Source: a virus (Duplodnaviria > Caudoviricetes). Taken from it: a stretch of DNA of 46,737 nucleotides. Positions within the stretch are counted from its first letter, which is position 1, and the number at the start of each line of letters is the position of its first letter. The stretch spans positions 1 through 46,737 of IMG/VR virus record IMGVR_UViG_3300005512_000062. The stretch is one strand, 5' to 3'. Both the position numbers and the translations under genes were made by a program. Shown piece by piece: positions 1-46,737 of the stretch. The notes under the pieces are model-generated. The model saw only the letters and a list, made by a program, of their open reading frames with translations. It had not been told where the DNA came from and did not search any database.

Positions 1-69
1 CTAACACCCCCACCCCCCTGGAAAAACTGCCGGGGCGAACCCTCCACCTGGGGGCGCGGGCGAATAAAA
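1..69. repeat. Terminal direct repeat, left copy (probable circular-assembly overlap)
   Basis: Bases 1-69 are identical to 46669-46737. Confidence 0.95.
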
Positions 70-180
70 TAGTTATTTCTTCTTCTCTCTATCTCTACCC
101 CACCCACGCCATTCTTTCCCTACAAAAAATCCACCCACCCATAAGATCCCTTTTCTTTTATACAAATAAAAATTCTACAA

Positions 181-214
181 AAATTTGACAAAGCACAACA
201 TATAGTGTATATTT
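181..214 (+). promoter_or_regulatory. Sigma70-type promoter, conserved phage motif copy 1
   Basis: TTGACA (185-190), 17 bp spacer, TATATT (208-213). Full motif AAATTTGACAAA-N10-TAGTGTATATTT recurs at 6845 (+) and 42037 (-). Confidence 0.8.
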
Positions 215-262
215 ACAAACAAGGAACAAGACATCAGATATTTTAACCAAGGAGGAGTGATT

Positions 263-991
263 ATGGCGAAGCCCGCGAAAACAGAGAGTGCGACACCTTT
301 AGCTGACGCGAAGAAGGATCTGCAAGAGTATCCTTTTCTCGTAAAGACACTGGTGACATTTACAATGCTGAACCCTCAAGGCACCGAGGTGAAGCACAAA
401 GACGAAGTGGTATTCAAGTTGGATGCCGCGTCTGCACGAATGCCGTGGTATGTTTTAAGGAACTACACGGTCCCCAAGTTTCTTACCAAGAAGTATGGTC
501 CTTTTGAGGTAGCATGGCAGAGGATATACGAGATAAAGATCCTGAAACTTATTAACCGCGCAAATCCCGCGGACATAACCGAGATACCGATGAGGGTTAT
601 GACCCTGGGACAACTGGCGGCCTACGTGGAGAAGTGGGAACTGGCGGTCGATGTTATGGAGTTCTATTCCGTTGAGAAGGCCAGAGAGATGGTGGCCTTG
701 AAACAGTCGGATCCGAAAGGGTACGAGAAACACTTAGCGGACTATAGGGAAGGAAAACAGAGGACATATCCCGAACTTGATAATATGAGAGGGGACGCGG
801 AAGCGGCGATGGGCGAGGAAGATGAATTCTCGAAGTTAGAAGGGGAAGTTCCTATTGCCTTTGATAAGAGGAAGAAGCCGATGCCGACCGAGGAAGTCGT
901 GCCGAGCGCGGTAGAGGAAGCGTTATTAAAAGAAGAAGAGGAAGAGCCGGTAAAGGAAGATGTGCCTGCTAATCCTTTTGCAGGAGTATAG
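263..991 (+). CDS. Hypothetical protein with acidic C-terminal tail, first gene of packaging operon
   Basis: Long ORF with AAGGAGG SD before ATG 263. No family recognised. Ends ...DVPANPFAGV. Confidence 0.8.
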   Translation: MAKPAKTESATPLADAKKDLQEYPFLVKTLVTFTMLNPQGTEVKHKDEVVFKLDAASARMPWYVLRNYTVPKFLTKKYGPFEVAWQRIYEIKILKLINRANPADITEIPMRVMTLGQLAAYVEKWELAVDVMEFYSVEKAREMVALKQSDPKGYEKHLADYREGKQRTYPELDNMRGDAEAAMGEEDEFSKLEGEVPIAFDKRKKPMPTEEVVPSAVEEALLKEEEEEPVKEDVPANPFAGV

Positions 992-1414
992 ATGACTGAT
1001 CCCTTTAAACCGCAGCCTGTCACGAAGGAACTGGCCGAGAAAGATGTTTACTACAACGAGATCAATGAGAACGGCGTTGTGAGTAAGTATAAGATCGAGT
1101 CCGGTGTTCCCGTGAAGGTTGCGGAATTGGGTAATGTGAAAGATTTCTTTAACCGCGCGATAGCGAAAGCGGCGGTTATGACACCGGACCAAGTCTTGAA
1201 CCTTGAAGAAGGTGATCTCACCCACCTGGAGTTAGCCGCGATTAAGTTGGCGGGTAATGCGGCGATGGGGGATCACAAAGCGACACAGGAGTTAGCGGAC
1301 AGACTTGTAGGAAAAGCGAAGCAGGTCTCCGAGTCAACCAACCTTACACTTACAATCGATGATGTTTTGAATGCGGCCCAGAGGAAAAACGAGGAGGGGG
1401 TGGTGGATGTCTGA
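992..1414 (+). CDS. Probable terminase small subunit
   Basis: 140 aa, overlaps terL start. The AAMGDHKATQELADRLVGKAKQ segment resembles the common TerS-type A..GD..A...l.DR..GK..Q motif. Confidence 0.65.
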   Translation: MTDPFKPQPVTKELAEKDVYYNEINENGVVSKYKIESGVPVKVAELGNVKDFFNRAIAKAAVMTPDQVLNLEEGDLTHLELAAIKLAGNAAMGDHKATQELADRLVGKAKQVSESTNLTLTIDDVLNAAQRKNEEGVVDV

Positions 1415-3011
1415 TGTAGATTATAGGATAGACCAACTACGAAACGACCTCCCGGAGTATGCCGCGAAGTTTATCAGGATCCGGCCTAAAGAAGGTGGGG
1501 CGTCAGTCCCCCTCATCTTTAACCAGGCCCAGATGATGTTACATCATTTCATCGAAGACATAAGGAAAGCGGGTCAACTCGTGAGAGTCTGCGTGGTCAA
1601 AGGCCGGCAGCAAGGCGTGTCCACATACACAGCCGCCCGCTTTCTACATAAAGCGACAATGAACTTAGGTGTGTCAGTTTTTATCTTGGCGCATATGGCC
1701 AAGTCAACAGACTATCTGTTTGATATGGTCAAGAGAATGTATGGCAACCTTCCCCAGCCCCTGCAACCCAGTATAGAGCGATCTAACAAAAAAGAATTAA
1801 AATTCGGTAGACTCGACTCAGAATATGCTTTGGGTACCGCAGGGGCGAAGGAAGTAGGAAGATCTATGAACCCTCATCTGTTACATCTATCAGAAGCGGC
1901 TTTTTATGAGAATACAGATGAACTTTCAACTGGACTAATGCAAGGGGTATCCACCGGGCTAGGGACAGAAATCATAATGGAATCAACCGCCAATGGCGTC
2001 AACAATATGTTCTACAACTTGTGCATGAAGGGAACAGATCCTAATGCACTCACACGATATAAGACCCTGTTTATACCTTGGTATATCCAGGACGAATACA
2101 GAGAGACACCCCCTGCAAGATTCAAACCCAACGCAAAGGAAGAAGAACTGATGGAGATCTATGGTTTAAAGATCGATCAGATCTTCTGGCGTAGGCGAAA
2201 ATTGGAGGATGAGTATAACAATGATTTATGGAAATTTCTACAAGAGTATCCGTGCTGTTTGGCAGAAGCCTTCCAGTCTACGGGAAATACCTTGCTTAAA
2301 CCAGAACTTGTGGAAGCGGCGCGGAAAGCTTCTGCTTATCTCGATGGTCTTGCTCCAATGGTTATGGGAGTGGATGGATCTGGGGAAGGCAGTGACCGCA
2401 CTGTCCTCGTTGTCAGACAAGGACGGAGAATAGTTGAATACGAAGTACATGATGAACCGGTAAAACCCATGCGCCTAGCGGGGATAATAGCCCAAAAGAT
2501 AGACAAGCTAGGACTCGACATGGTGTTTTTAGATGTAGCCTATGGTTACGGGTGCCGGGACAGACTGGTTGAGATGGGGTATGGAGCGAAGACGATGGAT
2601 ATACACTTCGGCAGTACCCCGCTCATGCCTGAACTTTATAGGAACAAAAGAGCGCAGATGTATGGATTTATGAAAGATTGGTTTGAAGAGGGCGGAGTGA
2701 GCATACCTGATGAAGACATATTCGTAAGAGACCTGTTAATGATACCAGGATTTGAACTCAGCACATCAAGAGGATTACTCACTCTGCCCTCTAAAGTTGA
2801 TATAAAGAAAAACAACGAAGGAATTTCACCAGACATAAGCGATGCTTTGGTATTGACCTTTGCTTTCCCCGTGCGTTCGAGAGGAATGCAAAGCAAGATC
2901 CACACAGCCGAGCCAAGCGAGGTCAGAGTGCGAAGCCCTTATAAATCAAGAAGATTGTCGGAGAAGTTTGTGAAACCAAGTAAACCAAGTGAGTTGTATG
3001 TCAAAAGGTAA
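1407..3011 (+). CDS. terL: Terminase large subunit
   Basis: Walker A-like KGRQQGVST, Walker B LHLSEAAF, coupling motif ESTANG, nuclease motifs MGVDGSGEGSD and SPDISDAL. Start set at ATG 1407 after the SD. Confidence 0.95.
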   Translation: MSDVDYRIDQLRNDLPEYAAKFIRIRPKEGGASVPLIFNQAQMMLHHFIEDIRKAGQLVRVCVVKGRQQGVSTYTAARFLHKATMNLGVSVFILAHMAKSTDYLFDMVKRMYGNLPQPLQPSIERSNKKELKFGRLDSEYALGTAGAKEVGRSMNPHLLHLSEAAFYENTDELSTGLMQGVSTGLGTEIIMESTANGVNNMFYNLCMKGTDPNALTRYKTLFIPWYIQDEYRETPPARFKPNAKEEELMEIYGLKIDQIFWRRRKLEDEYNNDLWKFLQEYPCCLAEAFQSTGNTLLKPELVEAARKASAYLDGLAPMVMGVDGSGEGSDRTVLVVRQGRRIVEYEVHDEPVKPMRLAGIIAQKIDKLGLDMVFLDVAYGYGCRDRLVEMGYGAKTMDIHFGSTPLMPELYRNKRAQMYGFMKDWFEEGGVSIPDEDIFVRDLLMIPGFELSTSRGLLTLPSKVDIKKNNEGISPDISDALVLTFAFPVRSRGMQSKIHTAEPSEVRVRSPYKSRRLSEKFVKPSKPSELYVKR

Positions 3012-3032
3012 GGATGGGGTGCGGGGAAGGAT

Positions 3033-3470
3033 ATGGAGATAAGACAAGGACGAGAGAATGATTTTGCACAAGCTATGGAGTTGGTAGCAGCTTTTGCAGA
3101 GGAGTCTCTGCATGAGTATGGTGTCCATTTAGAAATCGATCAACTTCAGAAAACTTTTGATGAGGTATATTTTTCGAGTTTTGTAGCGGTGGAGGATGGA
3201 AAAGTAGTGGGGGTTCTTGCTGGGCATTTGATACCGGACCGATGTAGTGATGAATTGACATACGAAGAAGTAGTTTGGTATATGAGCAAGGAGCATAGAA
3301 AATACGGAATAAAACTATTTAACTATGTACAGCAGTGGTGTGTAGTACACGGCATACAAAGAATAAGTATGAGTTGTATGCATAACAGTAAGACAGAGAA
3401 ACTTTTTGCCCTATATGAAAAAATGGGGTTTAAGCCAATGGAGACAAGGTTCATTAAAGTGCTAGACTAA
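3033..3470 (+). CDS. GNAT-family acetyltransferase-like protein
   Basis: FVAVEDGKVVG, WYMSKEHRKYGIKL and LYEKMGFK match the GNAT pattern. Confidence 0.8.
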   Translation: MEIRQGRENDFAQAMELVAAFAEESLHEYGVHLEIDQLQKTFDEVYFSSFVAVEDGKVVGVLAGHLIPDRCSDELTYEEVVWYMSKEHRKYGIKLFNYVQQWCVVHGIQRISMSCMHNSKTEKLFALYEKMGFKPMETRFIKVLD

Positions 3471-3484
3471 AGGGAGGTAAGATT

Positions 3485-3787
3485 ATGCCTGTATTTACTA
3501 CAATAGGAACAGTGCTAGGAGCATCCGCAGCAACAGCATTTAGTGTTGGTTTAGGTGCGACAGCCCTGGCAACAGCAGTTGGTGTCGGAGCATATGCGGT
3601 AGGTGGTGGGTTTGATAGTAAGAGTAGTGTAGACGATAGAGTTGGCGCGGCTACCGGAACCGGTAAACTTACGGCAGAAGAAGCAAGAACGACAGCAAAG
3701 AAGAAAGCATATAGGGCTGGTGTTATAAATACTTCGCCTACAGGTTTGGATTCGAACCCAAACACCTCGACAGCGAAACTAAAATAA
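3485..3787 (+). CDS. Small Gly/Ala-rich virion protein preceding portal
   Basis: GGAGG SD. Position and composition (hydrophobic N-terminus, basic tail) match small pre-portal virion proteins of podoviruses. Confidence 0.6.
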   Translation: MPVFTTIGTVLGASAATAFSVGLGATALATAVGVGAYAVGGGFDSKSSVDDRVGAATGTGKLTAEEARTTAKKKAYRAGVINTSPTGLDSNPNTSTAKLK

Positions 3788-3799
3788 GGCGGTGTAGAT

Positions 3800-5590
3800 A
3801 TGGCAAAGAAACAACCCCAAGTGGGTAGTCCTCTTTTAGATAAGTTAAAACAAGCGCGTGAAGGGTATATGGGCGCGAAGGTTAACTTTAATAATCAGTA
3901 TGCTGCCCTTAGTCAATATTTCTATCAGATCCGGGCTGATCAACAGATGTATACCCCACAGGTTATACAGGGTCAATTCGAAAACGATGGTAACATAAAT
4001 GATAATGTAGGTGCTAAGAGTGCGAAGTTAATGGCATCTGCTCTTATGGGTATGATATGGAAGAATGAGCAGGGAACTTTTAGAATCATTCCTTCTAAGT
4101 ATATTGATGAGTCAGAGGAAGTGGTAGATTATTTCTATAGGATTACCGCGGATATGGCGGCCTATATGGAGCGTCCAAAGTCAAGACTCACTACTTCTCT
4201 CTTTAAGACTATACTGGAATCTGTTGTATACGGCACTTCCGGGATGGTAGTTGCCAAGGGAGGATATGATTTCCCTTTAAGATATTTCAACAAGACAATC
4301 CTTTCTTTCTATCTAGGGTACAATAGGGAAGGGGAGATCAACGAAATATTCATTGACTACAATATGTCAGCCGATGAATTGTTTGACGCTTATGGTGAGA
4401 AGGCGGGACAGCAGGTAATGACAGCGATCCAAAACAACGACCACCTAACAAGGTTTGTTGTGACAGAAGCTATCAGACCTCGTGAGAGAGAAGCCGGTAA
4501 GAGTGTAGCGGGAAAGTTAGGTATGCCTTATGCGGCTCATCTCTTTATGCCAAATGACAATATCTATCTTGAAGAGGGTGGGTATGAGTCTCTTCCAATG
4601 AAAGTTCTGTTCCAGGAAAAACTAGAGTATGAATCTTATGGTCGTAGTTCGGCAATGGACGCCCTGCCTACAGTTGTGCAGGCTAACATTGCTGCAGAGA
4701 TCCTTGCTATAGGTGGAGAACTTACCGCGCAACCGGCGCTAGGGATGTTCGACAATGGATCCCTCGCGGGGTTATCTGTCGATCTTTCGGCTGGAGCCTT
4801 GAATGTATTCAATGTTGCAGGAACAGTTCCGACTGAAAAGCCAATCTTTCCACTATTTGAGATTGGAGATTTAAGGGTTATGTACGAGTGGAGAAAGGAA
4901 TTACAGGTAGAGGTCGCGTCTTATTTCCTTCTCGATAAACTCTATGATCTTCAGACCAAGCAGAGGATGACCCTGGGTGAAGCATTGATGAGAGAGCAGA
5001 TTAGAAGTGATGCCCTCTCCCCCATATTCACACAGCAGATGGTTTTCTTAACTGAGGTACTTACCAGATCGATAGATATCCTTTTTGGTATGGGGCTTCT
5101 AGGAGTTGAGGATCCTGACAACGAGAATGACCCAAAAGTAGTTGCGCTCTTACAGAATGGGCATACTCCTTTCAAGATTCCCGAAGCGGTTCTAACGGCT
5201 ATGATTAACGGGATTGATTGGTATGATATACAGTTTATATCCCCCGCAGCTAGGATTATGAATAACGAAGAACTTCAGAGTACCTTGAAGTTTATATCAG
5301 TAATGGGTGAAGCTGGGGCTATCAGTCCTGAGTTTGTTGATGTCATCGATCCTGATGGTACAGCAATGAAGTTAAAGGCTCTTACCGCTACGGATTCAAT
5401 CGTAGTTCGTACCCAAGAAGCAAGAGAGGCCATAAGAAAGAACAGAGCCGAGGTTCAGATGCAGATGGCACAAGTAGAGATACAAGCTAAAGCAGCAGCC
5501 GCGAATCAGGCTAATGCTCAAGCAGACGCAGCCCGCAGTGGTGCTGTGCGTAATATGCAAGAATCAGGAGTACAACCAGGAGGAATGTAA
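3800..5590 (+). CDS. Portal (head-to-tail connector), T7/BPP-1-like
   Basis: 596 aa. Contains YGTSGM, ESYGRSSAMDALP, RMTLGE and a Gln/Ala-rich C-terminal helix. Gene order fits. Confidence 0.92.
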   Translation: MAKKQPQVGSPLLDKLKQAREGYMGAKVNFNNQYAALSQYFYQIRADQQMYTPQVIQGQFENDGNINDNVGAKSAKLMASALMGMIWKNEQGTFRIIPSKYIDESEEVVDYFYRITADMAAYMERPKSRLTTSLFKTILESVVYGTSGMVVAKGGYDFPLRYFNKTILSFYLGYNREGEINEIFIDYNMSADELFDAYGEKAGQQVMTAIQNNDHLTRFVVTEAIRPREREAGKSVAGKLGMPYAAHLFMPNDNIYLEEGGYESLPMKVLFQEKLEYESYGRSSAMDALPTVVQANIAAEILAIGGELTAQPALGMFDNGSLAGLSVDLSAGALNVFNVAGTVPTEKPIFPLFEIGDLRVMYEWRKELQVEVASYFLLDKLYDLQTKQRMTLGEALMREQIRSDALSPIFTQQMVFLTEVLTRSIDILFGMGLLGVEDPDNENDPKVVALLQNGHTPFKIPEAVLTAMINGIDWYDIQFISPAARIMNNEELQSTLKFISVMGEAGAISPEFVDVIDPDGTAMKLKALTATDSIVVRTQEAREAIRKNRAEVQMQMAQVEIQAKAAAANQANAQADAARSGAVRNMQESGVQPGGM

Positions 5591-5592
5591 AC

Positions 5593-5916
5593 ATGACAGA
5601 GGAGAAAAAGACATTCAGTAAGGAGAGTATCCTTGAAAAGCAGAAGGAGCAGAGAGAAGAGTACGAGAAGAAGATCTCCGAGATGCGAAAGGCAATGGAA
5701 GAGGTAGCTTCCACACCTAGTGGTTTAAGGGTGTTGAAGTATATCTATCTTCTAACCGGCGGGGATATGGGACAGGTTCGTAGAGATAAAGAGGGAGTGG
5801 TAGATATAGAAGACACCCTCTTAACCCTTGGAGCGAAAGGCGTATACGAAGCGTTACGTTACGCAATGAAATCAGAAACTATTATGCAAATAGAAAGACA
5901 TAACTGGGAAGAATAA
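5593..5916 (+). CDS. Conserved head-module hypothetical protein (Bbp19-like)
   Basis: Lies between portal and scaffold. VASTPSGLRVLKYI resembles the T..G..VL motif of this gene class. Confidence 0.55.
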   Translation: MTEEKKTFSKESILEKQKEQREEYEKKISEMRKAMEEVASTPSGLRVLKYIYLLTGGDMGQVRRDKEGVVDIEDTLLTLGAKGVYEALRYAMKSETIMQIERHNWEE

Positions 5917-5928
5917 AGGAGGAACAAC

Positions 5929-6843
5929 ATGACAACAGGAGCAGGAGGAACAGGTGGAGGAGCAACAGGTGCAGGAGGTACTGGAGGTTCTCAAGGTACT
6001 GCGGGAACTGGAGCAACTGGCCCAACTATCAAGGACACACGATTAGAGAAGAGAACAATCGAGGTCCCGGAGAAGTATAAGAACGAAGCATGGGCAAGAG
6101 AGATTAAGGATATGGATGATCTCTTCGATAAGATGGCAGGTGCGCAGAAACTTATAGGAAAGGACAAGATAACCCTTCCTTCAGATAGCGCAACAGCAGA
6201 AGAACTCAATGCTTTCTATACTCGTATGGGAAGACCTGAGACTCCGGATGGATATGAGTTCCAGAGTATAGAGGAACTTCAGGTAGTTGATAGGAACCCA
6301 GATCTCGATAAGAGTATGAAGAAGATTTTTTATGATAATGGGATCCCTAAGAAAACTGGTGAAAAGATTGTAAATCAGTATGAAGCCTTGATTTATGAGA
6401 TGAATAAGCCTACCATTGAGCAGGCAGCCAAGAGGAATTTGGACTTTCAGACCTTGGCTGACGAGGTGTTAGGTGAAGATAAAGTTGGGGCAATGGAAGC
6501 GTTCAAGGCCACAATGCGAGAATCTTTAGGTGATAAGGCGTATTTAGCTGATAAGATCGAGCATATGAGTAACGAGGAACTTATGCCCTTGATCGTGTTC
6601 AGCAAGAATATCCACGACAAGTACACTGGGGAGAATAGGATCCAATCAAGGCCAGGGCATACTCCAGGGATGACTGGGGATTTAAAGTCTGATTTCCAGG
6701 CTTTATCCAACAAGAAACTCCAGATAAAGAACGACAAGAATATGCCTGACCACATAAAGAAGATTCAGTTGGCTAACCTAAATACCCAGATAATTAAGAT
6801 TGGTGGGAAGGCTTCAGAACAGGGCATAGATTTATTTAAGTAA
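5929..6843 (+). CDS. Capsid scaffolding/assembly protein
   Basis: Low-complexity N-terminus, AQKLIG...FYTRMGRPETPDGY motif, immediately upstream of the major capsid gene. Confidence 0.8.
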   Translation: MTTGAGGTGGGATGAGGTGGSQGTAGTGATGPTIKDTRLEKRTIEVPEKYKNEAWAREIKDMDDLFDKMAGAQKLIGKDKITLPSDSATAEELNAFYTRMGRPETPDGYEFQSIEELQVVDRNPDLDKSMKKIFYDNGIPKKTGEKIVNQYEALIYEMNKPTIEQAAKRNLDFQTLADEVLGEDKVGAMEAFKATMRESLGDKAYLADKIEHMSNEELMPLIVFSKNIHDKYTGENRIQSRPGHTPGMTGDLKSDFQALSNKKLQIKNDKNMPDHIKKIQLANLNTQIIKIGGKASEQGIDLFK

Positions 6844-6844
6844 T

Positions 6845-6878
6845 AAATTTGACAAATGGTTATTTGTAGTGTATATTT
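6845..6878 (+). promoter_or_regulatory. Sigma70-type promoter, conserved motif copy 2 (capsid gene)
   Basis: TTGACA 6849-6854, 17 bp spacer, TATATT 6872-6877, with the same flanks as copy 1. Confidence 0.8.
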
Positions 6879-6998
6879 TAGGTAAATAATAACGTCCGTG
6901 AAAGAGCGGGGATCGGCCTAGCCGTCCGACTTAAATACCGGGTATCGTTAATAGACGTAAAATATTTATTGACAGAAACCCTACTAAGGAGGAACAAG

Positions 6999-7949
6999 AT
7001 GGCTAGAGCAGATTATGCAGGTGTGGAAACAGTCCTTAAAGATGATTATCTAGGTAATCTCTTAAAGATTCCACAGCAGACAGAAACAAGACTCTTCGGT
7101 GGCTTCGCAGAAGTTACTGTAGAGGGTAAACAAATGTATATCGACGGGATTGCTCCTGTTGATTACAGGATAGACAATTCATACAACGCCAGTTCAGAAG
7201 GCGTTGCAGCTAACTACTTCCGTAGAAAACTCGACACAGATAGAATGATCATCGAAGTTGATTACGATGAGCATTGGTTCAGGAAGACAACTTCCTCGAA
7301 TCCTTCTGCGCTTATCACACAGGAAATGATGAACGCTTCATATCGTTTTCTTGATAAGGTAGGTATCGATGCTTCAGTTGCTACGGTGCAGTATGGCGAA
7401 TATGGTACTTCCGATCTTACGTTTGCAAACGATGGTGGTATTACATTGGATGCAACTGGTGGTATCACGATAGATCTCCTAAGAAAAATCAATCACAGAT
7501 TCACAGGCACAGAAGTTGTATCTCCGAACGGCATGAACAATGTCAAGTTTGTTATTTCGGAAGATGAACAGTATGACATGGGTGGGATCACACAGCTTAC
7601 ATCGTGGCAGTTCCAGTCCATCTATCCGTCAAATGCGATGGGTATGCCGAATGAATCCGGTTTTGGCAGACAGCTTGGTATGCAGAACGTCACCTTTGGT
7701 GCGCAGTCTGCTACTGGCAAGATGCTGAACGAAGCCGCGGCTGTAAGAGATTGTCTCGCTTTGGCGAATGGCGCTCTCGTTTATGGTATGGCTTCTGATG
7801 GGATTAACTTTGAGATCATACCTCTTTCAGAGACGAAGATTTCAACAGTGCGTTTGAGACTAACCCTCACCGCCGGTGCGGTGCGAACAAATGGTAACAA
7901 TGTCATCAAGTTTCAGACCACTGTTAAAGATCCGGCTGTATTCTATTAA
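6999..7949 (+). CDS. Major capsid protein
   Basis: AAGGAGG SD before ATG 6999. 316 aa, follows scaffold, has its own promoter and terminator, and a C-terminal GAVR motif typical of podoviral HK97-fold capsids. Confidence 0.88.
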   Translation: MARADYAGVETVLKDDYLGNLLKIPQQTETRLFGGFAEVTVEGKQMYIDGIAPVDYRIDNSYNASSEGVAANYFRRKLDTDRMIIEVDYDEHWFRKTTSSNPSALITQEMMNASYRFLDKVGIDASVATVQYGEYGTSDLTFANDGGITLDATGGITIDLLRKINHRFTGTEVVSPNGMNNVKFVISEDEQYDMGGITQLTSWQFQSIYPSNAMGMPNESGFGRQLGMQNVTFGAQSATGKMLNEAAAVRDCLALANGALVYGMASDGINFEIIPLSETKISTVRLRLTLTAGAVRTNGNNVIKFQTTVKDPAVFY

Positions 7950-7957
7950 TAGATAAT

Positions 7958-7992
7958 GGGTAGGGGGCGTGTGTCCCCCTACCCTTTTCTTT
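7958..7992 (+). terminator. Rho-independent terminator after capsid gene
   Basis: GGGTAGGGGG-7 nt loop-CCCCCTACCC followed by TTTTCTTT. Confidence 0.9.
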
Positions 7993-8015
7993 AAATATAA
8001 ACCGAGGAGATTAAA

Positions 8016-9041
8016 ATGAGCGACGGCAAGTATGATCTAACATGGAAAAAGACCAGTGAACTTGCGGCCGGTGGTACTGCGGCGGTTGCTACCGATAGGT
8101 ATATACTACTTAAACAGACAGGACAGGGCGATCCAGTAACGCGTCCTCTTTCTGATATTTTAGGTGGCGGTAGTGCGGGGGTAACCGGGGCAACTGGACC
8201 AACTGGACCTACCGGGCCAACCGGACCACAAGGTACGCAGGGTATCCAAGGTACAGCTTCAACTGTAACTGGACCGACTGGACCAACCGGACCGACCGGA
8301 CCAACTGGACCCCAGGGAACTCAAGGTACAGCTTCAACTGTAACTGGGCCAACTGGGCCAACTGGACCGACTGGACCAACTGGACCCCAGGGAACTCAAG
8401 GTACAGCTTCAACTGTAACTGGACCAACTGGACCAACTGGACCCCAGGGAACTGCGGGTACGGCACAGACTGGACCAACCGGACCAACTGGACCAACTGG
8501 GCCACAAGGAAACCAGGGTAATATAGGTCCCACTGGACCAACTGGTGCGACTGGACTCCAGGGTACAGCTTCGACTGTAACCGGACCAACCGGACCAACT
8601 GGAGGAACTGGAGCAACAGGCGCCACTGGACCAACTGGGCCAACTGGACCTCAAGGTACGGCAGCAGTTGGTAACGCAGCTAGTGCGCAGGTCAGCGTTT
8701 CGTTGGCAGAGTTGAATGCAGGGAAGACTATTGTCGCGGCTTCGCCGGGGCAGCAGATCGTTGTAACCGATTTCGTGTTGGTTTGCAACGGTAATTTTGC
8801 CGGTTTGACTTCGTTGGAACTTGAGGACGCAAGTGCTACAGTTAATGTTTGTTCAATACTGCAAAGTCAGTTGGACAATGATGTAGTGATTACAAAGGAC
8901 ATAGACCACGCAAAGGTTATCCTGGGTGTGGGTATGGCTGAAGGTCTTACTGTCAGCGAAGCCTTGAAGATTACTAAAACTGGTGCAGCGGCAACCGGTG
9001 GTACGAGCATAACAGTAGTTGTAACGTACTTTTTGGTGTAA
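8016..9041 (+). CDS. Collagen-like (Gly-X-Thr) head fibre/decoration protein
   Basis: About 165 aa of GPT/GTQ repeats between a short N-terminal anchor and a beta-rich C-terminal domain. Directly after the capsid gene. Confidence 0.8.
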
Positions 9042-9070
9042 TGTACTAACCTAAAACAGGAGGAAATAAA

Positions 9071-9574
9071 ATGGCTGTAGTCGATAAAACAACCTATAAA
9101 AAAAGTTCAGCAAACATACCACAGGACGCGATTGTGGCTACTGGTGCCGACAGTTTGATTCTCGTTGCGAAAGCTGCGATTACAAATGGCGATACCACTG
9201 CGTCTATATATCGTATAGCAGAGGTTCCCTCGAACTACGTTGCGGTTGGTGGAGAGATCACTTGTGATGCTCTTACCGGTCTTGATGATGTAGATCTGGG
9301 TCTGTATGAAAATGCAGAAAATGGCGGTACGGTTATAGATGTGGACGCGCTCGTTGATGGTGGAGACCTTACTAGTGCTTTGGCACCGGGTTCGGGTCTA
9401 AGTCCGATTTCTGCTGTCACAATAGCAAACCAGGATGCAGCAATGTATACTCTGGCAAGTGATGTGTCTAGCGAAAGACAGACATATGTTCTTGGTCTTA
9501 CGATCAATAAAGATGCGGCTGCCACAGGCACTGTCTGTGTTAAACTGTATCTTGTTCGACGCGAATACGCATAA
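9071..9574 (+). CDS. Probable capsid cement/decoration protein
   Basis: 167 aa, beta-rich and acidic, located between capsid and tail tubular A. Ends ATGTVCVKLYL like Bbp16-type jelly-roll cement proteins. Confidence 0.6.
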   Translation: MAVVDKTTYKKSSANIPQDAIVATGADSLILVAKAAITNGDTTASIYRIAEVPSNYVAVGGEITCDALTGLDDVDLGLYENAENGGTVIDVDALVDGGDLTSALAPGSGLSPISAVTIANQDAAMYTLASDVSSERQTYVLGLTINKDAAATGTVCVKLYLVRREYA

Positions 9575-9608
9575 ACGATCCAAGGGAGAATGTCTGATGT
9601 CATGTTGG

Positions 9609-9640
9609 GCAGGGGTGTAAAAACCCCTGCTTCTCCCCTT
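9609..9640 (+). terminator. Stem-loop, possible weak terminator or processing site
   Basis: GCAGGGGT-GTAAAA-ACCCCTGC followed by TTCTCCCCTT, which can also pair with upstream GGGAGAA (9584-9590). Confidence 0.5.
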
Positions 9641-9654
9641 AAAAAGGAGTTGAT

Positions 9655-10305
9655 ATGTCTGTATCTAATTCAAAAACTGACATCGTTAATCTTGCTTTGG
9701 ACATAATGAAGACGGAAAACATTAACGATGTTGAAATACCTGGGGACGATAAGTCGGCGGTTATACTCAATAGATGGTATGACGATGTACGCCAGGAATG
9801 CTTAGAAGGGTTCCCCTGGAATTTTGCTTGTAAGAGGGACTCTATTCCTCTTAGCGCCACCGATCCTACGTTTGGATTTGATGACGCGTATGTCCTCCCC
9901 AGCGATTATCTATCTTTAAACTTTATTAAATATTGGGACTATCCTCTATCACAGTGGAACTATCAGATAGAGAATGGCTGCATTTATATGGATAATAGTG
10001 GGGCGGCTTCCCTAGACATAGGGTATACATATAATTTGCAACAGACTGTGAAATTCAGTCCTTCTTTTAAAATGTTCTTGGCCTTTGCTTTGGCAGAGAA
10101 AGTTGTCTTTAAACTTACAGGTAATGTGAATTTAAACACTCGCATCACGCAAGGTAGGAAAACAGCAGAGGTAAATGCTAGGGCTAAGAATGGGAAGGCT
10201 AACCCCCCGGTAGCGTTTAGACAGAGCAAGATGCTCAATGGGCGTCGGGTTTATGGTGGCTCTTCTACAACGGGTTTATATACGGGGCAAAATGGCAGAA
10301 CTTAA
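9655..10305 (+). CDS. Tail tubular protein A / head-tail adaptor
   Basis: DIVNLAL, FPWNFA and YVLPSDYL motifs typical of T7 gp11-like adaptors. Confidence 0.88.
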   Translation: MSVSNSKTDIVNLALDIMKTENINDVEIPGDDKSAVILNRWYDDVRQECLEGFPWNFACKRDSIPLSATDPTFGFDDAYVLPSDYLSLNFIKYWDYPLSQWNYQIENGCIYMDNSGAASLDIGYTYNLQQTVKFSPSFKMFLAFALAEKVVFKLTGNVNLNTRITQGRKTAEVNARAKNGKANPPVAFRQSKMLNGRRVYGGSSTTGLYTGQNGRT

Positions 10306-13282
10306 TGCACCTATCTATGATTTTAAGCATGGCGTTTTAACACCTAAATTAATGGGGCGGGCGAATATCGCCCTTTATAAGAGTGGTGTTTTAACCGGGG
10401 AAAACTTTCTGACTCTTCTGCATGGACCTACAGTGTTCCGTTCAGGCACTGTCTACTCCCGCACTACGCGCCGCAATAACGTAGCCTTCTTTGTCCCCTT
10501 CACTTTTGCAGATGATGAAGCGTATACCCTTTCCTTTACGGAAGGGTATCTTCGCTTCTTAGTGGATGGGGCTGTAGTCACAGAAGATCCTATAAGTATT
10601 ACTGGTATCACTGCAGCTAATCCGGGAGTGCTAACAGCGGTGGGTAATGACTATGTGGATGGGGACGAGGTCTACATAGACAACTGTGAAGGTATGGAGG
10701 ATCTCAATGGTCAGTTCTATTTGGTCGCTAGTTCTCCAGACCCCGGTACCTCATCGAAGAACTGGACATACTCTAACCCTGCAAACTATGATTATGGGGC
10801 TTTGATTACAGTAACGGGTGGGGAAGCGCTACTTGTGAATGTTCCTCCCTATGATGTGACTGGACCCACTATAGAAACTAAAACTGGTTTTCCATATACT
10901 GTGGCTCTCGATGAGTTTGTAGAAACATCAACTAAACCGGCGAATACCGAAATAAAGTATATTTTATCTAACGATGATGGGGTTACTTGGTATTATTGGG
11001 ATGGGGCTATGTGGTCTGTGAGCGATGAGACATATGCACAGAGCAATACCGCAGCCACAGTACACACCAATATACCAACACTACCATTAGGCACTCTTAA
11101 ATATAGGGCTTTTCTTTATACTTCAGACAATACAGTAACACCACAACTAGATAATGTGGAGACTTCTTTTACGGCTCCCTCGTCTGATACCTTTTCTTTA
11201 ACTGACCAAGATGGTAACGCAATAGACACGACTCTATTCAATGCATATGTAGGGAGTGGAACTGTTGCGAGAGTATACGAGATAGAACAACCTTACACAG
11301 AAGCAGATCTCCCACAGATTAAGTTTGCCCAGAAGGCAGACATTATGTATATAGATCACCCAAACTATGCACCTCGTAAGGTGACAAGACTGGATCACGA
11401 TAGCTGGACTCTTCTTCCTTATACGAGGACGGACGATCCTTTTGACCAGGCAGAGATAACGAACATATCTAATGCAGGCAATGGTCGAGTTACCACAAAC
11501 CCAGCCCATATATTTGAGACAGGCGATGTTGTTAAGTTAGAAGATGTGTCCGGGATGACAGAAGTCAACCAGGTCTCGTATACTGTCACTAAAATAGATG
11601 TGAACAATTTTGACTTAAATGTGGACACCACGGGTTACACAGCGTATGACTCAGGGGGAGTTGCTATGATAGTTGGAGATGCTCCGGCAGCCGTAGGTTT
11701 TTATGGTGGTCGAGTATTCCACGGAGGGGCAATAAACAACCCCGACATTTTAGATGGCTCGATGTCTCCTGATCCTACAACTGGAGAACCACGATACGAG
11801 GTTTTCACATTAGGTTCGGATCCTGATGATGGCGTGTCTTATGCTTTAACTTCAGTTTCTACCTCTTCGGTAGATAGGATAAGATTCTTTATGGGTACCA
11901 GACAGTTCCTCGCGGTAGGCACGTATGCGGGGATGCTCAAGGTTAATGGTGGGTCAGATGCTACACCTATAGGCGGGGAGCAGATACAGTCTTTCCCCGT
12001 GGATAACTATGGGGTAGCAGACATAATGCCTGTTAACTTTGGTACAGATATAGTGTATGTCCAGCGAGGGGGAGAAGTAGTATATAGCTTTGCATATAGT
12101 CTTCTTAATGATGGGTTTAAATCAGAGGATGAATCTATACAGTCTGATGAACTTCAACAGGGGGGCATAAAACAGTTGGTATACCAGCAGGGCAATCCTA
12201 ACCAGGTTTGGATGTGTATGGAGGATGGAAGACTTCTTTCGTTTGTGTACAGTGATGGAGAAGATGTTTCATCCTGGAACGAACATATTTTAGGTGGGGA
12301 GGGTAAGGTATTTACTGTAGCCGCGCAGCCCCAGGCTGACAATAAGGATTTAGTGGTAGTGGGAGTAGAGCGTGAAGTTGATGGAGTGACGCGTAGGTAC
12401 ATAGAGTATTTTTCTAAGAACCCACGCATCCCTGAACGAACAGACTTTTATACCGCGCCTACTTCTGATGCGAAAAATACTGATGACACTAAATACAGAA
12501 ACCTAATGTATTATGCTCAGAAGCGTCAGGTACATTTAGATAGCTGTCTATCTTTGGATACGACAGAAGAGAACATAGCAATATCTCCGGGGGCAACCAC
12601 CGGAGACGATGTGACCTTTGGCGCAAGTGCTTCTATATTTAGCGCAGACGATCTTAACCGGAGAATTGTGGTTAAACATATTGATGGTACCGAGCAGGGT
12701 ATAGCAGAGATAATAGAGTACACCAATGAAACGCTAGTGCAATGTAGAATCCTACAGGACTTTGCTAGTACCGCGACCATTGATGGTGGGAAATGGTACT
12801 TTACTCAGGACACGGTGTCCGGGCTTTCACACTTAGAGGGAGAAACAGTTTCGGTGGTGGCTGATGGTGGAGTACATCCTGATTGTGTTGTTACAGATGG
12901 GGCGATAGAACTTGATTGGCAGGCTACCTATGTGATGATAGGTCTTCCTTATTATGGGAGAGTACAGACAATGCCTTTAGAACTCCTTCTATCGACAGGC
13001 ATAACCCCAGGCAAATATAAGTCAATTAATAAAGTTAATTTACTTTTCCGAAATACTTTAGGTGCTTCTTATGGGACGGATCCGTATGATATGCAGAAGA
13101 TAGCTTTTAGGGATGGAGTTCAGTATACTGATCGTCCTCCACTCCTATATAATGGGATGAAGGAACAACCTGGGTTTACAAGCTATGATGAACAGAAAAC
13201 TATGTGGGTTGTACAGACCCTTCCATATCCTTGCACGTTAACCTCTATGGTTTGCGATATGGAAATTAGTGAGGAGAATTAA
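10292..13282 (+). CDS. Tail tubular protein B / nozzle with inserted beta domains
   Basis: F..GVLTPKL.GR N-terminus, FAQKADIMYIDHPNYAPR, GLSHLEGETV and IGLPY motifs. Two ITGIT.ANP/GM.E.N (FCCH-like) inserts. Confidence 0.9.
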   Translation: MAELNAPIYDFKHGVLTPKLMGRANIALYKSGVLTGENFLTLLHGPTVFRSGTVYSRTTRRNNVAFFVPFTFADDEAYTLSFTEGYLRFLVDGAVVTEDPISITGITAANPGVLTAVGNDYVDGDEVYIDNCEGMEDLNGQFYLVASSPDPGTSSKNWTYSNPANYDYGALITVTGGEALLVNVPPYDVTGPTIETKTGFPYTVALDEFVETSTKPANTEIKYILSNDDGVTWYYWDGAMWSVSDETYAQSNTAATVHTNIPTLPLGTLKYRAFLYTSDNTVTPQLDNVETSFTAPSSDTFSLTDQDGNAIDTTLFNAYVGSGTVARVYEIEQPYTEADLPQIKFAQKADIMYIDHPNYAPRKVTRLDHDSWTLLPYTRTDDPFDQAEITNISNAGNGRVTTNPAHIFETGDVVKLEDVSGMTEVNQVSYTVTKIDVNNFDLNVDTTGYTAYDSGGVAMIVGDAPAAVGFYGGRVFHGGAINNPDILDGSMSPDPTTGEPRYEVFTLGSDPDDGVSYALTSVSTSSVDRIRFFMGTRQFLAVGTYAGMLKVNGGSDATPIGGEQIQSFPVDNYGVADIMPVNFGTDIVYVQRGGEVVYSFAYSLLNDGFKSEDESIQSDELQQGGIKQLVYQQGNPNQVWMCMEDGRLLSFVYSDGEDVSSWNEHILGGEGKVFTVAAQPQADNKDLVVVGVEREVDGVTRRYIEYFSKNPRIPERTDFYTAPTSDAKNTDDTKYRNLMYYAQKRQVHLDSCLSLDTTEENIAISPGATTGDDVTFGASASIFSADDLNRRIVVKHIDGTEQGIAEIIEYTNETLVQCRILQDFASTATIDGGKWYFTQDTVSGLSHLEGETVSVVADGGVHPDCVVTDGAIELDWQATYVMIGLPYYGRVQTMPLELLLSTGITPGKYKSINKVNLLFRNTLGASYGTDPYDMQKIAFRDGVQYTDRPPLLYNGMKEQPGFTSYDEQKTMWVVQTLPYPCTLTSMVCDMEISEEN

Positions 13283-13283
13283 T

Positions 13284-13883
13284 ATGGCAGTAGCAAGTTT
13301 TTTTGGTAATCCTACAGGTAATATGGGGATAATAGCAAATCCTACAGGGTATGGATACGGCACAGCCCCTAAGAATACCGGACCTACTTTATCCCAGGCA
13401 TTACGTCCTGGAGCCACCACTAGAATAAGACCCACCTTTGGTGAGGAAGATCCTGGTGGGATAACTGGACAAGCATCGCCAACCATAGGGCATTATATGG
13501 GGGCTTTTGGCAGTATCCTTGGGGGCATAAGCAAATTTCAATCTGCTCAAGTTCAGGCAGACGAATATCAGTATCAGGGAAATTTAGCAGTAGCTGAAGC
13601 TTTTAGAGATGCTTCTATCATAAGGGAAGAGGGGCGTAGTTTCGCGGCTTCTCAATCTCTACAGTTTATTGGTTCAGGGGTAGAACTTACTGGATCAGCT
13701 TTGATAACAACGGCACAGACAATTAAATACGCAGAAACCGAAGCTACGGCAACGGAAGCAAAAGGTAAAGCAATCCAAAGAGCCGCGTATAAAAAAGCAG
13801 ATGTAGTCCGTAATGAGGGTCGCGCGGCATTAGCCGGGGGCATTATTAAGGGTGTAGCTTCTTTTGCAACGGTAGGAGTATAG
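13284..13883 (+). CDS. Internal virion (ejection) protein, gp14-like
   Basis: GAGGAG SD, Gly/Ala-rich helical protein with GSGVELTGS motif, located after the nozzle gene. Confidence 0.7.
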   Translation: MAVASFFGNPTGNMGIIANPTGYGYGTAPKNTGPTLSQALRPGATTRIRPTFGEEDPGGITGQASPTIGHYMGAFGSILGGISKFQSAQVQADEYQYQGNLAVAEAFRDASIIREEGRSFAASQSLQFIGSGVELTGSALITTAQTIKYAETEATATEAKGKAIQRAAYKKADVVRNEGRAALAGGIIKGVASFATVGV

Positions 13884-13890
13884 GGGAATT

Positions 13891-15705
13891 ATGGGAAAAA
13901 TAAATTCATATCAAAGGCAACAATTAGCTTCTAGCCGAACTCAAGTAGCTCCACAGAACGAAGCGGGGGCTATGGTCGCTAAAGATGTGGCTGACTTTGG
14001 TGCGGTTATGGTGAGGAGACAGGATGCATTAGATACTGCTGAAGCTACCAAGGCATATTACAAGTATGCCGCGGCTGACAGTATCCAGTCGGCAGAACTC
14101 CAATCAGAGTATATGAACAATCCTGATTTAGATCCTTTGACCTTTGGGGAGAAGTACGAAGCCCGGGCTAATACCCTAGCCCAGACTTTCGCTAAAGATT
14201 TACCGGGTCGTGTTCAGGCTAAGTTTGGTACTTTAGTTGAGAAGCAGAAGGCAGCACAGACGATTTCCAATAACAAATGGGTGGTCAACCAACAGAATAG
14301 AAATGCCCTTATAGGTTTCCAGGAACTTAATCAGGCTTCCACAGCTATAGCTGGGGAGTTAATGAATGCCGAGGACTATATACAATCAAGGGATACATAC
14401 CTTCAGGCAGCAGAGGGGTATAGGGCTGTAACTACACCTGCTTCCCACGCTAGTGCTACGAAATCAGCACTCAAGGCACAGGCAGCAGCCTATTGGAACA
14501 ATAATGTAGATTTTAGGAATGGGGGCAACCCTGCGGCATTTAAAGAGACCCTTAAAGATTCTGCTGTCCGTAAAGCACTAGAAGAAGATTTAGGCACCAA
14601 AGAATTCGCAAGGCTTGAGAAGAATTTAGACCAGATGGTTATAGCTATGGGGGCTTATCAGGGCTTTACTAAACTAATGACTGACGATAAGAACCTTGCT
14701 GAAAAGGTACAAAAGGTATACGATCCCAATAACAATTATGGACTTAAAGAGGTAGCTACCGAACTCCAGGAGGAGATTAATCGTAGAAACTATATGGTGA
14801 CTACCAATAAAGAAGGACAGAACACCGCAGCTATAGAGCAGACCAACGAGAACATAAAGAACTTGGAAGTCCTCAAGAGGATATCCATATATGCTAACGA
14901 TACCTCGTATGCATCAGATATAGACACCAAACGTCAGCTAACTGATGAGATTAAATTAGCTATGACACCTTATGGAAAGCAGAAGTTTAAGGATATTCTT
15001 GCCAAGCAGGAGAAAGTAGTTGGGAAGCAAACCGCGGAACAGGACGATAAATACCCCTGGTATGCCTATGCCAACCCCTATTTTCAAGTCAATAGAGTGG
15101 TAAGGGCGGGTAAAGCCGCATTGACCGGGGTGCCTTCTCCTATGAGGGCAGAAAGTGAAGAGAACATAAAAGCTTCAAAGACGGTCTCCCAGTATATGGA
15201 AGATATGTATACGATGAAAGGTAGGGTTCTAGCAGCAATAGAAGCTAAGACACTTACCTATGCTGATGGGTCGAAGATGATAGGTCAGCTTGGTACTTTA
15301 AGTACAGTTGAGAAATTTGACGCGCTACAGGCTACAGGAAAGAATTGGTTCACAGAAGGGTACGATGCTTTTAATGATTATTCCCGGGCAATTAGTCTGA
15401 ACACTGGCACGGTAGAAGGCAATAGACAGCTACGAGATGACATCCGTAACCAAATGATGGAGACCTTTTCAACAAGGATGGCTCTTTATGGAGACCAGCC
15501 AATCTCTTCTGATAAGATAGCCACCGAGATAGCGCAGATAAAAAACGAGAAGAATCAGCAATTGAACCCTGAGTTTATGGGTGTGAAGGTAGGAGACTAT
15601 GTGAATGTGAATGGAAAGTCTCTTGAGTTTATGGGCTTTAGTGGTAATACTGGCAGAGTGCAGGTAAAAGCCAAAGGTCTACAGAAGGAGTTAGATAACT
15701 TATAA
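13891..15705 (+). CDS. Internal virion (ejection) protein, gp15-like
   Basis: 604 aa, helical, MGKINSYQRQ start, podoviral gene order. Confidence 0.65.
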   Translation: MGKINSYQRQQLASSRTQVAPQNEAGAMVAKDVADFGAVMVRRQDALDTAEATKAYYKYAAADSIQSAELQSEYMNNPDLDPLTFGEKYEARANTLAQTFAKDLPGRVQAKFGTLVEKQKAAQTISNNKWVVNQQNRNALIGFQELNQASTAIAGELMNAEDYIQSRDTYLQAAEGYRAVTTPASHASATKSALKAQAAAYWNNNVDFRNGGNPAAFKETLKDSAVRKALEEDLGTKEFARLEKNLDQMVIAMGAYQGFTKLMTDDKNLAEKVQKVYDPNNNYGLKEVATELQEEINRRNYMVTTNKEGQNTAAIEQTNENIKNLEVLKRISIYANDTSYASDIDTKRQLTDEIKLAMTPYGKQKFKDILAKQEKVVGKQTAEQDDKYPWYAYANPYFQVNRVVRAGKAALTGVPSPMRAESEENIKASKTVSQYMEDMYTMKGRVLAAIEAKTLTYADGSKMIGQLGTLSTVEKFDALQATGKNWFTEGYDAFNDYSRAISLNTGTVEGNRQLRDDIRNQMMETFSTRMALYGDQPISSDKIATEIAQIKNEKNQQLNPEFMGVKVGDYVNVNGKSLEFMGFSGNTGRVQVKAKGLQKELDNL

Positions 15706-18700
15706 TGGCTATGGAAGAACAAAACACAGTAGACGAGGTAATGGATCTCGACACATATAAGTCGATGTATTCGACTAATAGTGTGGATAAGGATCATCTC
15801 TGGAAACAGGACGAGACCGGAACCATCCGGACTACGCCTAGCCGAGATACTGCTGTGTACAATGGAAATGCTTTCACCCAGTATCTTAATAGGACTGGGC
15901 AGGCTTTTGTGGGGATTTTCACAGGCATCCCAGGGGGCATAACAGCTATGAGTGGGGCGGCTGTCCGGGACAAAGGCATAGCTAAGACCGCGGTAGATAC
16001 GGGTGGGGCTTTTCTTTCGTTGGCTGCTCCTGGGCTATCAAGTTTTCTTGACACCTCTGGGATAGATGATAGAGCCGAGACTTTTATAGCGGAGAGGTTA
16101 GATGGATCTGTAGAAGCCCATAGGGAGAGATCAGAACGCATTGGCGAGAAGATGGTTAACTATGGTCTTTATATGGCCGAAGAAGGTAAGAAGATCGCAG
16201 CAGAGATGGAAGCAGCACAGCCCACTACCAATAAGGCATCACAGTTCCTAGGAGATGCGACTGGTTCTATATTGGCTACGATTGCTCTATATAAGATGGG
16301 TGGGGTTGGTCTAGCTACAGGAGTATTTAGTCTCTCCTCTGCGGCTGATGTAGGTGTAGACGCCCTTAAAGCGGGTAAAGACTTTGATACTTCCTTCCTA
16401 GCTGCGGCATTTACTGGTGTGGCTGTGGGTGGTCTTGAGAGTATGGGGCTTAATGCAGTTTTTGACAAGACAGCTAGAACGGGCATTAAAGCCACAGCTA
16501 TGCATATACTCAATGCTACTCTTACAGAAGCCACAACAGAAGCAGCACAGACGGCTGTAGAATTAGGAATGTCTAGGGTGGTTGGTGGATCGAAAGATGT
16601 GACCCTATTAGACGCTCTATCTCAGATGGCTTATGCAGGGGCAGTGGGTGCTTTTGCTGGTGGCACAATGGTGAGTGGGGTAACCCTTACGCAGAAAGCT
16701 AAAGCGATTTCCTTGTTACGATCCGAATTGGGGGTAAACCACGATACGGCTAATCGGATATATACTCAAGCCGAACAGGTAGCAGCCGAGCAGGTTCTTG
16801 CGGGTATGGGTGAAGATACCGGCTATGATGCCATACAGAATCGTAAGATCCAAAATATGAGAGACATTATCAAACTCTCAAGGGGTGAAGCAGGTGTTGA
16901 GAACGCAGACGCTAAAAGGATTCTTGAATCTTTAGATGTCCAGACACCAGGCGAAACTCTACTAAATGAGTTACGCGCCCAGGCTACAGCAGACATTAAT
17001 GCTGAGATAGAGGAAGGCAATATAAAAGGTAAGAAAGTTAAGGGGGCTAAAGCTGTAGAGAAGGCCGCTGAAATCACCGAGACATTAGAAGATCAGAAGG
17101 CAGAAGAGCCGGAAGAGTTTGTTCGTATAGAGCCTGAAGTTATTAATGATGTTAAGCCCATATTTAGGGAAGCTTTTGTGGGTAGGGTTAAAGAACTTAC
17201 TCGCGTTGCAAAGCAGGCTAAGAGTGAACTTATGAAGGCACTCAAGCTGCAGAGTCTTAAAGCTGGGAAGACAAACACCAAAGCCATAAACAATCTTATA
17301 AAAACTTATATAGACGCAACGACAGAACTTACTTATTTGAAAGAGAATCCTGGTGAAATCGTCTTTACCGGGGACAATCAGATCACCTTAAAGAATGCTG
17401 AAGTTCTTGGGCGAATAGCCGATAAACAAACCGCTTTGATACTTCGGAATGTACGAAAGAACTTTCTTCGTGGAAGACAGGCAACTCAGGCAGAGATGCA
17501 GTATATCAAAGGAGTTATCAAACAGTTGCTCAATAGACCTGGACTTTCCCAGTCTCAGAAGTTTGACCAGCTTGGTAGATGGCTCAACAAGATAACGACT
17601 CCTGAACAGTTGCAGAAGAAGTTCTTTGAATTAGAGATGAAGGTCAACGATATCATTCAGGATAATGTTACGACTACCTTTAAGAAATCCATAGATAGTG
17701 CTATCAATCTAATGAAGGGTAAGGGAGTGGGTACGAAGAAGAAGGTCAATCTTCCTCCCCAGGCACAGAAACTTGCCGATATATTTTTGAAGGCAATGAA
17801 CCAAGAAGACATTAACCCGGCGGTAGAGGTCAATCAGATCCACACACCAGAAGGATTTATGAGAACATTGGCTGCGCGTTTAGCTACCGAATCTAACCCA
17901 GATGGTTCTCCTCTTTCTGCAAGAGACTATATGAATATAGAGAGAACTCTTCGTGACTTTGTGGAGAACAAGACTCTTGAAGCCCAGAGGATTGCTAAGA
18001 CTAATAGAGCCTTCGTAGAGAAGACTCAGGAGAGAGTAGTTGAAAACTTAGACAAGACTAAGCAACTCAACGAGGAAGGGTATAGGAATCTTTGGGAAGG
18101 CATAATGAGCCAGTTAAGTCGTAGGTTCAACTATCAATCTCTCATAGGCTCCCTTGCTAAAGGAATGGGTGCTGAGACCGGCTCTTCAGTATTTGAAGCC
18201 GTGATGGACTTTGGCAAAGCCCATATGAAGAACGAGACCCTATATGCTCACTTCACGAGTCAATTTAACCTAGGGGCTATGAGGATTTTTGGTGTTAAGT
18301 CTACCCTTGAGTTAAGCAAGAAGTTTCTTAGGGACAACATAAACAACGACCAATCGTCTAATCCTGATGTAATCATATCCAAGGAGAATGCACAAGGGGG
18401 CTTGGAATCATTTTGGAGAGGATCTATCGCCCAGGCTAGAGAGAAGTATATGCTTTGGCTGAGTCCTGATGGACAGTCCATAATGAAAAAGCAGGGGTGG
18501 ACAGAAGGAGAGATTGAGAATCTAGTAGATAATATGACAGAACAGGACACAGAATTTGTGGCTATGCAGTTGAACCTCTACAATGATATATGGCCATTGA
18601 TAAACGAAACCCATAGGAAAACAGTGGGGTATGACCTAGGATATAGGGAAAGATATTCCCCAGTCTATAGGACAGGTATTGATTTTGGGTCTTCAAATAT

Positions 18701-20177
18701 GATCGATCAGCTTCTAGGTCGAGGACCCCTCTCGCCTGATATGCAGAATGTTACCTTCACGAAGGAACTCACCAAGAGTGAGAAGAGACTCAAAGATGTA
18801 GCAGACTTTGATAAGATGCGCCATTACATAAAGGACGCATCCTATTATGCAGCTTTCGCTGAGAAGGTAGCCCAGGTTCAGGATGTCCTAGGTAATAGCG
18901 CGGTACGAGAGAAGATAGAGCAGGTACGCGATAAAGACTTTTATGGAAGACTCAAGAAGTATGTAGATATCCTCGCCCAGGGTAAGAGATATGGGACAGG
19001 CAACCTCAATAGTGCTATGAACCACGCGGTCACCAATATGCAGAAGATGCTCTTGGCGGGTAAGATGGTTCTTTTTCCCAAGCAGTTGGTATCAGCTTTT
19101 GCTGCGCTTGAGGTAGCTAATGGAAAGACCTTTGCTAAAGCTATGTCAGAACTACCTAAAGCACTAAAGAGTGGTGAATTAAGTAAACTCTTGGAGCATC
19201 CCTACTTCGCCCATCGTACTATGAGAAGGGCTATATCGAGAGATATCGCGGACATCAATGCAGCTTTCGAGGGTGGTCAGATGACCGAGAAACGGCTAAA
19301 GAAGGCTGAACTAGATCTAACTTTGAACCACTACCTATTCCTTGGAACTCAATTAGGGGATATGGGTGGTGTCATTTTGAATGGTTGGGCTGTGTATAGT
19401 CAACACAAAGCTGATGGTAAGAGTGATACTGAAGCTGCTAATCTTGCAGTTCAGCATATAGATCGTACCCAGCAGTCAGCTAGGGTGACTGAACAGATAG
19501 GAATGTCGTTGGATCCTAACCCAATTGTGAGGGCATTCACGAGTTTTACCCACGCACCTATGCAATATGCGAGTATTTTAGTGCAGCAATTAGACACTAT
19601 AGGCACAGAAAGATTCAATGCTACGCAATTTGCTAGGACTTTTGCAACATTTTTTGTCCTCCTACCTATGCTATACTCCGCGGTGGGACGTGCATTTAAC
19701 TATAAAAAAGAGGATATGCCCCAATATTTAGCTGAGTTTGCTCTTGGACCCTTTGATGATATGCCCCTCACAGGGGGACTACTAAGGGTGTTGGCGTCCA
19801 GAGCGATCTTCAATGCATACAAAGCTACAATAGACGAGGATGCAAAACTTCCTTATAGTGCTAGATGGGATGCGGCGGGGACAGGGCTATTTGATTCTAT
19901 GGTCAAGAACATAGCTGATGTTGAGAGGGCTTTGACTAAAGAATATGAAGATGGGATAAAACTATCTGATTTCTTAAACATAACTACTCAATTGGCAGAA
20001 GCAACCGGTCCAGTTGGTGGCATATATTCAGGTGCTGTGAGGACAGTGAGTGGAGCAGCCCAAGGCATATCCCTAATGTCCGAAGAGAACGGGGAAGGCA
20101 CTACGGTCAATAGTGTTCGTAGATTATTAATGATTATGGGATACTCAGAGTATGCCACAAGACCAACGGAGGAATAA
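15705..20177 (+). CDS. Large internal virion (ejection) protein, gp16-like
   Basis: 1490 aa, helical, with hydrophobic Gly/Ala stretches and an EA.TEA.Q motif. Precedes the tail fibre gene. Confidence 0.7.
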   Translation: MAMEEQNTVDEVMDLDTYKSMYSTNSVDKDHLWKQDETGTIRTTPSRDTAVYNGNAFTQYLNRTGQAFVGIFTGIPGGITAMSGAAVRDKGIAKTAVDTGGAFLSLAAPGLSSFLDTSGIDDRAETFIAERLDGSVEAHRERSERIGEKMVNYGLYMAEEGKKIAAEMEAAQPTTNKASQFLGDATGSILATIALYKMGGVGLATGVFSLSSAADVGVDALKAGKDFDTSFLAAAFTGVAVGGLESMGLNAVFDKTARTGIKATAMHILNATLTEATTEAAQTAVELGMSRVVGGSKDVTLLDALSQMAYAGAVGAFAGGTMVSGVTLTQKAKAISLLRSELGVNHDTANRIYTQAEQVAAEQVLAGMGEDTGYDAIQNRKIQNMRDIIKLSRGEAGVENADAKRILESLDVQTPGETLLNELRAQATADINAEIEEGNIKGKKVKGAKAVEKAAEITETLEDQKAEEPEEFVRIEPEVINDVKPIFREAFVGRVKELTRVAKQAKSELMKALKLQSLKAGKTNTKAINNLIKTYIDATTELTYLKENPGEIVFTGDNQITLKNAEVLGRIADKQTALILRNVRKNFLRGRQATQAEMQYIKGVIKQLLNRPGLSQSQKFDQLGRWLNKITTPEQLQKKFFELEMKVNDIIQDNVTTTFKKSIDSAINLMKGKGVGTKKKVNLPPQAQKLADIFLKAMNQEDINPAVEVNQIHTPEGFMRTLAARLATESNPDGSPLSARDYMNIERTLRDFVENKTLEAQRIAKTNRAFVEKTQERVVENLDKTKQLNEEGYRNLWEGIMSQLSRRFNYQSLIGSLAKGMGAETGSSVFEAVMDFGKAHMKNETLYAHFTSQFNLGAMRIFGVKSTLELSKKFLRDNINNDQSSNPDVIISKENAQGGLESFWRGSIAQAREKYMLWLSPDGQSIMKKQGWTEGEIENLVDNMTEQDTEFVAMQLNLYNDIWPLINETHRKTVGYDLGYRERYSPVYRTGIDFGSSNMIDQLLGRGPLSPDMQNVTFTKELTKSEKRLKDVADFDKMRHYIKDASYYAAFAEKVAQVQDVLGNSAVREKIEQVRDKDFYGRLKKYVDILAQGKRYGTGNLNSAMNHAVTNMQKMLLAGKMVLFPKQLVSAFAALEVANGKTFAKAMSELPKALKSGELSKLLEHPYFAHRTMRRAISRDIADINAAFEGGQMTEKRLKKAELDLTLNHYLFLGTQLGDMGGVILNGWAVYSQHKADGKSDTEAANLAVQHIDRTQQSARVTEQIGMSLDPNPIVRAFTSFTHAPMQYASILVQQLDTIGTERFNATQFARTFATFFVLLPMLYSAVGRAFNYKKEDMPQYLAEFALGPFDDMPLTGGLLRVLASRAIFNAYKATIDEDAKLPYSARWDAAGTGLFDSMVKNIADVERALTKEYEDGIKLSDFLNITTQLAEATGPVGGIYSGAVRTVSGAAQGISLMSEENGEGTTVNSVRRLLMIMGYSEYATRPTEE

Positions 20178-21118
20178 TGACTATTGAAAACACATCAATT
20201 TTAACAAAGGTATCCGGGGATGATGCATCCACCACCTTTAGTTTTGACTACAAGATATACGCGGACACAGACATAGGGGTATACTTGGAGGATAAGACTA
20301 CTTCAGTTCAGACCGCCCAAGTCTTAGGGGTAGATTATAGTGTAACTAGAAGTCCTGACGAAGAAGGTGGATCAATAACTTTTCTAATAACTCCACCTAC
20401 ATCTAGTGACTGGGTAGTGACATATTCTAATATACCTTATACCCAGACCGTGGACATTCCAACTGATGGCAACCTTCGTGAGGAAGCCTTAGAGGGAGGT
20501 ATGGATAGGATCGAGAGACAGATCCAACAGGTCAATGGTAGATTTGATTCTGTGGTTGTTCTTCCGGCAGGGCAGACGGGGATATCTTTACCAGAAGGAT
20601 CAGGGGATGCTTACATAGGGTGGAACTCAACAGGAGATGCCCTAGAGAATAAGTCAGGCATAGGAACCACCGGGCCAACTGGGCCTAGTGGTGGACCAGC
20701 CGGGCCAACTGGACCAGCCGGACCAACTGGGGCTACTGGGGCAGCAGGGCTAGGGTCGTATACTACAGTTCAGGTTGTATTTGGTAATGGTACTGATGTC
20801 ATAGCAGCGGGGATATGGGGTGATGTTCAGGTACCTTTCGCGGGAACTATAACAGGGGTCACTCTTCTTGCAGACCAGGCAGCCACGATGGTGGTTGATA
20901 TATGGAAGGATACTTATGCTAACTTTCCACCTACAGTGGCTGATACAATTACCGCGGCGGCTAAACCTACACTTACCGCGGCTAACAAAAGCGTAGACAC
21001 TACCCTTACTGGGTGGACTACGGCAGTCGCAGATGGTGATGTTTTTAGGTTTAATGTGGATTCTAATGATGTAGCAGAACGCGTTACTTTAAGTTTAGAG
21101 ATAACGAGAAGTACCTAA
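20177..21118 (+). CDS. Tail fibre adaptor: T7 gp17-like N-terminal anchor, short collagen, C-terminal beta domain
   Basis: [10 protein letters not shown]...LGVDYSV...LEGGMDR..RQIQQ anchor, GPT repeats, and a C-terminal [13 protein letters not shown] domain. Confidence 0.85.
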
Positions 21119-21129
21119 TAGGAGGAATT

Positions 21130-21267
21130 ATGAGCGGTTATAGAGGTGGATATTCAAATGGGATACCAATAGCAACGGGTCCAACTGGACCAACAGGAAG
21201 CACTGGGGCGACAGGCGCCACCGGAGCGACAGGCGCCACCGGACCAACTGGACCAACTGGACCATAA
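21130..21267 (+). CDS. 45-aa mini-collagen peptide (not in ORF track)
   Basis: AGGAGG SD, ATG 21130. Reads [16 protein letters not shown](GXT)9GP, stop 21265-21267. Confidence 0.8.
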
Positions 21268-21283
21268 AATAGGAGGAAACACA

Positions 21284-21697
21284 ATGGCTAAGAGAAATGA
21301 AGATGTTAACAATTTTGATTTACTGAGAGAAGATGGAGTCCACACAGATCTACCTTGTGGTGGTGTAGGCACTTTCTATACACAGACTTATGTGTGTCCC
21401 AAGGATGTTACCTTTGGGTTTGAGTGGAAGTTTACGTCAAGTGGTGTGATCCTCGCTTCGATAGCCATTGAGCAAGGCAATATTGCTCCGGCTGTTGAAG
21501 GGGCAGCCGATAGCAATATGGTTGTGCCTGATGGTGTGGGGAACTTGGTCACTAATACGGCAGATGCTTTGGTTCACGTTAAACCTTTTGCGCCTACAGT
21601 GGCAAACTTTTTGAGAGTAAGAGTAACTACTGCTGGGGCGAATGACGCTTCAACAGTATTGGAAAGATTTTTAGTAAATACGATAGTCAATGCTTAA
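21284..21697 (+). CDS. Hypothetical beta-rich virion protein
   Basis: AGGAGG SD. 137 aa with jelly-roll-like pattern (NFLRVRVT), inside the fibre cluster. Confidence 0.7.
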   Translation: MAKRNEDVNNFDLLREDGVHTDLPCGGVGTFYTQTYVCPKDVTFGFEWKFTSSGVILASIAIEQGNIAPAVEGAADSNMVVPDGVGNLVTNTADALVHVKPFAPTVANFLRVRVTTAGANDASTVLERFLVNTIVNA

Positions 21698-21721
21698 TTG
21701 ACGGCTTAATAGGAGGATACT

Positions 21722-24007
21722 ATGGCTTATGCAGGCGGCGGATATGCGGGCGATGGGGTGACCGGTCCTACTGGTCCCCAAGGCGCTAGTGGTGCTACAG
21801 GTGCAACTGGTGCGCAAGGTACAGCAGCACAGTTGACTGGACCCACAGGTGCCACTGGATCCACGGGCGCAACCGGCGCCACGGGTCCTCAAGGCACACA
21901 AGGAACTCAAGGTATCCAGGGTACTCAAGGTATTCAGGGTACTCAAGGTATTCAGGGTACTCAAGGTATACAAGGAACTCAGGGGATTACTGGGCCTACT
22001 GGGCCAACTGGGCCACAAGGTACCCAGGGTACAGCTTCAACTGTTACCGGACCAACTGGACCAACAGGCGCAACTGGACCCCAGGGAACTCAAGGCACAG
22101 CCGGAGTGACAGGAGCAACAGGAGCCACTGGACCAACTGGACCCCAGGGTACAGCAGGACAGGCAGCAGGACAGCTATGGTATTTTTCAAGTGACGCTAC
22201 TGTTCCGGCAATAGGAGCCTACGAGGGACTACGAAGAGTACCTTCCCTTAACGTGGAAGATGATGATACTGTTGTAATAGGTAGTGGTGATGGGCAGACC
22301 CTTATGGGTTCTTATGCTACGGATGCTAATAACCCAGGGGTGGATGTTATCCCTGCGGGTCCGCAGAAGTTCCATATGCACCACTATGTAGATAGTGCTA
22401 CAGGAATAACCACCTTTACATATAAGGTGTATAAATATGAGTCAGATACGACAGAGACATTGCTATTTGAGGTGACAACTGTAGAGGTTGACGCTACCGC
22501 GGTGACTACTTATGAGACCACAGTGACCAATCCTACAGATGTCGTTCTCGATGTTACCGATAGAATTGTTGTCAAAGTATACGCACAGACAACCTCTGTA
22601 GCCAATAGAACTTGCCACTGGGTATATGAAGGAACTGTAAATGCGTCTAGTGTATTGACTACCCTTTATGTAGAAGGTCAGCAGGGGCCAACCGGACCGA
22701 CCGGCGCCACTGGAAGTACGGGAGCGACTGGAAGCACAGGCGCAACCGGAGCGACAGGGGCCACCGGACCAACTGGACCGACTGGACCTCAAGGTACTCA
22801 AGGTATCCAGGGAACCCAGGGCATACAGGGGACGCAGGGAATTACCGGGCCGACAGGGGCCACAGGCGCCACTGGTCCGCAAGGAACTCAAGGTACAGCG
22901 TCAACAGTGACCGGGCCTACTGGGCCAACAGGCGCCCAGGGAACTCAAGGAACTCAAGGTATACAAGGAACTCAAGGGATTACTGGGCCTACTGGGCCAA
23001 CAGGTGCGCAAGGAACTCAAGGTACAGCGTCTACAGTGACCGGGCCTACCGGACCGACTGGACCAACTGGACCCCAGGGTACGCAAGGTATACAGGGTAC
23101 TCAAGGGATTACTGGGCCAACTGGACCAACAGGCGCCCAGGGAACTAAAGGTGACCAAGGCACGGTGGGTGACACTGGGCCGACTGGACCAACCGGACCG
23201 ACTGGCGCCCAGGGAACCAAGGGCGATCAAGGCACGGTGGGTGACACCGGACCAACTGGGCCAACTGGACCAACAGGCGCCCAGGGAACTAAAGGTGACC
23301 AAGGAACTGTTGGGGATACTGGACCAACTGGACCAACAGGGGCAACCGGAGCGCAAGGAACTAAAGGTGACCAGGGTACAGTAGGAGATACTGGGCCAAC
23401 TGGACCAACAGGCGCCCAGGGAACCAAGGGCGATCAAGGAACTGTTGGGGATACTGGACCAACTGGACCAACCGGACCAACAGGCGCCCAGGGAACCAAA
23501 GGTGACCAAGGTACCCAGGGTACGGCGGGTGACACTGGACCAACTGGGCCAACTGGACCAACAGGTTCTCAGGGGACTAAAGGAGATCAAGGGACAGTAG
23601 GAGATACTGGACCAACTGGACCTACAGGAGGAACCGGACCAACTGGACCAGGGAACTCCAATATAGAGGTAGTCATAGGTAATGGTACCGATACGATAGC
23701 CACAGGTGTATGGGGCGATGTAGAGGTAGGCTATGCTTGTACTATCACTGGTGTGACTATGCTATGTGATCAGAGTTGTACAGCAACTATCGATATTTGG
23801 AAGGATACATATGCCAACTTCCCTCCAACTAATGCTGATAGCATCACAAGTGCAACACCTCCGGGTACCTCGGCAGCAACTAAAGATCAAGATACTACCT
23901 TGACGAGTTGGACTACAAGTATAAGTGCGGGGGATATATTAAGGTACAATGTGGATGCAAACGATAATGCAACGAGAATCACTTTGTCTCTAACAGTGAG
24001 CGTTTAA
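21722..24007 (+). CDS. Long collagen-like fibre protein (BclA-like Gly-X-Thr repeats)
   Basis: Two collagen blocks separated by a ~175 aa globular domain. C-terminal domain is paralogous to that of 20177..21118. Confidence 0.85.
23131..23650 (+). repeat. Seven imperfect tandem units encoding G(A/S)[13 protein letters not shown](GPT)n
   Basis: Visible directly in DNA and translation. Confidence 0.9.
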
Positions 24008-24021
24008 ATAAGGAGTAAGCT

Positions 24022-26646
24022 ATGAGTGAAGTATTGAATTTAGGATTTGAAGGTGGCTCAAAGGATGTAGCGGCCAGTTTTGGGGCTAATGGGTATATTT
24101 ACTGTTCTGATAGTGATGACTTTGCGATAGGCACTAATTGGACTATTGATGGATGGGTTAAGTTTAATAGTGTTACAGGACAGCAAACCTTTGTTACCCA
24201 GTACCAGGGTGTAGGAGTTCAATGGTGGTTTGGTATGGATTCAAGCAACGACATCGGTGTATGGGTAGACGGGATGGACGCCGATGCTTCCTTTTTTGGT
24301 GACCAAGCGTTTGTAGCCAACAGATGGTACCACGTAGCTTGGTGTAAAGTTGGTAGTGACAACGGTGTCTATATTGATGGTCAACAGGTGGGGTATCAGA
24401 GTACAGCCTGTACTGGAAATATAGGAGGTTCTCTTCAGGTGGGCGCACAAAGCACTACTCTCTATATGAATGGCTTTATGAAAAGTATGCGTATCTCCGA
24501 CACTAATAGATTTGGAGCTTCTCCAGATGCCGGGGATTCAGATACTATTACTGTACCAACATCATTCCCTAGTAGTGATAGCGACACGATGCTATTACTT
24601 AAAATGGATGAAGCGGCCGGGTCAACATCGTATACCGATTCTAGCCCAAGCGCCCATTCAATGACTACTGACCCAACTGTCGTACAAAAATCTACCCTAA
24701 ATGCTTTAGATGAAGGGGCATGGCTCGTAGATAGTTCTGCTTCTGCACATACTGTAACAGCGGTAGGCGATGCTAAACAAGTTGTAACCGCTATCAATAA
24801 CAAACGACAAGCGTATTTCTTTGATGGGGATAGTGATTATATTACTATACCTGATAGTGCGGATTGGGATATATCAACAAACTGGACTGTAGATTTTTGG
24901 GTCAAACCAACTTCCGTATCGGGGACAACAGTCCCCATTGGTCAATATGTAGATGCCACTCACGTATGGAACTGTTATCAGATTAACGGAGTTCTTGGCG
25001 CTCAGATATATAATGGCGGTCCGGAGGTAACTCTTAATGGTGGAACTTTAAGTACAGGTATTTGGCAACACGTTGCAATTGTCAGGAACGAAGACGCCGG
25101 CAGTTATTATTGGGGTATTTATCTTGATGGGATACAGACCGCTTATGTGGCTGATGATAGTATAGCTACCTTCGCCGGTGTACTACAAATAGGCGCAGCC
25201 GGAGCAGGGTATTATTTCAACGGACATATGAAAAACATCCGTATAGAACATACTAATACTTTCTCCGCATCCCCCAATGTAGGATTGACAGATACTATAA
25301 CTGTTCCTACCGCGGATCCGGTAGCCGGAGCAAACACGAAACTATTACTGACAGCACAGACACCAAGTTTGAATAGTCCTTTGTGTTCTACTGCTTATTG
25401 TGGTGGTGATACACATTATTTTACTGTACCCGACTCATCTGATTGGGATATAGGAACAGGAAACTATACTCTTGAAGGATGGTTCTGGACTTCCGACAAC
25501 AGAAACGAAGGATTGATTGATGTTGGGAATATGGTAGGCCATGCTGACGGATTCGGTATGTATCTAGGTGCTGATTATAATCTTTATTGGGTTAATAATT
25601 CTAATACTTTAGTAGCTGTTACAGGAGCTACAGCCATAAACAAATGGATGCACATCGCTGTAGTTCGAGCAGGAACAGGAACTAACGAATGCACTATTTA
25701 TATAGACGGCGTAGCAAAGGCTACTGGAACTTCCGCTGTTGATCTATCAGGCAGTACCGCAGGGGTTGCCATAGGGAATAGATTTGATAGTTTGGCTTCC
25801 GAAGGTTGGTTGGGGTATATTAAAGGGGTGCGTATTTCTAATAATGCCAGGTATACCGCAGATTTTACACCAAGTACAACGCCCTTTGCAGACGATGCAA
25901 ACACCCTTTTACTGGTGCCTTTTGATGGGGTGCCTGACGATACAGATGATACTAATGGTTGGCTTACTGATTCTACAGGCACCCATACTGTATCTGCGGT
26001 CAATAGTCCGGTCTGCAAATACATCGAAGACTACCGCAATAGAACAGTTCGAGATGACAGTGGCCAAGACCATACAGGAGTTATGGTAGGCACAGCGAAG
26101 AATGATTGGATAACTGTTGAGGGTAATGGATGTCTTGGACTTGATGGCTCAAGCTACCTTACGATGGCAGATAGCGATGATTGGGATTTTGGCACAAATG
26201 CCAGCTTTACTACAGAAACTTGGGTAAAGTATGATGATATAGCGGCTCATTGTCTTTATGGTAATGGAACCTCTACTGGCTGGGGCATATACTATACAGG
26301 TGCGGATTACCAGTTTTGGATGGATGGAGCGGCGAGAGAAACCGCAACTTTTACTCCACGCCTGAAAGAATGGTATCACATTGTAGGTGTTAGGAACTCT
26401 TCTACTATCAAGTTTTATGTGAATGGTTCGCCATTAGATGCGGGAACATCTTACGGCACAGCAGTAACTGACTCTCAGGAGTTTTGGGTGGGGAGTAATG
26501 TCAATGGCTCTGCACAAACAGTTAATGGCCATATGGATATGGTGCAGGTGGATAATGGCACAGCCCTATACACAGCACCATTTATACCGCCAGTATACCC
26601 GACAAGTGGCGCGAGTGGAAATGCTTTTCAAGTGATAATGTTCTAA
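24022..26646 (+). CDS. Multi-LamG/concanavalin A-like lectin protein, probable receptor-binding protein
   Basis: Four repeats of DW/F.....WT...W...W.H.A.V.....YIDG...G.....RIS, the LamG_3-like pattern. Confidence 0.88.
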   Translation: MSEVLNLGFEGGSKDVAASFGANGYIYCSDSDDFAIGTNWTIDGWVKFNSVTGQQTFVTQYQGVGVQWWFGMDSSNDIGVWVDGMDADASFFGDQAFVANRWYHVAWCKVGSDNGVYIDGQQVGYQSTACTGNIGGSLQVGAQSTTLYMNGFMKSMRISDTNRFGASPDAGDSDTITVPTSFPSSDSDTMLLLKMDEAAGSTSYTDSSPSAHSMTTDPTVVQKSTLNALDEGAWLVDSSASAHTVTAVGDAKQVVTAINNKRQAYFFDGDSDYITIPDSADWDISTNWTVDFWVKPTSVSGTTVPIGQYVDATHVWNCYQINGVLGAQIYNGGPEVTLNGGTLSTGIWQHVAIVRNEDAGSYYWGIYLDGIQTAYVADDSIATFAGVLQIGAAGAGYYFNGHMKNIRIEHTNTFSASPNVGLTDTITVPTADPVAGANTKLLLTAQTPSLNSPLCSTAYCGGDTHYFTVPDSSDWDIGTGNYTLEGWFWTSDNRNEGLIDVGNMVGHADGFGMYLGADYNLYWVNNSNTLVAVTGATAINKWMHIAVVRAGTGTNECTIYIDGVAKATGTSAVDLSGSTAGVAIGNRFDSLASEGWLGYIKGVRISNNARYTADFTPSTTPFADDANTLLLVPFDGVPDDTDDTNGWLTDSTGTHTVSAVNSPVCKYIEDYRNRTVRDDSGQDHTGVMVGTAKNDWITVEGNGCLGLDGSSYLTMADSDDWDFGTNASFTTETWVKYDDIAAHCLYGNGTSTGWGIYYTGADYQFWMDGAARETATFTPRLKEWYHIVGVRNSSTIKFYVNGSPLDAGTSYGTAVTDSQEFWVGSNVNGSAQTVNGHMDMVQVDNGTALYTAPFIPPVYPTSGASGNAFQVIMF

Positions 26647-26660
26647 ACAAGGAGGATACA

Positions 26661-27062
26661 ATGAGTGTATGGAGAATGGAAATGGACATATCGTTTGATT
26701 CGAAAGCGAATATGTTAGCTATGATGAACCTCATAGAGAAGATGTATTATAAGTTACAGAAGAAGGAAGGCGAACTTCCTATACCTTGTCAAGTACGATG
26801 GCACGAATGTATGCACGATGTGGGTGGACCCTGCAGTGGATATGAAACTGTAGTATTTGATGGCGAGACAAACCATGGCGTACCCGCGATAAATGCGATC
26901 CCTAATGCGCTTAAAATAGAGATCAAGAACCCGGTAGAAGCAGAAAAGGCAGTTCTTCAGGGGCAGATCGACGCTTTAACAGCAGAGAATGCCGAACTCA
27001 AGAAGCCTAAAGCGACTGGCGGTACGGCTCCCATAGCCCCAGCAACCGGGGGTACAGCTTGA
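26661..27062 (+). CDS. Hypothetical protein with C/H cluster and coiled coil
   Basis: AAGGAGG SD, CQVRWHECMHDVGGPC motif. Confidence 0.7.
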   Translation: MSVWRMEMDISFDSKANMLAMMNLIEKMYYKLQKKEGELPIPCQVRWHECMHDVGGPCSGYETVVFDGETNHGVPAINAIPNALKIEIKNPVEAEKAVLQGQIDALTAENAELKKPKATGGTAPIAPATGGTA

Positions 27063-27319
27063 ACGCAATAGAGATGGCAAGGATTATCAAGGAGATAGGC
27101 TTGGCAGCGGGTGCCTTCTGCTTATGTGCCTGGATGGTTGTGTATATAGTGAAGAGACTTGCCACGAACCTTGATAGGATGATAACAAAACAAGACATCT
27201 TTATGGCACGGGTGGAGCAAGAACATAAGGCTGCCCAGGAAGATCATAAAGAATTTTCAGCACAGAATAAAGAAATTACTGCGGCACTGGGTCGCATTAA
27301 TGGCTTTAAAAGTGACTAA
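27059..27319 (+). CDS. Holin-like single-TM protein
   Basis: One hydrophobic helix followed by a coiled-coil soluble tail, at the end of the late operon. Confidence 0.55.
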   Translation: MNAIEMARIIKEIGLAAGAFCLCAWMVVYIVKRLATNLDRMITKQDIFMARVEQEHKAAQEDHKEFSAQNKEITAALGRINGFKSD

Positions 27320-27333
27320 AAGGAGGACATGAC

Positions 27334-27501
27334 ATGAAGTTTTTAGAAGGATACAAAACGTACATAGTGGTAGTGGTAGCGGTTATTTTTAATGGGTTAG
27401 TGGCGATGGGCTATGTACCCGCAGAGTCTCTTGGTCTGGTCAACACCATACTTGGGTTCTTGGGTCTTGGTGCTGTTAGGGCTGGGATAGCAGGTAAATA
27501 A
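27334..27501 (+). CDS. Holin-like two-TM protein, 55 aa (not in ORF track)
   Basis: AGGAGG SD. MKFLEGYKTYIVVVVAVIFNGLVAMGYVPAESLGLVNTILGFLGLGAVRAGIAGK, with TAATG coupling to the next gene. Confidence 0.75.
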   Translation: MKFLEGYKTYIVVVVAVIFNGLVAMGYVPAESLGLVNTILGFLGLGAVRAGIAGK

Positions 27502-27737
27502 TGTGGGTTACATTGGGACTAGGAGTCCTAAAGAATCTACTAGGGTTAGCGAAGGATCTCAACTCAGGAGAGAATAGAGAGAAGAAGTTCCATGTTGCAA
27601 TGAGTAAGAACGCAAGGAAAGCCCTCAATATAGCCGAGGACTATTTCGACATTGTAGAAGAGAACTTAACTAAACTTCCAGAGGGTGTACGGAAGAAACT
27701 TAAAAGGCTGTCGCAGAAATTTGATGACCTAGATTAA
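27501..27737 (+). CDS. Hypothetical protein, last gene of late operon
   Basis: Translationally coupled, amphipathic N-terminus, no lipobox. Confidence 0.65.
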   Translation: MWVTLGLGVLKNLLGLAKDLNSGENREKKFHVAMSKNARKALNIAEDYFDIVEENLTKLPEGVRKKLKRLSQKFDDLD

Positions 27738-27744
27738 TATGCTG

Positions 27745-27774
27745 AAGCCCCTGGTGATAAGCCAGGGGCTTTTT
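27745..27774 (+). terminator. Rho-independent terminator between convergent operons
   Basis: AAGCCCCTGG-TGATAAG-CCAGGGGCTT-TTT. Confidence 0.9.
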
Positions 27775-27778
27775 GCAT

Positions 27779-29182
27779 TTAGATTCGAGTTGCCGTACAT
27801 AGAAGGATATAGTCACGGGAAGCTGGGAGTTTGGTATCCCAATGCTTTCCGTTGGTGTTAAACCGAGTGATGCTGGTAATATTCAGCAACTCTCTATACC
27901 TCCATTTGACGATGTTTTCTGTGAACATTCTCACGTGGGAAGGATCATCGAATGAAGGAACAGAAAAAACAACCTCTTTGCCAACCGGTACCTTGCCAAG
28001 GACATCCTTGTCACGAGTCAGGTGTTCCAAGACTTCAAGAAGAACGTATGCATCGTAATCTCCGTAGGCATGGGTGTATATGTCCGCGACTCGATAAGGA
28101 TTGGAGACCATGTCAAAGCCATCGTAATTCTCTATGTACTCACCAAGTTTGCCCTGCCCGCAACCTATATCGAGGGTAGACTTATCCCCCACGATCTTAG
28201 CTACAGCCTTGTAGATATTTTCATATCTCTTATGGGCATCCTCTGGATACTTCTCATAGATCTTCTCATAATAGTCCGCGGTCTTTTCTACCTTCTCCCG
28301 GGTGAAGAGTAGCTTACTATTATCAGCCACCTCTGCCATCCATAGCCAACCTTCTTTATTAGTAGGACCCACCATATTAGCCATAAAGAGGATGGCTTCC
28401 TTGAAGTTGACGTTGATCTTAATAGCCTGGAGACAGGCATCCCGGGCTTCCTCTCCCCTTTGGAGATTCCAAAGCGCCCGTGCCTTCAAAAGGTTAGCAT
28501 CTGCCCTCTCTAATGCCCATTTCCCGTACTTTAGGTGTTCATCTGCCCAGTATAGACAATTAACCCATTCGCCCTTGTAAGAGCATTCTCGCGCGAAATA
28601 ATACATATTTCTAGGGGCTGTGCGGTTAGCTTCAACCTCCTTCTTGAGGATCCTATATGCCCTATTAGGATCTAACTTGTGTGCCGGAGACCACCCAAAC
28701 CTTACTGTTGCCCCTGTGTGGTACTTAGAAGTTACCGATAGATGGTTATGGATGGCTCCCTTCCAATAAACTTCCTTACATTTCCTATATAAGGTAGGTA
28801 TTGAGTGAGAGTTTGCCCCACTTACAGCTATGTAATTGACACCAAAACAGTATTCTTTAGGGTATTTGTCTATTGCTGCTCTTAGCTTCTTCATATCCCC
28901 CTTGGTTAAGGTGTCATCAGCATCGATGGTATAGACCCATTCGTTCTCACACTTAGCCATCGCGTGGTTCCTGGCTCCCGCGAAGTCATCGTTCCACTTG
29001 TAGTCCGTGAAGGACTTGATGTGTGGGTATTTCTTCTTGAGTTCCTCTATCACCTCAAGAGTCTTGTCGATGGAGCCGGTGTCACATATGACGATCTCAT
29101 CAGCATCCTTTACCGATTCGATACAAGCGGGCAACATCTCCTCTTCATTCTTTACTATCATTGCTACACTTATTTTAGCCAT
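27779..29182 (-). CDS. GT2 glycosyltransferase - TPR - class I SAM methyltransferase fusion
   Basis: GT2: MIVKNEE, DTGS.D.T, W.DDFA.ARN, IDADD. TPR helices in the middle. Methyltransferase: LDIGCGQG and EVLEHL...FSVP. Confidence 0.9.
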   Translation of the reverse strand: MAKISVAMIVKNEEEMLPACIESVKDADEIVICDTGSIDKTLEVIEELKKKYPHIKSFTDYKWNDDFAGARNHAMAKCENEWVYTIDADDTLTKGDMKKLRAAIDKYPKEYCFGVNYIAVSGANSHSIPTLYRKCKEVYWKGAIHNHLSVTSKYHTGATVRFGWSPAHKLDPNRAYRILKKEVEANRTAPRNMYYFARECSYKGEWVNCLYWADEHLKYGKWALERADANLLKARALWNLQRGEEARDACLQAIKINVNFKEAILFMANMVGPTNKEGWLWMAEVADNSKLLFTREKVEKTADYYEKIYEKYPEDAHKRYENIYKAVAKIVGDKSTLDIGCGQGKLGEYIENYDGFDMVSNPYRVADIYTHAYGDYDAYVLLEVLEHLTRDKDVLGKVPVGKEVVFSVPSFDDPSHVRMFTENIVKWRYRELLNITSITRFNTNGKHWDTKLPASRDYILLCTATRI

Positions 29183-29634
29183 AATATCCCCTGTCCCATA
29201 AGAACATATGCCAACTGGATACCTACGAGGAGTCCAAAGAATCCCTCACAGATCTTCCACATGAATATCTTCTCTGTTAGTTTTGTATTGGAAAGTAAGA
29301 AAAGTACACTAAATCCTATGGCAGTTCCAAGATTCCACCACGAGATGCCTATAGCAGCCCCTATAGTCGCGTATAAGACCCCTACGAGGATCTTCTGCCA
29401 CCAAGGGGTTGAGTCTCCATACCCCATAGAAAACCATGCTATGGCTGGTAGAGTGGCTAAAATGGCCTGCCACCACGGTACGCAGCACATTGCTGTCATT
29501 AGGTAGATAGTAGGTAGTAGCCACCTACGGATCCACTTCTGTCCTGGTATCTTAGACGAAATCTCTGTCCCACCTAGGGAAAACAAGATCCACGAGATAC
29601 CCGGTACAAATACCATCAATAATTCTGGGTTCAT
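29170..29634 (-). CDS. Multi-pass membrane protein overlapping the glycosyltransferase start
   Basis: AAGGAGG SD, several hydrophobic segments, SMGYG motif. Confidence 0.75.
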   Translation of the reverse strand: MNPELLMVFVPGISWILFSLGGTEISSKIPGQKWIRRWLLPTIYLMTAMCCVPWWQAILATLPAIAWFSMGYGDSTPWWQKILVGVLYATIGAAIGISWWNLGTAIGFSVLFLLSNTKLTEKIFMWKICEGFFGLLVGIQLAYVLMGQGILWLK

Positions 29635-29744
29635 TTTTCCTCCTTGTTATGACGCTTACTTCTACAATTTTTAGAACAGTATTTTAATATCTGTTTTGGG
29701 TTATTCTTTTTCATTGGTTTTTTACATACTTCACACCATTCCAT
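29631..29744 (-). CDS. 37-aa zinc-finger microprotein (not in ORF track)
   Basis: MEWCEVCKKPMKKNNPKQILKYCSKNCRSKRHNKEEK, coupled at both ends (TAATG, ATGA) with an upstream GGAGG. Confidence 0.7.
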   Translation of the reverse strand: MEWCEVCKKPMKKNNPKQILKYCSKNCRSKRHNKEEK

Positions 29745-30184
29745 TAGTCCTCCTTGTTGTGTTCCATATAGCGCCACCCATAATATGCTATGAGTACAGC
29801 GTCACTAGTGTCCTTACAAAACATCCTTGCTTTATGTTGAGCCGGGTAAAGTTCTTTTGCCCTGGCGTATAGTTTACTCTTGTCCCCGGCAGCATACACT
29901 CCTATAGCATTCTGCCATACCTGGGGGCGAACCATATGGTAGGGTGACTTGGAATGGTGTGCCGCGCTTTCTACAGCTTCAGCCCACTTACCAAAAGTAA
30001 AGGCACTTACGACTCCCATCTGGGGAGAAGCAGTTACCCTCTCTATGAAATAGACACAGTTCTGGTATCCTATTCTCCTACAGTTCTCAATCTCCCCTCT
30101 GAAAGGGATGACCCACTTGAGGTCACCATCAAGTAGACAGGCTGCTGCCCCGCTTTTTCCCGGATCCACTCCCACAATGAGCAT
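29744..30184 (-). CDS. RuvC-like Holliday junction resolvase
   Basis: IVGVDPGKSG, FIERV, GVVSAFTFG, VRPQVWQ and DAVLIA motifs. AGGAGG SD before ATG 30184. Confidence 0.85.
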   Translation of the reverse strand: MLIVGVDPGKSGAAACLLDGDLKWVIPFRGEIENCRRIGYQNCVYFIERVTASPQMGVVSAFTFGKWAEAVESAAHHSKSPYHMVRPQVWQNAIGVYAAGDKSKLYARAKELYPAQHKARMFCKDTSDAVLIAYYGWRYMEHNKED

Positions 30185-30305
30185 ATCTTTCCCTCCTACA
30201 TTTTTGACAATACTTTTGATTGGCTGACTTTGGCTTGTACTTCTTTCCACAATCGATGCATTCCCTTCTCTTGTTGTCAAATTTAAACTGCCACGATGAA
30301 CTCAT
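30129..30305 (-). CDS. Zinc-finger microprotein
   Basis: CIDCGKKYKPKSANQKYCQKC, with TGATG coupling at 30305. Confidence 0.6.
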   Translation of the reverse strand: MSSSWQFKFDNKRRECIDCGKKYKPKSANQKYCQKCRRERYAHCGSGSGKKRGSSLST

Positions 30306-30577
30306 CACCACCCCTTTAGCAGGTGCATAATTAAATAACCCCAAAACAGTATCATTCCTATTATAACGGAACGCACCTGCCATTTCGGAGCCTTCGCTTT
30401 CCATATCCAAAACATTTTTGATATAGTATTCCCGGTAGTCAACTTGGCTATGAGTTCATACGCGCCAAGTAATGACCCCACACATACCCAAAATATAACC
30501 CACCACCATAGCCCAGCTACTGCAAAGGGTACCCCTAGGGTTATTAGAAACACTGCTAGAATCTTTACTGCGTCCAT
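30305..30577 (-). CDS. Small membrane protein
   Basis: Three hydrophobic segments and a TIS..FW motif. Confidence 0.7.
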   Translation of the reverse strand: MDAVKILAVFLITLGVPFAVAGLWWWVIFWVCVGSLLGAYELIAKLTTGNTISKMFWIWKAKAPKWQVRSVIIGMILFWGYLIMHLLKGW

Positions 30578-31788
30578 AACTTTCCTCCAATCGCTGCAAT
30601 CACCTTAGTTGTCACAGCATTACCTAAACATTTGTACCTCTGGGTATCACTTATCCCCTCTGTCCACCCATCCGGAAAGCCCTGAAGTCTCTCACATTCC
30701 GTAGGTGTAAGCCTACGAATCCTCTGCCCATCTGTCAACTTACATCCATTACGGGGTGCTGCGTTGTTGAAGGTAGCACGAACTGTCCCACAATTATCCT
30801 CCTTTCTTATACGACTATTGTAGTCATCATAGCACATCACTCCGTGTTGATCCTGCCCCGTAAGGGTGAAGGATGGCTCACCTTCTTCCTTTATTCTTCT
30901 TCCGTTTTGTCTTTTTTGTAATCGTCCGGGCGTAAGCACGGCACATCCCCGCCTATTTTTAAGGTTCGTGAGGTCTCTGCCTTCATTGGCTTCCTCTCTA
31001 TAAAGTGACTCTTCAAGATCCCTTGCGTCATCTTCTCCGATAGGAAATACTTTGGGTCTACCTGATCCTCTAGTATGTCCGATAATGAACACTCGCTCCC
31101 GGTTTTGAGGAATTCCAAAGAATTTAGTATTAAGTACCTGCCATTCGATATCATACCCAAGGTTGGCAAGGACTTTAAGTATGGTTTGGAAAGTTTGTCC
31201 AGAGTCGTGAGTAAGTAAGCCTTTGACGTTTTCGAGTAGAACACATTGGGGTCTGTGGTGGTCGAGAATCCTTGCGATCTCAAAAAAGAGAGTTCCCCTA
31301 GTGTCATCGAATCCCCTTCGGTAACCGGCAACTGAGAATGCTTGGCAAGGAAATCCTCCAACCAGGAGGTCATGGCTTGGTATGTCTGTGACTTCGATTT
31401 TTGTGATGTCTCCTTCATAGAGTTTGCTCCTTTCGTCCCATCCTCCAGCACCAAAGGCTTTTGATCCCCCCACCCCTGACTGGTCAATGCCGGACATAAT
31501 TTGTTTTTGATTAATTTCTTGTGTAATCTTTGATCCGAAGACTTGACTATGTATTTCATTGTACCCTCCGAAGTTCTTTCTATAGATGGCACTCGCGTAT
31601 TTATCCCACTCGTTGGCGAAGACGCAAGTAAAACCTTCGTGATCTTTCCGTGGTTCTGCCGGACTGTCGGTGCTATCCCCGTTGGGCAATACACATTGTG
31701 ACACTCGTGACCCTTTCCCATATTGAATAGAATTTTCAAGTCCATAACGGAACCCTCCTATGCCCGCGAATAGTTCAATAAACTTCAT
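30565..31788 (-). CDS. DNA (cytosine-5) methyltransferase
   Basis: Motifs I (ELFAGIGG), IV (GGFPCQAFS), VI (ENVKGL), VIII (PQNRERVF), IX (RRLTPTECERLQGFP) and X (LGNAV). Confidence 0.95.
   Translation of the reverse strand: MKFIELFAGIGGFRYGLENSIQYGKGSRVSQCVLPNGDSTDSPAEPRKDHEGFTCVFANEWDKYASAIYRKNFGGYNEIHSQVFGSKITQEINQKQIMSGIDQSGVGGSKAFGAGGWDERSKLYEGDITKIEVTDIPSHDLLVGGFPCQAFSVAGYRRGFDDTRGTLFFEIARILDHHRPQCVLLENVKGLLTHDSGQTFQTILKVLANLGYDIEWQVLNTKFFGIPQNRERVFIIGHTRGSGRPKVFPIGEDDARDLEESLYREEANEGRDLTNLKNRRGCAVLTPGRLQKRQNGRRIKEEGEPSFTLTGQDQHGVMCYDDYNSRIRKEDNCGTVRATFNNAAPRNGCKLTDGQRIRRLTPTECERLQGFPDGWTEGISDTQRYKCLGNAVTTKVIAAIGGKLWTQ
30891..31745 (-). CDS. Overprinted alternative-frame ORF inside the methyltransferase (EcoHK31I-beta-like)
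   Basis: 284 open codons in another frame, containing SLSDILEDQVDPKYFLSEK. Possible SD-led start at ATG 31559 (GGAGGgtacaATG). Confidence 0.65.
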   Translation of the reverse strand: MDLKILFNMGKGHECHNVYCPTGIAPTVRQNHGKITKVLLASSPTSGINTRVPSIERTSEGTMKYIVKSSDQRLHKKLIKNKLCPALTSQGWGDQKPLVLEDGTKGANSMKETSQKSKSQTYQAMTSWLEDFLAKHSQLPVTEGDSMTLGELSFLRSQGFSTTTDPNVFYSKTSKAYLLTTLDKLSKPYLKSLPTLGMISNGRYLILNSLEFLKTGSECSLSDILEDQVDPKYFLSEKMTQGILKSHFIERKPMKAETSRTLKIGGDVPCLRPDDYKKDKTEEE

Positions 31789-31789
31789 A

Positions 31790-31876
31790 CTACCCCCTCC
31801 AAGAGAGTATCATCATGGTCCACATAAAAATAACGAACAGTATACCTAACGTTGCCGCTATATTTTCTTCTTTCAT
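31790..31876 (-). CDS. 28-aa single-TM peptide (not in ORF track)
   Basis: MKEENIAATLGILFVIFMWTMMILSWRG fills the gap between polymerase and methyltransferase genes. Confidence 0.5.
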   Translation of the reverse strand: MKEENIAATLGILFVIFMWTMMILSWRG

Positions 31877-31879
31877 AGT

Positions 31880-33817
31880 CTACCCCTTTTTATACCTTTG
31901 AGTGGTGAAACCTTCAGCGACTATAGGACATCCCGTAGCCCAATCAGGCACTTTACACATAATTCTGATCATTTCCTCAATTTTGCCCTCACCTAACGCT
32001 CTCTCAGAGACGATCTCATCGTGGGTGTGCATAAGTATAGGGTATCCTGCAGCTTCTAGAGCAGGCATTGAGTATGCCATAATGTCTCTCGCTACAGCTT
32101 GAGTGATGTTCTCAACGAGGAGTCCACCATATGTATCCCTTCGTACCCACTGCGATGTGACCTCTGTCATAAAGGTCATACCCATTTGCTCGAACCTATT
32201 AGGCTCTAGCTGTGGTTCCATATAGGTGAGGATCCTATCAGATGGTAGCCTACAGAATATAGCCTTCCTATCCGGCACATATATCCAAGCTATACCATTA
32301 CACATTGCTACCTTATTAGGAGAGTGGTATGCTTCCATCATTGCTCTCTCCATATCGTACCAATAGTTCTTCACGTTAAAGTATGTACCTCTATACAGAT
32401 CAACAATCCTCGTGGCTTCCTCTTCAGTAACATCGATGCCGTAAGTTTTGCAGGTAAGTCGGAACTTACTTGCGCCCATTCCGAATCCACATCCAAGGAT
32501 TGCTTGTTTTCCAAGTTGTCGCTCACTAGGATTATCAGCTTTGGTGAGTGATGGATCCCCATAAATTCTCTGAGCCATCTTAACGTAAATGTCTTCATCT
32601 GTACCCCTATCAGTTGCTTCAAACTCTTTGAGTCCTGCTTCCTCACCAGAGAGCCACATAACTACACGTGCTTCGATAGCACCATAGTCTACCACATAGA
32701 GTTCCTTACCCTTAGAGGGTATGATCATCCCTCTTATACACGAGGAAAGAACATCCATAAGTTTCCCTGGGTACATCATTTCTACAGCAGGGTACCCAAC
32801 AGCAAGGATATCCTTGATGGCTTTGTCTGTATCTACCTTACTCTTTGGAAGGTTCTGCAACTGTACCAACTTGCCACCCCATCTACCTGTCGATGCCCCG
32901 TGGTACACATAACTATCACGAAGGATATCGTTTTCATCGACAGCCGCGATAAGCTTCCTATATTTAGCAAGGGAAGACTTACCTAATTGCTGACGAAGTC
33001 GTAGCACTTGGAGTTGCTTTGGTGTTAGTTTGTTTGCCTTGATTGCTTCTGTTACCGACTGCTTTGTTAACGATGTCATGTTGGCGCCACCCTCATTGAG
33101 GAAGGCGATCATCGATTGTACTTGAGTCCCCTTGGTTACCTTTCCATTGGTAAGTGCCACAAGTTCTTTATTAAGGGAGTCGGTTTTCTTTTCGAGGATT
33201 CTAATGATTTTCTTAACCGTAGGCATATCAATGCGAATGCCGCGCGAGTTGATAAGCTGGTCATAGAACCATATCTCTTGTTCTTTGTCGGATAGATCCG
33301 GCAAGGCATTGTCAAGGTCTCTTTCGACTCTGACATCTTGCCTGCAGTATTCATATAGCATTTTAAGATGCTCACTGTCTTCGTCATATTCTTCTGTCCC
33401 CTTCTTTAATGGTTTAGCCATACGCAACATCATCTGTCTACCCACCTTGTCCTTCCTTTGAGGTAGACCTAGGGCGTCGGCTGCCTTCTCTAATCCTTTA
33501 GGCAGACCATAGGCACAAGCTTTAGCCATAGTGCAACGCCATCTTTGGAGAGGTATCGCGGGAAGACCATACTTCTTTTCCATTATGTTCTTCCATATGC
33601 ATCTCTCAAAGAAAGCATTGTGGGCTACGAAGATGACATCTGGGTTCATTGCAAGTTCCACGAGTTTGTTGAACTCATTACTCACGTGAACTTTACCATC
33701 ATCCACAGCGATAGCTACGCAATGGACATGGGTAGTAGGGTGCGCGGAATAAATCCACGCACCCGTTTCCCAAATGTCCACTGTAGATCTTGTTTCAAAA
33801 TCTATGTGGACTTTCAC
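31880..33817 (-). CDS. polA: DNA polymerase family A with 3'-5' exonuclease
   Basis: Exo DFET and AHNAFFER. Motif A DYGAIEAR, motif B RQLGKQAILGCGFG (Leu at the 762-equivalent position), motif C HDEIV. Confidence 0.95.
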   Translation of the reverse strand: MKVHIDFETRSTVDIWETGAWIYSAHPTTHVHCVAIAVDDGKVHVSNEFNKLVELAMNPDVIFVAHNAFFERCIWKNIMEKKYGLPAIPLQRWRCTMAKACAYGLPKGLEKAADALGLPQRKDKVGRQMMLRMAKPLKKGTEEYDEDSEHLKMLYEYCRQDVRVERDLDNALPDLSDKEQEIWFYDQLINSRGIRIDMPTVKKIIRILEKKTDSLNKELVALTNGKVTKGTQVQSMIAFLNEGGANMTSLTKQSVTEAIKANKLTPKQLQVLRLRQQLGKSSLAKYRKLIAAVDENDILRDSYVYHGASTGRWGGKLVQLQNLPKSKVDTDKAIKDILAVGYPAVEMMYPGKLMDVLSSCIRGMIIPSKGKELYVVDYGAIEARVVMWLSGEEAGLKEFEATDRGTDEDIYVKMAQRIYGDPSLTKADNPSERQLGKQAILGCGFGMGASKFRLTCKTYGIDVTEEEATRIVDLYRGTYFNVKNYWYDMERAMMEAYHSPNKVAMCNGIAWIYVPDRKAIFCRLPSDRILTYMEPQLEPNRFEQMGMTFMTEVTSQWVRRDTYGGLLVENITQAVARDIMAYSMPALEAAGYPILMHTHDEIVSERALGEGKIEEMIRIMCKVPDWATGCPIVAEGFTTQRYKKG

Positions 33818-33818
33818 C

Positions 33819-34439
33819 TTACACCCCCTGGAATGGGTTTGCTACAGGAGTAGTTCCCGTTGGGGCAACTTGCCCTGTCGGTGCCGACTCCTGTACTTCA
33901 CTCTCTTCAGGGATGTCAAGACCCGCGAAAGCATCATCCACTTTCACACCTGTCGATGCGAAGGGAGTGTTCTCACCTGTCTTCATAACGTGTTGCACAC
34001 CAATACTAACACTCTTCTTGGTGCCATACTTGTACCCAAACACATCGATGTAAGCTAAGACATTACATCCAGCATAGACTTCGGTTGGATCGATTGGTTG
34101 TTTGTCCCTATTCACAACACAAACCTTGCCGAACTCTGTCTTACGACTCACATTGAGAATATAGTGTCCCGCATATTCTCCACGATATGTCTTGAACGAT
34201 CCTACATCATCACCATCTTTGAAGTTGGTGAAGTTTGCCAAGGCTGCCGGTAGTCCTGCTTCACCCGCAACACTTATAGCTTCCTTACTCACTGCATCCT
34301 TGAGCCACTTTGCAAACTCGATGACTTTAGGATCTGATTTTGGGAACAGTATTGACAACGAATACTTGTTGAACTGATCCGGTTTACTTAGGTTCGGAAA
34401 CGATGCCCTTCCGATAGGCGTTACTTTTGACATACTCAT
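33819..34439 (-). CDS. ssb: Single-stranded DNA-binding protein (DUF2815 / gp2.5-like)
   Basis: RASFPNL..P, KYS...LFPK, FKDGD and EVYAGC motifs, acidic tail, located between DUF2800 and polymerase. Confidence 0.88.
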   Translation of the reverse strand: MSMSKVTPIGRASFPNLSKPDQFNKYSLSILFPKSDPKVIEFAKWLKDAVSKEAISVAGEAGLPAALANFTNFKDGDDVGSFKTYRGEYAGHYILNVSRKTEFGKVCVVNRDKQPIDPTEVYAGCNVLAYIDVFGYKYGTKKSVSIGVQHVMKTGENTPFASTGVKVDDAFAGLDIPEESEVQESAPTGQVAPTGTTPVANPFQGV

Positions 34440-34469
34440 TTTAGTTCTCCTTTTTGTTGTTCTACTGTG

Positions 34470-35645
34470 CTAGTCAAGTTCTACATCCTTGAACACATCT
34501 TCGACTTTACGACTTATAAAGTCTTTTGCTTCCTTGGTTGGCACTAACTTGATGTCTCCCTCTGGAGTCATCACATAGTCATCCAACACTTCCTTACCTA
34601 CGATCTTCTCAAGTTGCGCTGGTGTCCTCACCTTACGCTCACCAAAAAGATCATCGCCAAGTTCCGACTGGAACCTTTCGATCACTGCCTGCTCGTCCTT
34701 GTACCTCCTTTGTTTTCTTCCTCGTGTCAACACATAGTTAGGTATATCCTCACCCTTGGACGCGAGAGAAAGGGCATACCCTTCTAGGTTATTAATAAAT
34801 GCCTTGAGTACCTCAAGGGCTGGTAGAGCCTTACCTATTTGTTCACCTGTTAGATCTGTTATCTTAGGGAAGACTCTGTCGATCTGTGGTGCTACTTCTT
34901 GTACTGTCGTTACAATACTTTTTTGTAGTGCATGACAGACTCCTTGTGCTTTACAATACTTGCACCAGGTTCCGGCTTTGAAGTCAGGATCTTTTACCCT
35001 AGTTAAAGCAATCGCTCTCTTCAACTCCAATATGAATTTGTCCATCCTTTGGGGTGTGGTCTCCCACATCTTTATGAACTCCCCTTCCTTTGCCCTAGGC
35101 TGAATAACACCTATGACAATCTTCTTGATGAACATCTTCGCATCCAAGTAGGGGCGTATTCCATAATACATACACTGTTTGTTCTCAACAGGGCTGACGA
35201 TAATACCTCGTCCTCCCTTGAGATCAATAACATAGAGGGTGTCTGATGCCACGAATGAGCAGTCGGTAGTGCCTTGAGCCAACTTATCAACCTCTGGTAT
35301 TTTGAACTTCGTCTCTACTTGTAAAGCTTTCTGATCCAAGTTATGTTCCTTGAGGATATCGAGGATCGTATTCCTATACATACGAACCGCGAAAGCGAAG
35401 TCATCATTTACTGTGAACTCGATGATCTCCCCATAGTTATCCTTTACTTCAATAGTGTCTCCGATACAGTCATAGGGGTCGATGTCTTCTTTCAAGCATC
35501 TTGCTCCTAACTCGTGTATGGCTATCCCCTCCAAGGCTGGTGGATTAGACGGCTCAACAATGTCTATCGCAGCCTGGGCAGAGACACTACCTGGACACTC
35601 AAAGAATCTATCAGCACCTGACGGACTGACGTTTGAATGACCCAT
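34470..35645 (-). CDS. DUF2800 Cas4-like PD-(D/E)XK nuclease
   Basis: HS..SPS...RF.ECPGS, EG...HE, GTTD, IDLK.GRG, IQPR and WCKYCKA...C motifs. Confidence 0.9.
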   Translation of the reverse strand: MGHSNVSPSGADRFFECPGSVSAQAAIDIVEPSNPPALEGIAIHELGARCLKEDIDPYDCIGDTIEVKDNYGEIIEFTVNDDFAFAVRMYRNTILDILKEHNLDQKALQVETKFKIPEVDKLAQGTTDCSFVASDTLYVIDLKGGRGIIVSPVENKQCMYYGIRPYLDAKMFIKKIVIGVIQPRAKEGEFIKMWETTPQRMDKFILELKRAIALTRVKDPDFKAGTWCKYCKAQGVCHALQKSIVTTVQEVAPQIDRVFPKITDLTGEQIGKALPALEVLKAFINNLEGYALSLASKGEDIPNYVLTRGRKQRRYKDEQAVIERFQSELGDDLFGERKVRTPAQLEKIVGKEVLDDYVMTPEGDIKLVPTKEAKDFISRKVEDVFKDVELD

Positions 35646-37354
35646 TATTTTACTCCTTCTTTGGTTAGGAAGTCCGCTACCAACTTGCTTACGGCTTCAT
35701 AGTCCTTGGGTTCAACATCGAACACGTGTTCGTTGTTGGGGTACTTCGCTTTGAACTCACCCTGCAACTTTGCAAAGAGTGCATTCGTCTTCTCAGGATC
35801 CCCACTAAACGATGAGATCTTGTTGGCTGCTTCCTGCATCTCTGTCTGATACCCTTCAGGTGTAAGATCAACCTTTACTTCTTCCTTCTTCTTTGGCTCT
35901 GCCTTCTTCACCGCCGGTTTTGCTTTGGGTTGTGTCGGCTGTGTTTCTGATATCCCTGCCTGAACCCCCTCTGAATACGTTCCTTCGGTTGTGATCACAT
36001 CATCTCGTGCCGCGATCTTCTCCAATGCTACCGCGATTCTTTCTGCCTGTGCATCTGTCATTACTTCCTCCTTCTTTTTTGGATTAAAGTCTAGCCCTAA
36101 CTTATCATCCTTCATTATTGTCTTGATGTTCTTGTCCTTAAACAGAGTGCTACTTAGCACCTGCTCATCCACAGTTCCCTCTACAAGAAGGAACTGAAAT
36201 AGGCAAGGTCTTTTTTGCCCTTCCCTATATAAACGACCAATGGCTTGTTTGATGATCCCTGGGGTGTGGGCTATCTCAACGAATACTGCCATACTCGCCA
36301 CCTGCTGAAGACCATCAATACCTTCACCTGCCGCTTGAATCTGTCCTATGAAAACTCTGCAAGATTTTTCCCCACAAAATTTATCAACTACCTTTTGTCT
36401 GTCTTTACTGGGGGTTGCACCCCGTAATACGACAGGATTAAATTCTCTGAGTGCTTCTTCAAGACCAAGGATAACATCTGTATGGTAAGCAAATACAACA
36501 ACTTTATCCTCCGATTCCAAGATGTTCGTGATGTGTTCGGCACTGGGTACGACTTTCCCAAGACCGATCTTACGTCTAATGGATTCGTTCTCCTCCCCTG
36601 TAAATAAATATTTCTCAATGTCTTTCGAGAAGGGCATATAGATTTTTTGAAGAGACTTGTCCGGTAGGACATCACGCGTTCTCCGTAACATAAACCCTTC
36701 GAGCCTGCCAGAAAGTTCCTCAAGATTTTCTGCTCCATTAGCTTCGTAGCCCCACTTCCCATCTTGCCCATCACAATACCTCCTTGTGTATGCTATGTAA
36801 TTAAGGTAGCCACCTAGCCTTTCAGGGCATAACTTGCTCAACATTGCGTGGAGTTCCACTGGTCTATTGAGAACAGGTGTGGCTGTCATCATCCATCTAT
36901 AAGTCGACAGGTCAGCGTATCCGTTTCGCAGGTACACTGCCTTAGTTCGTTTAGCCTTATGGTTCTTGAGGTAATGTGCTTCATCGCAAATGAGAACATC
37001 ATACGTCCTCTTGAGTAAACTCCGAATGTATCCCTTCCTCCAGCAGAGATCGTAGTTAATGATGAACATCCCTTCCCTTGGCACGGTTTCGATGTTCTTG
37101 TCGTTGAGTATATGTATGTCTCTATCATCGTACCCCCATTTGACTGCTTCCTTCTTCCAGTTATATTTAATACTCGCTGTGCATATCACAAGGATACTCC
37201 TCGCACCTACTTGTTGGCAGGCGTGGATCCCTTGCGCGGTCTTCCCCGTTCCAACGTCATCCGCTAAAAGGGCAGCCCGCGACCTTGCCAAGAAATCCAC
37301 ACCCTGACGTTGGAAATCATATAGCTGCTCGTATGTGTCGTTAACTATTCTCAT
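35645..37354 (-). CDS. SNF2-family helicase with in-frame C-terminal extension
   Basis: LYDFQ, DDVGTGKT, DEAH, TATP, GEGID and QAIGRLYR.GQ motifs. Confidence 0.92.
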   Translation of the reverse strand: MRIVNDTYEQLYDFQRQGVDFLARSRAALLADDVGTGKTAQGIHACQQVGARSILVICTASIKYNWKKEAVKWGYDDRDIHILNDKNIETVPREGMFIINYDLCWRKGYIRSLLKRTYDVLICDEAHYLKNHKAKRTKAVYLRNGYADLSTYRWMMTATPVLNRPVELHAMLSKLCPERLGGYLNYIAYTRRYCDGQDGKWGYEANGAENLEELSGRLEGFMLRRTRDVLPDKSLQKIYMPFSKDIEKYLFTGEENESIRRKIGLGKVVPSAEHITNILESEDKVVVFAYHTDVILGLEEALREFNPVVLRGATPSKDRQKVVDKFCGEKSCRVFIGQIQAAGEGIDGLQQVASMAVFVEIAHTPGIIKQAIGRLYREGQKRPCLFQFLLVEGTVDEQVLSSTLFKDKNIKTIMKDDKLGLDFNPKKKEEVMTDAQAERIAVALEKIAARDDVITTEGTYSEGVQAGISETQPTQPKAKPAVKKAEPKKKEEVKVDLTPEGYQTEMQEAANKISSFSGDPEKTNALFAKLQGEFKAKYPNNEHVFDVEPKDYEAVSKLVADFLTKEGVK

Positions 37355-38034
37355 TTCACCACCTTAAAAGGATCCTTGAGTTTGGTTCTCTTGTATTCTG
37401 GGTCGATCCCAAATCTCACCATCTGATTGTGCTTACGACAAGCCTTCCTAAAGGTCTTGATCTGCTCTTCTGTCCAATGGACTGGCTCGATGTTAGGACT
37501 TATCTGATTATCGAACCAACAATCAGCTACCTTTGTACCCCATACCTTGCATAGATCTAACTTCATACAGTTCTCTTCGTAGGGTGTGAGCCAATTGCAC
37601 ACCATAAAAACTGTGATGTCGTGTGGCTTATACCCTGCTGCAAGGAGAGTTTTGACTGTGGCTTTGATGTTTTTCTGAAGATGGAAACCAAAGTCCCATG
37701 CCATACGGATAGTCTTGAACCTTGATTGTCGCATAGCCACAGCCAATTCCGGGGTAAGCACTCTCCAATCGATCCCACATATAAACTCATATTGGATCAC
37801 CTTATTATTGACCTTTCTCCTACCCAACTCTTGAATGATCTCAAGGGCTTCGGGCTTACATAAGAGATTCATATCCATAATCTTTACAACATTTCTCACG
37901 AGTTCGGGGATCTCATACACCTCGTACTCTGTGGGTTCGTAACAGAAAGGACAATTATTGGGGCATCCCTGGGATAGCCTTATCCATTGCTCTTTCTCAT
38001 CGAACTTGTTGTAGGGTCCATATGAATACTTCAC
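37351..38034 (-). CDS. Radical SAM domain protein
   Basis: SQGCPNNCPFC (CxxxCxxC), plus D.NLL, GID.R and RMAWD core motifs. Confidence 0.85.
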   Translation of the reverse strand: MKYSYGPYNKFDEKEQWIRLSQGCPNNCPFCYEPTEYEVYEIPELVRNVVKIMDMNLLCKPEALEIIQELGRRKVNNKVIQYEFICGIDWRVLTPELAVAMRQSRFKTIRMAWDFGFHLQKNIKATVKTLLAAGYKPHDITVFMVCNWLTPYEENCMKLDLCKVWGTKVADCWFDNQISPNIEPVHWTEEQIKTFRKACRKHNQMVRFGIDPEYKRTKLKDPFKVVK

Positions 38035-40100
38035 TCTGCTTCCACCTTCTTTACTCTAGTGTACTTGAGACCCTCAAGAGTCTGTCTCTTTATCCACCCA
38101 AGATTCTTGAGCGACAAGGCGATCCTTCTTTGGTGTCCTGTGTGCATACCCTGGACATTCCCACCTAATACGTTCCTATATAGGTGTTGGGTCGATACAT
38201 CGATGACCTCTGGGTTACTTGCTGCCCATTCGGCAATGATCCACTGCCAAGGATCGTCAGCGAGTCTCTTCATAGCTTCGACTTCACTTTCCTTGATGAG
38301 TTCATAAGGAAGCATCAAGGTCTCACCCTTTTTGTAGGCAGCAACTGCTTCAGCTAATAGTTGTTCCCTATCTCTTTTCAATACTTCTAATTCGAAATGG
38401 TCACAGAACACAGGCCAAAAGCGTCTATTACCCGTAGTATCTGTAAGGTAACCGACATCGTCGGGGTTGATTGTCCCAATGAATATGCACTGCCGGGGGA
38501 ATCGTTGTCTTGCTCTTGCGTAGGGTAAGCGTACGTCATCTTCTCTCCTTGATATAAAATTCTTGAGTCTGTCTGATTCTGTTTTCCTCGTGGTGATCAT
38601 CTCTGACATCTCGACCACCCACTTGGAGTGTATATAAGGAATGCAGTCCTTATCTTGGGGATCGATAGGTGCATCACCATACCACTCACCACCTAGGATC
38701 TCACAAGTGGTACTCTTACCTATGCCTTGCGCTCCCTCAAGTACAAGAACATAATCGAACTTGCACCCTGGACTATAGACTCGCGCAATCATAGCCACAA
38801 GTACCTTCCTACCCATCTGTCTATTAAGGGGATTGTTGGCGGCACCACAATATTTTTCCAACCAAGTGTCGATCCTCTCGACCCCATCCCACTTGTATGT
38901 CTCTAATACGTCCTTAATAGGATGATAAACATTTCCTGCCGCCACTAGGTCGACAGCCTTCCACATTGTCTGGCTACTAAATTCTACATTATGTGTATGA
39001 GCCAAGTGCAGTCTTATGCACTCAATCTCTCGATCATCTATGGCATTGTATCTATTGATACGATCTTTTTCCCAAGGGATATTGCCCTTTATCTCTAGTC
39101 TCTCATTGAAAGCATTGTAAATAAACATACCTTTTATGCCTAATTCGTGCTTTAACAGAAGATGCGCGTTCTTTAGCGTCGTTTTAAGGGCATTATTTTT
39201 TGTATACTCAAGCTTTTTCATCCATTTGTTAGGATCTTTTTTAGCTATGTCCGGGAGTACAACTTTAGGATCTCGTGTTCCGGCGGGTGCTTCGTTGTAG
39301 TTATATGCATTGGCTACCTTCCTCTGGAGTTCCATGTTCTCCCACATAGGCTTACACTTGGGATTATAATGCTTGAGCATTAATTGAAAAGTCTTTTGCA
39401 TCGAGAGGTTATAGTCCCTACCACGACAAGCTACCTTAAATGTAGTCTTATCTCCATTCTCACCCTCGATGGCCAATGGCGCGAGTTTCTCAAGATAGTC
39501 TGTATACCTATCGATGTTATCTTGGGAGTCACTAAAGCCTGGATGGTTAACCTCACCAAGATCCACAACCTTCCTCTTTATAAGGTTGAGAAGACCACCT
39601 GGGGCTTGGATGTCAACAAAGGGAGGAGTCAGAAAAGTATAGGGATTGCCTAATACTTGTGACCCAGCACCTATGACATAAGCACCTTCCGATAAGAAGT
39701 CCACTCCAGGAAATTCTTTGAGGTTCTTTCGAATTGCAAATTCAGGTGGCTTCCTCAAGTATATATGAAGCCCGCCCCCACCAGTTCGTACAATTGTGGC
39801 TGAAGTTTCGATATCCTGAAGAGTCGATACTTGTTGCTTGATCTCCGACCATACCGATCTACCCTTCATATTGCGAGGATCGAGGTCGATGACAAGATCG
39901 TCTGCCTTCAACCTCACACCAAACTGTCCGTAAGGATATTTCATTATGTTCGGAGCAACATCAACTATCGCACTCTTCCAACCAAAGCCATTGGCTGGTT
40001 TCTTTTCTTCAGTCGTTGCAAAAGTAGCGTACCCCGCCTGGGCGTATGTCTCAACGCATTTAATCAGCGTTGAAGGGATTTCCGCTAGTTTCTTTTGCAT
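38031..40100 (-). CDS. Prim-Pol primase fused to VirE/VapE-like helicase
   Basis: VIDLDPRN and TGGGGLHIY (Prim-Pol). EGAQGIGKST, RLPYAR, GTIN and DTTGNRRFWP (VirE). Confidence 0.92.
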   Translation of the reverse strand: MQKKLAEIPSTLIKCVETYAQAGYATFATTEEKKPANGFGWKSAIVDVAPNIMKYPYGQFGVRLKADDLVIDLDPRNMKGRSVWSEIKQQVSTLQDIETSATIVRTGGGGLHIYLRKPPEFAIRKNLKEFPGVDFLSEGAYVIGAGSQVLGNPYTFLTPPFVDIQAPGGLLNLIKRKVVDLGEVNHPGFSDSQDNIDRYTDYLEKLAPLAIEGENGDKTTFKVACRGRDYNLSMQKTFQLMLKHYNPKCKPMWENMELQRKVANAYNYNEAPAGTRDPKVVLPDIAKKDPNKWMKKLEYTKNNALKTTLKNAHLLLKHELGIKGMFIYNAFNERLEIKGNIPWEKDRINRYNAIDDREIECIRLHLAHTHNVEFSSQTMWKAVDLVAAGNVYHPIKDVLETYKWDGVERIDTWLEKYCGAANNPLNRQMGRKVLVAMIARVYSPGCKFDYVLVLEGAQGIGKSTTCEILGGEWYGDAPIDPQDKDCIPYIHSKWVVEMSEMITTRKTESDRLKNFISRREDDVRLPYARARQRFPRQCIFIGTINPDDVGYLTDTTGNRRFWPVFCDHFELEVLKRDREQLLAEAVAAYKKGETLMLPYELIKESEVEAMKRLADDPWQWIIAEWAASNPEVIDVSTQHLYRNVLGGNVQGMHTGHQRRIALSLKNLGWIKRQTLEGLKYTRVKKVEAE

Positions 40101-40269
40101 GGCGTTTTGCTCCTTCTATAAAGTTGTCAATGTCCTCTTTAAGGAATCTCTTTCTCGATCCCACCTGATAGTACGTTAGCTTACCTTGACGGCAATACCG
40201 GTTGATTGTCACCGGATGCACTCCTAGAAGTTCTGCCACTTGCCTTATGTTTAGGAAGTCTTGCATCAT
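40060..40269 (-). CDS. Excisionase-like helix-turn-helix (HTH_17) DNA-binding protein
   Basis: FLNIRQVAELLGVHPVTINRYCRQGKL...VGSRKRF, with GGAGGTG SD. Confidence 0.88.
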   Translation of the reverse strand: MMQDFLNIRQVAELLGVHPVTINRYCRQGKLTYYQVGSRKRFLKEDIDNFIEGAKRHAKETSGNPFNAD

Positions 40270-40402
40270 TTTGATTCACCTCCTTCTTGATTTTAAAGTT
40301 ATTTCGTCTACACCAATTATCAATTTGTTCTTTTAAGTCTCCCATAAGAGTCCTCCTGTTGCAATCACATCTAAATTCTTTCTTACACACATAGCACTGC
40401 AT
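40181..40402 (-). CDS. Small Cys-rich hypothetical protein
   Basis: TAATG-coupled start at 40402, MQCYVCKKEFRCDC. The 3' part overlaps the HTH gene. Confidence 0.5.
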   Translation of the reverse strand: MQCYVCKKEFRCDCNRRTLMGDLKEQIDNWCRRNNFKIKKEVNQNDARLPKHKASGRTSRSASGDNQPVLPSR

Positions 40403-41541
40403 TATTTTGTCCCATGTGCGTGGGCTGGGTTGCCATACCATTTCTCGCCTGCCGGGATGTCTTTGGTGACAACAGATCCTGCACCTACCAAAGCACCCTC
40501 TCCCACGACAACCCCAGGGAGAACAATCGAACCCATACCTATGACAGCACCTTTCTTAATGAGGATCTTGCCCCATTCCTTTTGTGATGAAGGTGGGTAC
40601 TTGTCGTTTGAGAATGTCACCTTTGGCGCGATAAAACAATCGTCCTCGATGGTCACTCCTTCGGGAATGAAAGTCATAGCACCAATTCTTACGTTATTTC
40701 CTATGATGACATTGTGTCCTATCTCACAGCCACCACCTATATTACATCCCTTGCCTATCTTCGCGGTCTTGTATATGTTGCAATTGCCCCATACTTTGGT
40801 GTTCCTTCCTATAGTATAAGCATCCTTTAGCAGTGGCGTGTCTACGCCTTGATCCAATAGGATCGCCATATCCTCGACGGTACAATGCCCACCTATAAAA
40901 TTATCGAAAGGCCAAAGTAGTGGTTGGATGAGTTTTAAACTATCTCCACCAAGTTTTTGAAGTCCCTGGGTCCTCGTATTCTCGAAATCTGTCACAGCTT
41001 TATGGTATGACACCCCAAATTTCTCACAAATAGCTTCCTGCTCCTTGGCAAATGCTATGTAAACACCATATCTTGATAATGCCAATAGCTTTGCGAGTTC
41101 GGTTGTCTTCGTATCCGGCGTGGTTTTGCACTCGATTCCAGCCTTAAAGAAATAGTTCGAGATCTCCGTGGCTGCATAGTGTTCATTACCATCGAAGGAC
41201 AAATACTTCACATATGCCCTCAATCCCTCTTCCATATTGGGATGTTTTCCTCTCACAGGTGAGTGAAAAGCCACTCCATCAAGCTTTGCTGTCGTGCCAA
41301 CCGGCACACTTGAGTGATTTACAACATATTTTGGGGTGCATATGCTCATATAATCGTTCACGATCTCAACAAAATCCTCACACCAGGGGATGCAAATGTG
41401 AAGAATGTCCACTTTTGGTAGCTTATCCTTATCTTCGCCACTCTTTGCATCATACCCATATACCTTCTTCTTGTACTTGTCCTTGAGTACATTATGCAAT
41501 GCACTCCCAATCTCACCTAACCCTACGACCATCGTTTTCAT
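40402..41541 (-). CDS. Nucleotide-sugar 6-dehydrogenase-like domain fused to hexapeptide-repeat acyltransferase
   Basis: VVGLGEIG Rossmann motif, ICIP, SSVPVGT, HSPVRG, TTELAKL and GGHC. Then left-handed beta-helix repeats, FIPEGVTIEDDCFIAP..TFSNDKYP, GAGSVVTKD and GNPA. Confidence 0.88.
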   Translation of the reverse strand: MKTMVVGLGEIGSALHNVLKDKYKKKVYGYDAKSGEDKDKLPKVDILHICIPWCEDFVEIVNDYMSICTPKYVVNHSSVPVGTTAKLDGVAFHSPVRGKHPNMEEGLRAYVKYLSFDGNEHYAATEISNYFFKAGIECKTTPDTKTTELAKLLALSRYGVYIAFAKEQEAICEKFGVSYHKAVTDFENTRTQGLQKLGGDSLKLIQPLLWPFDNFIGGHCTVEDMAILLDQGVDTPLLKDAYTIGRNTKVWGNCNIYKTAKIGKGCNIGGGCEIGHNVIIGNNVRIGAMTFIPEGVTIEDDCFIAPKVTFSNDKYPPSSQKEWGKILIKKGAVIGMGSIVLPGVVVGEGALVGAGSVVTKDIPAGEKWYGNPAHAHGTK

Positions 41542-41996
41542 CTTTCCTCCTTTAAGAAATATTTGACATTTTTCAGCCAATTTTTATTAAGCCCTTTGGG
41601 ATCGTTGTCAGCCCCAATGGGACAGTACCTCGATGCTAGGAATTCAAGATAAGTGTCGTAGGTCTTGTGTCCATAGTCTGCGTATCTCTTCCTATTATTC
41701 CTCACTGTATTAAAACAAATTCTTCGTGCTTCCTGGGGATCGTCATATTTTATAGATCGAATCCCATACAAATATGTGGCTTTAGAGCCGCCTTCGGCTT
41801 TATAGATAGCATTCACGATCTCTTCGTCAGAATAAGCCTTTGCTTGATGCTCCTGGTTCCAGTGCTTTATAGCCGCGAAACCTTGAGCATTCGCACCGGT
41901 TGTCACGAAAAGAGATGGTAAAAGTATCATTATGATTAGTTTTGTGTTTTTCATAGTGTTTTGTGTGGCTTGGATAGTGAATGCTCTGAATGTCAT
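41538..41996 (-). CDS. Lysozyme-like cell-wall hydrolase with signal peptide (candidate endolysin); start 41996 or 41954
   Basis: MKNTKLIIMILLPSLFVTTGANA signal-like sequence, AIYKAEGG with a putative catalytic Glu, and the RYCPIGADNDPKGLNKNW.KNV motif seen in lysozyme-like/glucosaminidase proteins. Confidence 0.7.
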   Translation of the reverse strand: MTFRAFTIQATQNTMKNTKLIIMILLPSLFVTTGANAQGFAAIKHWNQEHQAKAYSDEEIVNAIYKAEGGSKATYLYGIRSIKYDDPQEARRICFNTVRNNRKRYADYGHKTYDTYLEFLASRYCPIGADNDPKGLNKNWLKNVKYFLKEER

Positions 41997-42003
41997 TAAG
42001 TAC

Positions 42004-42037
42004 AAATATACACTACCCAAGCCACTTTGTCAAATTT
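42004..42037 (-). promoter_or_regulatory. Sigma70-type promoter, conserved motif copy 3
   Basis: Minus strand TTGACA (42033-42028), 17 bp spacer, TATATT (42010-42005), with the same flanks as copies 1 and 2. Confidence 0.8.
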
Positions 42038-42255
42038 TATTTATATTGATCCTTTAATTTATCGATAGGATCAAGTTCAAACTCACGCCTTTCCTCGTTC
42101 ACCTCCTCCAGGGTCATTCGTTTGTGTTCCATCAAGCCATAGAATCCACAATCCAAGCAAGTACACGAAAAATTCATATGCTTGAGATCTTCTGACACCA
42201 TTAATTCTTCGCTGCCACACTTTGGGCATTTATCACTATAACTTGAGCCACTCAT
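42037..42255 (-). CDS. Zinc-ribbon microprotein
   Basis: CPKC...CLDC, with AAGGAGG SD. Confidence 0.75.
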   Translation of the reverse strand: MSGSSYSDKCPKCGSEELMVSEDLKHMNFSCTCLDCGFYGLMEHKRMTLEEVNEERREFELDPIDKLKDQYK

Positions 42256-42452
42256 TTTTCATCCTCCTTGTCTATTGACATTATTGTATATCCATCCACT
42301 CCTATGCCATCGAAGAGTCCTTGAATATAGAAATCAATCTCACTTTGTGTCTCATACTCAATCTCTTCGATGGTGGCATTCTCATTAATAGTGCCAAACT
42401 CCTCGTACTCTTTGACACTTTCCTCACCTATCATTATTTTAGCTTTCATCAT
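42252..42452 (-). CDS. Small highly acidic protein
   Basis: AAGGAGG SD. 18 D/E versus 5 K and no R in 66 aa. Confidence 0.75.
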   Translation of the reverse strand: MMKAKIMIGEESVKEYEEFGTINENATIEEIEYETQSEIDFYIQGLFDGIGVDGYTIMSIDKEDEK

Positions 42453-42675
42453 CCTCCTTGTCGATGAGTTCGAGACTCACCAATTTGCAGCCATTCTTTA
42501 ATTTCTTTTCGCCTAGGATCTTGACATCAAAATCCTTTTTCTTTTTCCTTTCTTCCCTTTTCTCTTTCTTTCTCAATTCTTTCATCCCCGGACAACAAGC
42601 ATTCGCGTCATCCCTATGGTCATAGTCTTGTCCACAATGACCACATATCCAATGAACTACTTTTTCGGCATCCAT
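42439..42675 (-). CDS. Small Cys-containing basic protein
   Basis: GGAGGTGA SD before ATG 42675. WICGHCG...DANACC followed by a Lys/Glu tract. Confidence 0.7.
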   Translation of the reverse strand: MDAEKVVHWICGHCGQDYDHRDDANACCPGMKELRKKEKREERKKKKDFDVKILGEKKLKNGCKLVSLELIDKEDDES

Positions 42676-42676
42676 A

Positions 42677-42991
42677 TTACTCACCTCCCTTCAAAGCTTT
42701 TTGCACCCATTCGACCACATCACTCGTCTTACCACCTATGTGCCAATCTCTCACATCCTCGACATCCACGATATCTTTCCAATCATAGATGGTAGCAACT
42801 CCACTTGGTGTGTTTATCACCCATTCACATCTTACCTTGAGGTCATCCCCAAAGCCATTAGGCTCACCAAATACCTCGACAAGCCTTTCATAAGACTCAT
42901 CGATTGAGCCTTTGAGACTCGTGCCATTGGCACTTGTCGATGGGATGTGGTTGACCATCCCTCTCACATCGATATTAATTATCTTTTCCAT
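42677..42991 (-). CDS. Conserved phage hypothetical protein
   Basis: AAGGAGG SD. TSLKG...Y..LVEVFGEP...KV..EW...ATIYDWK...WHIGG pattern familiar from uncharacterised phage proteins. Confidence 0.8.
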   Translation of the reverse strand: MEKIINIDVRGMVNHIPSTSANGTSLKGSIDESYERLVEVFGEPNGFGDDLKVRCEWVINTPSGVATIYDWKDIVDVEDVRDWHIGGKTSDVVEWVQKALKGGE

Positions 42992-43022
42992 ACTTCCTCC
43001 TTTTGTTATATTACTTCCTATA

Positions 43023-43223
43023 TTAGCACCACTCACCACAAGCACCATTCATTGGTATCTCGTAGGTATTGAACTCGACCATTAGTTCGTCACTATATGG
43101 ACGAGCCATTCCTTTGTTAAACTTTTTGATGGCAGCAATTGCCTTTTCTTTGGTTTCGCCAATGCCAAAGATCCTATCACTCGTGTCGATGGCAATAGCA
43201 AGTATCAACTTTTTCTTTTTCAT
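43023..43223 (-). CDS. Hypothetical early protein
   Basis: AAGGAGG SD, 66 aa, IFGIGETKEKA segment. Confidence 0.7.
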   Translation of the reverse strand: MKKKKLILAIAIDTSDRIFGIGETKEKAIAAIKKFNKGMARPYSDELMVEFNTYEIPMNGACGEWC

Positions 43224-43249
43224 AGCCATTCCTCCTTGTTTTATCATTT

Positions 43250-43312
43250 TTCACGCGATTTCCCAGGGATCCGGGAAATTCCAGGCTCTACAATCCATTG
43301 TAAGCCACGATC
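43250..43312 (-). ncRNA. Candidate structured intergenic RNA (two hairpins)
   Basis: Minus strand GGCU-UACAA-UGGA-UUGUA-G-AGCC and AUUUCCCGG-AUCC-CUGGGAAAU. The G-U pair forms only on the minus strand. Confidence 0.5.
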
Positions 43313-43322
43313 TCGTCCTTAC

Positions 43323-43487
43323 CTATACCTTGACCTTCACTCTTTTGTTCTTGTCGAGAAAGATCCTATAGCAATCACTACATACTATCTTGTCACCAAT
43401 TCGATACCTCATATTGAGGACTCGACCACATCCACAATATTCCTTCCTCTCGTGTGTGACTCTTCCACCATATGTAAACCTCTTCAC
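43323..43487 (-). CDS. 54-aa zinc-finger microprotein (not in ORF track)
   Basis: GGGAGGT SD, GTG start. MKRFTYGGRVTHERKEYCGCGRVLNMRYRIGDKIVCSDCYRIFLDKNKRVKVKV. Confidence 0.7.
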   Translation of the reverse strand: MKRFTYGGRVTHERKEYCGCGRVLNMRYRIGDKIVCSDCYRIFLDKNKRVKVKV

Positions 43488-43502
43488 TTCGACCACCTCC
43501 CT

Positions 43503-43570
43503 TGGTTATGGTGAGACTTTGGACTCACCTTGTGGTTTACATCCCTCTTACGAGGGATGCCATCACCATT
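43503..43570 (-). ncRNA. Repeated two-hairpin cis-RNA motif, copy A
   Basis: AAUGGUGAUG-GCAUCCCUC-GUAA-GAGGGAUGU-AAACCACAA-GGUGAG-UCCAAAGU-CUCACC-AUAACCAA. Covaries with copy B. Confidence 0.75.
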
Positions 43571-43869
43571 TAAAGTTCACTATAGAAGGAATGTCCAAAT
43601 GTCTCTCGACATTCCTTGCATAGCACATCCTTATCAAGTGAGCCATTAGGACTCCCACAATACTTGCACTTGTTACCTCTTGAGACATCGATTCCCTTGA
43701 TACGAGCCACGAATTCACGATAGTCTTCCATCTTATTAGGGATGATGCTCTTGCACTCATCACAATAATCTAGTCTCAAGTTCTTATTGCCTTTGACACT
43801 ATAATATTTGTTGCACTTGGTTAATTTGTCCTTGCTCAAACACACATCACACACTAATACTTTTGCCAT
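43570..43869 (-). CDS. Double zinc-finger small protein
   Basis: Four CxxC motifs, AAGGTGA SD before ATG 43869. Confidence 0.75.
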   Translation of the reverse strand: MAKVLVCDVCLSKDKLTKCNKYYSVKGNKNLRLDYCDECKSIIPNKMEDYREFVARIKGIDVSRGNKCKYCGSPNGSLDKDVLCKECRETFGHSFYSEL

Positions 43870-43870
43870 C

Positions 43871-44122
43871 TTACTCACCTTCCTTCTTGGGTTGATTCAT
43901 TATGTCCTCTTGGAGACTCGTGATATCCTCGAATATGTGTCCTTTCACATCTTCACCATTAGCTAGACGATGTCCATAATCCTTACCTTCCTCGTACTCG
44001 TTATAGTCTATGAGTCTTTGCAATGCATCCTTGCTTACAAGTACCCTTGGCTCTTCCTTGATACGATAAGCATCCCTTCTTTCCTCGATCTCCTTCATTT
44101 GTTCCTTGTCATAACCATCCAT
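43871..44122 (-). CDS. Acidic hypothetical early protein
   Basis: AAGGAGG SD before ATG 44122, 83 aa. Confidence 0.75.
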   Translation of the reverse strand: MDGYDKEQMKEIEERRDAYRIKEEPRVLVSKDALQRLIDYNEYEEGKDYGHRLANGEDVKGHIFEDITSLQEDIMNQPKKEGE

Positions 44123-44133
44123 TTTATCCTCCT

Positions 44134-44571
44134 TTATAGTAGTTCGTCCAAACACCACTCTTGGATAAGGCATAGAATAGCCTTACCAAGTTCGTCTCTA
44201 CCAAATTGATATTCACTTCTCTCTATGCAAATGGATATCCTATCCTCGTACAACTCAAGAAAACATCCAATGTCAAAATAGATAATGGTGATGTCTTCTT
44301 TTATCTCGTCAATATCCAATGCACTTATTTCCTCGATCCTATCCCTATCCTTCACGAACTCCATTTTACCTAATGCACCAAGGATATTATCATTCACGAT
44401 GTAATAATATTCCTTGCCACAATATGCACACCACACCTTGACCAAGTTCTCATTCCTTGATGTCGAACCTTGGTTTTCCATATGTGTCTCATTGCAATGA
44501 GGACATATGTGTGCATTAGCATCCTTGACTCTTGGTGTGGGATCGACTACTTTCCCATTAAGTCTTTCCAT
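44134..44571 (-). CDS. Zinc-ribbon plus acidic domain hypothetical protein
   Basis: GGGAGG SD. CPHC...CAYC, then an acidic C-terminal half. Confidence 0.75.
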   Translation of the reverse strand: MERLNGKVVDPTPRVKDANAHICPHCNETHMENQGSTSRNENLVKVWCAYCGKEYYYIVNDNILGALGKMEFVKDRDRIEEISALDIDEIKEDITIIYFDIGCFLELYEDRISICIERSEYQFGRDELGKAILCLIQEWCLDELL

Positions 44572-44586
44572 TTTAACCTCCCTTGT

Positions 44587-44660
44587 TTGGTTGTGTGGAG
44601 ACTTTGGACTCCACTCGTGGTTTACATCCCTTCCTATATAGAAGGGATGCCATCACCATT
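44587..44660 (-). ncRNA. Repeated two-hairpin cis-RNA motif, copy B
   Basis: AAUGGUGAUG-GCAUCCCUUC-UAUAUAG-GAAGGGAUGU-AAACCACGA-GUGGAG-UCCAAAGU-CUCCAC-ACAACCAA. Confidence 0.75.
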
Positions 44661-44892
44661 AGCATTCACTTGGAATCATTTTGAACTCATTCCACATCAC
44701 ATCGTCCATTTGTCTCGTGGTGATATTCTCGATGCTATATCCTTGACGATTGACACCATCAATCACGAGCCTTTCACACTCGTCAAGATCCTTGAAGTCA
44801 CCACACCTTGTGTAGCTATCCTTCAAGTCACAAGTTGCTATTGTCACTACATTGTTTTTCATAAAGTCAAATATCATTTGTTTAGCTACCAT
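44659..44892 (-). CDS. Hypothetical early protein
   Basis: Repeated initiation region GGTGATTGAGATG, ATG 44892. Confidence 0.7.
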   Translation of the reverse strand: MVAKQMIFDFMKNNVVTIATCDLKDSYTRCGDFKDLDECERLVIDGVNRQGYSIENITTRQMDDVMWNEFKMIPSEC

Positions 44893-44909
44893 CTCAATCA
44901 CCATCCTTT

Positions 44910-45131
44910 TTAGTTGTACATCAACTTGACAAGTTTATCTCCAACAACTCTATTTATCTCTTGGTATGCCATCTCCCAAATATCGTACCATTCACTTGGG
45001 ATATCTTTTCTCATACGATTCGTGAACTCTTGGTGGTTGAACATATAGAATTCACTTTTGGTGATATCATAGTTCTTTTGCACCATAGCTTGTAACTTTT
45101 TGATTTTAATTTTACCTATTGACCTTGCCAT
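44910..45131 (-). CDS. Hypothetical early protein
   Basis: AAGGAAGGTGAT SD, 73 aa. Confidence 0.75.
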   Translation of the reverse strand: MARSIGKIKIKKLQAMVQKNYDITKSEFYMFNHQEFTNRMRKDIPSEWYDIWEMAYQEINRVVGDKLVKLMYN

Positions 45132-45147
45132 TTTACATCACCTTCCT

Positions 45148-45324
45148 TTATTTAAAATATACTTTGCCTATTGTATTGCCATTTATGTCACTTAAAAACT
45201 CACTAGCATTATTGTCATTCTCAATCTCATTAGCTAGTTTTTTTAAGATCCTAGCTATTTCACTTGTGTTATGCATTGCATCATTTAGCAATGACATTTT
45301 TATTACCATCTCTTTAGCTACCAT
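45148..45324 (-). CDS. Conserved small phage hypothetical protein
   Basis: EIARILKKLA...LSDINGNTIG pattern common in phage early genes, ATG 45324. Confidence 0.75.
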   Translation of the reverse strand: MVAKEMVIKMSLLNDAMHNTSEIARILKKLANEIENDNNASEFLSDINGNTIGKVYFK

Positions 45325-45339
45325 CTCAATCACCTTCCT

Positions 45340-45600
45340 TTACATTACCTTGTCATTAATTAATTTCATTGCCCAATGTATACCATAACTATCTCCACCA
45401 AGTCTTATCAAGCCTTGAGCCATCCCTAGCATAAAAGCCTTGTCATTAGCATAAGGTTTTAAAACTTGAACCCACTTGGCATAATTACCTTTAGTAGTTT
45501 TTATGCCATTCTCTATTGACTCGACAAGCTTTTTACAATCCCCATCACTAGCAATTGCACTTGCTACCTTCTCCAAATAGTCACTTAATTTTTTGTCCAT
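45340..45600 (-). CDS. Hypothetical early protein
   Basis: AAGGAAGGTGAT SD before ATG 45600. Confidence 0.75.
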   Translation of the reverse strand: MDKKLSDYLEKVASAIASDGDCKKLVESIENGIKTTKGNYAKWVQVLKPYANDKAFMLGMAQGLIRLGGDSYGIHWAMKLINDKVM

Positions 45601-45618
45601 CTCAATCACCTTCCTTTT

Positions 45619-46200
45619 TTAGTGTGCTAAAATTTGAATTTCAATACCTCTTGCCACCTTGCAAAGTGTACACTTTGTACAATCACCTTTACAATATATT
45701 TTGCTTGTCACCTTGTCCACAACTTGAAATTGATTGCATAGCATAAAGCCACTACCATTTACACAAAAACAAGTACCATCAAAGTCCAAGTCTTTTCTTG
45801 CACTATAGGTATATGTTTTTATATTGCAATTGTCCAATAAATACCTTGCCACAATATCAAGTTTTTCAATATCCATTTGTGTGGCAAAGTCACCACTTTC
45901 ATTTATTCGTAGGTATTCAATTTTTGTCCTCATTCTCTTGACTCTTGATTCAATATCTTTTGCAATCTCCAAGCCATTATATTTTGCCCATTGTGTGGCT
46001 TGTCTTCTTCTATATGGTAGCACTTGAGGGTATTGTCTTTCACTCTTCTTGGCATAGCATATTTTAGAATGTCCACACAAGCCAAGTTTATCACTTGGAC
46101 AATCAAATGCACTTGACATATTGAATACTAGAGTATTCTTGCCCACTTTTGGATTCTTATTGTGGCACTCAATTTTAGGATCTTCTTTTTTCTTCTTCAC
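45619..46200 (-). CDS. GP88-like Cys-rich protein, first early gene
   Basis: N.KVG...FNM....CP...C....CYAKK, RINESGDF, YTY and C.GDC..C..C motifs. GGAGGTG SD before GTG 46200. Confidence 0.75.
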   Translation of the reverse strand: MKKKKEDPKIECHNKNPKVGKNTLVFNMSSAFDCPSDKLGLCGHSKICYAKKSERQYPQVLPYRRRQATQWAKYNGLEIAKDIESRVKRMRTKIEYLRINESGDFATQMDIEKLDIVARYLLDNCNIKTYTYSARKDLDFDGTCFCVNGSGFMLCNQFQVVDKVTSKIYCKGDCTKCTLCKVARGIEIQILAH

Positions 46201-46248
46201 TTTTACACCTCCATTTTTGTTGTACTTTGTAAATATATGTCTAATTAA

Positions 46249-46288
46249 AGTATAATGATATATTAACATATGTCAAGGAAAGTGTCAA
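46249..46288 (-). promoter_or_regulatory. Tandem early sigma70-type promoters
   Basis: TTGACA (46288-46283), 17 bp, TAATAT; and TTGACA (46276-46271), 16 bp, TATACT. Both upstream of the first early gene. Confidence 0.7.
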
Positions 46289-46510
46289 TAATAATGTTAT
46301 GTCTTTATTGTGTCATTCTATAATGATTGAGCTTGAGAAGTATATAAAGTTTTGAGATATATTTTTTATAGGTATATAGGGTATAGTGTGGAGTTTTAAA
46401 GCTTGGAGATCTTTTATGCATCGTGGAAAGTTTTGAGAACTCATACACACACATTATAGAATGACACTTTTAAAACAAATAGATCACCATCATAGAATGT
46501 TACAATTGAA

Positions 46511-46628
46511 ACACACATAATGTGTGTGTGGATCTACACACCTTGACACCTTGCCACACCTTGACACCTTGCCACATATACCACACATTGTGTGGTATGC
46601 TGCATAATGATACAAGCCTTGTATCATT
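46511..46628. repeat. Cluster of perfect palindromes and ACACCTTG direct repeats
   Basis: Inverted repeats at 46511-46527, 46578-46598 and 46606-46628; tandem 18-mer ACACCTTGACACCTTGCC x2 at 46538-46573. Confidence 0.85.
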
Positions 46629-46668
46629 CAAGTGGTGCATAGTGTGGTGAGCCGGCTTTTTGGAATTC

Positions 46669-46737
46669 CTAACACCCCCACCCCCCTGGAAAAACTGCCG
46701 GGGCGAACCCTCCACCTGGGGGCGCGGGCGAATAAAA
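46669..46737. repeat. Terminal direct repeat, right copy
   Basis: Identical to 1-69. Confidence 0.95.

Follow-up and report, generated by a model that had tools for sequence, protein, structure and literature searches.

A terminal early-gene block free of CNG and GCG/CGC triplets in a podovirus genome, probably shaped by host DNA defence

The window analyzed here, the 46,737-nt Caudoviricetes record IMGVR_UViG_3300005512_000062 of IMG/VR, contains a block at 43,285-46,599 in which CAG, CTG, CCG, CGG, GCG, CGC, CATG, and GGCC each occur zero times on either strand. The block is bounded by a CAG at 43,282 and a CTG at 46,600, and the next-longest CNG gap in the same genome is 467 nt. We consider it probable that this pattern reflects positional selection by host DNA defence on the leading DNA. 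A sequence-only reading had reported the loss of CNG and GCG/CGC from this block, and the computed count agreed: all 42 CpGs lie in the three contexts it named (TCGT 17, TCGA 13, ACGA 12), and the palindromes that it listed as present were indeed retained (GATC 11, AGCT 10, GTAC 9, TCGA 13). Its report that CATG and GGCC are missing was also correct but is weak evidence, because both are scarce across the whole genome (the gap is 6.8 kb for CATG, with 5.9 expected, and 6.4 kb for GGCC, with 8.5 expected). Further missing words had escaped it, namely ACGT, CTNAG, GGNCC, GCNNGC, GGNNCC, CGNNCG, and GCN7GC. Restriction-type motifs were depleted in the block relative to the rest of the genome.

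Neither base composition nor codon choice reproduced the absence. The composition of the block predicts 104.9 CNG (lowest of 5,000 shuffles, 74), in keeping with the many tens of sites expected earlier, and about 39 GCG/CGC are missing as well. When block codons were reshuffled with the protein fixed (1,000 reshuffles), CNG appeared at a mean of 34 (minimum 21) and GCG/CGC at a mean of 20 (minimum 11), indicating that the purge also holds across codon boundaries. Untranscribed DNA was purged too, with 0 CNG against 8.3 expected in the 283 nt upstream of the promoters; codon usage is therefore no explanation, as had been argued. Every banned word has its reverse complement among the banned words as well, and all XCNGY flank contexts are gone, including the non-palindromic ones that surround 75% of CNG genome-wide. 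In 2.6 Mb from 229 other fetched loci, a set with overlaps and redundancy, the longest CNG gap was 597 nt, located in DNA of 23% GC. Most of the block recurs on an independent contig, L115, which matches 39,716-46,340; the single mismatch over these 6,625 nt creates no CNG.

The purge also reached the protein level. Block proteins contained no CNG-forcing dipeptides in 873 aa, compared to a mean of 26 and a minimum of 12 in 5,000 shuffles, and Ser preceding a G-starting codon was encoded by AGY in 20 of 20 cases, with TCN used 12 times elsewhere. The first gene (45,619-46,203, minus strand) belongs to the GP88 family (PF17338), with a predicted radical-SAM-like partial barrel, and its conserved Thr-Ala and Ala-Glu pairs are here Ser-Ala and Ser-Glu, with Ser encoded by AGT. 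At each of these two positions, 26 of 31 homologues carry a forcing pair, and the only one of 118 homologues without any forcing dipeptide is the sister P0121 (97% identical). Conserved amino acids are replaced where a CNG-type word would otherwise be forced.

The block genes are predicted to be read inward from one end of the genome. Nine small minus-strand ORFs, GP88 and eight others of 57-145 aa with no reliable family (43,323-45,603), lie behind three tandem sigma-70-like promoter matches that point into the block (46,249-46,316, minus strand; 10-11 of 12, consensus matches only). Five small ORFs end the first operon (42,037-43,226, minus strand), and a second sigma-70-like consensus match lies at 42,005-42,033 on the minus strand. 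The nine block genes gave no reliable match to an anti-restriction or anti-defence family in Pfam, PHROGs, NCBIfam, or PADLOC; from their position, the eight small ORFs are candidate host-takeover or anti-defence genes. Just outside the block, 42,037-42,255 resembles the Lar restriction-alleviation zinc ribbon, at a score below the cut-off (TIGR03655, E 1e-4, 22.4 bits against a cut-off of 39.6). Short tandem repeats of period 8/18 (46,537-46,576, plus strand) separate the early promoters from the terminal element, a GC-rich sequence held within a 69-nt terminal repeat (46,669-46,737, plus strand, identical to 1-69) and conserved upstream of the relatives' head-packaging genes. The element pattern was found at 11 of 21 terminase loci, and 8 of the 21 start close to the element, at 1.36-1.84 kb upstream of terL, where local tandem repeats could break assemblies. 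The region is likely the packaging or terminus region, and an overlap in the assembly may account for the 69-nt repeat; if the repeat is real, the terminal 138 nt (46,600-46,737), with 9 CNG and 5 GCG/CGC, would enter first. The gene set includes a T7-like portal and tubular tail. The three genes behind the tubular tail genes (13,269-20,177, plus strand) have products of 204, 604, and 1,490 aa that, judged from sequence, are likely the ejection proteins of a podovirus; the first matches an internal virion protein family and the 1,490-aa protein has no assigned family. No family match to a single-subunit or phage RNA polymerase was found among the 53 proteins (Pfam, PHROGs), nor was an injection-stop signal found.

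What the sequence-only reading described as CNG makes more sense as two signals that differ in range: CWG, and CG next to C or G. CWG vanishes only within the first early operon. Its ratio to orthologues outside this operon was 0.65-1.6, mostly at least 0.85, and its frequency was normal in the conserved genes leftward of the second promoter, with the drop coinciding with the operon boundary and the purge fading gradually within the operon. CG beside C or G thins along the genome toward the block: its ratio to orthologues is 1.2 at the left end and declines to about 0.3 next to the block (22 genes, Spearman -0.72, or -0.68 when GP88 is omitted). The outer sub-block is nearly CpG-free (45,030-46,599; 3 CpG against 41 expected in 1,570 nt). 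CNG had been described as sparse at about 42.0-43.3 kb, and the count bore this out for a transition block at 41,600-43,284, where 16 CWG survive. Thirteen of the 16 lie in palindromic 5-mers (CCWGG, GCWGC, TCWGA, ACWGT), compared to 26% genome-wide (p 6e-6; best run elsewhere, 10 of 16; block boundary chosen post hoc). These last survivors are classical Type II palindromes. At the inner edge of the block, a 33-nt intergenic cluster inside a short inverted repeat (43,254-43,286) holds CGCG, two CCAGG, GGATCC, and CCGG.

When the same test was applied to related genomes, none purged triplets, and two purged palindromes in an early block: G005 (0 against 77 expected over 4,013 nt) and L017 (0 against 64 over 5,039 nt). 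In relatives with as many as eight purged palindromes CNG stays normal, the longest gaps being 165-259 nt; G001 and G006 showed no clear purge and G002 a weak one. The purged block of G005 lies about 4.5 kb inside the terminal element, behind a second promoter, and its outer operon is palindrome-rich, so that being first to enter is no simple account of every family member. Relatives also have their own genome-wide missing motifs (CTAG, CCAGC, and GATGC in G001; GGNCC in G005 and G006), and this phage is depleted genome-wide of GAGGC (1 against 40), AGCTC (3 against 32), and CATG (0.2), as well as GGCC, CTNAG, and GCNNGC. First-operon genes have almost no orthologues in the relatives (among fetched loci, GP88 is 43% identical to G005 and one ORF 35% to L050), and in-place CWG loss there is therefore not demonstrable.

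Together, the zero against 105, the strand symmetry, the protein reach, the untranscribed DNA, and the gradient support the earlier contention that the purge is selective, positional, exerted on DNA, and aimed at a very short target. We propose that the block was stripped of every CWG, CCG/CGG, and GCG/CGC, likely as the first DNA into the cell, by a host defence likely to recognize cytosine words of three bases (CNG, and CG next to C or G), which are shorter than the words that ordinary restriction enzymes read. This target is probably methylation-blocked, because the last CWG survivors are palindromic, and cytosine methylation is the most likely block; palindromic CNG would be the last to go if host methyltransferases or the phage's multi-TRD enzyme already covered them. 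Virion DNA would have a fixed end at the terminal element and enter from the right, and such polar entry fits the block's place beside the tandem promoters and terminal element as well as the inward gradient. The features that point to slow or staged entry are this gradient and the likely ejection proteins. Host RNA polymerase would transcribe the first operon and pull the DNA in as in T7, and one or more first-operon proteins would disable the defence, allowing 2,100 CNG sites further in to be tolerated; ordinary Type II sites (CATG, GGCC, CTNAG, GGNCC) would be avoided in addition. The full version, in which the defence acting on the leading DNA has an unmethylated three-base cytosine target, is a tentative choice that we place a little short of an even call. 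The 618 specificities tested included no known modification-blocked nuclease with a CNG target, and a host carrying one would itself be put at risk. More specifically, it is possible, but rather unlikely, that an undescribed defence in an uncultured bacterium, perhaps of the Omnitrophota, to which there is a weak hint as host, reads plant-like CG/CWG contexts as self or non-self and attacks unmethylated CNG, and that the phage answers with a triplet-free, recoded leading operon carrying an inhibitor and with a two-polypeptide, multi-TRD methyltransferase that pre-shields palindromic CNG.

That enzyme also underlies an alternative that we regard as unlikely. The phage encodes an orphan C5 cytosine methyltransferase with two TRD-like modules (30,565-31,788, minus strand; PF00145, PC motif), overlapped in another frame by a 284-aa ORF with three more (30,891-31,745, minus strand; PHROG 16143; 37% identical to its counterpart in L174), the modules being called by our own pattern scan. 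C5 catalytic motifs, several TRD-like modules, and a second overlapping polypeptide are all predicted, and the 284-aa ORF is likely a second methyltransferase subunit. If this enzyme methylated virion DNA at CNG/CG, it would shield the bulk genome from Type II enzymes and expose it to modification-dependent host nucleases of Types IV and IIM, and the leading DNA would have to hold no methylatable site until an inhibitor was made. The methyltransferase was found here but in none of the 4 complete relatives, and these four do not purge triplets; the correlation, however, rests on one genome. Modification-dependent enzymes do recognize 2-4 bases (PMC3874153), Mrr-type nuclease domains occur in 19 of 201 sampled Omnitrophota genomes, and the genome-wide purged GAGGC, AGCTC, and CATG contain no CNG and therefore would not be shielded by CNG methylation. 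Against this, CWG is undepleted outside the first operon, palindromic sites, usually the best methyltransferase targets, survive longest, and each of the five TRDs would need unusual degeneracy to cover all flanks. The window lineage also showed no C-to-T excess, at low power (CWG 5/76 against 5/76; CG beside C or G 4/83 against 3/83). The suggestion that the phage itself methylates CNG is weakened accordingly, and nothing ties the radical SAM gene, which had also been put forward for this role, to DNA modification.

It is less probable still that no three-base reader exists and that many ordinary 4-6-base restriction systems with CNG or CG in their sites together removed the triplets from the leading DNA. 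That the family is exposed to many RM systems is clear, each relative missing its own motifs, and variable loci of Omnitrophota are reported to carry Type I and III RM genes commonly as cargo (bioRxiv 10.64898/2026.06.07.730766). Known sites of up to 5 bases that are absent from the block number 71; jointly they cover 92% of CSG, and the CG layer may be of this kind, but they cover just 69% of CWG, and the 258 of up to 6 bases, a circular list, reach 87%. In addition, 74 known 4-5-base sites without CNG persist in the block, classical Type II palindromes are the last to survive, and palindrome-purging relatives retain normal CNG. An origin of the first operon as a module from a wholly CNG-free element, its position here being incidental, appears improbable. 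The nine genes are nearly private, the CWG drop falls at the operon boundary, and GC is 37% in the block against 45%, but the CG-beside-C/G gradient crosses vertically inherited genes toward the same end, the purge fades inside the operon, no CNG-free DNA was found in the 229 other loci (63 GP88 loci included), and the donor would itself need the same selection. Finally, a non-defence cause is very improbable: CAC/GTG, CAA/TTG, and CCA/TGG are enriched 1.7-2.1-fold in the block, as C-to-T loss would give, and both codon adaptation of plasmid leading regions (as reported in PMC13478746) and avoidance of MazF trinucleotides by RNA phages (PMC12151602) are published, but the reverse-complement closure, the untranscribed DNA, and the crossing of codon boundaries oppose all of these, TCN to AGY takes two changes and was context-dependent in 20 of 20 cases, contig L115 argues against an assembly artefact, and avoidance of a MazF-type mRNA interferase would deplete the transcribed strand only, whereas both strands are purged here.

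Parts of this arrangement have precedents. The small subunit of M.EcoHK31I is translated from an alternative frame. Multispecific Bacillus-phage C5 methyltransferases and the two-polypeptide M.EcoHK31I and M.AquI, as described in PMC8936443 and PMC3404938, likewise offer an orphan phage C5 enzyme, several TRD-like modules, and an overlapping second ORF, but here the predicted modules are divided between two ORFs. Phosphorothioate systems use three-base motifs, C*CA and, in gut metagenomes, C*AG, according to PMC11931770; CAG on either strand equals the CWG layer of this phage, but the CG layer is left unexplained, we saw no evidence of phages purging such motifs, and DndC exceeded the cut-off in 0 of 201 sampled Omnitrophota genomes, the host assignment being uncertain. 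The MspJI family and SauUSI (mCNNR, CmCDG, VmCW, SmCNGS) are, in the accounts of PMC3874153 and PMC6286503, the only well-described DNA nucleases whose cytosine targets span 2-4 bases. Two of the words, CCDG and SCNGS, fall within the banned set, but none of these targets equals CNG and such enzymes need methylated DNA. The block still holds CNNR 436, VCW 635, CCDS 59, and YSCNS 46 times, and of 13 listed specificities with less than 4 bases of information only CCDG, nested in CNG, is absent.

Lytic phages avoid orthodox Type II sites genome-wide, according to one survey (PMC6286503), as this phage does with CATG, GGCC, CTNAG, GCNNGC, GAGGC, and AGCTC; unlike such avoidance, the triplet purge is confined to one region, extends to every non-palindromic flank, and removes palindromes last. 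As an account of the block, avoidance of mostly palindromic 4-8-base words fails at its 69-87% coverage of CWG and fits only CATG, GGCC, CTNAG, GGNCC, and similar words. In the T7-like Murciavirus, avoidance of sites for the Type I system Mme2I depends on position in the early-injected region (PMC12455610). This phage resembles T7-like phages in its portal, tubular tail, and likely ejection proteins, in having host-type promoters in tandem at one end, and in its hypervariable early genes; judged by the lack of a hit to a single-subunit RNA polymerase, it does not belong to the Autographiviridae. In Murciavirus one rare bipartite motif is avoided, whereas here about 105 CNG and 39 GCG/CGC are missing with amino-acid replacements. 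In T5 and BF23 (Tequintavirus), restriction sites are lethal in the terminal early-gene block of first-step-transfer DNA and tolerated further in, as PMC10644984 describes, which parallels the site-free terminal block seen here. In contrast to these phages, this one is a podovirus, its assembly has a 69-nt rather than an approximately 10-kb terminal repeat with pre-early genes (a longer repeat may be collapsed), no sharp injection-stop edge was found, and the banned words have three bases and a graded edge rather than being 6-base or bipartite.

No triplet-level purge was found in the literature searched. Site-free leading regions are already known from T5 and T7-like phages, where the missing sites are rare ones of 4-8 bases. 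Complete loss of three-base words, at the expense of conserved residues, implies either that the target is much shorter than every modification-blocked restriction site found or that virion cytosine methylation is unusually broad. Either would be a new enzyme activity, and a CNG-specific nuclease or methyltransferase would serve as a tool for CHG methylation work. Because the sequence itself points to the target motif and to nine genes as candidate inhibitors, the question is directly testable, and the forced-dipeptide test offers a route from protein sequence alone to other phages of this kind.

Direct counting bore out the claim of the sequence-only reading that the block at 43,285-46,599 lacks CNG altogether: CAG, CTG, CCG and CGG are all at zero once past the CAG at 43,282 and until the CTG at 46,600. 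Its accompanying statements also held, in that GCG and CGC are both at zero, every CpG (42 of 42) lies in TCGT, TCGA or ACGA, and GATC, AGCT, GTAC and TCGA are present. The composition of the block predicts 104.9 CNG, and the minimum in 5,000 shuffles was 74. Codon usage had been said not to explain the gap, and the codon-shuffled null proposed as a check did not reproduce the absence: reshuffling codons at fixed protein still gave a mean of 34 CNG (minimum 21 in 1,000), all from codon junctions, as the reshuffle draws on the block's own codons and hence excludes CNG codons beforehand. The longest CNG gap elsewhere, among 229 other loci (2.6 Mb, redundant), was 597 nt, in DNA of 23% GC. Errors of manual scanning, composition and codon usage are thus ruled out as causes by direct counts and shuffles, and an assembly artefact by the independent contig L115, which spans 39,716-46,340 with one mismatch to the window. 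ACGT, CTNAG, GGNCC, GCNNGC, GGNNCC and CGNNCG are also at zero in the block, where these words, like CATG and GGCC, have small expected counts. At its inner edge, the intergenic stretch 43,254-43,286 holds a polylinker-like cluster of five sites otherwise banned.

The purge is selection on double-stranded DNA, because the reverse complement of every banned word is itself banned and CNG is missing from the DNA upstream of the promoters as well (283 nt, 0 vs 8.3 expected). It has reached the proteins as well. When Ala, Thr or Pro precedes Val, Ala, Asp, Glu or Gly, a CNG is unavoidable whatever codons are chosen; the nine block proteins contain no such forcing pair in 873 residues, where shuffled residues gave a mean of 26 and a minimum of 12 in 5,000. 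Ser ahead of a codon starting with G is encoded by AGY in 20 of 20 cases, and the 12 TCN Ser codons in the block all stand in other contexts. Such a pattern arises only if each of the four CNG words is disfavoured. In GP88, the product of the first block gene, conserved positions have given way: position 134 starts a Thr-Ala pair in 26 of 31 homologues, position 54 an Ala-Glu or Pro-Glu pair in 26 of 31, and at both the window phage has an AGT-coded Ser. Among 118 GP88 homologues (mean 9.5 forcing pairs), only P0121, a 97%-identical sister protein, lacks a forcing pair.

The window is a complete-looking 46.7-kb podovirus genome encoding a terminase, T7-like portal and tubular tail proteins, an internal virion protein, DNA polymerase A, an SNF2 helicase, a VapE primase-helicase and a C5 methyltransferase. 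None of its 53 proteins matched an RNA polymerase family, and its best terminase matches in annotated phages are below 39% identity. The block comprises nine small ORFs on the minus strand behind three tandem sigma-70-like promoter matches, with short tandem repeats to its right. A promoter-like 34-nt pair, near-identical (79%) and oppositely oriented, stands at the capsid gene (6,845-6,878) and the second early operon (42,004-42,037). Genes for a GT2 glycosyltransferase (27,779-29,182), a NeuD-like sugar acetyltransferase (40,402-41,580) and, among the head genes, a GNAT acetyltransferase (3,033-3,470) possibly serve virion or surface modification. The regions 8,016-9,041, 20,177-24,007 and 24,022-26,646 encode several collagen-repeat fibre proteins and one protein with four LamG domains. 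An Rfam search of the window gave no matches, and an Atlas search placed neither the 145-aa nor the 1,490-aa protein in a family.

Word ratios to orthologues, taken from as many as four complete relatives, resolved two layers. CWG ratios stay in the ordinary range (0.65-1.6) as far as 41,954, and the collapse of this word is confined to the first operon. The ratio for CCG/CGG and GCG/CGC instead declines along the genome: it is 1.2 at the left end, about 0.65 among the late genes and 0.3-0.5 for most replication genes, and it reaches 0 in the block (over 22 genes, Spearman -0.72). The outermost 1,570 nt of the block have also lost nearly all CpG (3 vs 41 expected), and longer palindromes are absent over stretches of 3.8-10.5 kb measured from the same end. 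In the transition block at 41.6-43.3 kb, 13 of the 16 CWG still present belong to palindromic 5-mers vs 26% genome-wide (p 6e-6, with the boundary set after the data were seen); the best run outside it was 10 of 16. Ordinary Type II avoidance would run the other way.

In our tentative reading, which falls a little short of probable, the selection on first-entering DNA came from a host defence that recognises a three-base cytosine word and against which methylation protects. DNA would enter from the right end, might be pulled in by transcription, for which T7 entry is a precedent, and may carry an inhibitor of the defence among the nine block genes, as the position, the gradient and the T7 and T5 precedents suggest. 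The palindromic survivors would be compatible with prior protection of those sites by methyltransferases of the host or the phage. That the defence is an undescribed CNG/CG-reading system with a matching phage inhibitor seems rather doubtful. No block gene matched an anti-defence family. GP88 is predicted to fold as a partial barrel (pLDDT 93.6) nearest to radical SAM enzymes, with seven invariant cysteines; Foldseek found no PDB match at E 0.001, and the best wide structural match, QueE (Z 7.1, rmsd 4.3, 145 aligned), is under the tool's reliable level. GP88 alone retrieved no close relatives of the block among viral contigs, and none of the 63 loci recovered by GP88 alignment or the 2 recovered by the repeated ribosome-binding motif is free of CNG.

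The physical end bears directly on entry of leading DNA. A 69-nt terminal repeat (1-69 and 46,669-46,737) encloses a GC-rich element that a pattern search found upstream of packaging genes in 11 of 21 terminase loci, with L033 and G005 added by eye. It lies 1.3-2.1 kb upstream of terL across the family, in the window, in loci L015, L016, L017, L019, L025, L029 and L033 and in the complete relatives G001, G002, G005 and G006, and in many cases lineage-specific short tandem repeats adjoin it. We regard it as a candidate packaging or terminus signal. Eight of the 21 terminase loci, not all independent, start close to the element, 1.36-1.84 kb ahead of terL, which is compatible with a fixed end; tandem repeats could equally break assemblies. 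The last 138 nt of the window, upstream of the promoters and within the constrained element, hold 9 CNG. Should the 69-nt repeat prove to be a genuine terminal repeat, these would enter first, which counts against the leading-DNA reading.

The purge had been expected to be testable in related genomes, and the CNG gap recurs in none of G001, G002, G005, G006, L017 and L019; the longest gaps in the four complete relatives are 165-259 nt. In two of them, palindromes are missing from an early block. The early block of L017 (1-5,038) lacks GCNGC, CTNAG, GGCC and GGNCC (0 vs 64 expected over 5,039 nt); it reaches the terminal element and continues beyond it. In G005, CCGG, CGCG, GCGC, GGCC, GATC, CCNGG and CGNCG are absent from 35,680-39,693 (0 vs 77 over 4,013 nt). 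The second promoter precedes this purged block, and palindromes are plentiful in the outer early operon (41-43.5 kb, 52% GC), so G005 counts against a simple leading-DNA reading. An early-block purge is weak in G002 and not clear in G001 or G006. With the exception of G002, every relative has its own motifs banned nearly genome-wide, among them CTAG, CCAGC and GATGC in G001 and GGNCC in G005 and G006. Across the window, GAGGC/GCCTC occurs once vs 40 expected and GAGCT/AGCTC 4 times (3 vs 32 expected in the first 40 kb); both are likely targets of host systems. Substitution spectra against relatives of 55-80% identity were uninformative, probably through saturation.

In the leading alternative the roles are reversed, with the phage methylating CNG/CG contexts and a modification-dependent nuclease attacking them; we consider it unlikely. 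Its enzymology is known (PMC3874153), and the C5 methyltransferase that had been reported is present at 30,565-31,788 (-) and in none of the four complete relatives, so that methyltransferase and triplet purge correlate, in one genome. However, CWG is undepleted genome-wide, and a lineage test of low power gave no C-to-T excess (5/76 vs 5/76). A 284-aa ORF at 30,891-31,745 (-) overlaps the gene in another frame, matches PHROG 16143, a methyltransferase-labelled family, and is conserved in L174, a phage-like contig of genome G216. The small subunit of M.EcoHK31I likewise has an alternative-frame origin. The two frames hold five target-recognition-type modules between them by our own pattern scan; multi-TRD and two-polypeptide methyltransferases have been published (PMC8936443, PMC3404938). 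Recent arrival of the gene, suggested by its normal CCG/CGG (29 vs 31), was dropped because the gene is dual-coding. It is quite improbable that a union of ordinary restriction sites erased the triplets with no three-base reader. Such a union could account for the CG layer, 92% of which is covered by 71 absent known sites, but 13-31% of CWG stays uncovered and 74 known 4-5-base sites are still present in the block.

A terminase search of the genome collection gave one match. A close relative (83% in terL), consisting of L116 and contigs C11, C37, C60 and C78 of G010, is binned in a Candidatus Omnitrophota MAG; G010 was also the only match to the phage glycosyltransferase at E 1e-30, and the early region of its phage was sought and not found. 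A distant 38.7-kb podophage (G284:C13; L235, L237), in a second Omnitrophota MAG, shares the gene at 41,538-41,954 (74%); CATG, GATC and GTAC are nearly missing from it genome-wide. The right-hand 20 kb of the window had matches in 13 of 401 Omnitrophota genomes (two candidates scored per genome). No spacer matched the window, and none of 12 inspected loci (L174-L185) lay in a repeat array. Because the evidence is MAG binning of two phages with no spacer match, Omnitrophota as host is a weak hint. Sampled Omnitrophota genomes encode C5 methyltransferases (55/201) and Mrr-type domains (19/201) and no DndC (0/201), and Omnitrophota variable loci hold Type I and III systems (bioRxiv 10.64898/2026.06.07.730766).

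Position-dependent restriction of leading DNA has been shown for Murciavirus (PMC12455610) and T5-like phages (PMC10644984). Across whole genomes, orthodox Type II sites are strongly avoided and Type IV sites weakly (PMC6286503), and palindrome depletion in plasmid leading regions is not consistent (PMC13478746). Phosphorothioate systems (PMC11931770) and MazF acting on RNA phages (PMC12151602) have published three-base targets; a term search for 'CNG' in a 2025 restriction-modification review (PMC12707154) had no matches. Literature searches, mostly of openly accessible papers, turned up no phage whose early DNA is purged at the level of triplets. The purge of the block is real, extreme and selective, and its target word is well defined. 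Unlike known site-free leading regions, the block has a three-base target and a cost in conserved amino acids, and it extends such regions to a target of three bases paid for in conserved residues.

Follow-up and report, generated by a model that had tools for sequence, protein, structure and literature searches.

The 46,737-nt window, a complete phage record with a terminal direct repeat of 69 nt, carries on its minus strand two copies of an RNA element that are almost certainly twister ribozymes of type P5, as judged from their sequence and from the covariation of their relatives. They represent a known ribozyme class in a short-stem form, and form a variant of it because stem P2 has three base pairs instead of four. 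Both copies very probably process the early polycistronic mRNA actively, with predicted cuts right after two stop codons.

Identity and anatomy of the two copies

The two repeats (44660-44587 and 43570-43503, minus strand) contain all three sequence blocks by which a preliminary description of this DNA had defined them, and these blocks of 18, 15, and 14 nt each occur exactly twice in the window. The copies are 80% identical over 85 nt by blastn (E 1e-15). No third copy was found in the window by blastn, and an unfiltered covariance-model search of the window, with a model built from the two copies, returned only the same two. The two hairpins described for each copy were reproduced by folding, with z = -3.3 for each minus-strand copy. 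Folding energy only partly selects the strand, as plus-strand z values were -3.2 and -1.9; the proposed preference for the minus strand is settled instead by gene orientation and by the Rfam match. As described, each copy spans the interval from a stop codon to the next Shine-Dalgarno (SD) sequence, with TAA (44659 in copy A, 43570 in copy B) ending 1 and 2 nt, respectively, before the first stem, and GGGAGG beginning 12 nt (copy A) or 8 nt (copy B) after the last.

When positions 43400-44760 were scanned with Rfam, copy B matched Twister-P5 (RF02684) with 47.5 bits (E 1.9e-08, 43512-43567) and copy A with 42.2 bits (E 4.4e-07, 44597-44657). Both scores exceed the gathering threshold of 37.6 bits, both alignments cover model positions 1-58, and P5 was the best match within clan CL00120 for both copies, so that the element, which the preliminary description had left without a recognised family, falls into a known one. 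Rfam scans of the whole window, in gathering and E-value modes, missed both copies, and a 6.5-kb scan recovered copy B alone, indicating filter loss rather than absence. As the Rfam filters drop above-threshold twisters in 47-kb scans, ribozyme counts in phage annotations are probably low.

According to the accessible text of PMC5408937, the twister class is marked by stems P1, P2 (four pairs in the consensus), and P4, by the pseudoknots T1 (three Watson-Crick pairs plus an A/A) and T2, by an extra G-C and U/A on P4, by a catalytic G, and by the A of the U-A cleavage site. All of these features were found in both copies (Table 1) except the four-pair P2, in which one pair is deleted in both Rfam alignments. 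The essential stems P1, P2, and P4 fold in both copies, and the catalytic G and the A that follows the scissile bond (U/AA) are present as G44654/A44623 and G43564/A43538. The elements are arranged as a circular permutation with its ends between P4 and P2. T1 is formed by UGG with CCA and T2 by AC with GU; relative to the Rfam consensus, both carry compensatory changes. The copies share with RF02684 the element order, the GA of L1 and the UAA, the 8-nt L4, the P4-extending G-C and U/A, both pseudoknots, and a location near phage genes. They differ from it in P2 (four pairs in the model, three here), in T1 (GG/CC in the model, UG/CA here), and in T2 (GC/GC in the model, AC/GU here); they lack P3, and a P5 stem was not seen either.

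Both pseudoknots had been overlooked in the preliminary description, and the G-U pair that was taken to close the first hairpin is probably not formed in the active fold. Its G pairs with a loop C in T1 (68 of 69 rows of the family alignment paired; G-C in 66, A-U in 2), and its U directly precedes the predicted cut. The idea of a structured RNA with compensatory changes was borne out by the Rfam match together with pseudoknot covariation. Among the functions offered for it, that of a processing site agrees with the match to a self-cleaving ribozyme class.

Table 1. Positions of the two twister copies, their elements, and neighbouring features (window numbering unless a contig is named)
Feature	Position	Strand	Remarks
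Two overlapping sigma70-like promoter matches	46249..46288	-	10 and 11 of 12; consensus match only; at the head of the leftward operon, from which both ribozymes would be transcribed
Small gene upstream of copy A	44659..44904	-	81 aa; no PHROG/Pfam family; TAA ends 1 nt before P2
Twister copy A, type P5	44595..44657	-	RF02684 match; pairings from family alignment
Copy A P2	44657-44655/44621-44619	-	3 bp
Copy A general-base G	44654	-	
Copy A T1	44652-44650 with L4	-	
Copy A P1 hairpin	44649-44625	-	
Copy A predicted cleavage	U44624/A44623	-	
Copy A T2	44618-44617 with L4 3' end	-	
Copy A P4 and L4	P4 44614-44609/44600-44595; L4 44608-44601	-	
Leader after copy A	44569..44594	-	A/C-rich linker with AACCA; SD GGGAGG 44582-44577; ATG 44571
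Gene downstream of copy A	44134..44571	-	145 aa; Cys-X-X-Cys motifs; weak match to phrog_6504 (function unknown)
Middle gene of the three-gene block between the ribozymes	43871..44122	-	83 aa; unknown
Small gene upstream of copy B	43570..43869	-	about 99 aa; Cys-rich; no family; TAA ends 2 nt before P2
Twister copy B, type P5	43510..43567	-	RF02684 match; pairings from family alignment
Copy B P2	43567-43565/43536-43534	-	3 bp
Copy B general-base G	43564	-	
Copy B T1	43562-43560	-	
Copy B P1 hairpin	43559-43540	-	
Copy B predicted cleavage	U43539/A43538	-	
Copy B T2	43533-43532	-	
Copy B P4 and L4	P4 43529-43524/43515-43510; L4 43523-43516	-	
Leader after copy B	43485..43509	-	linker with AACCA; SD GGGAGGT 43501-43495; GTG 43487
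Gene downstream of copy B	43323..43487	-	54 aa; Cys-rich; unknown
Type-II hammerheads of relative G002 (two by Rfam, two by eye)	L440 3597-3663, 4041-4104, about 4640-4730, 5286-5345		early-gene spacers

Family survey and position between genes

An exact pattern of the first stem was found in none of the viral contigs searched, and blastn against GenBank phages gave one chance-level hit only. A pattern of the exact twister form returned 47 viral loci, 36 of them structured, and a looser pattern, with a T1 mismatch allowed and P2 left free, returned 121 loci drawn from 11 of the 64 parts of the viral collection. With a structured core in the looser scan defined as P1 of at least five pairs and P4 of at least four, the matches divided into 42 distinct structured cores and 76 others. 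T1 was Watson-Crick in 41/42 of the structured cores vs. 24/76 of the unstructured matches, and a full three-pair P2 was present in 35/42 vs. 2/76, respectively.

An alignment of 69 three-pair cores was built from the two copies of the window and 67 cores of middling length out of 84 one-per-locus cores; one row that ran off its contig was left out, and five rows are shifted by one column near T1. The G and A of L1, the UAA, and the G/U/A/A/G/C positions of P4/L4 were invariant in all 69, as were both A of the A/A adjacent to T1. Overall, 96.3% of cells were paired compared to 61.2% in shuffles (P1 92.6%, P2 97.1%, P4 98.2%, T1 98.1%, T2 100%), percentages that are inflated, since most sequences came from patterns with complementary pseudoknots and were then stem-filtered. 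Two-sided changes occurred at all three pairs of T1, and T2 was A-U in 38/69 rows, G-C in 31/69, and unpaired in none, as selected by the pattern. P1 reached at least 7 bp in 157 of 179 family members; it is given as dispensable for catalysis in the accessible text of PMC5408937. Two metagenome contigs (L433, L434) are 99.97% identical to the window and added no covariation. Matches in the genome collection were structured at 8 of 111 loci, one of which (L293) was doubtful and was dropped, so no host was inferred.

The rightward arm of the genome encodes the terminase, a head-tail adaptor, and the major head and tail proteins, and the leftward arm a DNA polymerase, a gp2.5-like single-stranded DNA-binding protein, an exonuclease, helicases, and a primase-helicase. 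Both repeats are located in the initial portion of the leftward arm, among consecutive small genes of which most have no family. Between the promoter matches (Table 1) and position 43503, no minus-strand terminator-like sites were listed.

The surroundings of the ribozyme were surveyed in 179 distinct cores (180 minus one doubtful), and the resulting counts are not independent, as many cores come from the same contigs. A stop codon lay -2 to +3 nt from P2 in 101/179 members (opposite-strand control, 13/170), with -1 as the commonest offset (39 cases). An open frame of at least 40 codons ended nearby in 158/179, and an SD with a start codon followed within 60 nt downstream in 164/173. The leader from the cut to the start codon had a family median of 51 nt, with 52 and 51 nt for the window copies. 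On one metagenome contig (L435, 228-2267), five twisters with a three-pair P2 lie within 2.6 kb between successive small genes; four of them start no more than 2 nt from a stop codon, and T1 is UG/CA in one and GG/CC in four.

Several other features of the genome were observed. An SD-plus-gene-start module that opens three small early genes is repeated at 44872-44909, 45304-45341, and 45580-45617 (minus strand), with 89 and 66% identity of the further copies to the first and a partial fourth near 45148; it may mark cassette boundaries. In both twister copies, an AUG overlaps or follows the upstream stop codon (44659 and 43569, minus strand). The AUG of copy B starts a frame of 10 codons that stops at the cleavage-site UAA, and that of copy A a 28-codon frame which, read by eye, terminates immediately ahead of the next start; both lack an SD and may be due to chance. 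At 30565-31788 and 30891-31745 (minus strand), long overlapping frames of 407 and 284 aa belong to one gene, whose start resembles a cytosine methyltransferase; an SD-like site accompanies each frame. Collagen-like Gly-X-Y repeats occur in the genes at 8016-9041, 20177-21267, and 21722-24007, one of which directly follows the major head gene.

Predicted processing of the early mRNA

The two predicted scissile bonds, U44624/A44623 and U43539/A43538, would be cleaved by general acid-base catalysis by G and A, as in other members of the class, which would leave 2',3'-cyclic-phosphate and 5'-OH ends. In E. coli-type hosts, RNA with a 5'-OH end is resistant to decay that depends on a 5'-monophosphate. 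From the anatomy of the copies, the upstream piece is expected to end in a P1 hairpin of 8–10 bp and the downstream piece to begin approximately 51 nt before the start codon, with 9 nt separating its 5' end from the P4 hairpin. The two cuts would divide the early transcript into three RNAs, of which the central one carries three genes. In the P5 permutation, no helix other than P2 and T1 holds the products together, so that a shorter P2 would ease product release. The purpose may lie in separately stabilised or separately tuned messages for the small early genes. This hypothesis is already in print in the available text of PMC6765202, which treats polycistron processing by ribozymes near phage genes as a suggestion and also gives mRNA decay as the consequence of glmS cleavage; whether 5'-OH ends are stabilising or destabilising depends on the host.

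The abutment of stop codon and ribozyme could also reflect plain genome compaction. Engineered ribozyme insulators, e.g., RiboJ, combine self-cleavage with a subsequent hairpin. In the same manner, cleavage and hairpin would here give the downstream gene a defined 5' end before its ribosome-binding site; the arrangement differs from RiboJ in being natural, in using a twister rather than a hammerhead, and in lying between genes rather than behind a promoter. The copies offer compact natural test units of stop codon, ribozyme, and SD.

The position of the stop codon would also suit a translation-coupled switch, in which the terminating ribosome covers P2 and the catalytic G and delays cleavage, after which the new 5' end pairs with the 3' end of the SD and tunes the next gene. 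We consider this unlikely, even if several observations agree with it. Besides the stop codons that abut or overlap P2, most often at offset -1, the SD end of the leader can pair with the post-cleavage 5' end over 4 bp in copy A (GGUU) and 5 bp in copy B (GUGGU), lengths that no other leader among 26 leftward ones of this phage attains. Folding of the 3' products, in which pseudoknots are ignored, predicts the same pairing. Among 84 clustered members, the linker has a strand capable of pairing with the new 5' end over 4 bp or more in 17, compared to 6.6 expected, a number reached in 0 of 400 permutations. However, any optimal GGAGGU SD supplies the ACC/GGU core of this pairing by itself, and of the 31 members with the P2 sequence of the window copies only these two, probably of shared origin, show it. 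Compaction accounts equally well for where the stop codon lies. A related suggestion of the preliminary description, that AACCA tracts compete for the 5' strand of P2, gained no support for the downstream tract across the family: it occurred in 46/174 members vs. 48.1 expected, and in 14/84 vs. 17.5 after clustering.

For processing itself as the function, related phages are informative. A related major head protein was found at 33 viral loci, and 10 of these records, four of them complete, were searched. With a model of our own and a positive control included, twisters were found in 0/10 records, also when the search was repeated on the four genomes; the Rfam twister model gave none above its cut-off in the relatives, and Pistol ribozymes were found in 0/5. 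One complete relative (G002; capsid 89% identical) carries two type-II hammerheads (RF02276) by Rfam, at 52.7 bits and, just below the cut-off of 37, at 36.8 bits, and two more spacers with a hammerhead core recognised by eye, with long insertions or a CUGAAGA core. Each of the four starts at or within approximately 10 nt of a stop codon and precedes an SD. A second relative (G001, contig L436) has one type-II hammerhead at 16047-16116 that likewise starts at a stop codon; its 26.8 bits are below the cut-off, and a second search did not find it. No type-II hammerhead is present in the window.

Type-II hammerheads have the same chemistry and product ends as twisters. Those of G002 and G001, whose capsids are 89–92% identical to that of the window, share with the window's copies the start at a stop codon, the end before an SD, and the small-gene region, but have an unrelated fold and active site. 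As two of the four complete related phages carry them in the same kind of spacer, cleavage itself is pointed to as the selected job, and one ribozyme class is naturally exchanged for another among these related phages. Occurrence of unrelated ribozyme classes in such shared places was the basis of their discovery, as stated in the accessible portions of PMC6765202, PMC10085705, and PMC8782182. The function is not universal in the phage group, as the two other complete relatives (G003, G004) showed no ribozyme above a cut-off in the searches run. Two further observations were made in these genomes. In G001, the early region (10900-17500, minus strand) has a tRNA at 13680-13751 and four spacers that share a TA(A)GCCC-containing motif, which is not a Pistol match. 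The gene at 40402-41541 (minus strand) of the window is a fusion of a nucleotide-sugar-dehydrogenase-like part (weak Pfam match) with a hexapeptide-repeat acyltransferase domain, and the fusion is common to G002 with 79% identity.

The same comparison bears on whether the repeats act primarily at the DNA level, as recombination sites for the shuffling or deletion of small-gene cassettes, with any cleavage as a secondary property. The copies, so much alike, flank a three-gene block, none of the 13 small genes at 42037-45609 has a match in the four complete relatives, and gene-ribozyme arrays exist, as on L435. Recombination as the main role is nevertheless very unlikely: catalytic positions and base pairs are conserved while the stem sequences diverge, which lowers DNA identity, and comparable positions in the relatives are occupied by an unrelated class of ribozyme.

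The three-pair P2 and remaining alternatives

In matched scans with consensus pseudoknots, 72 distinct cores with a three-pair P2 were found (59/69 loci structured) compared to 12 with a four-pair P2 (14/38 loci structured), and the three-pair P2 is the commoner form in the phage contigs scanned. A P2 length once thought fixed is thus three pairs in most of the phage copies found here. With a four-pair P2 and an AC/GU T2, there were 6 cores (7/13 loci structured); a tie between the short P2 and the AC/GU T2 was rejected, as all four P2/T2 combinations occur. Rfam scores were determined for 10 of the 59 three-pair and 10 of the 14 four-pair structured loci, and ranged from 45.2 to 62.5 bits (mean 55.0) for the natural three-pair copies and from 44.4 to 68.0 bits (mean 59.0) for the four-pair copies. 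The small gap between them suggests that the Rfam seed already holds short-P2 forms. In the open literature searched, we found no description of a type-P5 form with a 3-bp P2, and the accessible text of PMC6154101 describes none; the chances that such sequences are already contained in the founding papers or the Rfam seed appear about equal either way.

A more far-reaching proposal, which we regard as possible but doubtful in its entirety, would make the three-pair-P2 type-P5 twister the main, undescribed phage form, adapted to the processing of operons. Rapid release of the products would be due to the short P2 and to a competing strand downstream, the long P1 would cap the upstream mRNA, and the overlap with the stop codon would couple cleavage to translation; with hammerheads filling the same slot in sister phages, the whole would be a class-independent mRNA-dicing device.

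Conversely, the shortened P2 could mark slow or dead ribozyme relics. One of the four consensus pairs is indeed absent, and PMC5408937, in its accessible text, reports the suggestion that any addition to or deletion from P2 might disrupt the active site. This interpretation is highly improbable: the matched scans yielded 72 cores of the 3-bp form against 12 of the 4-bp form, and two-sided changes occur at all three pairs of P2. Moreover, P2 deletions were tolerated in CHiTA, where P2 length and deletions had no effect on cleavage, in type-P1 constructs only, and approximately 94% of the natural twisters tested were active (McKinley et al., PMC11662667, accessible text).

HK022 put sites are promoter-proximal. 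A put-like antitermination RNA or a protein-binding site, both raised in the preliminary description and suggested by two adjacent hairpins in an early operon, has next to no probability, since the twister model accounts for every conserved base and the strong promoter-like sites are approximately 1.6 and 2.7 kb upstream of the copies. An intrinsic terminator was rejected as well, with no minus-strand hairpin plus U-tract site at either copy and only the plus-strand complement of P4 at 43510-43529 flagged.

Within the family, six loci (L163, L164, L186, L187, L206, and L221) form a clade with P2 GAC/GUC and several copies per contig, characterised by long P1 hairpins with a palindromic GTTTAAAC-type centre and by linkers that repeat CACT.
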